This document shows positions 1 through 29,533 of a DNA stretch of 29,533 bases, piece by piece. Position 1 is the first letter of the stretch. Every line of letters begins with the position of its first letter. The notes beneath the pieces are model-generated. The model saw only the letters and a list, made by a program, of their open reading frames with translations, did no database searches and was not told where the DNA came from. Location: contig CAYRNU010000001.1 of the NCBI GenBank assembly GCA_964425795.1, positions 1-29,533 of the forward strand, read 5' to 3'. Both the position numbers and the translations under genes were made by a program. Source of the DNA: an uncultured Candidatus Saccharibacteria bacterium. GTDB taxonomy: Bacteria > Patescibacteriota > Minisyncoccia > Phycocordibacterales > UBA1006.

Positions 1-3000
1 AGCGGTGTCAGGAGTTCCAGGGTTGAAAGCAACAACTTGACGGTACATTGAATCTGGATCTTCTGGCTTCTTAACCCAGTCACCAATCGATAAACCTTTA
101 AATGTTCCCGCAATACCTGTAACAACGTTTGTGTTTGCTGTCCATGTAGCTGAGAAAGACTTATTGTTAAATGGTCTAGTCGTAATCAACTCATCAGTGG
201 CTGAATCATTGAAGATCATGATTGAATCATTATCTACAGCGATAACACGGAAACGACCGTTGTTATTAGACTTAAATGTAGTTCCACCGATGATTACATA
301 ATCATCTACGGCAACACCAGAATCTAAGAAACGTGGTGATTCACCATCTTGGCGAGAGATACGAACCATACCGTTAAAACCTAATTTTTGTAGGCGGTAA
401 CGAGTAGGTACTAATCCATCTTTAATAACAGATGCTCCAACTGAAGCTTCAGCGAAGTCAGCGCCAGCAGATGCAAAAGTAAATGAGTTAGCATTTAGCA
501 CTGTAATAGGTCCGTAAGCACTATCAACTAAATTATTAGAATCTTGTAAGTTAACAGTATCACCAGAGTTCATAAAGTGAGGAGCTGAAGCAACAACTGT
601 AACAACGTTAGACGTACGGCTGATAGCTGTAACATTTACACGTGTTGAGTGTGCTAAATTCCACTTGATGATTGGAGTAGGGCAGATTTGAACTGTATTA
701 CCAGAACCAACTGCAGTAGCAGACATAGCTTTACCGTATGGATTTACTACATCGAAGTAGTTAGATGCATCGTTTACAGCTATGATTGGAAGACCAGCAA
801 CTAAGCCATCTCCACCATTACGTACTTTATTTCCTTGAGCCCAAGATAATGTATTACCGAAAGCAAATACTTGATCACCAGCACGAACGTCACTTAAAGT
901 AACAGATCCACCAGAGTGTGTCCAACGCCATACGAAACCAGCAGGACGACCATAAGATCCAGAAACATCAGTGATAGCAAATGTAGTTGCAGCAATAATG
1001 TTTGTAACCTTAGGGTTATAGTTATATTCAATAATATTAGATGACGGGTTTGTAACAGTAATAGAGTCACTAGTAATTAAACGACTCAAGCGTTTAGCGC
1101 CAGCATCATTTTCAACCTTGATATAATCACCAACGTTAAATGTATCTGGGAAAGCTGGAACCTTCATTAATAAATAGTTACCAGAAACATCAGAGGCTAC
1201 TTCAGATTCACCGAAGATATAAGCTTGAGCTTTATTAGCGTTACCACCAATAACTTCAATTGCTCCTGCAGAACCAAGTTGTTTAGACGTGATCTGTACA
1301 TTACGGCGATCGTTAGAGATGCGAACATCAGAAACGATAGGTAATTGAGAAAGAGCCTTTTGAGTAAGGTGATGATGAATATTAGTTACAGAAACTGGGA
1401 TCAATTTGAATTGTTCACCAAGATCTGAGATGTCATCGTTTGGTGCAGTATCCATCGCATAAACAGATGGAGCAACTCCGTTAAGAGTAGACACGCCTTT
1501 TAATGTAAAGTTAGGATTAACGTTAGCAAACGCCTTAACCCAGTTAACTCCATCATATAAGTTAATATGATCGCGTGTAGCCAATGAAGTAGGATTGTGT
1601 CCATAACCTAAAGCAGTAGAGTTACCACCGTAAGTATAGAACTCCTGTCTTGTAGCTCTATCAATTGTAAGTGCTGGATTTCCAACAGGAGATATTGCAA
1701 TGATTTGACCAGCGTTAACTGTATCAGCAATCGTTTGAACGTCGTTTCCTACAAGAGGGAAGAATACTACGTTACCAGCATTAGTAATTAACTCTGCAGC
1801 TGACAATGAACCTTGTTGAGTAGTTGATACTGCAAAGCCAGAAGTATTAGCGGTTGCGTCAGGTACGTTACCATCTGCCACATTAGTGATAGTGATTACT
1901 GGACCAACATTAGAAGCATTAAAAAATAAATCTGGGTTAATAACCGCAACAGTAGCAGCAGCTACAGTAGTTGCATTATCTCCATAATTGACCCCAGGGA
2001 CACGAATAGAACGGTTTGCACCATGGAATGGTTCTTGCGTTCCGTCATCACCTACGTCATACCAGACAGCTACAGATCCATTCTCATCATTGATGATAAA
2101 GTATTTACCGTCAAGAGTGTTATCCGCAGTACCGTTTACTGAACGAGCAGTTGTAAATCCAGAAGTACCGTTAGAAGGAACTGGAAGAGATCCGTTAACT
2201 AAGTTAGTTAAAGTGATTTGGTTGCCAATTACTCCAACAGAGTAAGCATTATCAAGTGAAATAACTGAACCAGTCTTAGTAGCAACTACAGAAGCAGAAT
2301 CACCTGTCACTACAGTGGCAACCTTAATAGCACGGTTAGCGCCATGAGATGGAGGTGGATTACCTGCATTATTCAAGTCATACCAAACAGCAACTGTTCC
2401 TTGAGAATCGTTTACGATAAAGTATGTTTGATCTAACGAATCAGCAACATCAGCCACAGTATCGATAGTGTATTGAGTAGCAGTTCCGATTACATCAGCT
2501 ACCGCAGTAACTTGAGTAATCTCTGGAGCACCAGGAGATGTAGCACTTGCTGTTGGATTGAAAACACGTACTGTGAATCCAGACTTAGCTTCAACACGGA
2601 ATTGACCCATGTTAGCGTTTGAAACCCCAGAGCCATCAGAGATAGATAAAACATCTCCAACTTGTACGGGTGCCAAGTTACCAGCAGAGAAAGTGTAATC
2701 GTAATAATTTCCTGTAGATACAGATCCATTAGGGAAATTAGTAGAAGTATCAGGGTATGGACCTTGTACTGCAATAGTGTAACCAGATGCGATAGCAGCT
2801 GCACGAGCAGGACCAGAACCAAAGAAGTATGAATACATACTGTATGAAGGTGAGTTCAAGAATGTAGTCGTAGGAGCTTGATCAACAGATGTTGGATACT
2901 CGATAGAGAAACGTAATTTCTCACCGTTAGGTCCGTACTGTTGAGATCTAACGATCATCTTTCCGCCAGAACCAGCTACGCCACCAGTTGAATACCAATT

Positions 3001-6000
3001 GCGAGCTCTCATCCAAACAGCATAATCGCTGAATTCAGTATTGTTGATATCTTTACCCCAAACTGTTAAGTTATTGAAGTCGATACCTGGTTCATTATCT
3101 TGGTCAAATGCAGAGAACTCTGTTGTAGTTGGCAAGAATGTTCCGCCACCAGATCCAGAGTTTACGCGACCAGTACGAGCCATGCGAACGTCGATAGTTT
3201 TAATTGTAGCGTCTTTGTCCATTACGACAACGATGCTATCTTCTGAAGAAATGTTAACTGGACGAACTAATTCAACTTCGTCTCCAGTTACCCAGTCAAG
3301 TTCAGTACGAGCAACACCTTGTTGAGTTCCAACTTGGTCAGATGCAGGTTTAGCTTTGATTGTGCGGAATTGACCACGGTTTCCACCGCGTGTTCCAGAA
3401 ACATAATCATCAAAAGCTGATTGAGATAATTCAGTAGCTTGTAAAGTCTCACTGTAAGTTCCAGTAAATGGAGGAGCATCTGGAACAGCATTAGCTGTTA
3501 AAGAACCCTTAGCGTCAGTATAAGTGTGACGACCCAAGAATACGTTTGTTCCTACTGGAGCTGTACGTTTAAACAGACCCACTAAAGACTTATCAGAGAT
3601 GCGTGTAGCTACGTGAGGTGGGTTACCAAACTGAGCAGTTGCAGTTTCAGCAAAGATAACTGAAGCGTTAGCAATTGAAACCGGAACAGCGATACTTCCA
3701 CCCTTTTCAGTAGTAGAAGTAATCTTAATAGAATTAGATTTATAAATAGTAGCTAAAACACCAGCAACATCTTTATTTAAAGAGTCAACAACGCCTGTGA
3801 TCGGTTCAGCAGGAGGATTGTCAAGGTATGAACCGCGCCAGATTTGAGGGAAACCATCTGTCTCGAAAGCTTTAATATCTAAAGAATCAGAGATAGTGAT
3901 GCCAGCTTCAGGAACAACTCCAACATTATCAACGTCTACGTAAGTGTCTACGCCTTGTGATGTGTGTCCGCCTTTAGCTTTAATTTTGAATAATCCAGAG
4001 TTTGCAGCAGATACCCAACCAGCCGTTCTTTGAACGATGTAGATATAATCACCTGGTTTTAATGCAGCAAAAGCATCAGCAGTAGCAGACAAGATTCTCA
4101 TCGTGCTTGCACTTGGATTGCTGATTGTAATTGTAGATCCAATTAATAGAGGCACCGCAACTTGGTTACATACAGTAGAGTCAACTACTAGAACCATTTC
4201 AGCAGGGCGACCAGAAGCATCAGAAGCTAAATTATAAGTTCCTGTTGTAGTTGCAGCAGAGATATTGAATCCCTTAGCATCTTCAACACCAGCAGAGAAA
4301 TTATCACCTGGCAATACATCCGTAAGGATACGTAAGTTACCAGTTTGACGATTTAATTCAAATTGGGCTGTTTGACCAGCACTCTCTAGAGGTAGATTAG
4401 GGAACCATTTATTTAATAGAGTTCCACCACTTACAACGATAGAGCTATCAGCTCCTTCTTTGTTAGAGCGGATAATCATAGTTTGAGATGGAGTAGCTTC
4501 TGCAGTTAATCCAGCGAACTTGTCGTTGAATACTGCAACCCAGTCATCAATAGTTAATGAAGCAAATGAAGATGCCCCAACGAAGTCAGATAAAGCAAAA
4601 GCTCTATCTTGAGCTGGAGTACCATCAACAGCAATAATGATATTGCTCGTTGTGTTGATATTCCATTGAGCAAATGAAGCTGTTTTTAATTCAGCTGATT
4701 TACCTTTCTCGTGAAGACGTGTACTGTTTTGATATAGAGCAATATAGCTGAATTCATCAGTAGGGAACTTCAAGATAGTGTTTGCATATAAAGTTTCGTC
4801 ATCAGTATCTCTCAATGGAGCAACTTGGATGATCTCAGCGTCATGGGCAACTGGATATAAAAGAATATTAGCTGACTTATTTACGAAGCGAGCTTTGAAT
4901 AAAGTAGAGTTAGCATTTAAAGCAACAATAACTTCAGATAACGTAGCCGCAGAGATATTTAAGAACTGGCTAGTACTAAAGAAGATCGTTTCTTCCTCAC
5001 CGTCAACGATAACACGCAAGAATGAACCATCTTTCAGTGTGAATGGGCCTTCTTCTACGTTAATAGCTTGTGGACGTGGAACAGGATAGTTAGCAAGTTG
5101 TAAGAACTCTTCAGTTCCTTCAGCATTAGATAAAAGCTTATCTACTGACTGACCAGCGAATGAAGGCTGGAATCCAGATCCATCATCGATATAAAGAATA
5201 GAAGGGTCACCAACTTTAACTGGCTCAGTGATAACTGCAGAAGCAACTTGATTAGAGTCATCAGGGTCAGAGACTCCGATAACTGAAGCAATGATACTTG
5301 GAGCTGTACCGCGAGCAAGAGTGATTGAATATGATTTAAGTCTGTTTCTTAATTCAACATCTGTCTCGATATCGCGACCAGAAGAGAATGAAGAAGTATT
5401 TGTAACAGCAGCGCCAGTAAATGGAACTACGTCGAAAGCAGTAATAGTGTTAATTCCAGCATTACCTAAGCTACCAGCTACTAAAGCGATAACCTCAACA
5501 CCCTTAACAACGTCTTCACCAGAAGGAATAACAGCATCTCTTAAAGTGACGTATTGCACCTCAGGGTTCTGATTATTCGCAGGGATCTTAACTACCGTGC
5601 CGGCAGCAATCAATCGATCTGGTTCACCCTGGGAATCAATAACGATATCAGAAATTAAATGATCCTTCTGTAAAGCAGAAGCAAGCGTAATTTCAGAGTA
5701 TGTTGGGAAAACAGTGATAGAAGTATAGTTGATTGGACCTTCAAATGATTGAGTTCCACGACCAATATAAAGAGTTCCAGTAGCTGACCAACCTGTAGTG
5801 TTATTTACATACAGCTTAGTTTGTCCAGCAATAGGGGCAGGCTTAATAACGTAAAGACCAGTTGAGCGCTTAGTAATGTTTGAATTAAGGATGTTAACAA
5901 GACCAGAAGCTTTAATAGCTGCACGGCGTGTTAATCCAAAGTCACCAGCTTTAGCATCAAGATCGTTATTCTTGATAGCATCAATGTTTAGAAGTTCTAA

Positions 6001-6165
6001 AACATTAAGGATAGCAGTATTGTTCTCAAAGTCATTAGCAGCCGCAGCTTCTAACAATGTAAGGAGGACAGATCCTGCGTTAAGGTCATTAAGTGGAGTC
6101 TCCGCAATAATCTTACGGATCATGTCACCTAGAATTTGATTGAAACTCTTAATTTGTATAGCCAT
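1..6165 (-). CDS. Giant baseplate J-like (wedge) protein with long beta-rich extension; 3'-truncated by window edge (>2055 aa)
   Basis: ATG at 6165 (MAIQIKSFNQILGDMIRKIIAETPLNDLNAGSV...). No stop found in this frame: read continuously over 1-2100 and translated or spot-checked elsewhere. Baseplate-J motifs GSLGNAGINTIT and GRDIETDVELRNRLKSYSITLARGT at about 5300-5480. Missing from the ORF track, presumably because there is no stop in the window. Confidence 0.88.
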   Translation of the reverse strand, partial: MAIQIKSFNQILGDMIRKIIAETPLNDLNAGSVLLTLLEAAAANDFENNTAILNVLELLNIDAIKNNDLDAKAGDFGLTRRAAIKASGLVNILNSNITKRSTGLYVIKPAPIAGQTKLYVNNTTGWSATGTLYIGRGTQSFEGPINYTSITVFPTYSEITLASALQKDHLISDIVIDSQGEPDRLIAAGTVVKIPANNQNPEVQYVTLRDAVIPSGEDVVKGVEVIALVAGSLGNAGINTITAFDVVPFTGAAVTNTSSFSSGRDIETDVELRNRLKSYSITLARGTAPSIIASVIGVSDPDDSNQVASAVITEPVKVGDPSILYIDDGSGFQPSFAGQSVDKLLSNAEGTEEFLQLANYPVPRPQAINVEEGPFTLKDGSFLRVIVDGEEETIFFSTSQFLNISAATLSEVIVALNANSTLFKARFVNKSANILLYPVAHDAEIIQVAPLRDTDDETLYANTILKFPTDEFSYIALYQNSTRLHEKGKSAELKTASFAQWNINTTSNIIIAVDGTPAQDRAFALSDFVGASSFASLTIDDWVAVFNDKFAGLTAEATPSQTMIIRSNKEGADSSIVVSGGTLLNKWFPNLPLESAGQTAQFELNRQTGNLRILTDVLPGDNFSAGVEDAKGFNISAATTTGTYNLASDASGRPAEMVLVVDSTVCNQVAVPLLIGSTITISNPSASTMRILSATADAFAALKPGDYIYIVQRTAGWVSAANSGLFKIKAKGGHTSQGVDTYVDVDNVGVVPEAGITISDSLDIKAFETDGFPQIWRGSYLDNPPAEPITGVVDSLNKDVAGVLATIYKSNSIKITSTTEKGGSIAVPVSIANASVIFAETATAQFGNPPHVATRISDKSLVGLFKRTAPVGTNVFLGRHTYTDAKGSLTANAVPDAPPFTGTYSETLQATELSQSAFDDYVSGTRGGNRGQFRTIKAKPASDQVGTQQGVARTELDWVTGDEVELVRPVNISSEDSIVVVMDKDATIKTIDVRMARTGRVNSGSGGGTFLPTTTEFSAFDQDNEPGIDFNNLTVWGKDINNTEFSDYAVWMRARNWYSTGGVAGSGGKMIVRSQQYGPNGEKLRFSIEYPTSVDQAPTTTFLNSPSYSMYSYFFGSGPARAAAIASGYTIAVQGPYPDTSTNFPNGSVSTGNYYDYTFSAGNLAPVQVGDVLSISDGSGVSNANMGQFRVEAKSGFTVRVFNPTASATSPGAPEITQVTAVADVIGTATQYTIDTVADVADSLDQTYFIVNDSQGTVAVWYDLNNAGNPPPSHGANRAIKVATVVTGDSASVVATKTGSVISLDNAYSVGVIGNQITLTNLVNGSLPVPSNGTSGFTTARSVNGTADNTLDGKYFIINDENGSVAVWYDVGDDGTQEPFHGANRSIRVPGVNYGDNATTVAAATVAVINPDLFFNASNVGPVITITNVADGNVPDATANTSGFAVSTTQQGSLSAAELITNAGNVVFFPLVGNDVQTIADTVNAGQIIAISPVGNPALTIDRATRQEFYTYGGNSTALGYGHNPTSLATRDHINLYDGVNWVKAFANVNPNFTLKGVSTLNGVAPSVYAMDTAPNDDISDLGEQFKLIPVSVTNIHHHLTQKALSQLPIVSDVRISNDRRNVQITSKQLGSAGAIEVIGGNANKAQAYIFGESEVASDVSGNYLLMKVPAFPDTFNVGDYIKVENDAGAKRLSRLITSDSITVTNPSSNIIEYNYNPKVTNIIAATTFAITDVSGSYGRPAGFVWRWTHSGGSVTLSDVRAGDQVFAFGNTLSWAQGNKVRNGGDGLVAGLPIIAVNDASNYFDVVNPYGKAMSATAVGSGNTVQICPTPIIKWNLAHSTRVNVTAISRTSNVVTVVASAPHFMNSGDTVNLQDSNNLVDSAYGPITVLNANSFTFASAGADFAEASVGASVIKDGLVPTRYRLQKLGFNGMVRISRQDGESPRFLDSGVAVDDYVIIGGTTFKSNNNGRFRVIAVDNDSIMIFNDSATDELITTRPFNNKSFSATWTANTNVVTGIAGTFKGLSIGDWVKKPEDPDSMYRQVVAFNPGTPDTA
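1840..2480 (-). repeat. Two tandem ~107-aa protein repeats inside the giant baseplate protein
   Basis: TYFIVNDSQGTVAVWYDLNNAGNPPPSHGANRAIKV vs KYFIINDENGSVAVWYDVGDDGTQEPFHGANRSIRV; the YFI codons lie 321 nt apart (2416-2424 and 2095-2103). Boundaries approximate. Confidence 0.85.
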
Positions 6166-6204
6166 TGCTCACCCGTACTATATTGTACTACGCGGTTAGT
6201 GGAG

Positions 6205-7806
6205 TCATGAGTTATTAACTGTAAAGCTAATAGGGATTACTTGGGTCCCGCCGGCTAACCTTACAGATAAGCTAATTGCTAATGCTCCTACTCCCTGACT
6301 GGTCGTGCTGTTCACTAAGTAGTCGACTGCTAGGTCTTCTACTCTGTCGAACCGGCTATCGGCCTGAATCTGAGAGACGATTGATTGACTTATAAGCTCT
6401 TTAATATCGTCGATATTTGAGTTCTTGTTTCCTACCACATTAACCAGTCCATAAGAAGGGTGATAGCGTAATGACCCTAGTTCTGTAATGATTTTAAGCT
6501 TAATAGCTTGGATAGCGTTATCAAGTCCATAACTTAATCTAACATCCCCATTTGTAGTGAATGTAAGGTCACCATCTGCGTCTAGGGCTAGATCGATTTT
6601 AGCTCTCTTTTCATCTTCAGCTGACTTAGCTAAGAACCAAGGAACGTCGTCATTGCGGTCGTCTGGTAGAGCTTGCTGAGAAGGGATAAGCACATAAAAT
6701 GAGCTATTGATGGTATTTGGGGCAAATACTCTAATATAAGCACCGTCAGCGATTTGGAATCGATTCATATCTCGTTTGCCATCTAATTCTAAGATGATCT
6801 CACCAGAAACAGGGACCTGTCTAATACTGATAATAGTGCGTTGATCAACTACAACCTCAGTAGAGCTTTGTAGGAAAATTTGCTGATTGATATAAAGTTT
6901 ATCGATGTTTAAATTACCGGTAACGTCAGTTTCATCCAAGTTTATTTGGTTTCCTGATCCGTTTGATAACAATGGAATACGAATACCAACCTCATCGATA
7001 TAAGGCGGTTTCAATCCGTTTGCGATAGCGATGTCGATCCACTTGTTTGGATCTCCAAGGTATCTATTAGCTAGGCTCTCTAAACTCTCACCATAGTTGA
7101 TCTTTACTAACTTACCAGACTTATATTGTCCAATGTTTACATCTGGGTTATTAGCGTTGGCACGGGCCAAAGCAAAAGGATCGATTGATGAGTCCACTGC
7201 AAATAAGTTTGCAAGGATAAAGTCACAAGTCTTAATTGACTGTTCTAAAGTTAATAAGTAGTTAGCTTCAACGATTGTAGCGTTGATTTGAGGCGGAATA
7301 GAGCTCTTTCCAAATGCTGCATTATATGTCTCATCACTAAGGCCATAAGTATCAGTCACACGATCTCTATAATCTATTACAGATTGTTTTGCAGCAACGA
7401 AGTTATTCTTAGAGAAAGCACGAACACGGGCCAGCTCTTGATCCAAGATACGCTTCTCTTCATTAGTAAGATTGATTCCTTGAATACGAACGTTATCAAA
7501 GATAGCGTAGAAACGGTAAAACGTTTGAGCGTCCTGGAATGGATTTAAGCGTCCACCACTATCTCTTTGATAATTGATGAATGCAGAAAAGTCTTTAATT
7601 TGTTCATTTAAGAAGTCTGGGTTCATAGACTTAGCCATCGCTCTCACGATATTAGGTTTAATGAATTCCCATGATTCTTTGAAGTATTGCCAACGTAATG
7701 GAATGATTGAAGGCACATCTGCAAGAGTCAAATTGTCGCCACCTCGGTCTCTCAACCAAAGGTTAACATCTGCTATACTTTTGTACGCTTCACCTATCGT
7801 AGCCAT
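6205..7806 (-). CDS. Baseplate protein: N-terminal helical region + LysM-like domain + C-terminal gp25/GPW-like wedge domain
   Basis: INYGESLESLANRYLGDPNKWIDIAIANGL is tail-type LysM-like. C-terminal DGDLTFTTNGDVRLSYGLDNAIQAIKLKIITELGSLRYHPSYG...ADSRFDRV is gp25-like. Lies immediately upstream of baseplate J. Confidence 0.8.
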   Translation of the reverse strand: MATIGEAYKSIADVNLWLRDRGGDNLTLADVPSIIPLRWQYFKESWEFIKPNIVRAMAKSMNPDFLNEQIKDFSAFINYQRDSGGRLNPFQDAQTFYRFYAIFDNVRIQGINLTNEEKRILDQELARVRAFSKNNFVAAKQSVIDYRDRVTDTYGLSDETYNAAFGKSSIPPQINATIVEANYLLTLEQSIKTCDFILANLFAVDSSIDPFALARANANNPDVNIGQYKSGKLVKINYGESLESLANRYLGDPNKWIDIAIANGLKPPYIDEVGIRIPLLSNGSGNQINLDETDVTGNLNIDKLYINQQIFLQSSTEVVVDQRTIISIRQVPVSGEIILELDGKRDMNRFQIADGAYIRVFAPNTINSSFYVLIPSQQALPDDRNDDVPWFLAKSAEDEKRAKIDLALDADGDLTFTTNGDVRLSYGLDNAIQAIKLKIITELGSLRYHPSYGLVNVVGNKNSNIDDIKELISQSIVSQIQADSRFDRVEDLAVDYLVNSTTSQGVGALAISLSVRLAGGTQVIPISFTVNNS

Positions 7807-8753
7807 TATCTACCTAACACACTAATTCCACCAACAGCAGAACCGATAATCGATTTAGCTTGGCCAGAAAGTGATTTAATATCACCAAGAACTGAAGAGC
7901 CATCGACTCCATTAATTCCTAGTTCTGAATAACGTTGTTGTAAGTCATCAGCAATCTTATTCTTTATACCTGTTAAGTTATAACCACGCAACTGAATTGA
8001 GTAGTTATATAACATAGGATTAGTAGCGTCTTTACGCATAGTAAAGCTACGAACCACTACGTCGTACTGATTATTATCTTTGTAATTGAAGAAAGTCAAT
8101 GGGTGTTCTTTGCGATCTGTTTGAGAACTAACACCAGCAGCATCTTTCTTGTATTGTAAAAGGAAGCGGTATAGGTTGTGGAAAGCCGCATAGCCGCTCT
8201 CGTCAACTGCAACACCAGTTTGAGCTTTAGGTCCACCATCTAATAAGTCAGCAGCCTTGTTTTTAATTTGATTGATGGCGCCAAGAGTCTTAGCGAAGAA
8301 TCCGCCAGCGCTGATGCTTTGAGCTACAGCGACACCGCTACGGCCAGGCTTATAAAGACTTCTATATAAAGTAGAAGAATCGTCGCCAGCTCCAGGATTT
8401 ACGAACTTAGGGGCAAACCCAGTTGTTCCTTCAATTGTAATGTCCCAATAGCGAACATCAGAGTGTTCTTCAACTGTTCCATATAGTGTTGTAACAACGT
8501 TAGTTGCAAAGTTCGTATTTACTTGAATATTGCTAGGATTGATTGGTAGGAACATAGTAAATACGCCACCGTCTCTTGTAGTTGTTTTAAAACCATAAGG
8601 CTTGGCTGTATACCAGTTTTGCTTCTCTACTTTGTAGAGACCTTCCATCTGGTTAAGTAGATCAGAAACGTCACCGGCGTCACCTTTAGGGGCTGCACCG
8701 ACTGGTTTAGGTCTATTAAAAATTTCTGTTAAATTGGAAATACTAAAACTCAT
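7806..8753 (-). CDS. Putative tail tube initiator / baseplate tube-like protein
   Basis: LPINPSNIQV...EEHSDVRYWDITIEGTTG and YDVVVRSFTMRKDATNPMLYNYSIQL resemble tube-initiator folds (XkdP/gpU/CIS-tube type); position between spike and wedge. Confidence 0.65.
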   Translation of the reverse strand: MSFSISNLTEIFNRPKPVGAAPKGDAGDVSDLLNQMEGLYKVEKQNWYTAKPYGFKTTTRDGGVFTMFLPINPSNIQVNTNFATNVVTTLYGTVEEHSDVRYWDITIEGTTGFAPKFVNPGAGDDSSTLYRSLYKPGRSGVAVAQSISAGGFFAKTLGAINQIKNKAADLLDGGPKAQTGVAVDESGYAAFHNLYRFLLQYKKDAAGVSSQTDRKEHPLTFFNYKDNNQYDVVVRSFTMRKDATNPMLYNYSIQLRGYNLTGIKNKIADDLQQRYSELGINGVDGSSVLGDIKSLSGQAKSIIGSAVGGISVLGR

Positions 8754-8759
8754 AAGTTA

Positions 8760-8765
8760 ATTATA
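8760..8765 (-). promoter_or_regulatory. -10 hexamer TATAAT 6 nt before ATG 8753 (probable leaderless promoter)
   Basis: Minus strand reads gctaTATAATtaacttATG; no Shine-Dalgarno and no obvious TTGACA. Confidence 0.55.
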
Positions 8766-8777
8766 TAGCAACCTTAG

Positions 8778-9785
8778 TTAAAGGCTACCAGTGATCTCCT
8801 TGATCTTCTGTTGAACCTCTACAACGCCATTCCATTGAGGTGAAGATCCTATTGCTGAACAAGGGCCCACTGGAGAGATTGGAATAACCTTACCTAATGC
8901 CTCAATCATTTGGAACAATTGATCTAAAAGCTCAATGCCCTCTTTACCGATAGCTACTTTAGGAGAGTTAATTTTTACAGAAGTAGAAGCCTCAAGCTTA
9001 AACTCCTTAGTCTTCCCATTAATCTTGTCATCAGAAACGATATCTAATACCTTACATTTCAACTCGACTTTTTCGTCTTTCTTAGTTAGTGTAAGTTTAA
9101 TCTTGCCAGAGTTAACAGTGATAGTCCCTTTAGGTTTATCTATACGTAGATTTTGAAGACCATTCTGATCTTTATCATTTATCTCAATGCTTCCCGTCTT
9201 ATCGAATTGAAAGAACGACCCTCCAACTTTTTCATCATAAGTTGGCTTTGGAAGAGTTTTGTTCGGTTTTTCATCAAGCTTCTTGATGTTAGTAGGGACA
9301 GCCTTGAATGTGAGTTTATATTCGCCGTTTTCGTTGATCGTTGTTTCGACGCCATTAAACTCAGAAGCATACTGTGGTCCTTTCGTAATATCAAGTGTTG
9401 ATTTTCTAGCTGGATGGATTAATCCGCCAAGAATAATAGCTTCGCGAGACTCCCCATTAAGGAATGCAACTAGTACTGTGTCACCAGCTTTAGCATCGAA
9501 TGCTCTAACTGGATCTGGTTTATCATCAAATTTATAACCATGATTAACTACGTCTTCATAGTTAAACGCCCCACCGAAACGTCTTAATAGACGAGCATTT
9601 ACCTCAATAGAGTCATTTCTATCTTGAATCTCTACAAGGTACTTAATGTCAGAAGTTCTTTCCTCACGGAAAACCTTCTTGACAATACCAATGCGCATGT
9701 AAGGGTCTTTATCGTTTACGGCACTATAGGTTTTACTATTCTGCCATATTGAACTATCTTTTACTGTTTTAAATGGACTGTTCAT
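8778..9785 (-). CDS. Baseplate central spike (gp5/gpV/VgrG-like)
   Basis: N-terminal OB-fold-like RIGIVKKV...GDTVLVAFLNGESREAIILGGL; beta-repeat middle; C-terminal VAIGKEGIELLDQL...ISPVGPC tail; follows the hub gene. Confidence 0.75.
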   Translation of the reverse strand: MNSPFKTVKDSSIWQNSKTYSAVNDKDPYMRIGIVKKVFREERTSDIKYLVEIQDRNDSIEVNARLLRRFGGAFNYEDVVNHGYKFDDKPDPVRAFDAKAGDTVLVAFLNGESREAIILGGLIHPARKSTLDITKGPQYASEFNGVETTINENGEYKLTFKAVPTNIKKLDEKPNKTLPKPTYDEKVGGSFFQFDKTGSIEINDKDQNGLQNLRIDKPKGTITVNSGKIKLTLTKKDEKVELKCKVLDIVSDDKINGKTKEFKLEASTSVKINSPKVAIGKEGIELLDQLFQMIEALGKVIPISPVGPCSAIGSSPQWNGVVEVQQKIKEITGSL

Positions 9786-11548
9786 TAGTTATCTACCTTT
9801 TGACCACGTCCAACGCGCTGTGGATCTGGATCTGTAGAGTCTGAAGTACTAATAGTATTCAGTCTATTTCTGTCTCTTGGTTGAGATACGCTAGTTGCAG
9901 CTTGATCTAACATGCCATCACCGAACGTAGATCCATCTGGATTGACAATGATTCCACGTACAAACTGAATAGTCGTTCTATAAGAACGAGCACCATCAGC
10001 AGATACTGTGAAGCTATGAGATACGTTTTCAACATGAGCTAACACACTCACACCGTCAACAGTGCCTTTTTGAACTAGCTTAGCATTGAAGTTAGGATTT
10101 GGGTTAATCAACCCAATATCAAATTTAATATTATTTCCTACGCCGATATACTCGTTTTGACCATGCAATACAATAGTCCCATTAAGCATTCTATGAGTAC
10201 CGAAGTACCATTCGCGTAAGAGTTTAGTCCAAACTTCTAATTGGTCCCAATCGATTCCAACATCGTTAGCTAGACCGGTTGCAGTACCTTTAGAAGGAAA
10301 TTGTTTAGTATCGAAAATGAGAGGTCTAAAACCTTCACGGTTAAAAGAATCTTTGTCGTAAGCTTGAGCTTTACGCTTATACCAGTTAGCTACTATTTCG
10401 AACTCTTGGAATTGAGGTTTAATCTCAACGAAGTTGAACTTATCTCTCCAGTTAGTTCCAGCATTAACTGAAATAACTTCCATTACATCTATATCGTGAG
10501 TCTTAACATATTGAAAATAAGATCTTAAGGTATCAGAGCTTCCAGCTTGCGGGTCAAACCCTTGAAATGAGAAAGGTCTAATACGATTATAAAGTTTTAA
10601 TTGAACGCCTTCATCTGTCCACTTAAGGTCAGTAAACATCTCGTTCAGGGCTGGATTACTATTTTCTAACAGAATCTGCCAAAGAGTATGAGTTCCTTGA
10701 AGAGAGAATGGGTCAATAAAGCCGACTGCCTCTTTGTGATCAAAATACTCATCGTCACTCTTAAGTGAACCAGTAGTTAAAGATAATAAATCTTTCATCT
10801 CTATAGATGTAATAGGGTTTCCATCTTTATCTAAGAAATTAAAGAATTTGGCCATTTCAGCAGGAATAGAAAATTCATAGATAGCATTAGCAAGACGACC
10901 TACCTTGCTTTCATCTTCCGTGTATCCACCGACAGTCTTACCCATAACACCTAAGATGCTAGTTAAGTTTTCAACTACGGCAAAGCTTTGTGGAGAACCG
11001 TTCTTACCAAATAATGCATTTCGGATAGCAACGGCAGCACCATTACCTAAACTTTGTGGATCATTCGGCTCTGCAATTAAGTTATCGATATAAAGAGTCG
11101 AGTTAAAAACCGTTCCCCAATCAACACCAGAAACATAATATAAAGTTTTACGAGTACCGTCGTCATCTACTGTTGTTTCGCAGCGAACTGACTCGATACG
11201 ACCAATCATCTTGACTTGTTCAGGGTTAGCTGTCTTTAAGTCTTCTTCTTTAATTGGGATGTTAGACATCATGATGCAGCACCAGCTACCAGTTGTCAAA
11301 GTAGATACCCAGTTTTTATAAGGAGCTAAGACTAGATTAAATTGTCCATCAGGTTGTCCTTTAGATTTAGACGTCTGAATAGAAACACATGACAGAGTAG
11401 AAACGATAACCGGTAGATTTTCTTTCTCTACTCCAATTAAGTCATCTACACCTGTTGCATCAAATGAACCAGTTGGAACACCTACGCGATCAACGTAGTT
11501 CCAAACAAGTACAGCAGCATGTGGGGTTTTAATCTTATGGCCGCTCAT
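9785..11548 (-). CDS. Baseplate hub protein (gp27/gpD-like)
   Basis: 587 aa directly after tape measure; CVSIQTSKSKGQPDGQFNLVL, IGRIESVR...VSGVDWG and C-terminal AHVENVSHSF...RTTIQFVRG are typical hub segments. Confidence 0.75.
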   Translation of the reverse strand: MSGHKIKTPHAAVLVWNYVDRVGVPTGSFDATGVDDLIGVEKENLPVIVSTLSCVSIQTSKSKGQPDGQFNLVLAPYKNWVSTLTTGSWCCIMMSNIPIKEEDLKTANPEQVKMIGRIESVRCETTVDDDGTRKTLYYVSGVDWGTVFNSTLYIDNLIAEPNDPQSLGNGAAVAIRNALFGKNGSPQSFAVVENLTSILGVMGKTVGGYTEDESKVGRLANAIYEFSIPAEMAKFFNFLDKDGNPITSIEMKDLLSLTTGSLKSDDEYFDHKEAVGFIDPFSLQGTHTLWQILLENSNPALNEMFTDLKWTDEGVQLKLYNRIRPFSFQGFDPQAGSSDTLRSYFQYVKTHDIDVMEVISVNAGTNWRDKFNFVEIKPQFQEFEIVANWYKRKAQAYDKDSFNREGFRPLIFDTKQFPSKGTATGLANDVGIDWDQLEVWTKLLREWYFGTHRMLNGTIVLHGQNEYIGVGNNIKFDIGLINPNPNFNAKLVQKGTVDGVSVLAHVENVSHSFTVSADGARSYRTTIQFVRGIIVNPDGSTFGDGMLDQAATSVSQPRDRNRLNTISTSDSTDPDPQRVGRGQKVDN

Positions 11549-11550
11549 TA

Positions 11551-14430
11551 TTATTGATTAACCTCATCTTTACGTTGGTTCAAGTTAGTTAATCCCTCAG
11601 GAACGACAGGATTAGAGTTACTTGTTAAACCAGCTCTTGTAGATAACATTTTAACAGCAGCGTCGAACTTTGTAACGCTCTGATCAAATTTACCAGTAGA
11701 CGCTTTAAAATCCTTAGCAAATTCGCTAGCCGCAGTCTTAAATGTATCTTCGTTACCTACTCCACCCTTTTCAAACTTAGATTGTAAGTCTGTAAAAGTT
11801 TGAAGTGCTTTAGTAAATCCACCTAAACCATTTGAAGCTGACAATGCAGCCTCAGAAAGCTGTTTAAACCCAGATGTACGTAAGTTATCCATCTGTTTCT
11901 TAATGTCATCAACTCCGCCACCAGAAGTAAGTTCTTTACCTGTTGCGCCGTTAACCATTGGAGCCGAAACACCTTGGATCTCACGTAACAATTCAGCCCC
12001 GCCGCCTTTTCTAATTCTAGAAGCACCAGCGTTGAAGTCCATCAGCTCTTGACCAGACAAAGTACCTTTGTTGATCTTATCTAAAATACTGTCAGCATTC
12101 AATCCCATTGGTCTCGCAGCAGATTGAACTAATTGTAATTGCTTTTGTCTTAACGTAGTTTCAACTGCCTGATTTGCTTGACCAGGAGCTATATTTATAC
12201 CTTGGTTACGGAAAGCCTCTGAAGCTTTTGCTGGGTCACCCTGCAAAGACTTCAATGTAGCAATATCAAAATTACTTTGTAAGTTGATTGCTCCAACTCC
12301 ACCAAGATTCATACCTTTACCTGCGAAAGCTTGTTGTAAGCCCGCAGTATTAGCCATACCAGTGAAAGTTACTGAAGCATTAGTAGTTGTCTGCCTAGTA
12401 ATCTCTTGAGCTGTCATAGCTTGAGATAGTGCGAACTCTTTATTTGCTAAAGCAGGATTCATACTACTTGCTAATAGAGAAGAAGAAGCACCGATAGTAT
12501 CGATACCGATAGCAGAACCTAATGTACCAGCTGACAATGCAGCTGTGTTATCAACCATCATCGTGATTGATTTAGAAGAATCTAATCCTTTAGAAACAGC
12601 TGCAGATAAAACGCTTTCTAATCCAGCTTGTGGATTGTTAGCTCCACCAGCAGCAAGAGAAGACATTCGTCCCATGTTTTGAGCCATGCTTCCATATCCA
12701 GCGCGCTCTAAGTTACGAGAGGCGAAGATTTGTCCAGAATCAAAAGTTGAACCCATGTTCTGAACACCAGATTGAGCTTGTTCAATAAATTGCTCAGGAG
12801 ATATACGAGCATCAATCATTCTTTGTAGACCTTCAGGTCCAGAAGAATTTTGAATGAACGCAGAAGCTCTGCTTCCCATACCTTGACCAACAACATCTAA
12901 TCCTGTGTAAGTATCACGAAGACCTTGAGCTTGTGAAGCGCCAATAGCATTAATAGCTTGTTGCGCTGCCATCATTTGTTGATATCCAGCAATCTTATTT
13001 GAGTTTTCAGAAATACGTCGTGTTTGGTCGCCAGCGATAACTGCTAAGTTAGCTCCACCTTGTACAACGTTTAAAGCACCAGCTTGTCTATTAGCTTGTG
13101 CTTGTGAAGTGCTAACTCCATTTTCAACAGGATTTAAAGTGGTAGCTACTTGAACGCCACCAGCAACAGTTTGAGCGGCAGCTCCAGCAGTTTGCAATCC
13201 GTTAACAACGCGAGTAGCGTTTTTCATTTCATCGCCGAAGTCACCTGCTAATCCAGTTTGTCCTAAGGCTAATTGTGAAGCAATATCGCCGCTACGAGCT
13301 TTACGATACATGTCGTATTGCTGATTAGCGATACCTGCATAGCCAGCAACGTTGCCGACTTGTTGCATACGCTGACCGATCATGATCGTATTTGCAGCGT
13401 TACCTACGGCATTGAAACCAGCACCGAAGGCATTTAAGTTACTAATTAAATTGTTGCGACCATTTCCTGCGCCGCTAGCTTGAGCTTGTTCAAGTTTCTT
13501 TAAGTTTTCAGCAGACTCTTCTGCTTCTTGTCTTAAACTACTTAAGTCTTTAGTTGCATCTTGAGATGCTTCAGCTAACTCTTTTAACTTGTTAGCAAGG
13601 TTATTAGCTTGAGTAATTATTTCAGCATCTACGTTAGCATTAGCAATAGTAGTTGACTTACCACCTTGCATAATGTTAACTCCACCGCCCTGAACTTCTT
13701 TTGCTACACCGGCAGCAGTAAGAATTTGATCAGCACGTGAACCCATTCCAGCTAAGTTATTAAGTCTTGAATTAGGATCTTTACCTAAATTTCTTTGGAT
13801 CTGCATCGCGTTTTGGATAGCAGCTAATTCGCCCATGCTATCTTTAGCGGCAGTATATTGACCAAACGCTCCAGCAACAGCTGAAGGATTAGTCTCACCT
13901 TTTCCTACGAACATCCCATTAACAGCTGATAATGTATTACGTTGACGAAAGTTAATGTCACCCATTACTTCTTCGCGTCTAGCTTGAAGTGCTTCGTATG
14001 ACATACCAGACATTGCAAATCCACGATTTTGAGCTGCATCAGCTCCACGCATTTGATTTACAACACCATTAATTGAAGATTGAGAATAACGTCTATTTAA
14101 AACGTTTGCAGCTTCAGATTCAGCTCTAGCGATATTGTTCGCATCTAAGCCATTCATCTTTCCACGAACAGAGTACATCGCTCTGCCAATACGCTCTTGC
14201 TGCTCAGCATAGAAAGGAGTTTGTTTTACATTTGGATCGAGTCTAGCGCTCTCTTGTAAGCTTGCGCGTTCAGACTCAAGGCTATTCATCTGTGAAGTTA
14301 ATTTATCTCGTTGATTTGTGTTACGAGAATACTTCTGACCAATGCGTTCTAAGTCCGTTAATAACGGATCTCTGTCAATGCTATCAGCACTGCCATTCAT
14401 TGGACCTTTATTTGATTTGTTTATAGCCAT
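11551..14430 (-). CDS. Tape measure protein
   Basis: 959 aa, Ala/Gly/Gln/Asn-rich helical; lies between the chaperone pair and the hub. Confidence 0.8.
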   Translation of the reverse strand: MAINKSNKGPMNGSADSIDRDPLLTDLERIGQKYSRNTNQRDKLTSQMNSLESERASLQESARLDPNVKQTPFYAEQQERIGRAMYSVRGKMNGLDANNIARAESEAANVLNRRYSQSSINGVVNQMRGADAAQNRGFAMSGMSYEALQARREEVMGDINFRQRNTLSAVNGMFVGKGETNPSAVAGAFGQYTAAKDSMGELAAIQNAMQIQRNLGKDPNSRLNNLAGMGSRADQILTAAGVAKEVQGGGVNIMQGGKSTTIANANVDAEIITQANNLANKLKELAEASQDATKDLSSLRQEAEESAENLKKLEQAQASGAGNGRNNLISNLNAFGAGFNAVGNAANTIMIGQRMQQVGNVAGYAGIANQQYDMYRKARSGDIASQLALGQTGLAGDFGDEMKNATRVVNGLQTAGAAAQTVAGGVQVATTLNPVENGVSTSQAQANRQAGALNVVQGGANLAVIAGDQTRRISENSNKIAGYQQMMAAQQAINAIGASQAQGLRDTYTGLDVVGQGMGSRASAFIQNSSGPEGLQRMIDARISPEQFIEQAQSGVQNMGSTFDSGQIFASRNLERAGYGSMAQNMGRMSSLAAGGANNPQAGLESVLSAAVSKGLDSSKSITMMVDNTAALSAGTLGSAIGIDTIGASSSLLASSMNPALANKEFALSQAMTAQEITRQTTTNASVTFTGMANTAGLQQAFAGKGMNLGGVGAINLQSNFDIATLKSLQGDPAKASEAFRNQGINIAPGQANQAVETTLRQKQLQLVQSAARPMGLNADSILDKINKGTLSGQELMDFNAGASRIRKGGGAELLREIQGVSAPMVNGATGKELTSGGGVDDIKKQMDNLRTSGFKQLSEAALSASNGLGGFTKALQTFTDLQSKFEKGGVGNEDTFKTAASEFAKDFKASTGKFDQSVTKFDAAVKMLSTRAGLTSNSNPVVPEGLTNLNQRKDEVNQ

Positions 14431-14435
14431 ATACC

Positions 14436-14951
14436 TTACTCTTCAAAAGTGTCTTCAATGTCTTCACCAAAAGTTTCACCAAACGCTTTCTTACCTGCTT
14501 GGAGTTGTTCCTCCATCCATTTAATATTAGCGGGATCTTTTGTGGGATCTTTGATCGGCTCTTCTGCTTTCTTGGCTTGGGCACGTAACTCAGCTTCTCG
14601 CTCTTCACGTTCCATTTTCTCAGCCCAGTCTTCAGCTTGCTTTTCTTTATCCACTTCCATTTTAACATCTTCTTGCTCAAGTCTTTCTTCATCAGCTTTA
14701 GTTCGCTCAATGCGATCATAAAACTCATATAGAAGTTCTTCTAGAGTGTAAGATAAAAGAATAGGGTCTTTTAAGGGACGGTTATATGTTCTGGACCACC
14801 AGGATTGAAGAAAGAGGAGCATTTGCTCCTCTGAATCTAGATCAGCCCTTGCATTATAGGCTGCTAACTGCTTTATTGCTTCGAAGGTGCTTTGGGCTGT
14901 TTCGCTTGATCCGGAATTTTCTGAGTTTTCTTCTTTAGATCTTCTTTCCAT
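14436..14951 (-). CDS. Second tail assembly chaperone ORF (T-like; may be expressed as a frameshift fusion)
   Basis: Overlaps the upstream chaperone by 79 nt in the -1 frame; sits directly before tape measure. Confidence 0.7.
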   Translation of the reverse strand: MERRSKEENSENSGSSETAQSTFEAIKQLAAYNARADLDSEEQMLLFLQSWWSRTYNRPLKDPILLSYTLEELLYEFYDRIERTKADEERLEQEDVKMEVDKEKQAEDWAEKMEREEREAELRAQAKKAEEPIKDPTKDPANIKWMEEQLQAGKKAFGETFGEDIEDTFEE

Positions 14952-15274
14952 TGTTCCTCAGCCTCCTCAACTTTTCGAAACAGTGCTACTAAGCAATCTT
15001 CATCATCGATGAGAGATCCACCATTAGACTGCTTCCACCATTCTGGGGCGTCTATGATTTTAGCTCGTAACTGTGCAAGGATAACGGCAAAGCCAGTTAA
15101 TTCACCAGTAGGGTTAGGGTAATTTCCAAGCAGACGTGTTGTTTCAAGAGCCATCGAGTGCTTTTGACCAACATTCAATACGCATAGAACGGTAAAACGT
15201 CCACTGTATTCTTTGCCCATTGTAAGGCCAGTGTGTTCAAAATCAAATGTCTTTTCTTTACTAGGTAAATCCAT
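14873..15274 (-). CDS. Tail assembly chaperone (G-like)
   Basis: 133 aa between tubes and tape measure; RBS AAGGAG upstream; conserved-looking DAPEWWKQS segment. Confidence 0.7.
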   Translation of the reverse strand: MDLPSKEKTFDFEHTGLTMGKEYSGRFTVLCVLNVGQKHSMALETTRLLGNYPNPTGELTGFAVILAQLRAKIIDAPEWWKQSNGGSLIDDEDCLVALFRKVEEAEEQWKEDLKKKTQKIPDQAKQPKAPSKQ

Positions 15275-15296
15275 TAATGCTCCTTAATCAAGCATT

Positions 15297-15313
15297 ATTA
15301 TACCTAGATTATA
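15297..15313 (-). promoter_or_regulatory. Two TATAAT hexamers upstream of the chaperone gene
   Basis: Minus strand reads ctacTATAATctaggTATAATaatgcttgattaaggag. Confidence 0.5.
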
Positions 15314-15323
15314 GTAGGAAGCT

Positions 15324-15920
15324 TTAGAAACCGAAGTTTCTTAATTTATTAGCTATATTACTTAGAGTACTGCCATCAAGTCGACTTGGGGCATTGTTAT
15401 CTTTAGAGTCGTTAATACCTTCAGCTCTAGCTGGTTTTCTCTCATCTTGAAACCCAATGGCTTTCCATTGCAGAGTTACATTAGATAGTTGATCAACTCT
15501 GATATCTTCAGCTCGTGAAGTAATCATAGCCTTACCAGTGTAAAACAATAACTGATCGTTAACGTCTCTCACTTCGATTGTGATGTACTGTTGAAATAAG
15601 AAATTAAGTGCGTCTGGTTGCCATAACTCAGTTCCAGCTGATTGACCTGGAATATGGAGTGCTGACATAGTGCCGTCCACTGTGATTCTTTGTGGGGCAA
15701 GTTCTGCAGGAAAATAGTCGTCGATAGTGTTAATCTCAGTTACTGTCGTGTTGATTCTCCAAGAGATACCAAAACAGAAACCTACAACCTTACCGTTGAT
15801 TTTAAGAATAGTACGAGCACCAGACGAGTATTTCGCTGATGGCTTAGTAGAGAAAACACCAGAAACATTCTGTGCTAAGTTATCTCCAATATTGTTCGGT
15901 CTATTATTAAAACCTGACAT
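15324..15920 (-). CDS. Tail tube protein paralog 3
   Basis: SGARTILKINGKVVGFCFGISWRINT...AELAPQRITVDGTMS aligns with the two upstream tube paralogs. Confidence 0.75.
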   Translation of the reverse strand: MSGFNNRPNNIGDNLAQNVSGVFSTKPSAKYSSGARTILKINGKVVGFCFGISWRINTTVTEINTIDDYFPAELAPQRITVDGTMSALHIPGQSAGTELWQPDALNFLFQQYITIEVRDVNDQLLFYTGKAMITSRAEDIRVDQLSNVTLQWKAIGFQDERKPARAEGINDSKDNNAPSRLDGSTLSNIANKLRNFGF

Positions 15921-15928
15921 CTATATCC

Positions 15929-16522
15929 TTAAAATTGCTGGCCAACGCCAGAGAAGTCTGCTACGAAACTATCTTCGTCTACGTATAAAGCAACGAAGTT
16001 AAAGCGCTGTGTAGCTACGCCACGCTTAGATAATGAAAAATCTGATTGAGTAATTCTTACGTTACGAATGTTTGCAACACCGATATCGTTTCCATTTCCA
16101 GTCTTTTGATAGACTTGAATATCGAAAGTTACACCATTTGAAAGTTTACTAGGATCAAGAGCTTCGTGGGCACGGCCGTCATTTCCAACTCCGTTACGAG
16201 CTAAGAAATCACTTCCACTATTTCCCCAAGCTGTTCCCCAGTTACCGATACCGTTACCAGCATCGTTACCGACTACACCTTGTGGAAGTTTACCTTTAAC
16301 AGCATCTTCAACACCTTTAGCATAACGTACAACAGTGAAGCTCCCTGAAACCGTGTATCCGAGTGGTTCCACTGAAGATCCTTCATACATACCTAATACT
16401 TTAGGAGTTTGAGTAAGAACATTAACTGAATAAGATAAATCAGTGCAGAAGGCCATGGTCTTATCATTGACCTTCACTTTCGCGTTTGCACCCGTAATGA
16501 AGAAAGGTTTAATACCTGACAT
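15929..16522 (-). CDS. Tail tube protein paralog 2
   Basis: FITGANAKVKVNDKTMAFCTDLSYSV...VEPLGYTVSGSFTVVRY; C-terminal NVRITQSDFSLSKRGVATQRFNFVALYVD. Confidence 0.8.
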   Translation of the reverse strand: MSGIKPFFITGANAKVKVNDKTMAFCTDLSYSVNVLTQTPKVLGMYEGSSVEPLGYTVSGSFTVVRYAKGVEDAVKGKLPQGVVGNDAGNGIGNWGTAWGNSGSDFLARNGVGNDGRAHEALDPSKLSNGVTFDIQVYQKTGNGNDIGVANIRNVRITQSDFSLSKRGVATQRFNFVALYVDEDSFVADFSGVGQQF

Positions 16523-16542
16523 CTACACTGATCTCCAGTTAA

Positions 16543-17106
16543 TTACGATAAGTCTGTATCGCCAGAGTATGATGAATCGAAAGATTCGTCATCAGCTAAG
16601 ATACCAACAAAAGAAAGACGGTCAACTAAGATACCACGTTTATTCAACGAAGCACTCTTACGTGTGAAACGGCAATCTTTGATTGTGATGAACTCAACAG
16701 AGTCTGTCACAGTAGCAGTTCCACCAGCAGCAGTTGCGCCAGTTTGTTCTTTTTGGAAAACAGATAAATCCCATGTTTGAGATAACAAAATGTTTCCTGG
16801 GTTGATTTCGTTAGCGCCGTTTCCACCAGTAGTGTAATCGACTTTACCTAAACCGTTACCACCTGTGTTCGTTCCAGGCATATTGTTTGTCTTAGCAATT
16901 CCAGTGTAACGAACAACTGATAATTCACCAGCTACTGAGTAGTTTACTGGTTCGTTAGTTACTGCTTCATATCGACCCATTGTTTCGATAGGAATAGTAT
17001 CTACGGCTACTTGATATGATACGTCAGCTGCATAAGCAAACGTCTTACCGCCTACTTTAATCTTAGCATTCGCACCTGTGATAAATGAGGGCTTTTTACC
17101 TGCCAT
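16543..17106 (-). CDS. Tail tube protein paralog 1 (probable start MAGKKPS at 17106)
   Basis: First gene after the sheath; FITGANAKIKVGGKTFAYAADVSY...NEPVNYSVAGELSVVRY; RBS AAGGA before ATG 17106. Confidence 0.82.
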   Translation of the reverse strand: MAGKKPSFITGANAKIKVGGKTFAYAADVSYQVAVDTIPIETMGRYEAVTNEPVNYSVAGELSVVRYTGIAKTNNMPGTNTGGNGLGKVDYTTGGNGANEINPGNILLSQTWDLSVFQKEQTGATAAGGTATVTDSVEFITIKDCRFTRKSASLNKRGILVDRLSFVGILADDESFDSSYSGDTDLS

Positions 17107-17153
17107 TTGAGTTCCTTTTGGTCTTGTGGTTGACCTTACCATCCATTTTTTTA

Positions 17154-17170
17154 AGTTACATTATGTAACT
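17154..17170. promoter_or_regulatory. Perfect 17-bp palindrome AGTTACAT-T-ATGTAACT upstream of the tube genes
   Basis: 8-bp arms at 17154-17161 and 17163-17170; includes a CATAAT -10-like hexamer on the minus strand. Confidence 0.45.
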
Positions 17171-17199
17171 CATAGAATTAATATACACCATATTGAGTT

Positions 17200-17229
17200 A
17201 AAAAAGAAAGGGCCACCTTGCGGTAGCCC
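17200..17229 (-). terminator. Rho-independent terminator after the sheath gene
   Basis: Minus strand GGGCTACC-GCAA-GGTGGCCC followed by TTTCTTTTTT. Confidence 0.85.
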
Positions 17230-17259
17230 CTATTAGAAACTCAGGATGACTAGTCCAGA

Positions 17260-19479
17260 TTAAGCTGTTTGAGTTGCGCGTTGCAGAGTGATATCTGCTA
17301 ACACGAAATCGATACCTTCAACTAATTTCACAACTACTGCGATATTAACAGTGTTACCGTTAATTTGAACAACTAATTGTTTGAAACCGTTTTTAGCATC
17401 AGAAGTAGAAACAGTAATACCTTGAGCTAAGTAAGTTGCAAGGATAGCCTCACAAGTACTCTTAATCTCAGCAGCAGAAACTGTGTTCTTCAATCCAACA
17501 TAGATATTCTCTAATTGGTTACGGAAGTCGTAAGCCAATACGTCTGAAGCGTACAACACGTTACCACGGTTGTTAACCCAGTTTCCATCCTTATTGTAAG
17601 TTGTATTATCAACTACAAGGCGGAATCCACCAGTTTGAGGAGCTTCCCAGAACGTTAAAGCGTTCGCGATAGCATCGTCGTACTGTGTATCTGGATCAAA
17701 ATCAACAACGATATCTTGCTCAGCAGTGCTCATTGGTTGAGCCGTTTGACGGATACCTGACATGTTGAAGTATTTGAATGTCATTGGGTTACCAATTGGT
17801 GAACCACCGCGTGCACCAGCAAGTAATGCTGCGCCAGCCCATGGTTGGAACCACTTGATGTTACCTTCAGAATCTGTTTGACGAATGTCTTGGATTACCA
17901 TTTGGATGCGAGCAGCAGCCATTGTAGCAATCTTAACTTTAGCGTCAGAATAAGATCCTTTGAAAGATAAGTAACCTTGTCTTTCAGATTTTTTCTTAGT
18001 AGTAGACATCAAGCTTAAGTGAGTTTTCACGGCTTGGTGGATACCATCGATAGTATATGTAGAAGCAGCATCAGTCAATTGGTCAGCAATATCATCAGCG
18101 GCATCGCGTGAGAATAAAGGAACAACAGAGTTAACACGGAACTTCTCGAACTTACTTAATGCAGTAACGATATCAGCAGAAGCAGTAGCTCCTTTTGAAC
18201 CGCCAGATAAGTAAATAGCATTTGGCACGCCTTGTTGATCTGGAAGACCAACTTTCTTAACGCTTGATTGGCTCACTAGAGGAATTAATTCAACTTGTGA
18301 AGACAATGCGAAGAAGTCAGCAACTTTTTTAGCATCTTGTTTGATGCGAGCAGGCATAGCACCTGAAGCAGCATGAAATGCACCAGTTGCAGCAACTTGG
18401 TCTAATACTGAAAGAGACAATTGTCCTAACAATACTGAACCAGCTTGTGCGATCCAACCTGGAAGTGTGTTTACGTAATCAACTAAAGCTTGAACATTTG
18501 GGAAGTCAGCTTTATTTAATACATAAGAAGTAGGTGTTGCGCCAGTTTGTGAAAGAGTAACTGAAGAAGCAGACACCGCTACAGTTGCAGCAGTTGCGCC
18601 ACCAGTTGAATCACGACCCATCATCAACACGATTTCGCCACCAACTGTTTGACTCTCTTCAAGAGTAGTAACAGGGTTACGAACAGTTAATGTAGCCATT
18701 GGTTCAGAAGCAGCAGCAGTCCAACCAGCAACGTGGCCGATTGATACAAGTGCTGTACCACCAGTGATTTCCATTGAACGACCAGAACCATTTTGATTCA
18801 AGTTAGATCCAGCAGCCATTGCAATTTCAATTGATGTTCCATCGGCTGATACTTCCCAGCTAGAACCCATTGCAGTTTGAATAGCAGCAGCTAAAGCAGC
18901 AGCGTTCGCGTACGAAGCAGCAGCGATAGTTGAAGTAACAGAAGCACCACCGTTTTGACGAGCGATGATTGTGTCGTTAGATGCAGAAGTAATTACTACT
19001 GGGTAAGTTGGAGCTGATCCAGTTACCGCAGCAGGAGTTTCTGCCGTTAATACGTTTTTAAAAGTAATTTGATTTCCTGACGTTCCCCATTGACGAGCAC
19101 GAAGACGACCGAAATCAGTTGCACCAGCTTCGATTGAAGCAAGTTCAGCACGAATAGATGCGTTTGTTTTGTAGATGTAAATCGCTTGCGCTCCACCTGG
19201 GATTGCACCGTCTGCTCCAGGAGCAAACAAGAAGTTACATGCGTCTACTAAATTACCGCGTCCATATTTGTCACGGATTTGAGCCATTTGATCTGGACCA
19301 AATACGTTATTAGCGATGTTTGTTTCTGCAGAGCCAGGAGCTCCTGCATCCGCTTCTCCAAATACTGCAACGATACCAGTTGGAGAAAGAGGAAATCCTC
19401 CGCCAAGGTCGATTGTAGTCTTAGAGTAAGCACCTGGTTTGAAAATGGTTGCACCATTAAAGCTTACATTAATTGCCAT
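17260..19479 (-). CDS. Contractile tail sheath protein
   Basis: 739 aa; N-terminal FNGATIFKPGAYS...GIVAVFGEADAGAPG; C-terminal sheath domain LYASDVLAYDFRNQLE...VVVKLVEGIDFVLADITL; RBS AGGAG. Confidence 0.92.
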   Translation of the reverse strand: MAINVSFNGATIFKPGAYSKTTIDLGGGFPLSPTGIVAVFGEADAGAPGSAETNIANNVFGPDQMAQIRDKYGRGNLVDACNFLFAPGADGAIPGGAQAIYIYKTNASIRAELASIEAGATDFGRLRARQWGTSGNQITFKNVLTAETPAAVTGSAPTYPVVITSASNDTIIARQNGGASVTSTIAAASYANAAALAAAIQTAMGSSWEVSADGTSIEIAMAAGSNLNQNGSGRSMEITGGTALVSIGHVAGWTAAASEPMATLTVRNPVTTLEESQTVGGEIVLMMGRDSTGGATAATVAVSASSVTLSQTGATPTSYVLNKADFPNVQALVDYVNTLPGWIAQAGSVLLGQLSLSVLDQVAATGAFHAASGAMPARIKQDAKKVADFFALSSQVELIPLVSQSSVKKVGLPDQQGVPNAIYLSGGSKGATASADIVTALSKFEKFRVNSVVPLFSRDAADDIADQLTDAASTYTIDGIHQAVKTHLSLMSTTKKKSERQGYLSFKGSYSDAKVKIATMAAARIQMVIQDIRQTDSEGNIKWFQPWAGAALLAGARGGSPIGNPMTFKYFNMSGIRQTAQPMSTAEQDIVVDFDPDTQYDDAIANALTFWEAPQTGGFRLVVDNTTYNKDGNWVNNRGNVLYASDVLAYDFRNQLENIYVGLKNTVSAAEIKSTCEAILATYLAQGITVSTSDAKNGFKQLVVQINGNTVNIAVVVKLVEGIDFVLADITLQRATQTA

Positions 19480-19511
19480 TGTTAAGTCTCCTGAGTCAAG
19501 TTTCTGACTTC

Positions 19512-19520
19512 ATTATAACA
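19512..19520 (-). promoter_or_regulatory. Extended -10 promoter TGTTATAAT upstream of sheath
   Basis: TG-N-TATAAT, 32 nt upstream of ATG 19479. Confidence 0.6.
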
Positions 19521-19538
19521 TGAGTGTTCGGCTAGGTA

Positions 19539-19832
19539 TTAAGCTAGCTTGACCCCATATTTTTTTAACGCTTCATCAAAGTCTGCCATTGTAGATACCA
19601 TAGGTACCTTGCGTCCTTTGAAATCGGCCTTGATAATTTCCTTCTTGTGAACTGCTGGAATCTGGCTACTTCTGGCAGCCCACCATCCATCAAATTCAAC
19701 CTTAACAGCTTCGGCCTTTGGTGCCTGTACTGCTTCAGCTTCAACTTGAGGAGTTTCTTCAACAGTCTCAATTTCTTCGACTTGATCGATTTGCTCTTCA
19801 GCATCTCTATTTTGTCTATTTTTCTTTCCCAT
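19539..19832 (-). CDS. Small hypothetical virion-module protein upstream of sheath
   Basis: RBS AAGGAG; acidic N-half and compact C-half ending FDEALKKYGVKLA; a small gene occupies this position in Twort-like phages. Confidence 0.7.
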   Translation of the reverse strand: MGKKNRQNRDAEEQIDQVEEIETVEETPQVEAEAVQAPKAEAVKVEFDGWWAARSSQIPAVHKKEIIKADFKGRKVPMVSTMADFDEALKKYGVKLA

Positions 19833-19872
19833 ATCTGGTACTCCTTGTTTATATTTTAACTGGCCTGCCCAC

Positions 19873-20616
19873 TTAAATGTTCATATCTTCATCGCCGTCG
19901 TCATCTCCGACTCGGCTAACTTTAATCCCGTCGTTAGCTGTGATATCGACATCTTGGATATCGACATCTAGAGAGGTAGCTATGTCACTAGCCGGCTCCA
20001 ATCCAACTGCAGGATCAACGTTAATGCTGTCGACTTGGTGAAACGATTCTGAGCTCCAAAAGTTCTGAGTCGTACAACGAAATCTAACCCAACGAGTCCA
20101 GATATTCTCTGTCATCTTAGCATTATCTTTATTATAGTCTGAGGCTGAAAAGGTATGTAATTTCAATCCTAATCTGTGGGCCATCAGTTTATGTTTAAAT
20201 AGAATATAAGCCACCATGTAGTACATCCATAGTACGTGGTCGCCGGCTTTATTAGCGTGGACCCCAATGTCAACCATAGCGGTAAATACACCAGTTCCAG
20301 TTTCACCGTTCTCGTCAAATACTCCAGCATAGTCACCAATAGAGGCTTTAGACTCATCTTCGGTTTCATTAGCTAAGTGAACTGAGATACAAGGAATAAC
20401 TTGAGCATTGAAGCTCCAAGCCTTAACTACAGGTATCTTAGTTGTAGAGAACCATTTCCAGACTTCGTCTAGATATTTCTGACCATAGTCATCATTTAGT
20501 TCATCTTGTTTGAACTGACAAAATAAATCATAGAACTCAGCCTTATTAGAACGCAGTTGTTTAATTCCGTGCTCCAATACTTTCTGTACTACGATCTCAG
20601 GCATTACAAATGACAT
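19873..20616 (-). CDS. Putative tail completion / terminator-like neck protein
   Basis: 247 aa just upstream of the sheath; IPCISVHLANETEDE and TRWVRFRCTTQ pattern; assignment mostly by synteny. Confidence 0.55.
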   Translation of the reverse strand: MSFVMPEIVVQKVLEHGIKQLRSNKAEFYDLFCQFKQDELNDDYGQKYLDEVWKWFSTTKIPVVKAWSFNAQVIPCISVHLANETEDESKASIGDYAGVFDENGETGTGVFTAMVDIGVHANKAGDHVLWMYYMVAYILFKHKLMAHRLGLKLHTFSASDYNKDNAKMTENIWTRWVRFRCTTQNFWSSESFHQVDSINVDPAVGLEPASDIATSLDVDIQDVDITANDGIKVSRVGDDDGDEDMNI

Positions 20617-21026
20617 TAGAAACCACCTTTACTTAGATTATCATTCCACCACAAAGGTTGAAGATTTGTGTAATGGCAGGCTTTCTTTAATTCTTCTGGG
20701 TTAGTTAAATCAAACGCCGATAACGGAACGATATGATCGATATGCCAACCTTTAACGCCTCTATTACTCCAATTCATATCAGGAGTGAATTTAGATTCTA
20801 AGTAGCTTTTGAATTCTTCTATAGAGCAACCTAGGTCACGCACAGCAGATCCATTTTTACAATTAATACTAATAGCCTTGTTTAGGCGATTTCTAAGAAG
20901 ATTACGAAGCTTTTCAGATTCAGTCATAGGATTAAGTCGACGCCACTCTCTTTGCTTGGCATTTACATAGTCACGATTGACTTCTTTCCATTTTTTAGAG
21001 CTTATCTTATTTTTAAGTCTGCTCAT
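20616..21026 (-). CDS. Free-standing HNH homing endonuclease
   Basis: LGCSIEEFKSYLESKF...NWSN.G..GWHIDHIVPLSAFDL...CHYTNLQPLW..DNLSKG is a characteristic HNH family motif; TAATG overlaps with both neighbours. Confidence 0.85.
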   Translation of the reverse strand: MSRLKNKISSKKWKEVNRDYVNAKQREWRRLNPMTESEKLRNLLRNRLNKAISINCKNGSAVRDLGCSIEEFKSYLESKFTPDMNWSNRGVKGWHIDHIVPLSAFDLTNPEELKKACHYTNLQPLWWNDNLSKGGF

Positions 21027-21670
21027 TAAAATCCCTCTTCATAGCTACGAATGATCCTATAGATGACATCATCGTGGGACTCCGCTAAGAGGTTATTAAT
21101 CTCTTTTAAGTCTTCAGTGAAGTCTTTTTCTTTAGCAGGCTGAACCCATTGTGTAGCGCGGTTCTGCTTACTAGTAGCCGTTCTGAATTCAACCTTTGAA
21201 CCCTTTGGCTTTACCTTATTATACTGAGCTAACGCTGTAGCATACCTTTCGGCTGCAATAGCTTTCTGAGCATCAAATATATTGTTCTGGATAGGTGGAC
21301 GCTTTTGACCACCATCCCCACCAACTGGAATAATCTTATAAACCCCTGAACCATCGTTCATTGGCTTAGCTCCCTTAGCTAAAAGTCTATCTAGCATAGG
21401 CATTGGTGGCTCACTGAAATCAGTGATACCAGAGTCCGTATCTAATACGAATGCGTCTGGTCTAGGACGTAAGGAGTTAATGAAGTCAGAAGAGTCTTTT
21501 TGAACACCCGACTGAACTGCCATTTCCATACCTGAGTCCATGATCTCTCTTAAGGCAAGAGAAATCTCAGTCTCGGCTTTAGAGGCGATTTCTTCTACGA
21601 ATTCTTCCTCTATGCCTTTGGCGCGCAATACGTCTTTAAGTCTATTAAGTTCTAAGAATATATTAAGCAT
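21026..21670 (-). CDS. Hypothetical neck/head-tail region protein
   Basis: 214-aa ORF coupled to its neighbours within the head-tail joining block; no family recognised with certainty. Confidence 0.6.
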   Translation of the reverse strand: MLNIFLELNRLKDVLRAKGIEEEFVEEIASKAETEISLALREIMDSGMEMAVQSGVQKDSSDFINSLRPRPDAFVLDTDSGITDFSEPPMPMLDRLLAKGAKPMNDGSGVYKIIPVGGDGGQKRPPIQNNIFDAQKAIAAERYATALAQYNKVKPKGSKVEFRTATSKQNRATQWVQPAKEKDFTEDLKEINNLLAESHDDVIYRIIRSYEEGF

Positions 21671-23192
21671 CTGTCTTCTCGCGCTTTACAACTTTAGCAC
21701 GCATGTCGTGCAAGAAGTTTTGTTTCTCAAGATCAGTCCAGTCTGAACCGAAAGAGATCTTGATTGTTCCGTTAGGAGAGATCTCAACTTGAGGGCGCGG
21801 AAGATAAGGGTAGTGCTCATCATGAATGCGGGCATGGTTAGGTTTGCCAGCAGTAACAGCAGTTACCGTCTCAGGCTTCTTTCCCATGATATCGATCTTA
21901 TTTGCAAGGTCTCTTAATTTAGCCTCAAGTTCATCAATCTCTTTTCCTGCCATATCGGCAAGTTCATTGTGCTTACTAGAAACAGTGTGAATCGTATCTT
22001 CAAGCTTATCAAACAGCTTCATAATACGAGCTTCGACTTGTTGTAAGTCGATAGCAGCACCGTTGCGAATTTGCTCACGAATTGTTTCCATCTCTTGATA
22101 GATGTTTCCAATATTGTGGCGCTTATAATTCTCGATAAGAGTTTGCACTCCACCGTGTAATACATCATCTTCGATTGCGTCATCATGAATATCATTCATG
22201 AAGTCTTCATCTTCAGGCAAATACCATTCGAAAACAGACATCAGAGCTGCAGTAGTCTCAGGAAGTGATTTATTAGTCCATTGATAGATCATCTTGTGAC
22301 CATCTTCAACGCGACCAGAATAAACATCATTCATGTGTTTACGAATAGAAATCTTGTAAGTATCTAAATGAATATCTTTAAAGTCTTCGTCTTTCATGTC
22401 CTTAACTTCTTCACGAAGTTTACGGAACATTCCATTACCAACTAAACGAAGTGCATCACCATGAGTAACTTCAAGAACTGCATCGCTTTTTTGACGAATA
22501 ACGTTCTTCTCAAGTTTCTCTAATGCGATCATACCAGTAAGTGATTTGCCAAGTTTTTGGCGAACGAATTGCTCTAAAGGTTTATGGCAACAATCACGTA
22601 GATCGTCCCAAGGAATGTCATCGACATCAAACCATTTAGGATCTTTTAATTCATCAGTAGATTTAGGTTCACCAGTGAAGCTTTCAATAAGAAACACATC
22701 GCAGTGATTACCATTTAACTTACCAGACCAAATCTTTTGTGGATTACGTCCAGTAATTCCCATCTCTTCTTTTAACTCACGAAGAGCACAGATAGATTTG
22801 TCACCATCAGCCATATCCATGTGACCACCAGCGAATGCCATGCCGCCAGTGCTGTGACGACCTAACAAGATTCTGTTGTTGTCATCCATTACTAATGCTG
22901 CAGCTGCGTGACCTTCATAGTGATCTTCAAAAGACTTCTTAAGTTCCTTTTTAGACTTCTTACGCTTGTGACGTTCTTCTTTAACTTTTTCTTTAGCTTT
23001 TGCGTGGTGATGTTCAGACCATGAACCTCCACGATTTTCACCGTGTTGTTCAGGGGCATCTTTTCCAGGGGCTGAGTACTTCGCTGCAACCGATTTAGGA
23101 GGCGTGCCACGTCCACCTTTGGATGCGTCTGCTTTGCCATGTAAAATGGCTTGCATTAAGCGATATTGTTTTCTAGATACAGCTTGTGGCAT
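21663..23192 (-). CDS. Nudix hydrolase domain-containing protein with basic N-terminus and C-terminal coiled coil (probable virion/internal protein)
   Basis: Nudix box variant AGGHMDMADGDKSICALRELKEEMGI, preceded by AAAALVMDDNNRILLGRH; heptad region FDKLEDTI...LEAKLRDLANKID. Confidence 0.8.
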   Translation of the reverse strand: MPQAVSRKQYRLMQAILHGKADASKGGRGTPPKSVAAKYSAPGKDAPEQHGENRGGSWSEHHHAKAKEKVKEERHKRKKSKKELKKSFEDHYEGHAAAALVMDDNNRILLGRHSTGGMAFAGGHMDMADGDKSICALRELKEEMGITGRNPQKIWSGKLNGNHCDVFLIESFTGEPKSTDELKDPKWFDVDDIPWDDLRDCCHKPLEQFVRQKLGKSLTGMIALEKLEKNVIRQKSDAVLEVTHGDALRLVGNGMFRKLREEVKDMKDEDFKDIHLDTYKISIRKHMNDVYSGRVEDGHKMIYQWTNKSLPETTAALMSVFEWYLPEDEDFMNDIHDDAIEDDVLHGGVQTLIENYKRHNIGNIYQEMETIREQIRNGAAIDLQQVEARIMKLFDKLEDTIHTVSSKHNELADMAGKEIDELEAKLRDLANKIDIMGKKPETVTAVTAGKPNHARIHDEHYPYLPRPQVEISPNGTIKISFGSDWTDLEKQNFLHDMRAKVVKREKTDA

Positions 23193-23225
23193 AGATCAAT
23201 AAGCTCCCAGTGATTCGATAGGATC

Positions 23226-23234
23226 ATTATAACT
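23226..23234 (-). promoter_or_regulatory. -10 element AGTTATAAT upstream of the Nudix gene
   Basis: Followed by a leader containing SD GGGAG before ATG 23192. Confidence 0.5.
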
Positions 23235-23250
23235 CATTATGGAGGTTAAC

Positions 23251-24075
23251 TTAAGTGACAACAGGATCAACGATCTTCTCGCCAGACCCCACCATGAAAT
23301 CACGGCGCACTAGTATTTGTTGAGGTAACCTACGGGCTGTTTTTACTCCACCCACTAATTCCTGTGTTATTCTAAGTTCTCTAAGTGACTGTAAAACTAC
23401 ATATACTGGGTTAGCAAAGTAAGCCCAGCCTATAACTTCACCACGCTCAAGAGCTGCATCATAAGATGGTTCTTTTCCAGGGATCCATTCAATACCGCCA
23501 TCAGCTGTAACATTAAAGTCTACGCCAGGCATATAGAACTTTTGAACCCCATCAGTTATTGATGAGGCATACTCTACTTTCTGAACTGGATATCTCAGGT
23601 CTTGAATTCCACCTGGACGAGGTTCATAACCTTTTAGTTCCCATAAGCGAACAGTAAAGTCAGGCATTTCAAGTTTATCATAAGTGTTGAAGTCAGCTTG
23701 AGTGCCATCTGGATATTCAGTAGGAAATGTAACAACTGCTGTTCCTGTTTCCCAAACACCGTGAGCTTCGAAAGTTTTCTCAATTGAGTTACCTTGGAAA
23801 ATACCATAGCACTCTTTGCTCTCGTAATAGATCAAACCAGAATCATCACAAAATGGACAATCAGGTTGATGAGCTTGAAATGTAGTGCTTTCTACGTTCA
23901 TGCAAGGAATTGCTTTGTGATGGATGAAGCGAATACCACGTTGATTTAATAGCTGATCAAAGCTAATACCTTTAATCGAAGGATCTGGTAAGTACATCGG
24001 CATTGGCGACGGACTTGTCGTTGGCGACGTTGGTGGTGGGTTCGGAAACTGTTTATTTGGCTTATCCATACTCAT
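23251..24075 (-). CDS. Head-closure (stopper)-type virion protein, Herelleviridae-like
   Basis: LLNQRGIRFIHHKAIPC...PDCPFCDDSGLIY resembles the RGI..LW..A..CPC...DCP.C.G.G motif of Twort-like head-completion proteins. Start moved to MSMDK (24075), 9 nt after GGTATAAT. Confidence 0.65.
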   Translation of the reverse strand: MSMDKPNKQFPNPPPTSPTTSPSPMPMYLPDPSIKGISFDQLLNQRGIRFIHHKAIPCMNVESTTFQAHQPDCPFCDDSGLIYYESKECYGIFQGNSIEKTFEAHGVWETGTAVVTFPTEYPDGTQADFNTYDKLEMPDFTVRLWELKGYEPRPGGIQDLRYPVQKVEYASSITDGVQKFYMPGVDFNVTADGGIEWIPGKEPSYDAALERGEVIGWAYFANPVYVVLQSLRELRITQELVGGVKTARRLPQQILVRRDFMVGSGEKIVDPVVT

Positions 24076-24084
24076 AATGACTTT

Positions 24085-24138
24085 ATTATACCTGATTAGC
24101 GATTGAAATGGGTCTAGGCTCAATTATCCTGTTATAAT
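24085..24138. promoter_or_regulatory. Divergent promoter pair (GGTATAAT minus, 24085-24092; TGTTATAAT plus, 24130-24138)
   Basis: Back-to-back -10 elements at the strand switch. Confidence 0.55.
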
Positions 24139-24172
24139 GATTGTAGACTTAATCTGAAACAAATGGGATGTA

Positions 24173-24430
24173 ATGGGTATTTTGAATAAAATCATCGAAG
24201 AAGACGGATCCTGCACTCTTTGGGCTAGCCCATCTATTTGTGCTCAATGTCCATTAAGTAAATTAAAACAGAAACCTGATGGTACGTATCTGAGTTGTGT
24301 TGAAGCACTAGGTGTTGACAATATGACAGAGGAAGAGGCTGATGCTCGATATAAAGAGGTCGCAAGTCGCATACTGTTAGATGAGGCTATCGACGATATC
24401 CTTGGAGAGTCAGATGGCTCTCAGCAATAA
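24173..24430 (+). CDS. Small Cys-rich protein (paralog A)
   Basis: ILNKIIEEDGSC...ICAQCPL...SC; related to the next ORF. Confidence 0.7.
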   Translation: MGILNKIIEEDGSCTLWASPSICAQCPLSKLKQKPDGTYLSCVEALGVDNMTEEEADARYKEVASRILLDEAIDDILGESDGSQQ

Positions 24431-24656
24431 TGATGCTAATATTCTAGAACAAATAGTTCAATTAGAGGGAAAGTGCATGGATTCCCAGAGGTGTAAATTA
24501 TGTCCGTTCCGTGTAATGTGTCTACCAGAATTCATAAATCCAAATCCGCCAAGTCCAGAACAGCGAATGAAGATGTCGCTCGACGTACTTGCTCATCATG
24601 CTCTTGTGGACGATCTCCCCTTGGAAGCGACCGAATACAAATGGGACAAAAAGTAA
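24414..24656 (+). CDS. Small Cys-rich protein (paralog B)
   Basis: SD GGAG then ATG 24414; ILEQIVQLEGKCMDSQRCKLCPFRVMC. Confidence 0.7.
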   Translation: MALSNNDANILEQIVQLEGKCMDSQRCKLCPFRVMCLPEFINPNPPSPEQRMKMSLDVLAHHALVDDLPLEATEYKWDKK

Positions 24657-24757
24657 GCGACGTCTTATTCTTAAAAGAAAAGCAAGATCGCGCCAAGTAT
24701 AATCTTCTTATGGTATTAGTAAAACTAAAACTAAGAAGCTTTTATGACGAACGATAA
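24641..24757 (+). CDS. Micro-protein, helix-motif family (KYNLLMVLVKLKL)
   Basis: 38 aa from ATG 24641; fills the gap between 24656 and 24744 with overlaps. Confidence 0.5.
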   Translation: MGQKVSDVLFLKEKQDRAKYNLLMVLVKLKLRSFYDER

Positions 24758-24959
24758 AGATGAAATCCAAAGAATCTTGGCTAAACTAGCTGAGGTACCA
24801 GTAGAAGAATTAGGTCTTATTGAGGGTCGCTATTGCGGACCATCTAATAGATTTTTATGCGAAAATAGATTTCACTGTTCTCCAAAACAACTTAAAAAAG
24901 TTTTAGATCAGTACATTACTAATAGAGCATTTGAAGAAATCATTCTAAATACCAAGTAA
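24744..24959 (+). CDS. Small Cys-containing protein (possible paralog C)
   Basis: IQRILAKLAE...C...LC...HC...AFEEII echoes paralogs A and B. Confidence 0.6.
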   Translation: MTNDKDEIQRILAKLAEVPVEELGLIEGRYCGPSNRFLCENRFHCSPKQLKKVLDQYITNRAFEEIILNTK

Positions 24960-24961
24960 TC

Positions 24962-24970
24962 TGTTATAAT
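24962..24970 (+). promoter_or_regulatory. Extended -10 TGTTATAAT
   Basis: Immediately after stop 24959; a GGAGG SD follows at about 24998-25002. Confidence 0.5.
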
Positions 24971-25007
24971 AGAGATACCAACCTTGATCCTAACATAGGA
25001 GGCGAAC

Positions 25008-25259
25008 ATGACTAAACTCAGTCAACTTACACAGTTCGCTTCTCTGTGCTCAAATAATATTCACAAAGGAAGTACTTATGGAAAAGCGTCAACCACGCCA
25101 GGTCCAAATTCAATTCAATTCAGCACAAGAGGCTATCAATCTCTATATGCAAATCGAATTAAAGCACTTTCTGGCCAGATTACTATATTCCCACTATACT
25201 GGCAGAGTATAATAGTAGGTAATGAGCCACAAGACTTGGGAACCACACGAAATCACTAA
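25008..25259 (+). CDS. Hypothetical ORF (uncertain; overlaps two motif-family ORFs)
   Basis: Strong GGAGG RBS, but it fully overlaps 25078-25212 in another frame. Confidence 0.3.
   Translation: MTKLSQLTQFASLCSNNIHKGSTYGKASTTPGPNSIQFSTRGYQSLYANRIKALSGQITIFPLYWQSIIVGNEPQDLGTTRNH
25078..25212 (+). CDS. Micro-protein, helix-motif family (ELKHFLARLLYSHY)
   Basis: MEKRQPRQVQIQFNSAQEAINLYMQIELKHFLARLLYSHYTGRV, 44 aa; RBS AAGGAAG. Confidence 0.6.
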   Translation: MEKRQPRQVQIQFNSAQEAINLYMQIELKHFLARLLYSHYTGRV

Positions 25260-25401
25260 GACAGATAGTAAGATGAAATTCTTCTATTTCCTGCGTGATT
25301 TAGGTATCAAGTCAGCTCAAGAGCCTGCTCAAATTACTTGGAAACGTCACATAGAAATATTAACTCATCTCTATAACGGAGCTTGGCATGAGGTTTCATA
25401 G
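25222..25401 (+). CDS. Micro-protein, helix-motif family (KFFYFLRDLGIKSA)
   Basis: 59 aa from ATG 25222 (or 42 aa from 25273); TATAAT at 25208-25213. Confidence 0.7.
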   Translation: MSHKTWEPHEITKTDSKMKFFYFLRDLGIKSAQEPAQITWKRHIEILTHLYNGAWHEVS

Positions 25402-25636
25402 ACTCACTGCCGACCAAATTAGTTCTGTACATAGACTCTATAATTTTCTAAGAAAGATGAAAGTTATTGGGATAGTTAATACAGTGACTGAGCAAGTAAG
25501 GTATACAGAGAGTGGTAAGCCGCTGCGCTACAATCTTAAATTTGTTTCTTATGATGGTTCAATGAAGGGTAAGCTTACTCCTGAGGAAAAGCTATCTGTT
25601 TATTTTAAATCACTTAGTCTTGTATTCGACGGTTAA
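25388..25636 (+). CDS. Micro-protein, helix-motif family (RLYNFLRKMKVIG)
   Basis: 82 aa, overlaps the previous ORF; possible weak hub-like segment after the motif. Confidence 0.7.
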   Translation: MRFHRLTADQISSVHRLYNFLRKMKVIGIVNTVTEQVRYTESGKPLRYNLKFVSYDGSMKGKLTPEEKLSVYFKSLSLVFDG

Positions 25637-25777
25637 GCGACAGCCTTCCATCCAACGCGCACCAAGATGTACGCGATCAAATCCAATACCTAATTTCATC
25701 AGTAGATAAAATAGAGGATACTTAGCGAACGGCTCACCGTTCTCGTCATCGAAGTCATATTGCCAAGTGATGCCCAT
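25610..25777 (-). CDS. Micro-protein, helix-motif family (PLFYLLMKLGIG)
   Basis: MGITWQYDFDDENGEPFAKYPLFYLLMKLGIGFDRVHLGARWMEGCRLTVEYKTK, 55 aa; TAATG-coupled to the upstream ORF. Confidence 0.65.
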   Translation of the reverse strand: MGITWQYDFDDENGEPFAKYPLFYLLMKLGIGFDRVHLGARWMEGCRLTVEYKTK

Positions 25778-25950
25778 TAGGCAGACTCCGTTATCCAGTG
25801 CGGTTTAACGTAAATTTCTTTTCCTGTCTTAGGAAGAGTGTACTTAATAGAACCCATGATACCTTCTGTTGCGCTAGCTTTAATAAGCTTCATCAACATC
25901 ATTTGCATTTTAGATCTTGGATCCATTTTTCTAGTGTAATATCTACTCAT
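25777..25950 (-). CDS. Micro-protein, helix-motif family (KMQMMLMKLIK)
   Basis: MSRYYTRKMDPRSKMQMMLMKLIKASATEG..., 57 aa; ATGA-coupled to the upstream ORF. Confidence 0.6.
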   Translation of the reverse strand: MSRYYTRKMDPRSKMQMMLMKLIKASATEGIMGSIKYTLPKTGKEIYVKPHWITESA

Positions 25951-26135
25951 ATTCTACTATCCGCCACCATTACGTGTATTCGTCCGTCATTGCCGAACCA
26001 GTAGATTGTACCGTCTTTATAAAATCCACCTTCGATACCATTGCTGATCGTCTTATATTTCAATAGCTTCATGGCAAGAAACATTACGTTGCGAACAGGG
26101 AATCTAGGATAGATAGTCCAGTCTGGTCGATTCAC
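25947..26135 (-). CDS. Micro-protein, helix-motif family (RNVMFLAMKLLK)
   Basis: 62 aa; ATGA overlaps on both sides. Confidence 0.6.
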   Translation of the reverse strand: MNRPDWTIYPRFPVRNVMFLAMKLLKYKTISNGIEGGFYKDGTIYWFGNDGRIHVMVADSRI

Positions 26136-26365
26136 GGATAATTAGTAAGCGTTCTGAAGACGCTCTCCCACGGGAATTTAACAAATCGCTTATCTAGTCT
26201 ACATAAAACATATAAGAGTTTTTGGCGATGCAAGTCGCCTTCGATCATGTGAAGGTATGCTTTAAAAACAGAACCTTTTTCTAAGTCTTGGATAGGCGTA
26301 GATGAAACCATCCCCGCTATCATCGCGTCAAGAATTTCTTTGTACGTCTTTGGTGAAGAGCTCAC
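26132..26365 (-). CDS. Micro-protein: baseplate-J N-terminal mimic + helix motif
   Basis: GTG start 26365 after GGAAGG. KTYKEILDAMIAGMVSSTPIQDLEKGSV matches KSFNQILGDMIRKIIAETPLNDLNAGSV at 12/28, ungapped; then QKLLYVLCRLD. Confidence 0.75.
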   Translation of the reverse strand: MSSSPKTYKEILDAMIAGMVSSTPIQDLEKGSVFKAYLHMIEGDLHRQKLLYVLCRLDKRFVKFPWESVFRTLTNYP

Positions 26366-26409
26366 GAATATACCTTCCAACTGTAACGAACGCGACGTAC
26401 CAAGCTAAA

Positions 26410-26643
26410 CTAAGTATTAGACCCATCAGAGCCATCGCTATCAACAGTCTCGATAGGGATTGCTGTAATACCAGCATCAAAGCTTGCGTCTTTTGCATAA
26501 GCGACGTCTTGTCCATTTATCTTTAACCTCAAAAGTCTTCCTCTTAAGATGGAAGGCTTGTTATTTATTATAGCGCTTTTAATCCCCAATTTCTTGAGGA
26601 AGAATAAGAACTTTCTGTATTCCCAAGTGTCCCATTGAATCAT
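26410..26643 (-). CDS. Micro-protein: helix motif + tail-tube N-terminal mimic
   Basis: RKFLFFLKKLGIKSA, then KPSILRGRLLRLKINGQDVAYAKDASFDAGITAIPIET, 16/38 identical and ungapped to tube paralog 1. Confidence 0.8.
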   Translation of the reverse strand: MIQWDTWEYRKFLFFLKKLGIKSAIINNKPSILRGRLLRLKINGQDVAYAKDASFDAGITAIPIETVDSDGSDGSNT

Positions 26644-26822
26644 AATTTTGGTCCTGGCATTCTTCGCTTAAGTGTATATCCTCGTGGAAAACCTGCAGAT
26701 TTAATATCTAACTTTCTCAATAAAAACTTTAAATCCCTAATAGATTGTTGTTCTACAGTGAGTCCACCATAGTTACCTGGTACTCGCAGCGTAACCCCAC
26801 CAAATATTCTAGTTATAGCCAT
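26640..26822 (-). CDS. Micro-protein: tail-sheath N-terminal mimic + helix motif
   Basis: SD GGAG then ATG 26822. MAITRIFGGVTLRVPGNY vs sheath MAINVSFNGATIFKPGAY, 9/18 identical; then RDLKFLLRKLDIKSA. Confidence 0.78.
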   Translation of the reverse strand: MAITRIFGGVTLRVPGNYGGLTVEQQSIRDLKFLLRKLDIKSAGFPRGYTLKRRMPGPKL

Positions 26823-26892
26823 ACGTTCTCCGTCCCGCATTGAGAATTCGGCGGGGGCCCCTCAGATGCAATATACTGAGTTAGAGCATAGT

Positions 26893-27129
26893 TCATTTCT
26901 TCAACTTACTTGGATCAAATGTTGCTTTGCTTAGTGTCTTCTCTAAAGATTCAAATGCAGCGGCACCCATGAAAACTTGATCTGGTTTTCCGCCACTGTA
27001 CATTCCAACTTCAAGTGCTTCCATCAAATCAAGAATCATATCCTCACTAGAGAATTCTGCACTCTTAATTCCGAGCTTCTTCACGAAGTGTTTAAGTTTT
27101 CTGTATTGCTTTTTACTCTCAATGTTCAT
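26893..27129 (-). CDS. Micro-protein: helix motif + possible major-capsid-like segment
   Basis: RKLKHFVKKLGIKSA, then ...MYSGGKPDQVFMGAAAFESLEKTL; TATAAT 6 nt before the ATG. Confidence 0.7.
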   Translation of the reverse strand: MNIESKKQYRKLKHFVKKLGIKSAEFSSEDMILDLMEALEVGMYSGGKPDQVFMGAAAFESLEKTLSKATFDPSKLKK

Positions 27130-27141
27130 GAGAATATTATA

Positions 27142-27438
27142 CTAATTGCCGACGCCAGGGTTACGAGCTGTATACTGAGATTCCATGCGGCGAGCTGGCT
27201 TAACAACCTGCTTGATGTCTACGCGACCACCCTTTGGTACATCTCCGCCACCGAAGTCTTTCAGTGAACCTTTCTGTCCGGTATCCTTTGGCAAGTCACC
27301 GTTAAGATTGTGTTGAGTGCGAGCTGCGAAAGTAGCACTACCTGGTTTATAGTCAGACTTCGGTTGTTTCAAACCGTCACCAGTAGCTTTATGAAGCTCC
27401 CATTGTCCGCACTTATTAAACGTTAGATATTCGCTCAT
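27142..27438 (-). CDS. Small basic Gly-rich hypothetical protein (N-terminal LTFNKCGQWELHKA)
   Basis: 98 aa; TATAAT at 27445-27450, 6 nt before the ATG; lacks the family helix motif. Confidence 0.7.
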   Translation of the reverse strand: MSEYLTFNKCGQWELHKATGDGLKQPKSDYKPGSATFAARTQHNLNGDLPKDTGQKGSLKDFGGGDVPKGGRVDIKQVVKPARRMESQYTARNPGVGN

Positions 27439-27566
27439 GTAATGATTATATCATAGTCTGCATGGTACGCGGTCAAGAACGTCAAGTAGGCGTAAGGTCC
27501 AATCACTTTTAATTGAAGTAATAATAAAGCAAGGCTCTTCCTTATCTCGCGTTCCTCTTGTGTCAT
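27435..27566 (-). CDS. Micro-protein, helix-motif family (KSLALLLLQLKVIG)
   Basis: MTQEEREIRKSLALLLLQLKVIGPYAYLTFLTAYHADYDIIIT, 43 aa; ATGA overlap with 27438. Confidence 0.55.
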   Translation of the reverse strand: MTQEEREIRKSLALLLLQLKVIGPYAYLTFLTAYHADYDIIIT

Positions 27567-27577
27567 ACGTTCATTCG

Positions 27578-27688
27578 CTACACGAACTCACGTGCCTCAT
27601 CTTGGTGAACATACAAAGCTTGTTTGATTCCGAGCTTCTCTAAGAAGCTCGTTAATCTGAACGTGTTTGCCATACCCCACGGCTTCAT
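27578..27688 (-). CDS. Micro-protein, helix-motif family (RLTSFLEKLGIKQA)
   Basis: MKPWGMANTFRLTSFLEKLGIKQALYVHQDEAREFV, 36 aa; SD GGAG. Confidence 0.7.
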   Translation of the reverse strand: MKPWGMANTFRLTSFLEKLGIKQALYVHQDEAREFV

Positions 27689-27698
27689 CGTGTCTCCG

Positions 27699-27917
27699 TC
27701 ATGTTAATTCCAATTGCCAAGTTCGCCCGCTCGGCGAACTCGTCATGCTCCGGTACTCCGTTAGACGATTGTAATAAATTACATCGAGTTTCGTCAACAC
27801 TCCGATTAAGCTCTTGATGGATGCAGCCTCTTCCGGCTTATACCACCTTGACGTGTACCTCGATGCTACTACGTCCAGTCTTATATTAGATGTGGTGACT
27901 CTATGTGTGAGACTCAT
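27699..27917 (-). CDS. Micro-protein, helix-motif family (KSLIGVLTKLDVI), possible LysM-like fragment
   Basis: 72 aa; ATGA-coupled; N-terminal HRVTTSNIRLDVVASRY. Confidence 0.6.
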   Translation of the reverse strand: MSLTHRVTTSNIRLDVVASRYTSRWYKPEEAASIKSLIGVLTKLDVIYYNRLTEYRSMTSSPSGRTWQLELT

Positions 27918-28027
27918 GCAGACCTCTGTTTGACGCCGGTGGGCACGCCCAGCTTTTCCAGGAAATAGAACAACTTGTAGGTTTTATGTTTGCCCTCCAT
28001 GAGGGTCCAGAGTAGTTGACCGTTCAT
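27914..28027 (-). CDS. Micro-protein, helix-motif family (KLFYFLEKLGV)
   Basis: MNGQLLWTLMEGKHKTYKLFYFLEKLGVPTGVKQRSA, 37 aa; ATGA overlaps on both sides. Confidence 0.7.
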   Translation of the reverse strand: MNGQLLWTLMEGKHKTYKLFYFLEKLGVPTGVKQRSA

Positions 28028-28182
28028 GGTGTTGGTCTCTTTGGGGAGGAGATGTTGATGTAGAGCATGGCAGTAGACCTTTTGATTAATCCCATTTTGT
28101 ATAGCTGAAGGATGAGACGGCCTGTTGGGTTTATCTCGATTATGTATTGAGAGCCTGGGACTGAGTGGTAGCCTGGTTTCAT
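28024..28182 (-). CDS. Micro-protein, helix-motif family (RLILQLYKMGLIK)
   Basis: 52 aa from ATG 28182 after GAGGA; ATGA overlaps on both sides. Confidence 0.6.
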   Translation of the reverse strand: MKPGYHSVPGSQYIIEINPTGRLILQLYKMGLIKRSTAMLYINISSPKRPTP

Positions 28183-28334
28183 TTGTCCTCTAGTGGTAGG
28201 GTGTTCCACCCAAGTGTAGGGGTTCCAGTGTAGGAAATGAGTTGGATTACCTTAAGTTTATTTAGGAAATTATGTAGCTTGAATAGGGGAAGGTTGTCTT
28301 TTTTATATTCGAAGTGTCCGTGAGAGATTTCCAT
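28179..28334 (-). CDS. Micro-protein, helix-motif family (KLHNFLNKLKVI)
   Basis: MEISHGHFEYKKDNLPLFKLHNFLNKLKVIQLISY..., 51 aa; GGTATAAT 7 nt before the ATG. Confidence 0.65.
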   Translation of the reverse strand: MEISHGHFEYKKDNLPLFKLHNFLNKLKVIQLISYTGTPTLGWNTLPLEDK

Positions 28335-28388
28335 ATTTTATATTATACCAATAGGGGTACCGGGTTAAGGTTTGCCTATTAGGTTTAG

Positions 28389-28620
28389 AGGGTGGCGGGG
28401 CCTTTATTTAGGTTGGTAATTTGGATATAGGAGTCGGCAAAAGAATGCGATGAGAAATGTATGTTGAATGGTTAAGTGTGGGCGTGAGTCGCGATATGTG
28501 TGGCGGATGGTGGACCATTTTTTAATGCAGGTATCTTCGATTGATTGGTCCAGTGGAATATATATAAATGGTCTGAAAGGAGGAGTGCGCATGAAGAGTA
28601 TTGTACCAAGGGTGGCGGGG
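28389..28620. repeat. 12-bp GC-rich direct repeat AGGGTGGCGGGG (28389-28400, 28609-28620)
   Basis: Exact copies 220 nt apart in an otherwise AT-rich region. Confidence 0.7.
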
Positions 28621-28625
28621 GCCAC
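28404..28625 (-). CDS. Micro-protein, probable helix-motif family (FLIAFFCRLLYPNY); start uncertain
   Basis: C-terminus matches ORF 25078 (HFLARLLYSHY); alternative ATG at 28592. Confidence 0.4.
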   Translation of the reverse strand: MAPATLGTILFMRTPPFRPFIYIPLDQSIEDTCIKKWSTIRHTYRDSRPHLTIQHTFLIAFFCRLLYPNYQPK

Positions 28626-28719
28626 TTTATAGAAAAAGCTTATGTACAGAAAGAGTTGGCCGCGTGAGGCTCCCTGAAACTAGGGGTTCCCTTTTATGCT
28701 AAGGCTAGCGGGCGCCTAT

Positions 28720-28815
28720 TTCCTGAAGCTATAACATATCATAACGACGCAGCGCTGATGAAAAGCTTTGCATCGATATGAGATGATTCCTGAAACTAAC
28801 AATAAGTATAACGAC
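28720..28815 (+). promoter_or_regulatory. Two copies, 67 nt apart, of TTCCTGAARCTA-N9-ATAACGAC upstream of the first plus-strand gene
   Basis: 28721-28748 vs 28788-28815 match at 20/28; a third half-site CCTGAAACTA at 28673-28682. Confidence 0.5.
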
Positions 28816-28842
28816 AATAACAAAAATACTGGGAGGTATTGA

Positions 28843-29307
28843 ATGTCACAAGTTACACAAAAAGAAGCGGTATTCCAAGCGGTTTGCAATGTTACAGGTT
28901 TTAACGGCGAAGGCGTGTGTGAGATTACGTCTGAGCAACGCAAGCAAGTGAACGCGATCTTGTTTGAGGGTTTCAAGTCGGGCAAGATCCAAATCGAGAC
29001 GATGCCTGACGACGCTGCGCTTAAGGGATACGTGAGTGGATTGCAGTCGAATTGGTTACGCAAGGACACTCGCTTGAACGGTGGTATGAAGTATACAGCT
29101 AAGAACCCTGGTTCTCGCGCTGGTTCGTCTGACCCATCTCTGAAAGCGATGCGCGCTTTGTTGAGCACAGTTAAGACTGACGAAGAGCGTGCTGAGATCC
29201 AAGGCTTCATCGACCAACGCGTGTCTGAGTTATCGATCACTAAACAAGCTAAGACTGTTGACTTCTCTGCTCTACCTGCTGAGCTTGCTGCGAAGTTCAG
29301 CAAGTAA
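28843..29307 (+). CDS. Hypothetical protein (154 aa), first gene of the plus-strand (probably early) unit
   Basis: Strong SD GGGAGGT; biased codon usage typical of highly expressed genes; no family recognised. Confidence 0.85.
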   Translation: MSQVTQKEAVFQAVCNVTGFNGEGVCEITSEQRKQVNAILFEGFKSGKIQIETMPDDAALKGYVSGLQSNWLRKDTRLNGGMKYTAKNPGSRAGSSDPSLKAMRALLSTVKTDEERAEIQGFIDQRVSELSITKQAKTVDFSALPAELAAKFSK

Positions 29308-29333
29308 TAAAGAAGGACGAATGACCCAATCCG

Positions 29334-29360
29334 AGGCTGAGTGCATGATGCACTCGGCCT
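29334..29360 (+). terminator. 12-bp hairpin after the 154-aa gene (terminator-like or processing site)
   Basis: AGGCTGAGTGCA-TGA-TGCACTCGGCCT with one G-U pair, followed by a short T-run only. Confidence 0.45.
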
Positions 29361-29533
29361 TTACCTATTTCCACTGACACTGCTACGCTCAGCCCCACTA
29401 TGAGGCAATACCAGAACCTATAACCATACATATCCACTAGGATAACAACGGAGTCCTTTAATGCGACTGTCCGGCGGAAGCAAACGCCTAAAATATACCA
29501 GAGTCCGGCCCAGCAATGGGCTGTGACACTGCT

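Follow-up and report, generated by a model that had tools for sequence, protein, structure and literature searches.

The analyzed window, 29,533 nt in full, is a phage contig whose source is an uncultured wastewater myovirus of roughly 150-175 kb; the nearest cultured relative is Myxococcus phage Mx1 (sheath identity 33%). The sequencing runs labelled RNA resemble DNA. Sixteen small genes are closely packed within 25222-28334, and the question raised by this locus is whether, and why, their products share one short peptide. An earlier note had proposed that about 18 micro-proteins on both strands carry one amphipathic helix tag in otherwise unrelated sequence; the motif array proved to be real, but the count, some of the members and the "unrelated cargo" required correction. 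The array is a hypervariable cassette array; it carries a multigene family, restricted to the lineage, whose micro-proteins are 36-82 aa long. The Cys-rich genes at one border show 40-80% identity across 12 related loci, compared with 30-57% for the array genes, and the gene at the other border shows 48-71% identity in related loci. The features are as follows, with leave-one-out (LOO) PSSM scores for the motif.

24173..24656, plus strand: two Cys-rich conserved small genes, one border of the variable array
24641..24757, plus strand: candidate 38-aa member, uncertain (YNLLMVLVKLKL; 8.8 bits), overlapping the end of the conserved gene 24381-24656
25222..25401, plus strand: 59-aa gene, family A1; motif 25273-25317 (MKFFYFLRDLGIKSA); LOO 22.7 bits
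25388..25636, plus strand: 82-aa gene, family A2; motif 25430-25474 (HRLYNFLRKMKVIGI); LOO 14.5 bits
25610..25777, minus strand: 55-aa gene; motif 25676-25720 (YPLFYLLMKLGIGFD); LOO 16.9 bits
25777..25950, minus strand: 57-aa gene; degenerate hydrophobic helix at the site given in the earlier note; 2.1 bits
25947..26135, minus strand: 62-aa gene; weak motif variant 26049-26093 (..MFLAMKLLKY); LOO -6.9 bits
26132..26380, minus strand: 82-aa chimera; baseplate-wedge (J-like) N-terminus, then motif variant 26180-26224 (QKLLYVLCRLDKRFV)
26410..26643, minus strand: 77-aa chimera; motif 26572-26616 (RKFLFFLKKLGIKSA), then copy of the putative tail tube N-terminal hairpin
26640..26840, minus strand: 66-aa gene; sheath-like N-terminus, then motif 26694-26738 (RDLKFLLRKLDIKSA)
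26893..27129, minus strand: 78-aa chimera; motif 27058-27102 (RKLKHFVKKLGIKSA), then copy of about residues 12-69 of the major capsid protein
27142..27438, minus strand: 98-aa Gly/Lys/Pro-rich gene within the array, without the motif
27435..27566, minus strand: 43-aa gene; weak motif 27495-27539 (KSLALLLLQLKVIGP); LOO 3.1 bits
27578..27688, minus strand: 36-aa minimal member; motif 27617-27661 (FRLTSFLEKLGIKQA); LOO 22.9 bits
27699..27917, minus strand: 72-aa gene; motif 27771-27815 (KSLIGVLTKLDVIYY); LOO 6.7 bits
27914..28027, minus strand: 37-aa gene; motif 27935-27979 (YKLFYFLEKLGVPTG); LOO 20.2 bits
28024..28209, minus strand: 61-aa gene; weak motif 28078-28122 (GRLILQLYKMGLIKR); LOO 3.0 bits
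28179..28334, minus strand: 51-aa gene, first of the minus-strand array; motif 28239-28283 (FKLHNFLNKLKVIQL); LOO 16.4 bits
28843..29307, plus strand: conserved 154-aa gene, the other border of the array

Applied to the 16 consecutive small genes, a blind de novo Gibbs sampler recovered the motif of the earlier note, [RK]xLxx(F/L)LxKLG(I/V)(KSA), in 14 of them, with an LLR of 272.6 bits compared with 222.7 +/- 3.8 bits in 40 composition-preserving shuffles (z=13). LOO scores were 14.5-30.3 bits for nine genes and -6.9 to 6.7 bits for five weak ones. In a six-frame scan with the full PSSM, matches of at least 10 bits were absent from all non-coding frames of the array region, the rest of the window (25 kb) held a single one, at 10.1 bits, and the MAG's other contigs (558 kb) held 17, from 10 to a maximum of 15.4 bits; the equal frequency in shuffles or other frames that had been named as counting against the motif was therefore not what was found. 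Membership falls from 18 to about 14-15 proteins, five of them weak, and two of the proposed members are not genes: ELKHFLARLLY (25078-25212; -4.1 bits) is an alternative frame within the conserved gene 25008-25259, and FLIAFFCRLLY (28404-28625; -6.5 bits) lies in a GC-rich intergenic stretch without an orthologue. KMQMMLMKLIK (25777-25950) does belong to a real gene, but with merely a degenerate helix; the Gibbs sampler did not pick this site, and five orthologues retain an L-A-M-x-x-x-[KR]-L-L helix there. In its fullest form the motif reads [RK]-x-L-x-x-F-L-x-K-L-G-I-K-S-A, and the common core is a 10-12-residue amphipathic cationic helix, L-x-x-F/L-L-x-K-L, ended by a Gly cap and a hydrophobic residue. 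Within the proteins, the start of the motif ranges from residue 10 to residue 53, in agreement with the variable position described before.

Conservation of the motif is at the protein level only, as the earlier note had argued in setting it apart from a DNA repeat, and third codon positions are random. Identity among the 14 motif-coding segments is 0.41, 0.55 and 0.27 at codon positions 1, 2 and 3, the same codon is used in 30.5% of the pairs of identical motif residues (41% expected from codon usage), and the serines of the four IKSA copies are encoded by TCA, AGC, TCT and AGT. The proposed start/stop coupling was likewise borne out by the gene coordinates, with six 4-base overlaps and one 1-base overlap on the minus strand. 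Furthermore, syntenic orthologues occur in about 15 related viral contigs, syntenic motif genes are also present in two near-complete relatives, NCBI assemblies contain public gene calls for array genes, and dN/dS for array genes is 0.08-0.2, with dS saturated. These comparisons show that the array ORFs are real, constrained coding genes; the majority fall into orthologous families, in which the motif is, judging from the alignments, the part under the most stringent purifying selection.

Family A1 has nine syntenic orthologues and 74 homologues, in which the motif is the best-conserved stretch (D in 74/74, L 72, I 72, G 71, A 69, R 68, S 65), its dN/dS between loci L005 and L007 is 0.08, and its product is probably a hairpin of helix, GIKSA..P turn and helix. 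Family A2 has eight orthologues (dN/dS 0.19). On the minus strand, orthologues of 25610..25777 in L005 and L006 retain the motif, those of 25947..26135 keep an LKLLGY variant despite the -6.9-bit score, and the 98-aa gene is kept in five loci with identity up to 77%; no orthologue of 27435..27566 was found among the fetched related loci. The minimal members (36-44 aa) amount to hardly more than the module plus one additional helix. The 36-aa member has a 41-aa relative (P0083), and a wastewater strain contig carries 194 other bases in place of the entire gene; a strain-level breakpoint at 27980 coincides with the N-terminal edge of the motif in 27914..28027. A TATAAT box lies 7 nt upstream of the ATG of 28179..28334, and cassette borders carry short promoter-like and GC-rich elements, with strains swapping whole-gene cassettes. 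The TATAAT boxes and a GC-rich element recurrent in the region, together with the five weak members, could be read as signs that the motif is a translated DNA repeat (promoter or recombination site) or a chance match in Leu/Lys-rich small ORFs; given the shuffles, the other frames, the third codon positions and the retention of the motif in orthologues and the 74 homologues, such an origin is unsupported and extremely improbable. The motif is a real, lineage-restricted protein module.

The flanks of several members resemble virion proteins. As their homology indicates, sequence from the N-termini of the phage's own capsid, tube and baseplate-wedge proteins is present in three motif genes, where it is joined at the motif; a fourth gene, 26640..26840, is sheath-like on weaker matches. 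In the capsid, tail-tube and baseplate cases the copied stretch is the opening 25-60 residues of the protein, and related phages carry the same chimeras. Residues 11-43 of 26132..26380 match residues 6-38 of the 2055-aa ORF 1-6165, which itself matches PHROG 6, baseplate wedge (39%, E 1e-4; E 0.001 in a larger database), and the L006 orthologue, aligned from residue 1, is 49% identical across 39 aa (E 5e-7). Residues 29-67 of 26410..26643 match residues 17-55 of the putative tail tube 16543-17142 (41%, E 3e-8); this match recurs against tube proteins of six related phages, and both parts of the chimera are kept in five close orthologues. For 26893..27129 the match is to the 483-aa capsid protein in G001 and G002, two related records (E 2e-5 to 8e-5), and with MAFFT its family aligns throughout with the capsid N-terminus; G002 has a one-ORF version consisting of an N-terminal segment, the motif and capsid 52-74. 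The product of 26640..26840 is probably 60 aa from Met7 at 26822, and residues 7-30 share 10/24 identities with sheath residues 1-24, in register from Met1 (E 0.017 within the window, 0.19 in the larger database); in G001 a single 89-aa ORF joins a sheath-like N-terminus, the motif and the tube hairpin. The earlier note had overlooked that part of the "cargo" was copied from the N-termini of the phage's own virion proteins. Its statement that the rest of each protein is unrelated holds in part: the flanks differ in origin, but most of the genes fall into orthologous families, and three, with a fourth on weak matches, contain virion pieces.

By these comparisons the flanks to which the IKSA module is joined differ in origin, and the modular reading put forward earlier stands: a peptide of 13-15 residues, conserved at the protein level and better than the rest of its families, lies beside capsid-, tube-, baseplate- and probably sheath-like flanks. 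A 30-residue alignment (A5) shows an invariant L..(F/L)L.KLGIKSA with unrelated sequence on either side. The module had no match in Pfam, PHROGs of known function, folds or literature, and HMMER over 1.84 billion proteins (E<1e-3) found it in only 10 micro-proteins of array type, the other two hits being a helical-repeat protein and a tandem-repeat artefact. Because a similar turn, LLVKLGIKA, recurs in this unrelated helical-repeat protein, the motif sequence is also a generically good helix cap. AF2 predicts the motif to be helical in both models, A2 and the tube chimera, and by these models the IKSA peptide is a Gly-capped helix.

It is possible, if doubtful, that the micro-proteins instead arose by tandem duplication and divergence of a single mini alpha/beta or alpha-hairpin fold, with the motif as core helix and cap, and that, with no common partner or tag function, they do separate jobs like phage ORFan arrays for host takeover or counter-defence. 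The A2 model (pLDDT 85.7), the sole confident one, places the motif in helix a1 (8-23) of a compact b1-a1-b2-b3-a2 fold, for which a fold search gave no significant match; the conserved hydrophobics may therefore be mere core, and in some members the motif may be a core helix only. Consistent with this, the universal positions are hydrophobic (L3, F/L6, L7, L10 and I/V12) plus the Gly cap, several members can be read by eye as strand-helix-strand, and the helical-repeat protein shares the helix-cap sequence; moreover, the residues after K-L vary by family (GIKSA, KVIG, DKRF, GIGF) but are kept across phages within each, which favors family-specific structure over one universal docking site. 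However, different IKSA members have flanks homologous to different virion proteins; these members are thus not simple paralogues, and overall paralogy cannot explain the shared peptide. The near-invariant polar residues of the A1 motif across the 74 homologues include R, D, K and S, unneeded by a buried core helix, which disfavors a mere core there; in addition, position (residue 10-53) and secondary-structure context vary between members, and the tube chimera has no predicted fold beyond the motif helix (pLDDT 52.5).

Our tentative best explanation is that the micro-proteins are built round a shared protein-contact module; docking, its target and the role of the virion pieces are all what we infer from these patterns. 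Recombination would have joined the peptide to flanks of diverse origin, including capsid, tail tube, baseplate-wedge and probably sheath N-termini. The module would act as a common protein-contact element, either a docking helix or half of an alpha-hairpin pairing with a partner or with other family members, and would bring or hold the variable part at one common partner; in the chimeras, that part would be an inter-subunit arm of a virion protein.

The motif helix has a mean hydrophobic moment of 0.46, a mean hydrophobicity of 0.57 and a net charge of +2.4, and such moderate amphipathicity and positive charge are, on sequence properties, compatible with docking, membrane targeting and a degron alike, the roles named in the earlier note, and favor none of the three. 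Parking of the variable parts at the inner membrane, e.g. for superinfection exclusion, by a MinD/FtsA-like amphipathic helix would fit these means and an apparent resemblance of the motif to the MinD C-terminus, F-L-K-R-L-F-G. This is nevertheless improbable, as the conserved hydrophobic residues form only a narrow stripe (i, i+3, i+4, i+7), the moment is no higher than in shuffles for several members, the helix is internal rather than terminal, and the A2 model packs it on a sheet. Recognition as a degron or chaperone-binding element by a host protease adaptor or DnaK, suggested by the basic-hydrophobic-basic sequence pattern, is very unlikely; degrons known so far are mostly terminal, and the conservation of G-I-K-S-A exceeds the specificity of DnaK preferences.

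Capsid targeting of the T4 CTS kind was also weighed. By binding scaffold or core, the helix would bring the micro-proteins into proheads; the prohead protease would then cleave GIK-SA at K|S, and the small peptides released would be ejected with the DNA. In T4 internal proteins the only common element is a 10-residue CTS that terminates at a protease site, the remainder being diverse and poorly conserved (PMC9026906). The G001 scaffold has 7 K-S dipeptides compared with 3.0 expected, six of which have L or M at the third position ahead of the S, and the capsid region copied in the capsid-like chimeras contains T-L-K-S. Targeting and processing together are unlikely, however, since the motif is internal (start at residues 10-53) rather than N-terminal, K-S is missing from half of the members, the Leu in L-G-I-K|S is one residue farther from the cut than in the scaffold sites, and a head offers no obvious place for sheath, tube and baseplate pieces.

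Four known systems lie closest to a shared contact module with variable flanks. SaPI1 CpmB mimics the scaffold C-terminus, and prophage tail-assembly blockers likewise redirect or block assembly; in these, as here, a short protein copies an inter-subunit contact element of a structural protein. Those proteins are encoded by a satellite or prophage and act against another phage, whereas here the phage itself encodes the copies, which have only about 40% identity to its own proteins, form a collinear set (capsid, sheath, tube, wedge) and have one peptide in common. RiPP precursor arrays (e.g. prochlorosins) also comprise many micro-ORFs with one conserved recognition or leader peptide and a hypervariable remainder; in contrast, the peptide here is not always N-terminal, the variable parts include virion copies rather than Cys/Ser/Thr-rich cores, and no RiPP-type modifying enzyme was detected among the window's proteins. 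T4 internal proteins (IPI-III and relatives) are similarly small, basic and fast-evolving, lie in a variable locus and have only a short amphipathic peptide in common, the CTS being a portable address for foreign cargo (PMC9026906). The CTS, however, occupies residues 1-10, with an L/I-x-E gp21 site at its end (PMC9026906), whereas the present peptide is internal and of different sequence; the source phage is not T4-like. Finally, the hyperplastic regions of T4-type phages, with PeSL shuffling, share the block of small ORFans between conserved core genes, whole-gene cassette replacement and promoter-like or GC-rich border elements (PMC2839356, PMC4122927). PeSLs are conserved DNA elements (PMC2839356, PMC4122927), whereas in this array a peptide is repeated without DNA conservation and virion-gene fragments are fused to it in frame.

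An array of 16 tightly packed small genes, flanked by the conserved blocks 24173-24656 and 28843-29307, is laid out as follows.

25222-25636, plus strand: two array genes
28334 down to 25610, minus strand: 14 array genes

Minus-strand neighbours share start/stop overlaps of 4 bases at six junctions and of 1 base at one. Across 12 related loci, the flanking genes retained 40-80% identity and the array genes 30-57% or no detectable orthologue, and this comparison points to the array as the fast-evolving part of the locus. Motif genes were present at the syntenic place in related contigs (2-6 each), and orthologues that could be aligned had saturated dS, a dN of 0.19-0.37 and a dN/dS of 0.08-0.2, with one pair, from the related viral loci L014 and L015, near neutral in dN/dS. 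Altogether, these patterns argue that the array genes are real and that the motif is their selected core.

When the 16 array proteins alone were given to a Gibbs sampler, it converged in 14 of them on the motif that the earlier note had picked out by eye, here called the IKSA peptide ([RK]xLxx(F/L)LxKLG(I/V)(KSA), a short predicted helix with a Gly cap), at an LLR of 272.6 bits vs 222.7 +/- 3.8 bits for shuffled proteins (z=13). A leave-one-out PSSM set nine strong members (14.5-30.3 bits) apart from five weak ones, and orthologues of the weak window members keep a helix variant of their own in each family (LKLLGY, KLDKRF and LAM..C+LL). A six-frame scan returned no matches of at least 10 bits in the other frames of the region and one marginal match in the remaining 25 kb, and the PSSM maximum in the other contigs of the MAG (558 kb) was 15.4 bits; the motif is thus real, and was not equally frequent in shuffles or other frames. 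Identity among the motif-coding segments was 0.41, 0.55 and 0.27 at codon positions 1, 2 and 3, members with the same residue used the same codon in 30.5% of cases, below the 41% predicted by codon usage, and no two of the four IKSA serines have the same codon; conservation therefore lies in the peptide and not in the DNA, as had been proposed. Chance and a DNA repeat are excluded as sources of the motif by the z-score, the lack of any other-frame excess and the absence of DNA conservation. The proposed total of 18 tagged micro-proteins held only in part: 14 of the 16 array genes carry the motif, but 25078-25212 is an alternative frame and 28404-28625 an intergenic ORF, neither of them a gene, 25777-25950 is a real gene whose helix is only degenerate, and the membership of 24641-24757 is uncertain.

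The family of the 59-aa gene 25222-25401 (+), A1, had 74 metagenome homologues, all unnamed and none with a Pfam domain, and its motif, F-L-R-D-L-G-I-K-S-A, is by far the most conserved stretch, polar residues included. Among 1.84 billion representative proteins, a profile of the 30-residue IKSA module matched, at E<1e-3, ten micro-proteins of the same kind, one helical-repeat protein (LLVKLGIKA turns) and one tandem-repeat artefact; judged from this search, the module is narrowly distributed. The micro-proteins had no match in Pfam, PHROGs matches that all had E>0.01 and fell in families without a known function, no significant fold match by Foldseek against PDB and BFVD, VIA-align or ESM Atlas, and no usable match in an ESM Atlas feature search. 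Known short folds were likewise rejected: SAP, HeH and Rho_N domains gave no Pfam match even at E<=10 and no fold support, and the sequence after KSA, where these domains would have a conserved second helix behind the G-[LI] turn, is unlike between families; a helix-turn-helix had neither a Pfam or PHROG match nor fold support, and the model of A2 (the family of the 82-aa gene 25388-25636, +) is b-a-b-b-a, not three-helix; and the likeness to LAGLIDADG had no support from Pfam or fold.

Further small genes were noted around the array and in relatives. Motif micro-genes occur outside the main array in two near-complete related phage genomes, G001 (104483-104801 and 76133-76315) and G002 (37309-37485 and 44740-45000), with one family conserved between the two. 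The neighbouring small proteins 24173-24430, 24381-24656 and 24744-24959 each have C-x(5-9)-C-x2-C followed by a helix, and the first two are 40-80% conserved across relatives; the three are without a Pfam or PHROG match and look like paralogous zinc-binding micro-proteins. A short element is common to the 98-aa motif-less array protein 27142-27438 (..QYTARNPG.., at its end) and the 154-aa flank protein 28843-29307 (..KYTAKNPG..), and the gene of the latter is duplicated in several relatives.

The array belongs to a phage, whose genes fill the window, that is, the entire contig C1 of the MAG (587 kb, 81 contigs).

1-6165: baseplate-wedge fusion, 2055 aa
Within the window: baseplate proteins
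Within the window: probable tape measure, 959 aa
15324-17142: three paralogues of ~198 aa, putative tail tube, directly downstream of the sheath, with a weak match to PHROG 3776 (unknown function)
17260-19479: tail sheath (PHROG 279)
20616-21026: 136-aa protein among the structural genes, C-terminus ..HIDHIVP..N..LQPLWW.DN..K
21663-23192: Nudix-containing protein, 509 aa, in the head-tail block (NUDIX PF00293, E 3.5e-13)
23251-24123: virion protein

ORF 1-6165 (>2055 aa) is open at its C-terminal end, with no stop before the low-coordinate window edge, and its baseplate wedge family match (PHROG 6) is confined to residues ~184-340, the remainder being without explanation. The C-terminus of 20616-21026 resembles an HNH endonuclease motif, without a Pfam match at E<=0.01. 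The putative tube paralogues had no Pfam match and their PDB profile search was empty, and neither they nor the micro-proteins had an annotated homologue in 50,697 phage records (tblastn); the label of tube is therefore based on position and the weak PHROG 3776 match. The same records held no DNA-level similarity and no close relative (megablast). Among cultured phages, Myxococcus phage Mx1 is the nearest (sheath identity 33%) and, like the uncultured relatives, has a Nudix gene in the head-tail block; the annotated features of Mx1 in 30 kb around its sheath and capsid genes (annotation only, not a motif scan) include no comparable small-gene cluster. Related uncultured contigs of 115-175 kb were found in IMG/VR and NCBI metagenome assemblies. 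The phage itself is present in bioreactor and wastewater runs, and the wastewater 'RNA-Seq' runs that contain it were flagged as probably DNA, with coverage alike over structural and small genes. The contig has a GC of 0.409 and was binned in a MAG rated 91.5% complete whose other contigs are mostly at GC 0.41-0.48; its presence there is either a binning artefact or a sign that a large myovirus is associated with an organism of ultra-small genome.

Several array genes carry the motif joined to copied pieces of virion proteins of the same phage, a feature absent from the earlier note. In 26410-26643, a copy of the putative tube protein's N-terminal hairpin stands after the motif (41% over 39 aa, E 3e-8), and this piece matches the tube proteins of six relatives equally well. 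In 26893-27129, the motif precedes a copy of major capsid protein residues ~12-69 (E 2e-5); the major capsid gene is outside the window and was located in G001 and G002, where it comes immediately after an acidic scaffold-like gene. The order is reversed in 26132-26380, where a wedge-protein N-terminus precedes a motif variant (E 1e-4), and the orthologue in the related locus L006 matches the wedge from residue 1 (49%, E 5e-7). From an internal Met, 26640-26840 is in register with the sheath N-terminus at 10 of 24 identities; this match is weak alone (E 0.017 to 0.19), and the sheath-like start recurs in relatives. Relatives also hold other combinations: a single 89-aa ORF of G001 reads sheath-like N-terminus, motif and tube hairpin, a single 82-aa ORF of G002 reads N-terminal segment, motif and capsid 52-74, and in L006 an otherwise capsid-like 83-aa protein has the motif in place of capsid residues ~26-38. 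A closer relative, L041, has a collinear capsid-sheath-tube-wedge set as in the window.

Across phages, the tube-like pieces are as near to genuine tube paralogues as to one another, and the closest tube is tube-1 for the piece in the window and tube-3 for that of L006 (20/42); these small numbers hint at selection for, or renewal of, tube-likeness. The nine motif genes without a virion-like piece, together with 25777-25950 and 27142-27438, resembled the large ORFs of the window and two related genomes no better than shuffled queries did. The claim of unrelated cargo holds only in part, as some of the cargo is copied from virion proteins; a modular tag with swappable cargo is supported as a description, the same peptide standing beside flanks homologous to different proteins. 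Because the flanks have such different homologues, the IKSA peptide is not a remnant of overall paralogy. The virion proteins themselves are without the motif: over residues 1-40 of 18 structural proteins, the best core-PSSM scores did not exceed background (Mann-Whitney p=0.29), which rejects the motif as a general N-terminal signal of virion proteins, and a 97-aa protein upstream of the sheath with the C-terminus ..ALKKYGVKLA reached 3.6 bits only.

The IKSA peptide is accordingly a module combined with different partners and kept by selection more strictly than its surroundings. The predicted motif helix has a charge of +2.4 and a mean moment of 0.46 (moderately amphipathic), with a narrow hydrophobic stripe (i, i+3, i+4, i+7). 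In an AlphaFold2 model of the tube chimera (8 sequences, pLDDT 52.5), only the motif helix was formed and the remainder was of low confidence, and A1 and the 36-44-aa members look, from their sequence patterns, like hairpins of helix - GIKSA turn - helix. We tentatively rate a shared protein contact (docking or pairing) as the most likely role of the module, because its polar residues are near-invariant, its context is variable, minimal members exist and the chimera is predicted to be unfolded. The main rival, possible though doubtful, is a mini-fold of which the motif is simply the core helix with its cap. In favour of this rival, the A2 model (AlphaFold2, 8 sequences, pLDDT 85.7; without a significant neighbour in PDB, BFVD or ESM Atlas) places the motif helix (8-23) within a compact fold of strand, helix, two strands and helix, tails are family-specific, and a similar cap recurs in the helical-repeat protein. 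Membrane targeting or a degron role, both suggested earlier, are unlikely and without specific support. An unlikely extension of the contact reading is that the array constitutes a new phage system, in which a collinear series of tagged mimics, modelled on inter-subunit arms from the capsid, sheath, tube and baseplate of the phage itself, would all be docked by the shared helix to one partner, for timing or policing assembly, for interference with co-infecting relatives or as decoys for host defence sensors. A complex predicted for the sheath-like micro-protein (26640-26822) and the sheath itself (17260-19479) scored 0.00, with a partner pLDDT of about 30, which counts neither for nor against a contact.

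At the DNA level, TATAAT stands 6-9 nt upstream of the ATG of several genes, micro-genes and structural genes alike, often without a Shine-Dalgarno (28347, 27450, 27141, 25208, 24090, 8765 and others), which suggests leaderless or near-leaderless mRNAs and the same promoter type for both; Sigma-70 promoter and terminator scans gave no enrichment. The GC-rich element GGYGGCGGGGSCC has five window matches vs 0.16 expected, three of them in intergenic gaps of the array (26847-26859, 28391-28403 and 28611-28623), and at the last copy, three wastewater runs show a strain-level recombination breakpoint (28631). In related-strain wastewater contigs, the entire 36-aa gene 27578-27688 is swapped for 194 other bases (window 27568-27705), and 27980-28631 is replaced, one of the breakpoints coinciding exactly with a motif's N-terminal edge. 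The array turns over cassette by cassette.

Tiny phage ORFan genes are abundant and seldom explained; here, a whole array can be tied together by one strongly selected peptide of 13-15 residues, and in several of its genes that peptide is fused in frame to copied contact arms of structural proteins of the phage itself. Should the virion-like pieces act as mimics, they would represent an undescribed phage means of controlling assembly, fighting competitors or fooling defence sensors, and even on the modest reading, the array is a new micro-protein family whose residues are clear and testable.

An attractive analogue is the capsid targeting sequence (CTS) of T4-type internal proteins, a tag that forms the first ~10 residues, ends at a prohead-protease site and accompanies proteins found in the capsid (PMC9026906). 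A comparable targeting and processing signal, an unlikely reading here, would fit small, diverse proteins of a poorly conserved locus with only a tag in common, the K-S behind the helix (five of 14 window members; a sixth has K-Q) and the enrichment of K-S in the scaffold of a relative; however, the motif starts at residues 10-53, a variable position as had been claimed, and not at the extreme N-terminus. If the peptide is a portable address like the CTS, phages would have a second natural case of tag-plus-cargo design, and one ready for use as a tool. The membrane targeting sequence of MinD/FtsA is a terminal helix, whereas the motif helix, likewise cationic and moderately amphipathic, is internal. 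RiPP precursor arrays have an N-terminal leader and a neighbouring modifying enzyme; here, the motif is not always N-terminal, and no RiPP-type modifying enzyme was found among the window's proteins. PeSL-type cassettes each carry a conserved DNA promoter/stem-loop repeat, whereas the motif is without DNA conservation; TATAAT before several ATGs and the GC-rich element, present three times in array gaps with one of these copies at a strain breakpoint, may be counterparts of such repeats. Tag-plus-cargo internal proteins (PMC9026906) and variable small-gene arrays (PMC2839356, PMC4122927) are already known kinds. Searches of Pfam, PHROGs, fold libraries and the literature found no description of the IKSA peptide, its narrow lineage or the virion-protein fusions, and what appears new relative to the known kinds is this peptide, its narrow lineage and, above all, its in-frame fusion to copied N-termini of capsid, tube, wedge and, probably, sheath proteins of the phage itself.

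Follow-up and report, generated by a model that had tools for sequence, protein, structure and literature searches.

The 77-residue protein encoded at positions 26132-26365 on the minus strand is, judged from its sequence, a free-standing homologue of the N-terminus of the baseplate-J protein of the same phage. The window, by which we mean the whole stretch of 29,533 nucleotides that was analysed, is a 29.5-kb contig of an uncultured phage detected in bioreactor and wastewater metagenomes. Homology to J, together with the reality of the micro-protein gene, can be held with high confidence, and the first ~56 residues were shown to derive, through an old and partial duplication, from the 5' end of the J gene of this phage. 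As for its role, a microProtein-type modulator of wedge assembly would be the single most likely, with a probability of roughly 0.35 for the mechanism as a whole. The gene, its parts and its closest neighbours are:

26132..26365, minus strand: micro-protein gene, 77 codons plus TGA stop, GTG start (from translation)
26373..26378, minus strand: ribosome-binding site GGAAGG, 7 nt before the GTG (read from the sequence)
26198..26365, minus strand: J-like segment of the micro-protein, residues 1-56 (hhalign columns 1-57, profile positions 1-56, AF2 helices)
26174..26236, minus strand: family tag helix of the micro-protein, residues 44-64 (DLHRQKLLYVLCRLDKRFVKF; tag HMM matches)
25947..26135, minus strand: downstream gene of 62 aa, whose GTG start overlaps the micro-protein TGA (GTGA), with orthologues in L003 and L019
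26328..26516, minus strand: overlapping membrane micro-ORF, which terminates 38 nt inside the micro-protein gene (ORF list)

Translation of the minus strand over these coordinates reproduced the peptide that the initial annotation had read from a GTG start (26365-26363), and this start is preferred over an upstream TTG because of the ribosome-binding site and because relatives have ATG at the aligned codon. The J-like segment is laid out as a helix (residues 8-22), a loop bearing the TP..D...GS motif and the beginning of a long helix; the tag helix overlaps the end of this segment, and the C-terminus is composed of the tag and a 13-residue tail. The membrane micro-ORF lies in a different frame, contains one transmembrane helix and overlaps the 3' end of the neighbouring tube-copy gene as well. 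Its counterparts are located at L003 9859-10029, L019 2708-2815 and L020 829-933, and across the four phages it overlaps the initial 17-38 nt of the J-copy gene; its occurrence in four phages makes a genuine overlapping gene probable.

The parent protein belongs to a minus-strand contractile-tail module, which also contains hub and spike genes:

1..6165, minus strand: giant baseplate-J-like gene, truncated where the window ends (Pfam Baseplate_J over residues 179-279, PDB homologues)
5992..6165, minus strand: parent segment, J residues 1-58, N-terminal helices (A3 profile match, AF2 model)
6205-7806, minus strand: gp25-like baseplate gene (533 aa)
7806-8753, minus strand: tube-initiator-like gene
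11551-14430, minus strand: tape measure
15324-17142, minus strand: three tube-like genes
17260-19479, minus strand: sheath gene

The likeness between the two proteins is short and well supported. The J gene starts at 6165 with the residues that had been quoted for it, and ungapped BLASTP of K6-V33 in the micro-protein against K6-V33 in J returned the 12/28 identities claimed earlier (19/28 positive; 30 bits, E 2e-6 for the pair). The claim that the match runs in register from the start codon also stood, residues 1-33 of the one being aligned on residues 1-33 of the other. When every stop-to-stop ORF in the six frames of the window was searched (20,278 aa), J was matched with 31.2 bits (E 6.7e-5) and the second-ranking match had 18 bits. 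The shuffling proposed as a check of significance gave a clear answer: the highest score among 3000 composition-preserving shuffles of the micro-protein was 28.9 bits, below the 31.2 bits of the real match, and the best scores averaged 19.0. Profiles strengthened the match: a profile of 16 micro-family sequences (alignment A3) found window 5992-6165 in its own genome with 47.6 bits and E 7.3e-13, corresponding to J residues 1-58 on profile positions 1-56, and hhalign placed columns 1-57 of the family on columns 1-59 of 20 J N-termini with 97.8% probability and E 1.2e-12. In the opposite direction, an HMM built from J proteins alone had the micro-protein ORF as its sole match among 569 small ORFs (E 2.5e-5). 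Chance similarity, or an ORF that is not coding, might be argued from the shortness of the pairwise match (28-33 residues), and is next to negligible in view of the shuffles, the profile and hhalign E values, and the purifying selection and conserved synteny described below.

Structure prediction and distant homologues are consistent with this relationship. AF2 models have a first helix at residues 8-22 in both the micro-protein and J, followed by a short turn and a long helix, and the model of J 1-420 has helices at 8-22, 30-42 and 46-63. In Myxococcus phage Mx1 the sole match of the micro profile was the J N-terminus (E 0.01), and a search of that phage with the micro-family profile found no free-standing copy. 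The profile also matched the solved baseplate protein 9euf_C weakly, at residues 7-41.

At the nucleotide level, micro-protein and J are identical at 56 of 120 positions (47%) over 40 codons, and the same codon is used at 5 of the 14 residues they have in common. Most identical residues being encoded by different codons, selection acts on the protein; a recent DNA duplication or gene conversion was ruled out by the 47% nucleotide identity together with the different codons. The PKSY..IL start of the micro family is nearer to J of Mx1 (PRSYQSIL) than to the clade's own J (IKSFNQIL), and its loop motif matches the clade's own J. From these sequences, the duplication may be older than the J N-terminal sequence seen today.

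When 1.84 billion representative proteins were searched exhaustively with a profile (E <= 1e-3), 15 matches were obtained, of which 14 were small proteins of 59-97 aa (14 small-protein clusters) and none was a full-length J; the protein P0131 (288 aa) was excluded from the family as a low-complexity repeat. Several members are closer to J than the window copy is, for example SDLNAGSVMKTLLD against NDLNAGSVLLTLLE of J. The orthologues P0003 and P0004 are 75-79% identical to the window micro-protein. Orthologues in related ~173-kb Mx1-like phage contigs occupy the same locus, beside conserved genes for a 272-aa protein, a NUDIX protein, a 214-aa and a 247-aa protein; this synteny holds in the 173-kb contig L003 and in four more distant relatives (L019, L020, a JGI contig and L009). 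An orthologue was found in all relatives examined, and each matches the window J N-terminus in register, within residues 1-33, with E 4e-5 to 4e-4. Between the window and L003, 24 codons are identical, 36 differ synonymously and 17 nonsynonymously, these counts being used because saturation of synonymous sites makes dN/dS not computable. The micro-protein gene is real, conserved and under purifying selection.

No family match was obtained in Pfam (E<=10), PHROG, PADLOC or NCBIfam, the PADLOC version being 2.0, which the Tab and Tai models may post-date. The IMG/VR search returned no relatives of the phage and megablast of phage GenBank no match. Foldseek against PDB (no match), VIA-align (best Z 4.7, generic helical proteins) and an ESM Atlas feature search (scores below 0.8) are uninformative for a helical protein of 77 residues. 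Scans for sigma-70 promoters and terminators were at or below shuffle expectation, and in RNA-labelled wastewater runs the gene was covered solely by relatives' contigs of read size, which is no proof of transcription.

What the copied piece does in J can be approached through solved wedges. In the diffocin, according to its authors, one TRI-1 and two TRI-2 chains contribute their N-terminal regions to the core bundle and trifurcation unit, and the gp25-like sheath initiator binds the core bundle (PMC10996793). The initial annotation had regarded J-type N-terminal helices as the core bundle of the wedge, which agrees with TRI-2, a solved sequence homologue of J (PMC10996793). Mapped by position, J residues 1 to about 60 would be core-bundle helices. 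The micro-protein has the corresponding helix-loop-helix with the D...GS loop, and D27, G31 and S32 are conserved in both families.

The residues that survive in the micro family are a subset of those conserved in J. Of 35 positions conserved at 90% or more within J residues 1-62, the family keeps 10 (S7, L12, M15, T23, D27, G31, S32, L38, L56 and L59) and retains the residue class at 9 more, while 16 are lost (I3, I5, N9, G13, R17, L35, E39, A40, A42, E47, N48, N49, A51, E57, L58 and D62); L35 and L58 of J are replaced by Lys. The loop residues D27, G31 and S32 are invariant in members that are only 29-48% identical to each other. The internal core of the hairpin and its hallmark loop have thus been preserved, whereas a group of residues that probably face outwards has turned polar. 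This pattern fits a soluble one-sided cap, or a scaffold which no longer uses the contacts of J, and a full structural subunit is harder to reconcile with the loss of one set of J-invariant surface residues than a one-sided cap.

A modulator of wedge assembly, akin to the poison or decoy that the initial annotation had suggested for a free copy of these helices, might work as follows. The retained hairpin, with its hydrophobic heptad positions and D27/G31/S32 loop, would dock on the usual partner of the J N-terminus, for which another J chain, a gpI/TRI-1-like protein and the gp25-like sheath initiator are candidates. Through its tag, the micro-protein would be tethered to a partner that the sheath- and tube-derived neighbours also have, and the outcome would be that wedge and tail assembly is delayed or blocked. 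We infer this mechanism from the homology, the real gene, the core-bundle role, the kept core and loop, the matching helix boundaries and the collinear neighbours. The predicted complex of J(1-420) with the micro-protein had a score of 0.00, with a partner pLDDT of about 40, values that count neither for nor against binding. Some evidence speaks against a faithful mimic, namely the loss of 16 of the 35 J-invariant positions and an evolution far faster than that of the supposed partners, and a one-sided capping inhibitor could be compatible with both. Since J N-termini hardly vary within the clade, a poison blind to self versus rival would harm its own phage as well.

The difference in rate is large. 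Between the window and L003, the micro-protein changes at 17 of 77 residues and J residues 1-60 at 1 of 60, with 20 synonymous changes in the latter, a comparison that rests on one other phage with both genes recovered from the same contig (L003, L021, L022). Relative to L019, identity is 76-86% for structural proteins and 41% for the micro-protein. Such fast evolution, like that of the non-structural neighbours, could also point to an exapted relic, where the J-derived hairpin serves as a stable helical scaffold for an accessory or host-takeover function of the tag family that is unrelated to the baseplate. This explanation, a tentative one, ranks close behind the modulator and before an anti-defence decoy and an assembly helper, in that order. 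It would account for a protein that has given up nearly half of the J-invariant positions and retained its intra-hairpin hydrophobic core, for a gene situated in a tiny-gene cluster outside the structural operon, and for a tag common to about a dozen ORFs without virion likeness. It accounts less well for the invariance of the J hallmark loop in such divergent members, and random relics would be unlikely to lie next to two genes that likewise bear N-terminal oligomerisation pieces from tail proteins, collinearly arranged.

Rapid divergence beside an almost invariant J would likewise fit an arms race with a variable host factor. By analogy with known systems, the J-N-terminus-like surface could occupy a host immune sensor of tail or baseplate proteins without triggering it, and the location of the gene in an accessory-gene cluster is in keeping with such a decoy. 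This is improbable: we know of no sensor of baseplate-J N-termini, PADLOC and anti-defence families gave no match, and positive selection is without support, dS being saturated. Sensors of phage structural proteins do exist (PMC11087589, PMC11364771).

Still less probable is an assembly helper, either a chaperone-like cap for free J/TRI-1 N-termini or a small subunit of the unusual giant-J baseplate. Homology to a bundle-forming hairpin and the presence of orthologues in every relative would suit this role; it is at odds with the absence of the micro-protein from Mx1, which has a homologous J, with a gene placed outside the structural operon, and with divergence much faster than that of structural proteins.

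The neighbourhood of the gene bears on a modulator of assembly as well. Right of 24.1 kb there are about 40 tiny ORFs in two convergent blocks, and the micro-protein gene cluster lies outside the structural operon. Within window 24100-28700, on both strands, about a dozen ORFs of 36-98 codons carry the amphipathic motif FL.KLGIKSA / FL.KLD.RF; the cluster, 35-52% identical to L019, evolves much faster than the adjacent structural genes, for which the value is 76-86%. The micro-protein belongs to this tagged family by its amphipathic L..FL.KL[DG][IS][KR][SF] helix. A tag HMM built solely from members of the J-mimic family and searched among the 569 ORFs had its best non-self matches at 26410-26643 (E 0.0022), 27578-27688 (E 0.007) and 27914-28027 (E 0.039); the A3 profile matched 27043-27138 at E 0.07, and the family member P0135 bears the neighbour-type KLGIRSAE. 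An origin of the tag from J helix 3 (AILNVLELLNIDAIKNN vs FLKKLGIKSAIINN) was unsupported, as an HMM of J 44-80 reached at best E 0.5-7 against other tags. Two of the tagged neighbours begin or continue with tail-protein likeness:

26410..26643, minus strand: tagged micro-ORF with a tail-tube N-terminal segment (BLASTP to the tube protein 16543-17142: 38.9 bits, E 3.7e-8)
26640..26840, minus strand: tagged micro-ORF whose start marginally resembles the sheath N-terminus (23.1 bits and E 0.012 in BLASTP against sheath residues 1-24)

When 42 small ORFs were screened against 17 structural proteins, the pair of micro-protein and J ranked second, and the reversed-sequence control reached 21.9 bits at most, a value to be set beside the 23.1 bits of the sheath-like match. 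The three best small-ORF/structural-protein matches of the window come from genes lying side by side, and their succession (sheath, tube, J) is that of the tail genes. Each copied piece is an N-terminal oligomerisation element. The neighbours resemble the J copy in the amphipathic tag, adjacency, small size, fast evolution and tail-protein N-terminal piece. They differ in that the J copy has the virion-derived piece first and the tag second, whereas the tube copy has the reversed order, and the J copy is kept in L020 and L009, where the tube copy is absent. The three tube-like genes (15324-15920, 15929-16522 and 16543-17142, minus strand) are consecutive paralogues which all match phrog_3776; two of them, the first and the third, are matched by the tube-copy micro-ORF.

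It is conceivable, if rather doubtful, that these genes form one cassette, in which adjacent micro-genes present the N-termini of sheath, tube and J, each with the common tag, together with the overlapping membrane protein, and act as caps or decoys. If true, phage-encoded microProteins made from virion proteins would cap tail building blocks or decoy host sensors of tail proteins. To our knowledge, no phage system of virion-protein microProteins has been described, and our literature search found no report of phage micro-genes copying the N-termini of the phage's own tail proteins.

Several known systems can be compared with the J copy. It resembles baseplate J / T4 gp6 / TssF / TRI-2 (PF04865) in the N-terminal helix-loop-helix, the TP..D...GS motif and the register from residue 1. 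It differs from these wedge proteins in having only 77 residues, no wing, trifurcation or dimerisation domain, and a foreign tag helix. No Pfam match to the Baseplate_J core (PF04865) was found at E<=10, and the C-terminal wedge-linking dimerisation domains are absent by length. As it has neither the Pfam core nor the dimerisation domains, it falls functionally outside the baseplate-J family and is a fragment homologue rather than a functional member.

MicroProteins of plants and animals such as LITTLE ZIPPER, Id and miP1a/b (PMC5381583, PMC9638782) are alike in consisting of a single interaction module with a larger relative in the same genome. With 77 aa and homology to J 1-57, the micro-protein lies within their size (under 20 kDa) and module definition, and the proposed mode, sequestration into non-productive complexes, would be theirs by analogy. 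Those microProteins regulate eukaryotic transcription factors, whereas the parent here is a phage virion wedge protein. Tab (PMC10884400) and Tai (PMC11364771) are alike in the proposed outcome, being small proteins encoded by mobile elements that disturb tail assembly. Their carriers are prophages or satellites and their targets other phages, and no sequence relationship was found; in contrast, the micro-protein gene belongs to a lytic-type ~173-kb phage and copies a protein of that very phage. DSAD1, a small phage protein which occupies the tail-tube-sensing host protein DSR2 (PMC11087589), is alike in the concept of occupying a host tail-protein sensor; it has no homology to the micro-protein, and this likeness is purely conceptual.

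If the hairpin engages wedge partners, it would be the first phage microProtein made from the assembly interface of a virion protein itself. It would then provide a compact genetic means to time or block contractile-tail assembly, and possibly a template for inhibitors against phage tails, pyocins or T6SS-like wedges. If it is instead an exapted scaffold, it would indicate that phage accessory genes can be born from 5' fragments of structural genes and persist clade-wide.

The parent J has features of its own. Its full-length form in relatives (P0005) has 2364 aa, and among cultured relatives the J-like protein of Myxococcus phage Mx1 comes nearest (38% identity). Its solved sequence homologues are the diffocin TRI-2 CD1371 (8v3w_E), the gp65 triplex protein (9g8s_C), ORF62 (9euf_C) and Mu gp47 (9ki1_H). 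The J-like protein is ~6x the usual size; relative to solved J proteins, ~85 residues are inserted after the N-terminal helices and ahead of the Pfam core, and the C-terminus is extended by ~1900 residues, a stretch which in some relatives contains an ice-binding-like domain (PF11999). In relatives, a protein of 836 aa (L012 17768-20278) is encoded two genes downstream of J, beyond a GIY-YIG endonuclease gene; its N-terminus looks like that of P2 gpI or Mu gp48 (TRI-1 class) by sequence, and profiles gave no support for a gpI/gp48-like assignment.

Relatives carry homing-endonuclease-like genes around J (L012 9487-10017, 17095-17775 and 20303-20791; L003 5925-6239). Among them, an EndoVII/HNH-like gene overlaps the J start and the GIY-YIG gene directly follows J; the window lacks the EndoVII/HNH-like gene, and there the gap between the gp25-like gene and J is just 40 nt. 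The phage contig was binned with a 587-kb genome of 81 contigs rated 91.5% complete, and this binning may be an artefact, since a ~173-kb Mx1-like myophage is an unlikely resident of a 587-kb genome.

Follow-up and report, generated by a model that had tools for sequence, protein, structure and literature searches.

Micro-proteins of an uncultured wastewater phage that join copies of virion-protein N-termini to a shared helix

Several described systems involve proteins that share features with the proteins described here. In chaperone-usher pilus biogenesis, the chaperones PapD and FimC supply a look-alike of the N-terminal strand that the next pilin would donate, and this donor-strand complementation caps the acceptor site until polymerisation. 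The sheath initiators of the gp25/TssE type are small baseplate proteins that present sheath-like "handshake" strands to sheath subunits. The satellite SaPI1 encodes CpmB, a small protein carrying a short copy of an assembly-interface segment of a morphogenetic protein, by which it intervenes in assembly of the helper phage. The phage protein DSAD1 competes with the tail tube protein for the tube-sensing host defence DSR2 (PMC10981675, PMC11087589). The internal proteins of T4 share one short conserved capsid-targeting motif beside unrelated "cargo", and the hyperplastic regions of T4-type phages contain dense arrays of tiny, fast-evolving ORFs with their own promoter-like sites and strain-to-strain cassette replacement. 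Here, a stretch of 29,533 nucleotides (contig CAYRNU010000001.1 of assembly GCA_964425795.1, positions 1 to 29,533; hereafter the window) was analysed, in which four consecutive minus-strand ORFs at 26132-27129 had been proposed to be a miniature, collinear cassette of tagged virion-protein mimics. The window belongs to a roughly 175-kb myophage of wastewater and bioreactors, and its closest isolate, Myxococcus phage Mx1, is distant. The arrangement was found in no protein-family library or paper searched here.

The similarity of the four ORFs (hereafter minis) to virion proteins was examined first, and the observation made in the original prediction was confirmed and found to be stronger than had been shown. 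All four similarities are real and each is to the N-terminus of the real protein. In the ORF 26410-26643, residues 29-67 match tube residues 17-55 at 41% identity, with BLASTP E=2.6e-8 against the 18 large proteins of the window, and the tube is the top hit in the whole 587-kb assembly (E=9e-7). In the ORF 26132-26380, residues 11-43 match residues 6-38 of the >2055-aa Baseplate_J protein at 39% identity (E=1e-4). The BLAST match of the sheath mini is weak (E 0.017-0.5); however, an ungapped comparison in register from Met1, using the ATG at 26822, scored 42 against the sheath, whereas the next best unrelated N-terminus of the 616 compared (large proteins of the window plus ORFs of 60 aa or more of the relative G002) scored 13. 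Disappearance of the similarities under shuffling had been named beforehand as a refuting outcome, and 0 of 20000 shuffles reached 42. No capsid gene lies in the window, and the major capsid protein is known only from relatives; residues 20-77 of the ORF 26893-27129 match residues 12-69 of the major capsid protein of two related phages at 37-41% identity. Furthermore, profiles of the mini families searched against the proteome of a complete 175-kb relative gave capsid (E=2e-9), tube (E=7e-10) and J (E=1.5e-7) as top hits, and profiles built from real N-termini alone recovered the minis among all small ORFs of 24 loci. The other families of the cluster found no parent in the proteome of the complete relative.

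The organisation of the cluster is given below. The original prediction had also noted a promoter, SD sites and ATGA coupling. The ATGA overlap was found at 26640-26643, and GGAG or GGAAGG precedes the starts at 26822 and at GTG 26365, which are the likely true starts of the sheath and J minis. A simple sigma-70 promoter and terminator scan gave fewer sites than in shuffled sequence. The claim of the same order as in the real morphogenesis operon holds for sheath, tube and J only, as the capsid gene lies about 55 kb beyond J in the complete relative. The order match thus has a chance probability of about 1/6, and collinearity is statistically weak.

Features of the micro-protein cluster and of the parent genes in the window
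Position	Strand	Feature	Observations
27136..27144	-	TAGTATAAT promoter-like site	6 nt before the capsid-mini ATG; same motif before the orthologous gene in the relatives L003, L006 and L010; also precedes the genes starting at 24075, 15274, 28334 and 25222(+)
26893..27129	-	Capsid mini (78 aa)	Family helix at about residues 12-24, then a copy of major capsid protein residues 12-69; dN/dS 0.25-0.37; in L003, L006 and L010 the helix is instead inserted after capsid residue ~42
26850..26892	-	Non-coding element between the capsid mini and the next gene	CAGTATATT plus a GGGGCCCC palindrome; nearly invariant across lineages, one copy per genome, far better conserved than the flanking ORFs; inferred role: a promoter/operator or a 5' UTR
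26640..26822	-	Sheath mini (60 aa from the ATG at 26822; an upstream ATG at 26840 is less likely)	Sheath residues 1-24 in register, then the helix, then a truncated tube-like stub; dN/dS 0.25 for the pair L033-L034; replaced between the window and L035 (39% identity)
26410..26643	-	Tube mini (77 aa)	Remnant of the sheath arm, the helix, then a copy of about tube residues 1-43; start overlaps the stop of the sheath mini; dN/dS 0.00-0.17 for residues 2-50 and 0.9-1.7 for residues 51 to the end
26132..26365	-	Baseplate-J mini (77 aa from GTG 26365)	J residues 1-39 in register, then a variant helix (L..VL.RLD) and a conserved tail; dN/dS 0.16-0.22
25222..26135	.	Five further members of the helix family	25947-26135(-), 25777-25950(-), 25610-25777(-), 25388-25636(+), 25222-25401(+); each has orthologues in relatives; no parent found in the phage proteome
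27142..28334	-	Upstream part of the cluster	Conserved 98-aa protein without the helix (27142-27438) and five helix-family micro-ORFs (27435-27566, 27578-27688, 27699-27917, 27914-28027, 28179-28334)
17260..19479	-	Parent: tail sheath (739 aa)	N-terminal 24 residues are copied
16543..17106	-	Parent: tail tube (187 aa from the ATG at 17106)	Two tube-like paralogues at 15929-16522 and 15324-15920
1..6165	-	Parent: >2055-aa Baseplate_J fusion protein	Runs off the window; residues 1-39 are copied

The helix shared by the minis had been described as a tag added to each fragment, N-terminal in two and C-terminal in two. The motif, of the type hydrophobic-x-x-L-L-x-K-L-(G/K/N/D)-(I/V) within ORFs of 36-100 aa in the cluster upstream of the virion module, is present in the capsid, sheath and tube minis, whereas the J mini matches 9 of 10 positions and its orthologues carry L..FL.KLD. 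Of 26 matches to the motif expression in the 587-kb assembly, 12 fall within 3.1 kb of this cluster. Only a 24-nt stretch at 75-83% identity is shared at DNA level, so conservation is at protein level. In the best-conserved family member (25388-25636), AlphaFold2 placed the helix as the core of a beta-alpha-beta-beta-alpha domain (pLDDT 83.5), the only confident model, and the fused sheath/tube mini of L003 showed the same order of elements at pLDDT 53. Thus, the helix is not an appended label but is predicted to be the core helix of a small beta-alpha-beta-beta domain family with about 15 members here, of which about 10 carry no detectable virion-like cargo. The different positions of the helix come from one architecture of arm, helix and hairpin. 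A relative encodes sheath N-terminus, helix and tube N-terminus in one ORF, and the sheath and tube minis of the window are complementary, truncated tandem copies of it. We also asked whether the helix of the J mini is simply the second helix of J itself, but the segment is not significantly similar to J residues 40-90, as shuffles reached the score in 18-81% of trials. The C-terminus of the 97-aa protein upstream of the sheath (19539-19832) looks like the motif by eye, but the motif HMM does not rank it among its top 25 hits and it was treated as chance. Apparent extra motif ORFs at 5.7-7.2 kb of the complete relative are weak and partly overlap a real gene in another frame.

The possibility that the minis are a decaying remnant of a duplicated morphogenesis operon, suggested by the order sheath, tube, J and by the shortness of the fragments, was then checked. 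The cassette recurs, with turnover, in about 15 related contigs, and independent gene callers call the minis in five further contigs. The frames are open in every lineage although dS is saturated between lineages, and the chance of each frame being open is 0.003-0.014. Unsaturated pairs gave dN/dS of 0.16-0.39 for all four minis, against 0.08 for the neighbouring structural gene. None of the roughly 15 relatives covering this locus shows longer fragments or a second tail operon. Together with the start signals and the conserved promoter-like site, these results contradict the decay explanation, which is highly unlikely; the minis are real genes and not decay products.

The minis were also compared with known families. 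Pfam and PHROGs returned nothing for the micro-ORFs beyond a tube hit of E=0.26 covering positions 8-37 of 143 of the tube profile (phrog_3776-like), and Pfam returned nothing for distant relatives of the 25388-25636 family. The tube mini lacks the complete tube domain of about 140-200 aa. The J mini lacks the Baseplate_J domain (PF04865), which lies at residues 179-279 of the parent, as homology stops at J residue ~39. The sheath mini lacks the sheath core domains (phrog_279), and the capsid mini holds only residues ~1-75 of a 483-aa capsid protein and not the P and A domains of the HK97 fold. A search of the ESM Atlas by features gave nothing, and a megablast search against phage records gave no match. 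Fold searches of the family model in PDB, AFDB clusters, BFVD and Atlas gave no match with E<=0.001 or TM above 0.5; a LAGLIDADG-like resemblance (helix ending in G, then a hairpin; rank 2, E=0.63) was considered and dropped. The variable tail does not behave as a target of a diversity-generating retroelement, as no DNA repeat of it occurs in 25000-28400 and no reverse-transcriptase hit appeared among the larger proteins of the window scanned against Pfam or PHROGs. The sequence was found in bioreactor and wastewater sequencing runs, but the RNA-labelled runs are flagged as probably DNA and give no evidence on transcription.

The choice of parents is non-random. All detectable parents (four, plus a tube paralogue in L006) are polymerising virion proteins out of 231 ORFs of 110 aa or more in the complete relative, and all copies are N-terminal, running in register from Met1 or sitting directly behind the helix. 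The parent-like segments are constrained, as the conserved part of the tube mini includes the first tube-like strand, and the residues invariant among sheath minis, and those kept in the J minis, are those shared with the parents. One may argue that the micro-protein family has some other function and that the 5' ends of late genes were merely captured, for example by recombination at TAGTATAAT-type promoter-like motifs that lie near both the minis and some parents, and kept as ordinary strands of the small fold. The absence of virion-like cargo in most members and the occurrence of the helix family in scattered small ORFs elsewhere in the complete relative agree with such exaptation without mimicry, and purifying selection is equally expected if the copied segments are simply part of a folded protein. 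However, random capture would not be expected to yield only N-termini of polymerising virion proteins in four or five independent cases, and we regard this explanation as possible but doubtful.

The original prediction was therefore partly supported in its interpretation: the minis are real genes that mimic virion-protein N-termini, whereas the appended tag was not supported and the three proposed functions (decoy, dominant-negative inhibitor, adaptor) remain hypotheses. What the analysis has established is that the four ORFs are expressed-looking genes under purifying selection, belonging to a lineage-specific micro-protein family built on a small alpha/beta unit of strand, conserved helix and beta-hairpin as predicted, and that in these four members the strand or hairpin parts are homologous copies of the N-terminal 24-60 residues of the major capsid protein, sheath, tube and baseplate J; how they work, including any binding or expression, is inferred. 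In related solved virions, the N-terminal arms of these four polymerising proteins are the parts exchanged between neighbouring subunits, although for this phage the assignment rests on knowledge of other phages. A micro-protein displaying such an arm on a stable helix scaffold would compete for the site that normally receives the arm. Our preferred reading is that the minis cap the phage's own unassembled subunits and would thereby, in a manner resembling donor-strand complementation, restrain or time polymerisation of capsid, sheath, tube and wedge, being made together with the virion genes from TAGTATAAT-type promoters, as the motif is shared with structural genes. Functional arm mimicry of some kind is slightly more likely than not, but the phage's own subunits as target is only a tentative proposal. 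A complex prediction of tube plus tube mini scored 0.02 with both chains poorly folded, and it counts neither for nor against binding.

The evolutionary pattern of the minis does not fit easily with a conserved self-partner. The parents are almost invariant, with the tube 75-97% identical among the 120 best of 510 homologues and the sheath N-terminus near identical, whereas the minis differ by 40-70% between lineages. The sheath mini is swapped between strains that are otherwise 86-100% identical here, and the tail of the tube mini evolves at dN/dS of about 1, which hints at conflict and fits an external, fast-changing partner better. In addition, the relatives L010-L012 keep only the capsid mini and L016 has none detectable, so the function is dispensable. 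The fast divergence, the replacement of the sheath mini and the dN/dS of the tube-mini tail are typical of conflict genes and, with the resemblance of the cluster to a phage accessory or hyperplastic region, would agree with immune decoys that occupy or pre-empt host sensors of virion proteins without activating them. Bacterial sensors of capsid, tube and other core virion proteins are well documented (PMC13581612, PMC10981675). However, the minis hold only 24-60 N-terminal residues at about 40% identity to the parents, the sensors of the host are hypothetical here, and literature searches found no precedent for fragment decoys; the decoy explanation is thus possible but unlikely. The same pattern, and the identity of about 40% to the phage's own parents, could suggest dominant-negative fragments that poison the assembly of co-infecting relatives or satellites, and satellites are known to redirect helper assembly with scaffold-like mimics (SaPI CpmB). 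This idea is weakened because the parent arms and the parents themselves are nearly invariant across the clade, so that a poison aimed at relatives would hit the producer too, and no more distant competitor is known; we consider it very unlikely. Literature searches for dominant-negative virion fragments and on Mx1 also found no precedent.

In the boldest form of this view, which we hold only tentatively, the phage clade has evolved a dedicated set of "arm-mimic" micro-proteins, one small scaffold fold displaying the exchange arms of capsid, sheath, tube and baseplate proteins, either as a general capping-chaperone system for virion assembly or as decoys that blind host sensors, with hypervariable tails tracking the opponent. 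Many bacterial immune sensors are now known to recognise core virion proteins, and how large tailed phages prevent premature polymerisation of capsid, sheath and tube subunits is only partly understood. The minis, being 60-80 aa with natural variants and a natural fused form, offer compact, testable reagents for both questions. If they cap subunits, they would be a new class of assembly chaperone, and if they blind sensors, fragment decoys would be a new anti-defence principle. The case also shows that micro-ORFs left unnamed by routine annotation can be recognised by comparing them, in register, with the N-termini of the structural proteins of the same genome, a search that could be run on all phage genomes.

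The pilus chaperones are about 25-kDa Ig-fold proteins unrelated in sequence to the pilins, whereas the putative caps described here are 60-80-aa proteins carrying true homologous copies of the arms of four different virion proteins. The gp25-like proteins are conserved structural components with their own Pfam family, whereas the minis evolve fast, hit no Pfam or PHROG family and are dispensable in some relatives. CpmB is encoded by a satellite, copies the C-terminus of the scaffold and acts on the helper, whereas here the phage itself encodes copies of the N-termini of its own capsid, sheath, tube and baseplate proteins. DSAD1, the model for the decoy explanation, is a large protein and is not described as a fragment of the tube protein in the abstracts of those reports, whereas the minis are sequence copies of N-terminal fragments. 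The ORFs of the hyperplastic regions of T4-type phages are not known to be described as one paralogous family or as carrying copies of virion-protein N-termini. The T4 capsid-targeting motif is strictly N-terminal and is cleaved by the prohead protease, whereas the motif found here is an internal helix of a predicted folded domain and sits N-terminally, centrally or C-terminally.

The analysed DNA is the whole of one contig (C1) of a 587-kb assembly of 81 contigs. Phage genes were found only on C1, whereas the other 80 contigs (GC about 0.44 against 0.41) show no genes of this phage, and the window is therefore a lone phage fragment and probably a binning passenger in a small-genome bin. The minus strand encodes a myophage morphogenesis module consisting of a virion protein, a NUDIX-domain protein, an HNH/endonuclease VII gene, the tail sheath, the tail tube with two tube-like paralogues, a tape-measure-sized protein, baseplate proteins and a Baseplate_J fusion that runs off the window. 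The Baseplate_J domain lies at residues 179-279 of this fusion, which continues for at least 1700 more residues, and its version in a complete 175-kb relative is 2359 aa. Myxococcus phage Mx1 has a much larger NUDIX protein in a comparable position. In the relatives L005 and L010, an HNH-type gene sits instead just upstream of the virion gene, which suggests a mobile endonuclease. No phage record matched the window at DNA level, and the nearest isolate by sheath protein was Mx1 at 33% identity. The clade is common in wastewater and bioreactor data; the tube protein has 510 homologues, of which the 120 best listed are 75-97% identical, and several of these lie on contigs of 148-177 kb.

The region between 25.2 and 28.3 kb contains about 16 micro-ORFs of 36-98 aa, which are tightly packed and often overlap by ATGA. 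When the shared motif was searched as a regular expression, 26 matches were found in the whole 587-kb assembly and 12 of them fell in these 3.1 kb. At DNA level, the motif copies share only a 24-nt stretch at 75-83% identity, and thus the conservation is at protein level. Four of these ORFs (hereafter minis) match the N-termini of real virion proteins (their parents), and the resemblance noted in the original prediction was upheld. Residues 29-67 of the tube mini match tube residues 17-55 at 41% identity (E=2.6e-8), and this remained the top hit in the whole assembly. Residues 11-43 of the baseplate J mini match J residues 6-38 (E=1e-4). The similarity of the sheath mini was weak by BLAST, but in an ungapped comparison in register from Met1, it scored 42 against the real sheath, whereas the next best unrelated N-terminus of 616 scored 13 and none of 20000 shuffles reached 42; the J mini behaved the same way. 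The capsid gene is not in the window and was located in two long relatives, and the mini that had been called capsid-like matches residues 12-69 of its product. Profiles of the mini families hit capsid, tube and J as best matches in the proteome of the complete 175-kb relative (E=2e-9, 7e-10 and 1.5e-7, respectively), and conversely, profiles made only from real N-termini pulled the minis out of all small ORFs of 24 loci. The start signals favour ATG 26822 (GGAG upstream) for the sheath mini and GTG 26365 (GGAAGG upstream) for the J mini, and with these starts both the copies begin at residue 1 of their parents.

Coordinates of the features in the window
Feature	Coordinates	Strand	Remarks
Baseplate_J fusion protein	1-6165	-	>2055 aa, runs off the window
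Promoter-like site	15296-15304		upstream of ATG 15274
Tail tube	16543-17106	-	
Tail sheath	17260-19479	-	
HNH/endonuclease VII gene	20616-21026	-	inside the structural module
NUDIX-domain protein	21663-23192	-	509 aa, within the head-tail block
Virion protein	23251-24123	-	
Promoter-like site	24084-24092		upstream of ATG 24075 (virion protein)
Promoter-like site	25205-25214	+	upstream of ATG 25222
Best-conserved helix-bearing member	25388-25636	+	
Variable tail of the tube mini	26410-26490		C-terminal ~25 codons
Non-coding element	26850-26892	-	~43 nt, between the capsid mini's stop and the sheath mini
Promoter-like site	27136-27144		upstream of ATG 27129 (capsid mini)
Conserved protein heading the mini cassette	27142-27438	-	98 aa
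Blocks differing in a wastewater strain	27568-27705, 27980-28330, 28349-28631		first replaced by unrelated sequence, other two skipped
Gap between divergent genes	28335-28842		508 nt
Promoter-like site	28341-28349		upstream of ATG 28334
Divergently transcribed protein	28843-29307	+	154 aa

Eighteen viral contigs carry the neighbouring virion gene at 68-91% identity, and five further contigs were obtained by a protein look-up. Wherever the locus is covered in these relatives (numbered L), the same micro-ORF cluster is present. The closest relatives (L032-L036) have the same run of a conserved 98-102-aa protein, the capsid mini, the sheath mini (44 aa), the tube mini (74 aa), the J mini (78 aa) and the next family member. 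In L003, a single ORF encodes sheath N-terminus, helix and tube N-terminus, and the sheath and tube minis of the window both align to it along their length. They are therefore tandem duplicates that lost complementary ends, which explains why the shared helix, taken for a tag in the original prediction, looks C-terminal in one and N-terminal in the other. In L003, L006 and L010, the capsid mini has the helix inserted after capsid residue ~42, whereas in the window it lies in front. The L010-L012 lineage keeps only the capsid mini, and L016 has about 18 helix-bearing ORFs but no detectable mini. In a wastewater strain (sequencing run X4), three blocks of the upstream region differ while the flanks match, which shows cassette-wise turnover of the upstream micro-ORFs between close strains. 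The divergently transcribed 154-aa protein has three paralogues in the complete relative and shares a short ...(A)(K/R)NPG... motif with the 98-aa protein that heads the mini cassette, neither of them having a family assignment. The gap between the divergent genes has an unusually strong GC skew (+0.33 in the 28-29 kb bin) and gave no tRNA or Rfam hit.

Because dS is saturated between distant lineages, selection was measured in the closer pairs. The dN/dS for L033-L034 was 0.25 for the capsid mini, 0.25 for the sheath mini, 0.18 for the tube mini and 0.16 for the J mini. In the window-L035 pair, it was 0.37 for the capsid mini and 0.39 for the tube mini, whereas the sheath mini has been replaced. 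The neighbouring structural gene gave 0.08. The chance that frames of these lengths are open at random is 0.003-0.014 each. Thus, these are functional genes that evolve fast. None of the relatives showed longer fragments or a second tail operon, and the decay of a duplicated operon is considered very unlikely. Two features suggest more than relaxed constraint. First, the window and L035 are 100%, 86% and 87% identical in the flanking genes but only 39% identical in the sheath mini, which points to local replacement. Second, tube-mini residues 2-50 have dN/dS of 0.00-0.17, whereas the last ~25 residues have 0.9-1.7 in all four unsaturated pairs, albeit from few sites, and the corresponding part of the real tube is invariant. 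The extreme C-terminal acidic D-G-x-x end of this hypervariable tail is kept.

The nature of the shared motif was examined in the best-conserved helix-bearing member, which is predicted by AlphaFold2 (pLDDT 83.5) to fold into strand, helix, strand, strand and helix, with the motif forming the first helix and the turn into the next strand. On this prediction, the motif is the core of a small domain and not a free label, contrary to its original description as a tag. The fused L003 mini gave the same order of elements (hairpin, helix, hairpin), but at a pLDDT of 53, which is too low to rely on. No matching fold or family was found in the libraries searched. The family has 75 representative clusters in 1.84 billion proteins, and all but two are small stand-alone proteins. 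About ten family members have no detectable parent in the phage proteome, and motif-like small ORFs also occur elsewhere in the complete relative. The possibility that the minis are captured fragments without mimicry is tentative, though ranked only slightly below the leading reading.

The sequence TAGTATAAT or GGTATAAT stands 6-22 nt before the ATGs of both micro-ORFs and virion genes, and it is conserved before the capsid mini in L003, L006 and L010. Several of these sites would give leaderless or near-leaderless mRNAs, and this is probably the phage's own promoter type. In addition, the non-coding element between the capsid and sheath minis contains CAGTATATT and a GGGGCCCC palindrome, the latter following the core CTAACTCAGTATATTGCATCTG. 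This element is nearly invariant in at least 10 related loci whose flanking ORFs are only 30-60% identical, is single-copy per genome, and is possibly a promoter with an operator or a structured 5' UTR. These features suggest regulated transcription, possibly together with the virion genes, which is inferred from sequence only. The RNA-labelled runs that hold the sequence are flagged as probably DNA.

These results together showed that the minis are selected chimeras of a family scaffold with homologous copies of four N-termini, whereas their mode of action is inferred, and the original interpretation was supported in part. In solved contractile tails and HK97-type capsids of other phages, N-terminal arms are exchanged between subunits, as in the sheath handshake, the inter-ring contacts of the tube, the gp6-type core bundle and the capsid N-arm. 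By analogy, a displayed arm copy should compete for the acceptor of the arm. Capping of the phage's own subunits is the reading ranked first, although only tentatively. It fits co-location and a shared promoter motif with the virion genes but fits poorly with the contrast between nearly invariant parents and fast, mosaic minis, and the one complex prediction gave no verdict. The conflict readings fit that contrast. However, published Avs sensors bind core folds rather than terminal extensions (PMC13581612), and the possibility of decoys for host sensors is doubtful and ranked below both capping and fragment capture. Interference with rival phages or satellites is unlikely, as a poison aimed at relatives would also hit the producer because the arms are nearly invariant across the clade. 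The remainder of the likelihood is left to explanations other than these.

The genomic pattern is solid, and no Pfam or PHROG family, solved or predicted fold, or paper was found that describes phage micro-proteins carrying in-register copies of the N-termini of the phage's own capsid, sheath, tube and baseplate proteins. The closest analogies are functional only, and these are the donor-strand-complementing chaperones, the gp25-type sheath initiators, the satellite scaffold mimic CpmB and the DSR2 inhibitor DSAD1.

Follow-up and report, generated by a model that had tools for sequence, protein, structure and literature searches.

A tagged phage micro-protein gene carrying an old fragment of a tail-tube N-terminus

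In eukaryotes, microProteins such as the Id proteins and LITTLE ZIPPER are small, derive from the interaction region of a larger protein and titrate this parent. Among phage proteins, the internal proteins of T4 share a capsid-targeting sequence, which is N-terminal and is removed by the prohead protease. The hyperplastic regions of T4-type phages are known for the shuffling of promoter cassettes (PeSL) (PMC2839356, PMC4122927). In solved tail tubes, as in that of YSD1, ring and inter-ring contacts are driven by the N-arm, beta1 and beta2 elements (PMC7385642), and the tube sensor DSR2 is inhibited by the SPbeta protein DSAD1, which binds another conformation of the sensor and is not described as a tube fragment (PMC10981675).

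The locus compared here with these systems lies in a window of 29,533 nucleotides (the whole stretch of DNA that we analysed), which is contig C1 of a 587-kb metagenomic bin and encodes the tail module of a large myophage on its minus strand. The nearest isolate is Myxococcus phage Mx1, with 33% identity in the sheath, and DNA near-identical to the window is contained in bioreactor and wastewater metagenomes; related phage contigs reach 146-177 kb. In addition to the genes listed below, the tail module encodes a tape measure protein and a tube-initiator-like protein (PF23980), whereas no Rfam families or tRNAs were found in the window. The phage contig (29.5 kb) has a GC content of 41%, compared with ~44% for the bin (81 contigs, 587 kb, rated 91.5% complete), and may be mis-binned or host-linked. 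The features on which the comparison draws are as follows.

26410..26643, minus strand: micro-protein gene (P0001), 77 aa; its ATG and the stop codon of the preceding ORF overlap as ATGA, and AGGA stands 5 nt before the ATG
26572..26634, minus strand: family tag, residues 4-24 of the micro-protein (W-D-T-W-E-Y-R-K-F-L-F-F-L-K-K-L-G-I-K-S-A), the most conserved part of the protein
26443..26559, minus strand: tube-like segment, residues 29-67, corresponding to the predicted N-arm, beta1 and beta2 of tube-1 (from BLASTP, profile-profile comparison and pN/pS)
26410..26442, minus strand: Asp/Gly/Ser-rich tail and stop codon; in the +1 frame, these bases encode the membrane helix of an overlapping ORF
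26328..26516, minus strand: this +1-frame ORF, 62 aa with one strongly hydrophobic helix, starting at codon 43 of the micro-protein gene
26640..26822, minus strand: upstream partner ORF, with a copy of the sheath N-arm (M-A-I-T...P-G-N-Y-G-G), the tag and a vestige of a tube-like strand; translationally coupled to the micro-protein gene
26132..26365, minus strand: downstream ORF, in which a copy of baseplate-J residues 6-33, from the N-terminus of that protein, precedes a degenerate tag-like helix; conserved in relatives
17260..19479, minus strand: tail sheath gene (phrog_279, E 3e-26), whose first 22-24 codons served as source or model for the upstream partner ORF
16543-17142, 15929-16522 and 15324-15920, minus strand: three tube paralogues (tube-1, tube-2 and tube-3, respectively), with weak phrog_3776 matches
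16978..17094, minus strand: part of tube-1 that matches the micro-protein (residues 5-43), from the BLASTP alignment
6043..6165, minus strand: 5' end of the gene for a baseplate-J-domain protein of >2055 aa (Pfam Baseplate_J, E 1.8e-10), matched by the downstream ORF

The tag, F-L-x-K-L-G-I-K-S-A or looser forms of it, recurs in at least 10-13 ORFs of 36-82 aa between positions 24640 and 28340 of the window, on both strands. Its codons differ between neighbouring ORFs (serine, for example, being encoded by TCA, AGC, TCT or AGT) and, because the motif is kept across paralogues that use different codons, it is selected at the protein level; the tag of the initial annotation is thus real, with at least 10 neighbouring small ORFs carrying it. 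The micro-protein belongs to this local family, as it carries the protein-level-conserved motif in a small ORF of the 24-28.4 kb block. Like the internal proteins of T4, these are small phage proteins that have nothing in common except one short conserved peptide, but the position of the tag varies among family members from residue 14 to 39 (N-terminal, central or C-terminal), so that it is not an N-terminal cleavable signal, and we found neither a protease site nor signs of packaging for the family. An origin of the tag from a structural protein was rejected because its motif HMM had no match in the 18 large structural proteins of the window, and a likeness by eye to residues 51-65 of J and to the N-terminus of the 587-aa baseplate protein (E 0.03) was dropped. 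In more distant relatives of the phage (L017), tagged ORFs are present and the tube copy is absent.

Behind the tag, the initial annotation had recognized the N-terminal segment of a tail-tube protein, and both pairwise and profile comparisons confirmed this. By BLASTP, residues 29-67 of the micro-protein align without gaps with residues 5-43 of tube-1, with 16 of 39 positions identical and 24 of 39 positive (E 9e-10); the E-value for tube-1 was 3.5e-8 among the 18 large window proteins and 2e-6 within the 587-kb bin. Profile-profile alignment of the micro-protein family with the tube family by hhalign gave a probability of 96% and an E-value of 4e-9 over 42 columns. In a shuffle control against the 18 large window proteins, 5 of 4000 shuffled micro-proteins reached E<=1e-3. 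The early stop after a short acidic tail, which had also been described, is present, the tail being rich in Asp, Gly and Ser. When the lineages are taken together, 24 of 40 positions match tube-1 in at least one variant, with different lineages retaining different tube residues, and this pattern indicates that the micro-protein probably decayed from an ancestor that was more tube-like.

The profile of the micro-protein family gave its highest scores with tube-1 orthologues (27-28 bits), followed by tube-3 (18-20 bits) and tube-2 (11-14 bits), so that the source is of the tube-1 type. A scan of 1.84 billion representatives contained no full-length tube closer to the segment than tube-1. As to whether the closest match is the tube of this phage or that of another, which had been suggested as a check, the source can be assigned to the tube-1 type of this phage group, within which 'own' and 'foreign' tubes are indistinguishable because the segment is near-invariant. 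The micro-protein and tube genes share 50% nucleotide identity, with the third base shared at 7 of the 16 identical residues, so the copy is old; this identity also rules out recent gene conversion from tube-1. The micro-protein matched nothing in Pfam, PHROGs or the ESM Atlas, and resembles no known anti-defence family in these resources. Co-folding of tube-1 with the micro-protein, using the family alignments, gave a score of 0.00 and a low pLDDT, an outcome that speaks neither for nor against binding.

The tube-1 protein itself is 187 aa long (16543-17106, minus strand), its true start being the methionine of MAGKKPSF as set by 187-aa orthologues, and it occurs in >500 relatives. Its identification as a tail tube is a prediction that rests on its position directly after the sheath gene, a weak phrog_3776 match and the matches of its AF2 model. 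The alignment-based model (pLDDT 63; a single-sequence run gave 33) has strands at residues 4-18, 21-39 and 51-68, followed by three C-terminal strands, and its best PDB matches are the tail tubes of phages 812, R4C, lambda and T5, together with Hcp (top E 1.5e-5, probability 1.00); sequence searches of the PDB with tube-1 gave no match. On this model, the micro-protein segment would be the N-arm, beta1 and beta2, as far as the tip of the long beta2-beta3 hairpin. The statement that this region is part of the polymerization interface is reasonable from solved tubes (PMC7385642), and for this particular protein stands as family knowledge only.

Homology with tail tubes (phage 812/Pfam PF26461, the N-domain of lambda gpV and Hcp) is confined to residues 29-67, which are homologous with the N-arm, beta1 and beta2 of tube-1. 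Unlike these proteins, however, the micro-protein has about 40 of ~187 residues and is fused to an unrelated helix motif; instead of the complete fold, a two-sheet beta-sandwich of about 130-200 aa with a long beta2-beta3 hairpin, it has 77 aa and ends at the hairpin tip. Since beta3 and the second sheet are absent, the fragment cannot form the sandwich. Its gene does not lie in the tail module, but 9.3 kb upstream in the micro-gene block, with an opposite-strand cluster between them. The micro-protein, lacking the fold and lying in the wrong context, fails as a member of the tube family. It resembles the eukaryotic microProteins by analogy, in that it derives from the interaction-rich N-terminus of a larger, polymerizing protein of the same genome, but here the mimicking half drifts, the setting is a prokaryotic virus, a family tag is added and binding to the parent is hypothetical. 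Likeness to DSAD1, as a phage protein interfering with tail-tube recognition, would hold only if the micro-protein acted as a decoy, and the two are set apart by description, DSAD1 not being described as a tube fragment.

The micro-protein has few relatives: among 5.8 billion plus 1.84 billion proteins there were only five, of 74-77 aa, and one distant form of 89 aa (P0128), and all of these occupy a single syntenic position, upstream of the structural module. The profile search of the 1.84 billion representatives returned the family, P0128 and P0127 only, and P0127 (2071 aa) was rejected as a spurious translation of tandem repeats. Beyond the family, scans of IMG/VR and metagenome contigs found only the P0128 phage and a tube gene, and 50,697 phage records contained no match. 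Two DNA runs carry the identical gene sequence with no variants at the stop codon; runs labelled 'RNA' are probably DNA, and the micro-protein gene is not covered in them. The initial annotation had named full-length tube homologues and a recent truncation as grounds for abandoning its reading, and both fail: the homologues are 74-89 aa long, none is a full-length tube, and a recent pseudogene or truncation is ruled out by these homologues, by the 50% nucleotide identity, by purifying selection and by the variant-free stop. In related strains from two wastewater runs, positions 26352-26792, which include the tube and sheath copies, are missing, whereas the flanks match at 90-99%; the locus is hypervariable.

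Variation within the micro-protein family is distributed very unevenly along the gene. In codons 1-42, variable columns number 4, 1 and 14 at codon positions 1, 2 and 3 respectively (p 7e-4). The tag is near-invariant in the family alignment, with a pN/pS of 0.08, and codons 1-28 show a pS of 0.55 and a pN of 0.04. Summed pN/pS rises from 0.12 for residues 29-46 to 0.56 for residues 47-57 and 1.08 for residues 58-74. Residues 47-67, the half of the match with the most identities (10 of 20), are weakly constrained and dual-coding; a strand pattern with aromatic residues 49 and 55 is retained. The conserved first strand agrees with the tube at only 6 of 18 residues. Between two of the phages, tube-1 is 97% identical, whereas the micro-proteins are 58% identical. 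Because the best-matching half drifts while the tube stays 97% identical, we take the likeness to the tube as the mark of an old reused fragment. The micro-protein genes of L004 and L012 have a synonymous divergence of 0.67 in codons 1-28 and of 0 in codons 29-46, a contrast that suggests a recombination breakpoint at the tag or a constraint at the nucleotide level.

The drifting half coincides with the +1-frame ORF, which overlaps 35 codons at the end of the micro-protein gene and runs into the beginning of the next gene. In all five sequenced lineages, and likewise in that of P0128 (L010, 4092-4241), this ORF is open from an unchanged start position, and its start is preceded by GAGG. The 19-aa Kyte-Doolittle mean of its helix is 2.3-2.9, and the 'acidic tail' of the micro-protein is the other reading of this hydrophobic helix; Pfam searches with the ORF gave weak sub-threshold matches only. 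The 44 nt that separate the micro-protein stop from the next gene have the +1 frame as their sole frame, and variable columns there number 12, 3 and 0 at its codon positions 3, 1 and 2 respectively (p 4e-4), a third-position bias that marks the ORF as a real coding frame. Within the overlap, variation is roughly even across the three positions (22/12/16), and no other stretch changes as fast. The low synonymous divergence of codons 29-46 may reflect the embedded ribosome-binding region of the overlapping ORF, and conservation of the first strand could be partly at the nucleotide level. Frameshift fusion, either of the sheath-N ORF to the micro-protein or of the micro-protein to the membrane ORF, was rejected: a slippery site is absent, stops lie immediately ahead of the +1 ATG, and this ATG is conserved.

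The two neighbours of the micro-protein gene also resemble the N-termini of tail proteins. The upstream ORF is in register with residues 1-24 of the sheath (10 of 24 identical, pairwise E 1e-3; profile-profile E 2.5e-5, probability 75%) and keeps P15, G16 and Y18, residues that are invariant in sheaths as distant as that of Mx1. The sheath copy evolves fast and has no clear third-position bias between lineages. The downstream ORF matches the J protein at 12 of 28 positions (E 3e-6 pairwise, 5e-5 against all large window proteins). When 20 small ORFs were compared with the 18 large proteins, the top three matches were these three adjacent ORFs, all at the N-termini of their targets, and all three copied pieces begin no more than six residues from the N-terminus of the source. 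A 'capsid-like' reading of 26893-27129 gained no support: neither this ORF nor its relatives in L010 have any further match in the bin or the 146-kb sister genome.

A sister phage has the sheath-like N-arm, the tag and the tube-like strands in a single ORF, which encodes P0128 (89 aa; L008 2867-3136, L010 3911-4180). This protein is the only distant match of the profile search, occupies the syntenic slot of the 146-kb phage and matches two tube paralogues there. The upstream ORF aligns with residues 1-65 of P0128 (E 8e-12), a stretch that includes the tag and the vestige of the first tube strand (G-Y-x-L-K), and the micro-protein aligns with residues 31-75 (E 2e-9). As both align with P0128, the micro-protein and the upstream ORF are overlapping partial paralogues of a P0128-like gene, and the one vestigial motif suggests that the fused form may be older than the split.

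How the N-termini of late proteins may have reached the block is suggested by promoter-like motifs. Four exact copies of GTTATAATR lie at 19511-19519 (minus strand), 23225-23233 (minus strand), 24131-24139 (plus strand) and 24963-24971 (plus strand), reading GTTATAATG in three cases and GTTATAATA at 24963-24971; all four are intergenic and are oriented toward the sheath gene, the gene for a Nudix protein and two micro-genes. Other genes have copies with one mismatch in front of them, and one such copy, GCTATAATA, is situated within the micro-protein gene itself, 50 nt ahead of the +1 ORF. The total count of motifs of this type is not above chance. A plausible origin would be that promoter-plus-5'-end cassettes were copied into the hypervariable micro-gene block, as in T4-type phages; such copying would explain why N-terminal fragments are fused to members of the tag family. 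The locus shares with PeSL remnants the hypervariable micro-gene block, the 5'-end copies and a promoter-like motif common to source genes and micro-genes, but it differs in the age of its fragments (50% nucleotide identity), in the purifying selection that acts on part of them and in their fusion to a conserved motif; PeSL stem-loops were not found.

We consider the best overall explanation, with a probability of roughly 60%, to be that P0001 is a real, translated micro-protein gene that carries an old, reused tube fragment behind the family tag. On this explanation, a sheath-N/tag/tube-N ancestor of the P0128 type would have given rise to the micro-protein and its upstream neighbour as tandem partial copies; purifying selection would be confined to the tag and the first tube strand (residues 1-46), and the second strand and the acidic tail would drift within the stretch overprinted by the +1-frame membrane-protein gene. 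The tag helix would dock to a partner common to the family, through which the protein would act, with the tube-derived hairpin as its variable payload. As a concrete mechanism we prefer, tentatively and at clearly less than even odds, pairing of the conserved first strand with an exposed beta edge of a tube-fold protein. Judged from these substitution patterns, a reused fragment, in which the working parts would be the tag and a small hairpin, appears favoured, and a maintained copy of the tube interface fits less well. Read conservatively in this way, the locus records a datable birth of micro-genes, from the copying of late-gene 5' ends through fusion to the motif and a split by tandem duplication to overprinting, and it illustrates that 'mimicry' inferred from a single sequence can be a relic, as the best-matching half is the least constrained. 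We rate fragment-derived micro-genes and overprinting as known kinds, and this variant of them as new.

A bolder and rather doubtful reading takes the trio of adjacent ORFs and the fused 89-aa form as dedicated, tagged mimics of the strand-exchanging N-arms of sheath, tube and baseplate-J, which would serve as microProtein-like regulators or poisons of contractile-tail assembly or as antagonists of host sensors for unassembled tail monomers, with the shared helix as a common effector or docking module. The kept sheath residues P15, G16 and Y18 hint that arm mimicry might have been selected after all. If this were true, it would be the first set of phage micro-proteins built from the polymerization arms of the phage's own tail proteins, and a novel means by which the assembly of tails could be controlled, sabotaged or hidden.

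A specific form of such activity, which we regard as unlikely, would be an assembly modulator of the microProtein type, in which the free N-arm/beta1-beta2 unit adds to tube-1 monomers or to the growing tube and caps or delays its polymerization; its sheath-N and J-N neighbours would join it in a set of brakes, chaperones or poisons for tail assembly, directed against the phage itself or co-infecting relatives. The segment does span the ring and inter-ring contact elements of solved tubes (PMC7385642), the three adjacent ORFs copy the N-termini of three polymerizing tail proteins, one ORF of the ancestral type joins the sheath arm to tube strands, and the sheath N-terminus is an exchanged 'handshake' strand (PMC10457771); motifs of the GTTATAATG type precede both structural genes and micro-genes. 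However, residues 47-67 drift while the tube is near-invariant, which argues against a need for the whole segment in binding; only 6 of 18 residues of the conserved first strand are those of the tube, a poison would strike the phage's own tube, and the family is restricted to a tiny clade whereas the tube occurs in >500 relatives.

The initial annotation had also considered a decoy or chain-terminator role plausible, and for this we found no positive evidence; residues 47-67 are weakly constrained, dual-coding and divergent between sister phages. As an antagonist or decoy against defence, the fragment would occupy a host sensor of monomeric tube (DSR2- or Avs-like) without activating it, which we judge improbable. 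The background to this idea holds, in that tube proteins do trigger defences and tube-sensing systems exist: DSR2 contacts beta2 and beta8 of the tube monomer (PMC10981675), Avs proteins bind tube proteins according to a review (PMC13728456), and the gene lies in a hypervariable micro-gene block, which is typical of counter-defence genes. But an invariant target should keep a decoy target-like, and the beta2 region diverges freely; the contact with DSR2 takes in the whole D1 domain, burying about 3000 A2 (PMC10981675), so that two strands would be a partial ligand at best; the fragment could equally trigger the sensor; and the micro-protein has no similarity to any known anti-defence family.

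It is a little less probable again that the peptide is functionless and that its frame is kept open only so that ribosomes or regulatory signals reach the membrane-protein gene and those downstream of it. The ATGA coupling upstream, the embedded +1 start with its GAGG, the low level of synonymous change in codons 29-46 and the TATAAT/TACAAT conserved within codons 24-26 are consistent with such a role, but codons 1-28 combine a high pS with a very low pN (0.55 against 0.04) and the tag is conserved as protein in paralogues that use different codons. Chance or convergent beta-strand composition can be dismissed as very improbable: the segment is a short one, and strands often have alternating hydrophobic patterns, but the pairwise and profile-profile E-values (9e-10 and 4e-9), the rarity of shuffled proteins reaching E<=1e-3 (5 of 4000), the retention of different tube-identical residues in different lineages and the matches of two neighbours to the N-termini of two other tail proteins all speak against it.

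Two further regions of the tail module and its surroundings were noted. At 14436-15274 (minus strand), overlapping ORFs of 133 and 171 aa lie between tube-3 and the tape measure gene; neither matched Pfam, and their placement resembles that of a tail-assembly-chaperone frameshift pair. At 20616-21026 (minus strand), a 136-aa ORF with no Pfam match and, by eye, an H-N-H-like motif lies between structural genes of 214 and 247 aa, and in L005 and L006 those two genes abut.

What the first reader, a model, noticed from the sequence alone, without database searches (positions are those of the whole stretch)
26640..26822. Micro-protein starts with a copy of the sheath N-terminal arm
MAITRIFGGVTLRVPGNY vs MAINVSFNGATIFKPGAY: 9/18 identical from Met1. 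Five of the nine identical residues use different codons (GCT/GCA, ATA/ATT, GGG/GGT, ACG/ACC, TAT/TAC), indicating selection on the peptide. The sheath N-terminal arm is the beta-strand donated to neighbouring subunits in contractile sheath lattices, so it is an ideal assembly-interfering or decoy peptide.
Basis: partly seen in the sequence, partly recalled or inferred. Interest (0 to 1): 0.8.

Follow-up and report, generated by a model that had tools for sequence, protein, structure and literature searches.

The report
Phage micro-protein copying the sheath arm
A 60-residue phage protein really does begin with a diverged but selected copy of the tail sheath's N-terminal "handshake" arm, and it belongs to a widespread, undescribed family of such mimics whose function is still untested.

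Summary
Observation confirmed. The ORF at 26640-26822 (minus strand) starts MAITRIFGGVTLRVPGNY, which matches the sheath (17260-19479) at 9 of 18 residues in register from Met1. Five of the nine shared residues use different codons.

Taken alone in this window, the match is only borderline. It becomes solid in context:
- In-register score for residues 4-24 is 34. The next best of 706 candidate starts scores 12.
- At least 15 non-redundant homologues from other phages and metagenomes share the layout of arm plus amphipathic helix tag (h-x-x-h-L-x-K-L-G-h). Some also carry a tail-tube-like hairpin.
- A profile of the family aligns to the sheath profile at columns 1-28 against 1-28 (hhalign, 94% probability, E 1e-7).
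- Selection acts on the peptide. One allele pair shows 6 synonymous and 0 non-synonymous changes (p 7e-5); another gives dN/dS 0.26 overall and 0.13 in the arm.

The gene is accessory. It is absent from several relatives, and its body is swapped for a different arm-plus-tag allele in near-identical phages.

The function was not shown. My best guess (0.35) is a strand mimic that occupies the sheath's handshake acceptor at the assembly level. The rivals are a decoy for a host sensor and an exapted hairpin. The first-stage reader also noted the neighbouring tube-like and baseplate-like mimics in this window.

The parts
26640..26822 (-). Micro-gene, 60 codons plus stop: sheath-arm-like N-terminus, helix tag and a short basic tail
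   Evidence: ORF and translation. Gene callers of public collections call it as a 66-aa form from the upstream ATG (P0001). There are at least 15 non-redundant homologues, and sister alleles are under purifying selection.
26769..26822 (-). Codons 1-18, the copy of the sheath N-terminal arm (MAITRIFGGVTLRVPGNY)
   Evidence: 9/18 identical in register. In-register outlier. Profile-profile E 1e-7. AF2 of the homologue P0011 predicts a beta-hairpin at 2-7 and 10-15, with low confidence.
26694..26738 (-). Residues 29-43, RDLKFLLRKLDIKSA: the helix tag shared by the array of small ORFs at about 24.1-28.4 kb
   Evidence: In-window BLAST links among the small ORFs. The motif was seen in the translations and in arrays across a 146-kb relative. 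It is predicted helical in P0011 (residues 23-37, pLDDT 66-72).
26828..26831 (-). GGAG ribosome-binding site, 5 nt before the ATG
   Evidence: Read directly from the sequence.
26644..26790 (-). Body of the micro-gene (about codons 11-60), replaced by an unrelated-looking 98-99 nt in near-identical phages
   Evidence: Joints 26643 to 26790/26791 in contigs of two wastewater runs. The replacing allele is a 44-aa arm-plus-tag protein (L066-L068). The flanks are about 97-100% identical.
17260..19479 (-). Tail sheath gene (739 aa), the source of the copied arm
   Evidence: phrog_279 tail sheath, E 3e-26 over the full length. The AF2 model matches the phage 812 sheath.
19426..19479 (-). Sheath codons 1-18, MAINVSFNGATIFKPGAY, the N-terminal arm
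   Evidence: Nearly invariant in 29 related sheaths (alignment A2). Disordered in the monomer model.
26410..26643 (-). Next micro-gene (77 aa): helix tag plus a copy of the tail-tube N-terminal strands. Its start overlaps the stop of the arm micro-gene
   Evidence: 41% identity over 39 aa to tube residues 17-55, E 6e-8 in-window. hhalign of the family against the tube profile: 96.9%, E 1.4e-10. In P0003, P0004 and P0011 this segment is fused behind the arm and tag in one protein.
26132..26380 (-). Third micro-gene (82 aa): copy of the N-terminus of the giant baseplate-wedge (J-like) protein, plus a helix tag
   Evidence: 39% identity over 33 aa to residues 6-38 of the 1-6165 ORF. The best 20-aa window scores 48 against a null maximum of 38. 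The giant ORF matches phrog_6, baseplate wedge.

Best explanation
The ORF is a real, translated accessory gene of an uncultivated phage with a contractile tail and a genome of about 150-175 kb, found in bioreactor and wastewater metagenomes. It belongs to an undescribed family of proteins 44-89 residues long. Each member has three parts: (i) a diverged copy of the sheath's first 18-20 residues, the N-terminal arm that sheath subunits donate to the domain I sheet of a neighbouring disc; (ii) an amphipathic helix tag; and (iii) in some members, a copy of the first strands of the tail tube protein.

The mechanism I think most likely is beta-strand mimicry at the level of tail assembly. The arm-like hairpin would occupy the acceptor site that normally receives a sheath N-arm. 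That site is free on unassembled sheath subunits and on the last, head-proximal disc. In the fused forms, the tube-like hairpin would dock on the neighbouring tube end. The protein would then cap or hold subunits, acting as an assembly brake, chaperone or end cap.

What is shown: descent from or likeness to the arm, selection on the peptide, family-wide conservation and accessory status. What is inferred: the binding partner and the effect on assembly.

I put about 0.6 on the arm working as a functional mimic of the sheath arm for some partner, and 0.35 on the partner being the sheath itself.
For: - In-register likeness to the arm in 16 sequences (15 non-redundant). The family consensus MAI.v.FNG.TI..PG.YG compares with sheath MAINVSFNGATI[FY]KPGAYS at 6-13 of 18 identities, and hhalign gives E 1e-7 with columns 1-28 against 1-28.
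- No DNA-level copying, so the likeness is held by selection on the protein.
- Purifying selection in two allele pairs.
- The residues the family keeps are the hydrophobic and turn positions that are also invariant in the sheath: I3, F7, N8-G9, T11-I12, P15-G16, Y18.
- The copied region is the flexible arm of a true sheath. Such arms are donated between subunits (PMC13433997; PMC10457771).
- In three proteins from two groups (P0003/P0004 and P0011), the arm copy and a tube copy sit in one polypeptide, separated by a helix of about 15 residues. W keeps a remnant of the tube-like strand (RGYTLKRRM), and L014 and perhaps P0016 look similar. The growing end of a tail is one place where both acceptors lie side by side.
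- The two next genes copy N-terminal segments of the tube and of the baseplate wedge, so the theme is tail-protein termini.
Against: - No binding evidence of any kind.
- The gene is absent from several relatives in which 9 kb or more upstream of the sheath is covered (L009, L010-12, L026/32, L027/28), so it is not a core assembly factor.
- It evolves fast, and whole alleles are swapped between near-identical phages, although its presumed target, the sheath, is extremely conserved. That pattern fits an arms-race gene better.
- Several sheath-invariant surface positions are not kept in the family. N4, S6, A10 and A17 vary, F/Y13 becomes basic in most members, and K14 becomes hydrophobic in about half.
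- The conserved positions are largely those that any beta-hairpin with N-G and P-G turns would need.
- The AF2 model of the family is of low confidence (mean pLDDT 54).
Confidence: 0.35

Rival explanations
1. Decoy for a host immune sensor. The invariant sheath arm (and likewise the tube and wedge N-termini) is what a host defence protein recognises. The micro-protein presents a non-activating copy that saturates or disables the sensor.
For: - The gene is accessory and patchily distributed, and it lies in an array of small hypervariable genes.
- A whole-allele swap with sharp boundaries occurs between otherwise near-identical phages, while each allele is itself under purifying selection. This is the pattern expected of an arms-race gene.
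- Family-specific departures from the sheath sequence occur at sheath-invariant positions. S19 is Gly in nearly all members, and K14 is hydrophobic in about half.
- There is a precedent that tail proteins trigger defence and that phages carry inhibitors: DSR2, the tail tube protein and DSAD1 (PMC11087589, PMC10981675).
Against: - No host, no defence system and no sensor are known for this phage.
- No described anti-defence protein works by copying a piece of the trigger, and DSAD1 is not described as tube-like.
- Fusing a sheath copy and a tube copy in one chain has no obvious use for a decoy.
- Timing of expression is unknown. The promoter scan was uninformative and no RNA run holds the gene.
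Confidence: 0.25
2. Exapted fragment. An ancestral capture of the 5' ends of tail genes gave small proteins a ready-made beta-hairpin that now simply forms part of their own beta-beta-alpha(-beta-beta) mini-fold. The function belongs to the helix-tag family (for example host take-over) and has nothing to do with the sheath.
For: - The positions conserved between the family and the sheath are mostly hairpin-determining: hydrophobic alternation, an N-G turn and a P-G turn.
- AF2 predicts hairpin, helix, hairpin for P0011.
- About 18 other tag-bearing small ORFs in the window, and dozens in a 146-kb relative, show no likeness to any large protein.
- Many sheath-invariant surface residues are not kept.
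Against: - Three adjacent genes copy the N-termini of three different tail proteins that are not adjacent in the tail operon. That is hard to explain without selection for tail-protein likeness.
- The family stays centred on the sheath sequence: family members are on average nearer to the sheath arm than to each other.
- The AF2 model is weak.
Confidence: 0.25
3. Decaying relic of a partial duplication of the sheath gene, or a chance resemblance, with no function.
For: - In this window alone the unanchored similarity is no better than the best null hit (BLAST E 0.41).
- 'MAI' also starts the tape-measure-like and wedge proteins.
I did not test it.
Against: - Conserved as an intact ORF, with a ribosome-binding site, in at least 15 non-redundant homologues.
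- 6 synonymous and 0 non-synonymous changes in one allele pair (p 7e-5). dN/dS is 0.26 in another (p 0.008).
- Profile-profile E 1e-7.
- In-register outlier.
Confidence: 0.05

Closest known systems
Handshake-strand partners of contractile sheaths: the sheath initiator (gp25/TssE-like handshake domain) and tail terminator or completion proteins
   Same: These are non-sheath proteins that join the inter-subunit beta-sheet of sheath domain I through strand augmentation (phage 812 initiator: PMC13433997). The proposed action of the micro-protein uses the same kind of contact.
   Different: - The micro-protein has no sequence or family match to them (Pfam and PHROGs empty).
- It copies the donated arm rather than the acceptor strands.
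- It is encoded outside the tail operon, is accessory and is hypervariable.
- The window has its own gp25-like baseplate protein at 6205-7806.
Eukaryotic 'microProteins' (small proteins that keep only the interaction module of a larger relative and act by titrating its partners, such as Id or LITTLE ZIPPER). Cited from my own knowledge, not checked in papers here.
   Same: The micro-protein is small, is related by sequence to one interaction segment of a large protein of the same genome, and is proposed to act by competition.
   Different: The setting is a phage, the module is an 18-residue strand arm rather than a folded domain, it is fused to a family-specific helix tag, and the action is untested.
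Phage inhibitors of defence systems that sense tail proteins (DSAD1 against DSR2)
   Same: A small phage protein that would keep a tail-protein sensor silent (PMC11087589, PMC10981675).
   Different: DSAD1 is not described as a sequence copy of the tube protein. No sensor of sheath arms is known. No homology was tested or found.
Truncated sheath-gene copies left by partial duplication
   Same: A short ORF with the N-terminal part of a sheath protein.
   Different: Here the copy is only about 20 residues long, is fused to an unrelated helix tag, lies 7 kb from the sheath gene, is conserved in many lineages and is under purifying selection.

Membership tests
Tail sheath proteins (phrog_279 / contractile sheath fold) | Sheath domains I and II (several hundred residues) matching the family profile | tested here: not met
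   The 60-aa protein has no PHROG or Pfam hit. Only columns 1-28 align to the sheath profile. It is a copy of the arm, not a sheath.
Arm-plus-tag micro-protein family (defined here) | N-terminus from Met1 with M-A-I-x3-F-N/x-G-x-T/x-I/L-x2-P-G-x-Y-G | tested here: met
   The window protein fits at M1 A2 I3 F7 G9 T11 L12 P15 G16 Y18 G19 (alignment A6; table).
Arm-plus-tag micro-protein family (defined here) | Amphipathic helix tag h-x-x-h-L-x-K-L-G/D/N/K-h about 10-12 residues after the arm | tested here: met
   LKFLLRKLDI at residues 31-40, with Asp in place of the usual Gly.
Arm-plus-tag micro-protein family (defined here) | Position in the small-gene array upstream of the head-tail block of phages with this sheath type | tested here: met
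   Same neighbourhood (p98, p78, tube-like and J-like genes, then the virion protein, NUDIX protein and sheath) in W, L003/4, L014, L021, L067, L069 and L074.
Sheath initiator (gp25/TssE-like) | GPW_gp25/LysM-like fold with a two-stranded handshake domain | tested here: not met
   No Pfam or PHROG match for the micro-protein. The gp25-like match in the window is in the 533-aa ORF 6205-7806.
microProtein-type competitive regulators | Small protein related by sequence to an interaction segment of a larger protein of the same genome | tested here: met
   hhalign E 1e-7 to sheath columns 1-28. In-register test.
microProtein-type competitive regulators | Binds the partner of the larger protein and blocks the productive complex | not testable with these tools
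   Needs binding and assembly assays.
Anti-defence decoys (DSAD1-like) | Binds and silences a host sensor of a tail protein | not testable with these tools
   Host and defence repertoire are unknown. Only the precedent was read.

The most novel reading that the evidence does not exclude
Phages of this group carry a modular kit of 'self-mimic' micro-proteins. Each joins a common helix tag to a short copy of the conserved N-terminal interface of one of the phage's own tail proteins (sheath arm, tube hairpin, baseplate-wedge helices). The copies are exchanged as alleles between strains. The kit would act either as a new class of trigger-mimicking immune decoys or as peptide-level regulators or caps of contractile-tail polymerisation. 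Neither has been described for any phage.
Probability: 0.5. Interest if true: 0.85.

Novelty: new variant of a known kind. Interest (0 to 1): 0.7.

Why it matters
If the arm copy is functional, it shows that a phage uses an 18-residue copy of its own sheath's handshake strand as a tool. That would give a natural peptide ligand for the site that holds all contractile sheaths together, in phage tails, tailocins, type VI secretion systems and extracellular injection systems. Such a ligand would be useful for probing or blocking sheath polymerisation.

If the partner is instead a host sensor, this would be the first case of an anti-defence protein built as a sequence copy of the trigger. It would also point to the sheath arm as an immune target.

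Either way, the family is easy to test, because the proteins are small and their homologues carry natural variation. It also shows that tiny unannotated ORFs in phage arrays can be decoded by comparing them with the termini of the phage's own structural proteins.

Tried and rejected
- Complex prediction of sheath residues 31-739 with the micro-protein: the tool returned 'no answer' (score 0.00, partner pLDDT 37-42). It counts neither for nor against binding.
- Pfam and PHROGs on the micro-protein and its neighbours: no family.
- ESM Atlas look-alikes: no usable hit.
- blastn of 25.5-28.0 kb against GenBank phages: no match. The nearest isolated phage by sheath is Myxococcus phage Mx1 at 33% identity.
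- Word-based search of 5.8 billion proteins with the single sequence: it found only itself. The profile search added P0004 and the library copies of the L003 and L021 proteins (P0003, P0005). The exhaustive HMM search was needed to see the family.
- Four large hits of that HMM search were discarded. P0013 and P0020 are translated CRISPR arrays, and P0018 and P0021 show only scattered sub-threshold Pfam fragments.
- Recent gene conversion from the sheath gene: rejected. Nucleotide identity is 30-34 of 54, and synonymous sites differ in four lineages.
- Mimicry as a general property of the tag family: rejected. In the 146-kb relative only the arm/tube protein matches a large protein.
- A copy of the sheath C-terminal arm: none appeared among the top matches.
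- Sequence mapping of the arm onto a solved sheath: the PDB profile search aligns only residues 300-668 to phage 812, so the arm assignment rests on the AF2 model and the literature.
- Promoter and terminator scan: fewer sites than in shuffles, so uninformative.
- Expression: no listed run is on record as RNA. The 'RNA-Seq' wastewater runs are probably DNA, and contigs cannot show expression.
- Co-variation of micro-protein arms with sheath arms: not testable, because the sheath arm hardly varies in the loci recovered.

Full report
**Setting**

The window is the whole of contig C1 of a 587-kb, 81-contig metagenome bin. It is a phage fragment.

On the minus strand lies a contractile-tail module:
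- a sheath gene at 17260-19479 (739 aa; phrog_279, E 3e-26);
- three tube paralogues at 16543-17142, 15929-16522 and 15324-15920;
- a 959-aa tape-measure-like ORF;
- baseplate genes, including a gp25-like part in 6205-7806;
- an ORF of more than 2055 aa whose N-terminus is that of a baseplate wedge (phrog_6).

Upstream, at about 24.1-28.4 kb, lies a dense array of ORFs of 36-98 codons. Many of them share a helix motif, h-x-x-h-L-x-K-L-G-I-(K-S-A).

Relatives in IMG/VR are phage contigs of up to 175 kb, with sheaths 50-83% identical. The nearest cultured phage is Myxococcus phage Mx1, at 33% sheath identity. The DNA occurs in bioreactor and wastewater metagenomes.

**The observation**

The ORF at 26640-26822 (minus strand) encodes 60 residues starting MAITRIFGGVTLRVPGNY. 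The sheath starts MAINVSFNGATIFKPGAY. Nine of 18 residues are identical in register from Met1. A GGAG lies 5 nt before the ATG, and the stop overlaps the start of the next gene (ATGA).

**Is it more than chance?**

Within the window alone, and without using the register, it is not. The best 20-residue window scores 38, the same as the best hit against reversed small proteins, and BLAST gives E 0.41. 'MAI' also begins the tape-measure-like and wedge proteins.

With the register, it is.
- Leaving out 'MAI', residues 4-24 score 34 against the sheath, while the next best of 706 candidate starts in the window scores 12.
- Among 10,736 starts in 27 related loci (mean -18.6, sd 11), the top five non-sheath scorers are this ORF, three homologues and a probable, more divergent homologue in L015.
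- The full 24-mer scores 47. One hundred shuffled queries scanned over about 15 times more sequence reached at most 44.

**The family**

Homologues with the same layout (arm, about 10 residues, helix tag) occur in several lineages:
- IMG/VR relatives L003/L004, L014, L015 and L021;
- close relatives of the window phage, L066-L068;
- a 174-kb NCBI metagenome contig, L069-L071;
- eight further clusters found by an exhaustive HMM search of 1.84 billion representatives: P0011, P0012, P0014-P0017, P0019 and P0022.

Four large hits of that HMM search were set aside as false; two of them are translated CRISPR arrays.

The family consensus for the arm is MAI.v.FNG.TI..PG.YG followed by G or P. The sheath reads MAINVSFNGATI[FY]KPGAYS. 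Individual members share 6-13 of 18 residues with the sheath. A profile of the 16 sequences aligns to a profile of 18 sheaths at columns 1-28 against 1-28, with 94.3% probability and E 9.9e-8.

Family members are on average closer to the sheath arm than to each other. The sheath arm itself is nearly invariant in 29 related sheaths that are otherwise only 50-83% identical to the window's sheath.

**Selection**

There is no sign of recent copying at the DNA level. Nucleotide identity between each micro-gene arm and its own sheath gene is 30-34 of 54, and identical residues often use different codons, in four lineages.

Two pairs of close alleles could be compared.
- L066 against L067 (the 44-aa allele at the window's locus): 6 synonymous and 0 non-synonymous differences over 27 synonymous and 105 non-synonymous sites (p 7e-5).
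- L003 against L063: 9 synonymous and 9 non-synonymous differences. dN/dS is 0.26 overall (p 0.008) and 0.13 in the first 20 codons (p 0.01).

**Is the copied segment the handshake arm?**

The AF2 model of the sheath (18-row alignment, mean pLDDT 73) leaves residues 1-33 without structure (pLDDT below 50) and begins the core at strand 36-41. The model is a true sheath: its best PDB match is the phage 812 sheath, at E 4e-22.

In phage 812, the two-stranded sheet of domain I accepts the N- and C-termini of subunits of the next disc. This handshake is conserved across contractile systems (PMC13433997; PMC10457771).

The assignment is an inference from fold and position. Sequence alignment to a solved sheath does not reach the N-terminus.

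**Architecture and history**

In P0003/P0004 (the L003 type) and in P0011, one 88-89-residue protein carries the arm, the tag and then a copy of the first strands of the tail tube. The tube-like family aligns to the tube profile with 96.9% probability and E 1.4e-10.

In the window these parts are split over two overlapping genes.
- The arm gene keeps only the start of the tube-like strand (RGYTLKRRM, compared with KGYKLKLKI in L003).
- The next gene, 26410-26643, has its own tag plus the full tube-like segment.

The third gene, 26132-26380, copies residues 6-38 of the baseplate wedge protein.

AF2 on P0011 with the family alignment gives hairpin (2-7, 10-15), helix (23-37), hairpin (51-60, 63-73). 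Confidence is low (mean pLDDT 54).

**Accessory and fast-moving**

The arm gene is missing from several relatives in which at least 9 kb upstream of the sheath is covered (L009, L010-12, L026/32, L027/28). Its place relative to the conserved 98-aa gene also differs between lineages.

In contigs of two wastewater runs that are otherwise 90-100% identical to the window, positions 26644-26790 are replaced by 98-99 other letters. The recovered contigs show a different 44-aa arm-plus-tag allele, MAMSVRFVGVTINKPGLYG followed by its tag. Its arm is closer to the sheath (11 of 18, including K14). Identity resumes at the gene's borders.

**Interpretation**

The data establish a real, selected peptide that is a diverged copy of the sheath arm. 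They do not establish what it binds.

I favour strand mimicry at the level of tail assembly (0.35). One reason is that the fused forms place a sheath-arm copy and a tube-strand copy about one helix apart, which suits the end of a growing tail, where both acceptors are exposed. The other is that the neighbouring genes copy other tail-protein termini.

A decoy for a host sensor of tail proteins (0.25) fits the accessory, allele-swapping behaviour better. It has a loose precedent in DSR2, the tail tube protein and DSAD1.

An exapted hairpin that merely builds the protein's own fold (0.25) is not excluded, because the conserved positions are largely hairpin-determining and several sheath-invariant surface residues are not kept.

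A functionless relic or chance match (0.05) is contradicted by the conservation and the substitution pattern.

**Novelty**

No Pfam or PHROG family covers these proteins. I found no paper describing phage proteins that copy the sheath arm. The idea resembles the 'microProteins' of eukaryotes (from my own knowledge). It also resembles the handshake partners of sheaths, namely the initiator and terminator proteins. The object itself is still new: a short copy of the phage's own sheath arm on a shared helix tag, exchanged as alleles.

The first-stage reader also flagged the neighbouring mimics and the tag family in this same window (notes e1-5291028, -29, -30 and -33). I re-tested the tube-like and wedge-like matches and they hold.

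Noticed in passing
window 26410-26643 (-): A 77-aa ORF with the helix tag followed by a copy of tail-tube residues 17-55 (41% over 39 aa). hhalign of the family against the tube profile gives E 1.4e-10. In some relatives this segment is fused behind the sheath-arm copy in one protein.
   Followed up: yes
window 26132-26380 (-): An 82-aa ORF whose residues 11-43 copy residues 6-38 of the giant baseplate-wedge protein (39% identity), followed by a tag-like helix (LLYVLCRLDKRF). Homologues occur in L035, L068 and L069.
   Followed up: partly
window about 24170-28340, both strands; also G001 (146-kb relative) at about 67, 88-92, 104-106 and 123-126 kb: A large paralogous family of ORFs of 36-130 codons sharing only an amphipathic helix motif, h-x-x-h-L-x-K-L-G-I(-K-S-A), at variable positions. 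It has no Pfam or PHROG family, and its function is unknown.
   Followed up: partly
window 26644-26790, compared with L066-L068 and runs X7/X8: A sharp cassette-like allele replacement of the micro-gene body between phages whose flanks are about 97-100% identical. Both alleles co-occur in one wastewater sample: X7 also holds a contig identical to the window across the gene.
   Followed up: yes
window 27142-27438 (-): A 98-aa protein (starting MSEYLTFNKCGQWELHKA and ending ARNPGVGN), conserved across relatives at 33-77% identity and in no known family. It served as a useful anchor for the small-gene array.
   Followed up: partly
window 26893-27129 (-): A 78-aa tag protein with homologues in L003, L035, L067 and L069. 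By eye, the L035 homologue's N-terminus (HDATRYL) recalls the C-terminal motif of large terminases. Neither idea was tested. BLAST within a 146-kb relative found no match to a large protein.
   Followed up: no
window 28716-29310; G001 109777-109965 and 122158-122712: A 154-aa plus-strand ORF (28843-29307) lies in a stretch that is conserved in relatives and duplicated within the 146-kb relative. The similarity was detected through the opposite-strand frame (62% over 61 aa).
   Followed up: no
window 15324-17142 (-): Three consecutive tube-like paralogues of 197-199 aa. Tube1 and tube2 are 33% identical (E 3e-32), and tube3 is more distant. They are probably the tube plus initiator- or terminator-like derivatives.
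   Followed up: no
window 21663-23192 (-) and 20616-21026 (-): A 509-aa protein with a NUDIX domain (PF00293, E 3.5e-13) lies inside the head-tail block and is conserved in relatives. A 136-aa ORF between structural genes looks by eye like an HNH endonuclease (not checked).
   Followed up: no
whole contig C1 of G000: A phage contig (GC 40.9%) is binned with a 587-kb, 81-contig genome of about 44% GC that is scored as 91.5% complete. It may be mis-binned. No other contig of the bin matched the small proteins.
   Followed up: partly
P0013, P0020 (public protein library): 'Proteins' of 405-487 aa that matched the arm profile in 4-8 places are three-frame translations of CRISPR repeat arrays (recurring FNGARLREPGEG and similar). 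They are false gene calls in the library.
   Followed up: yes
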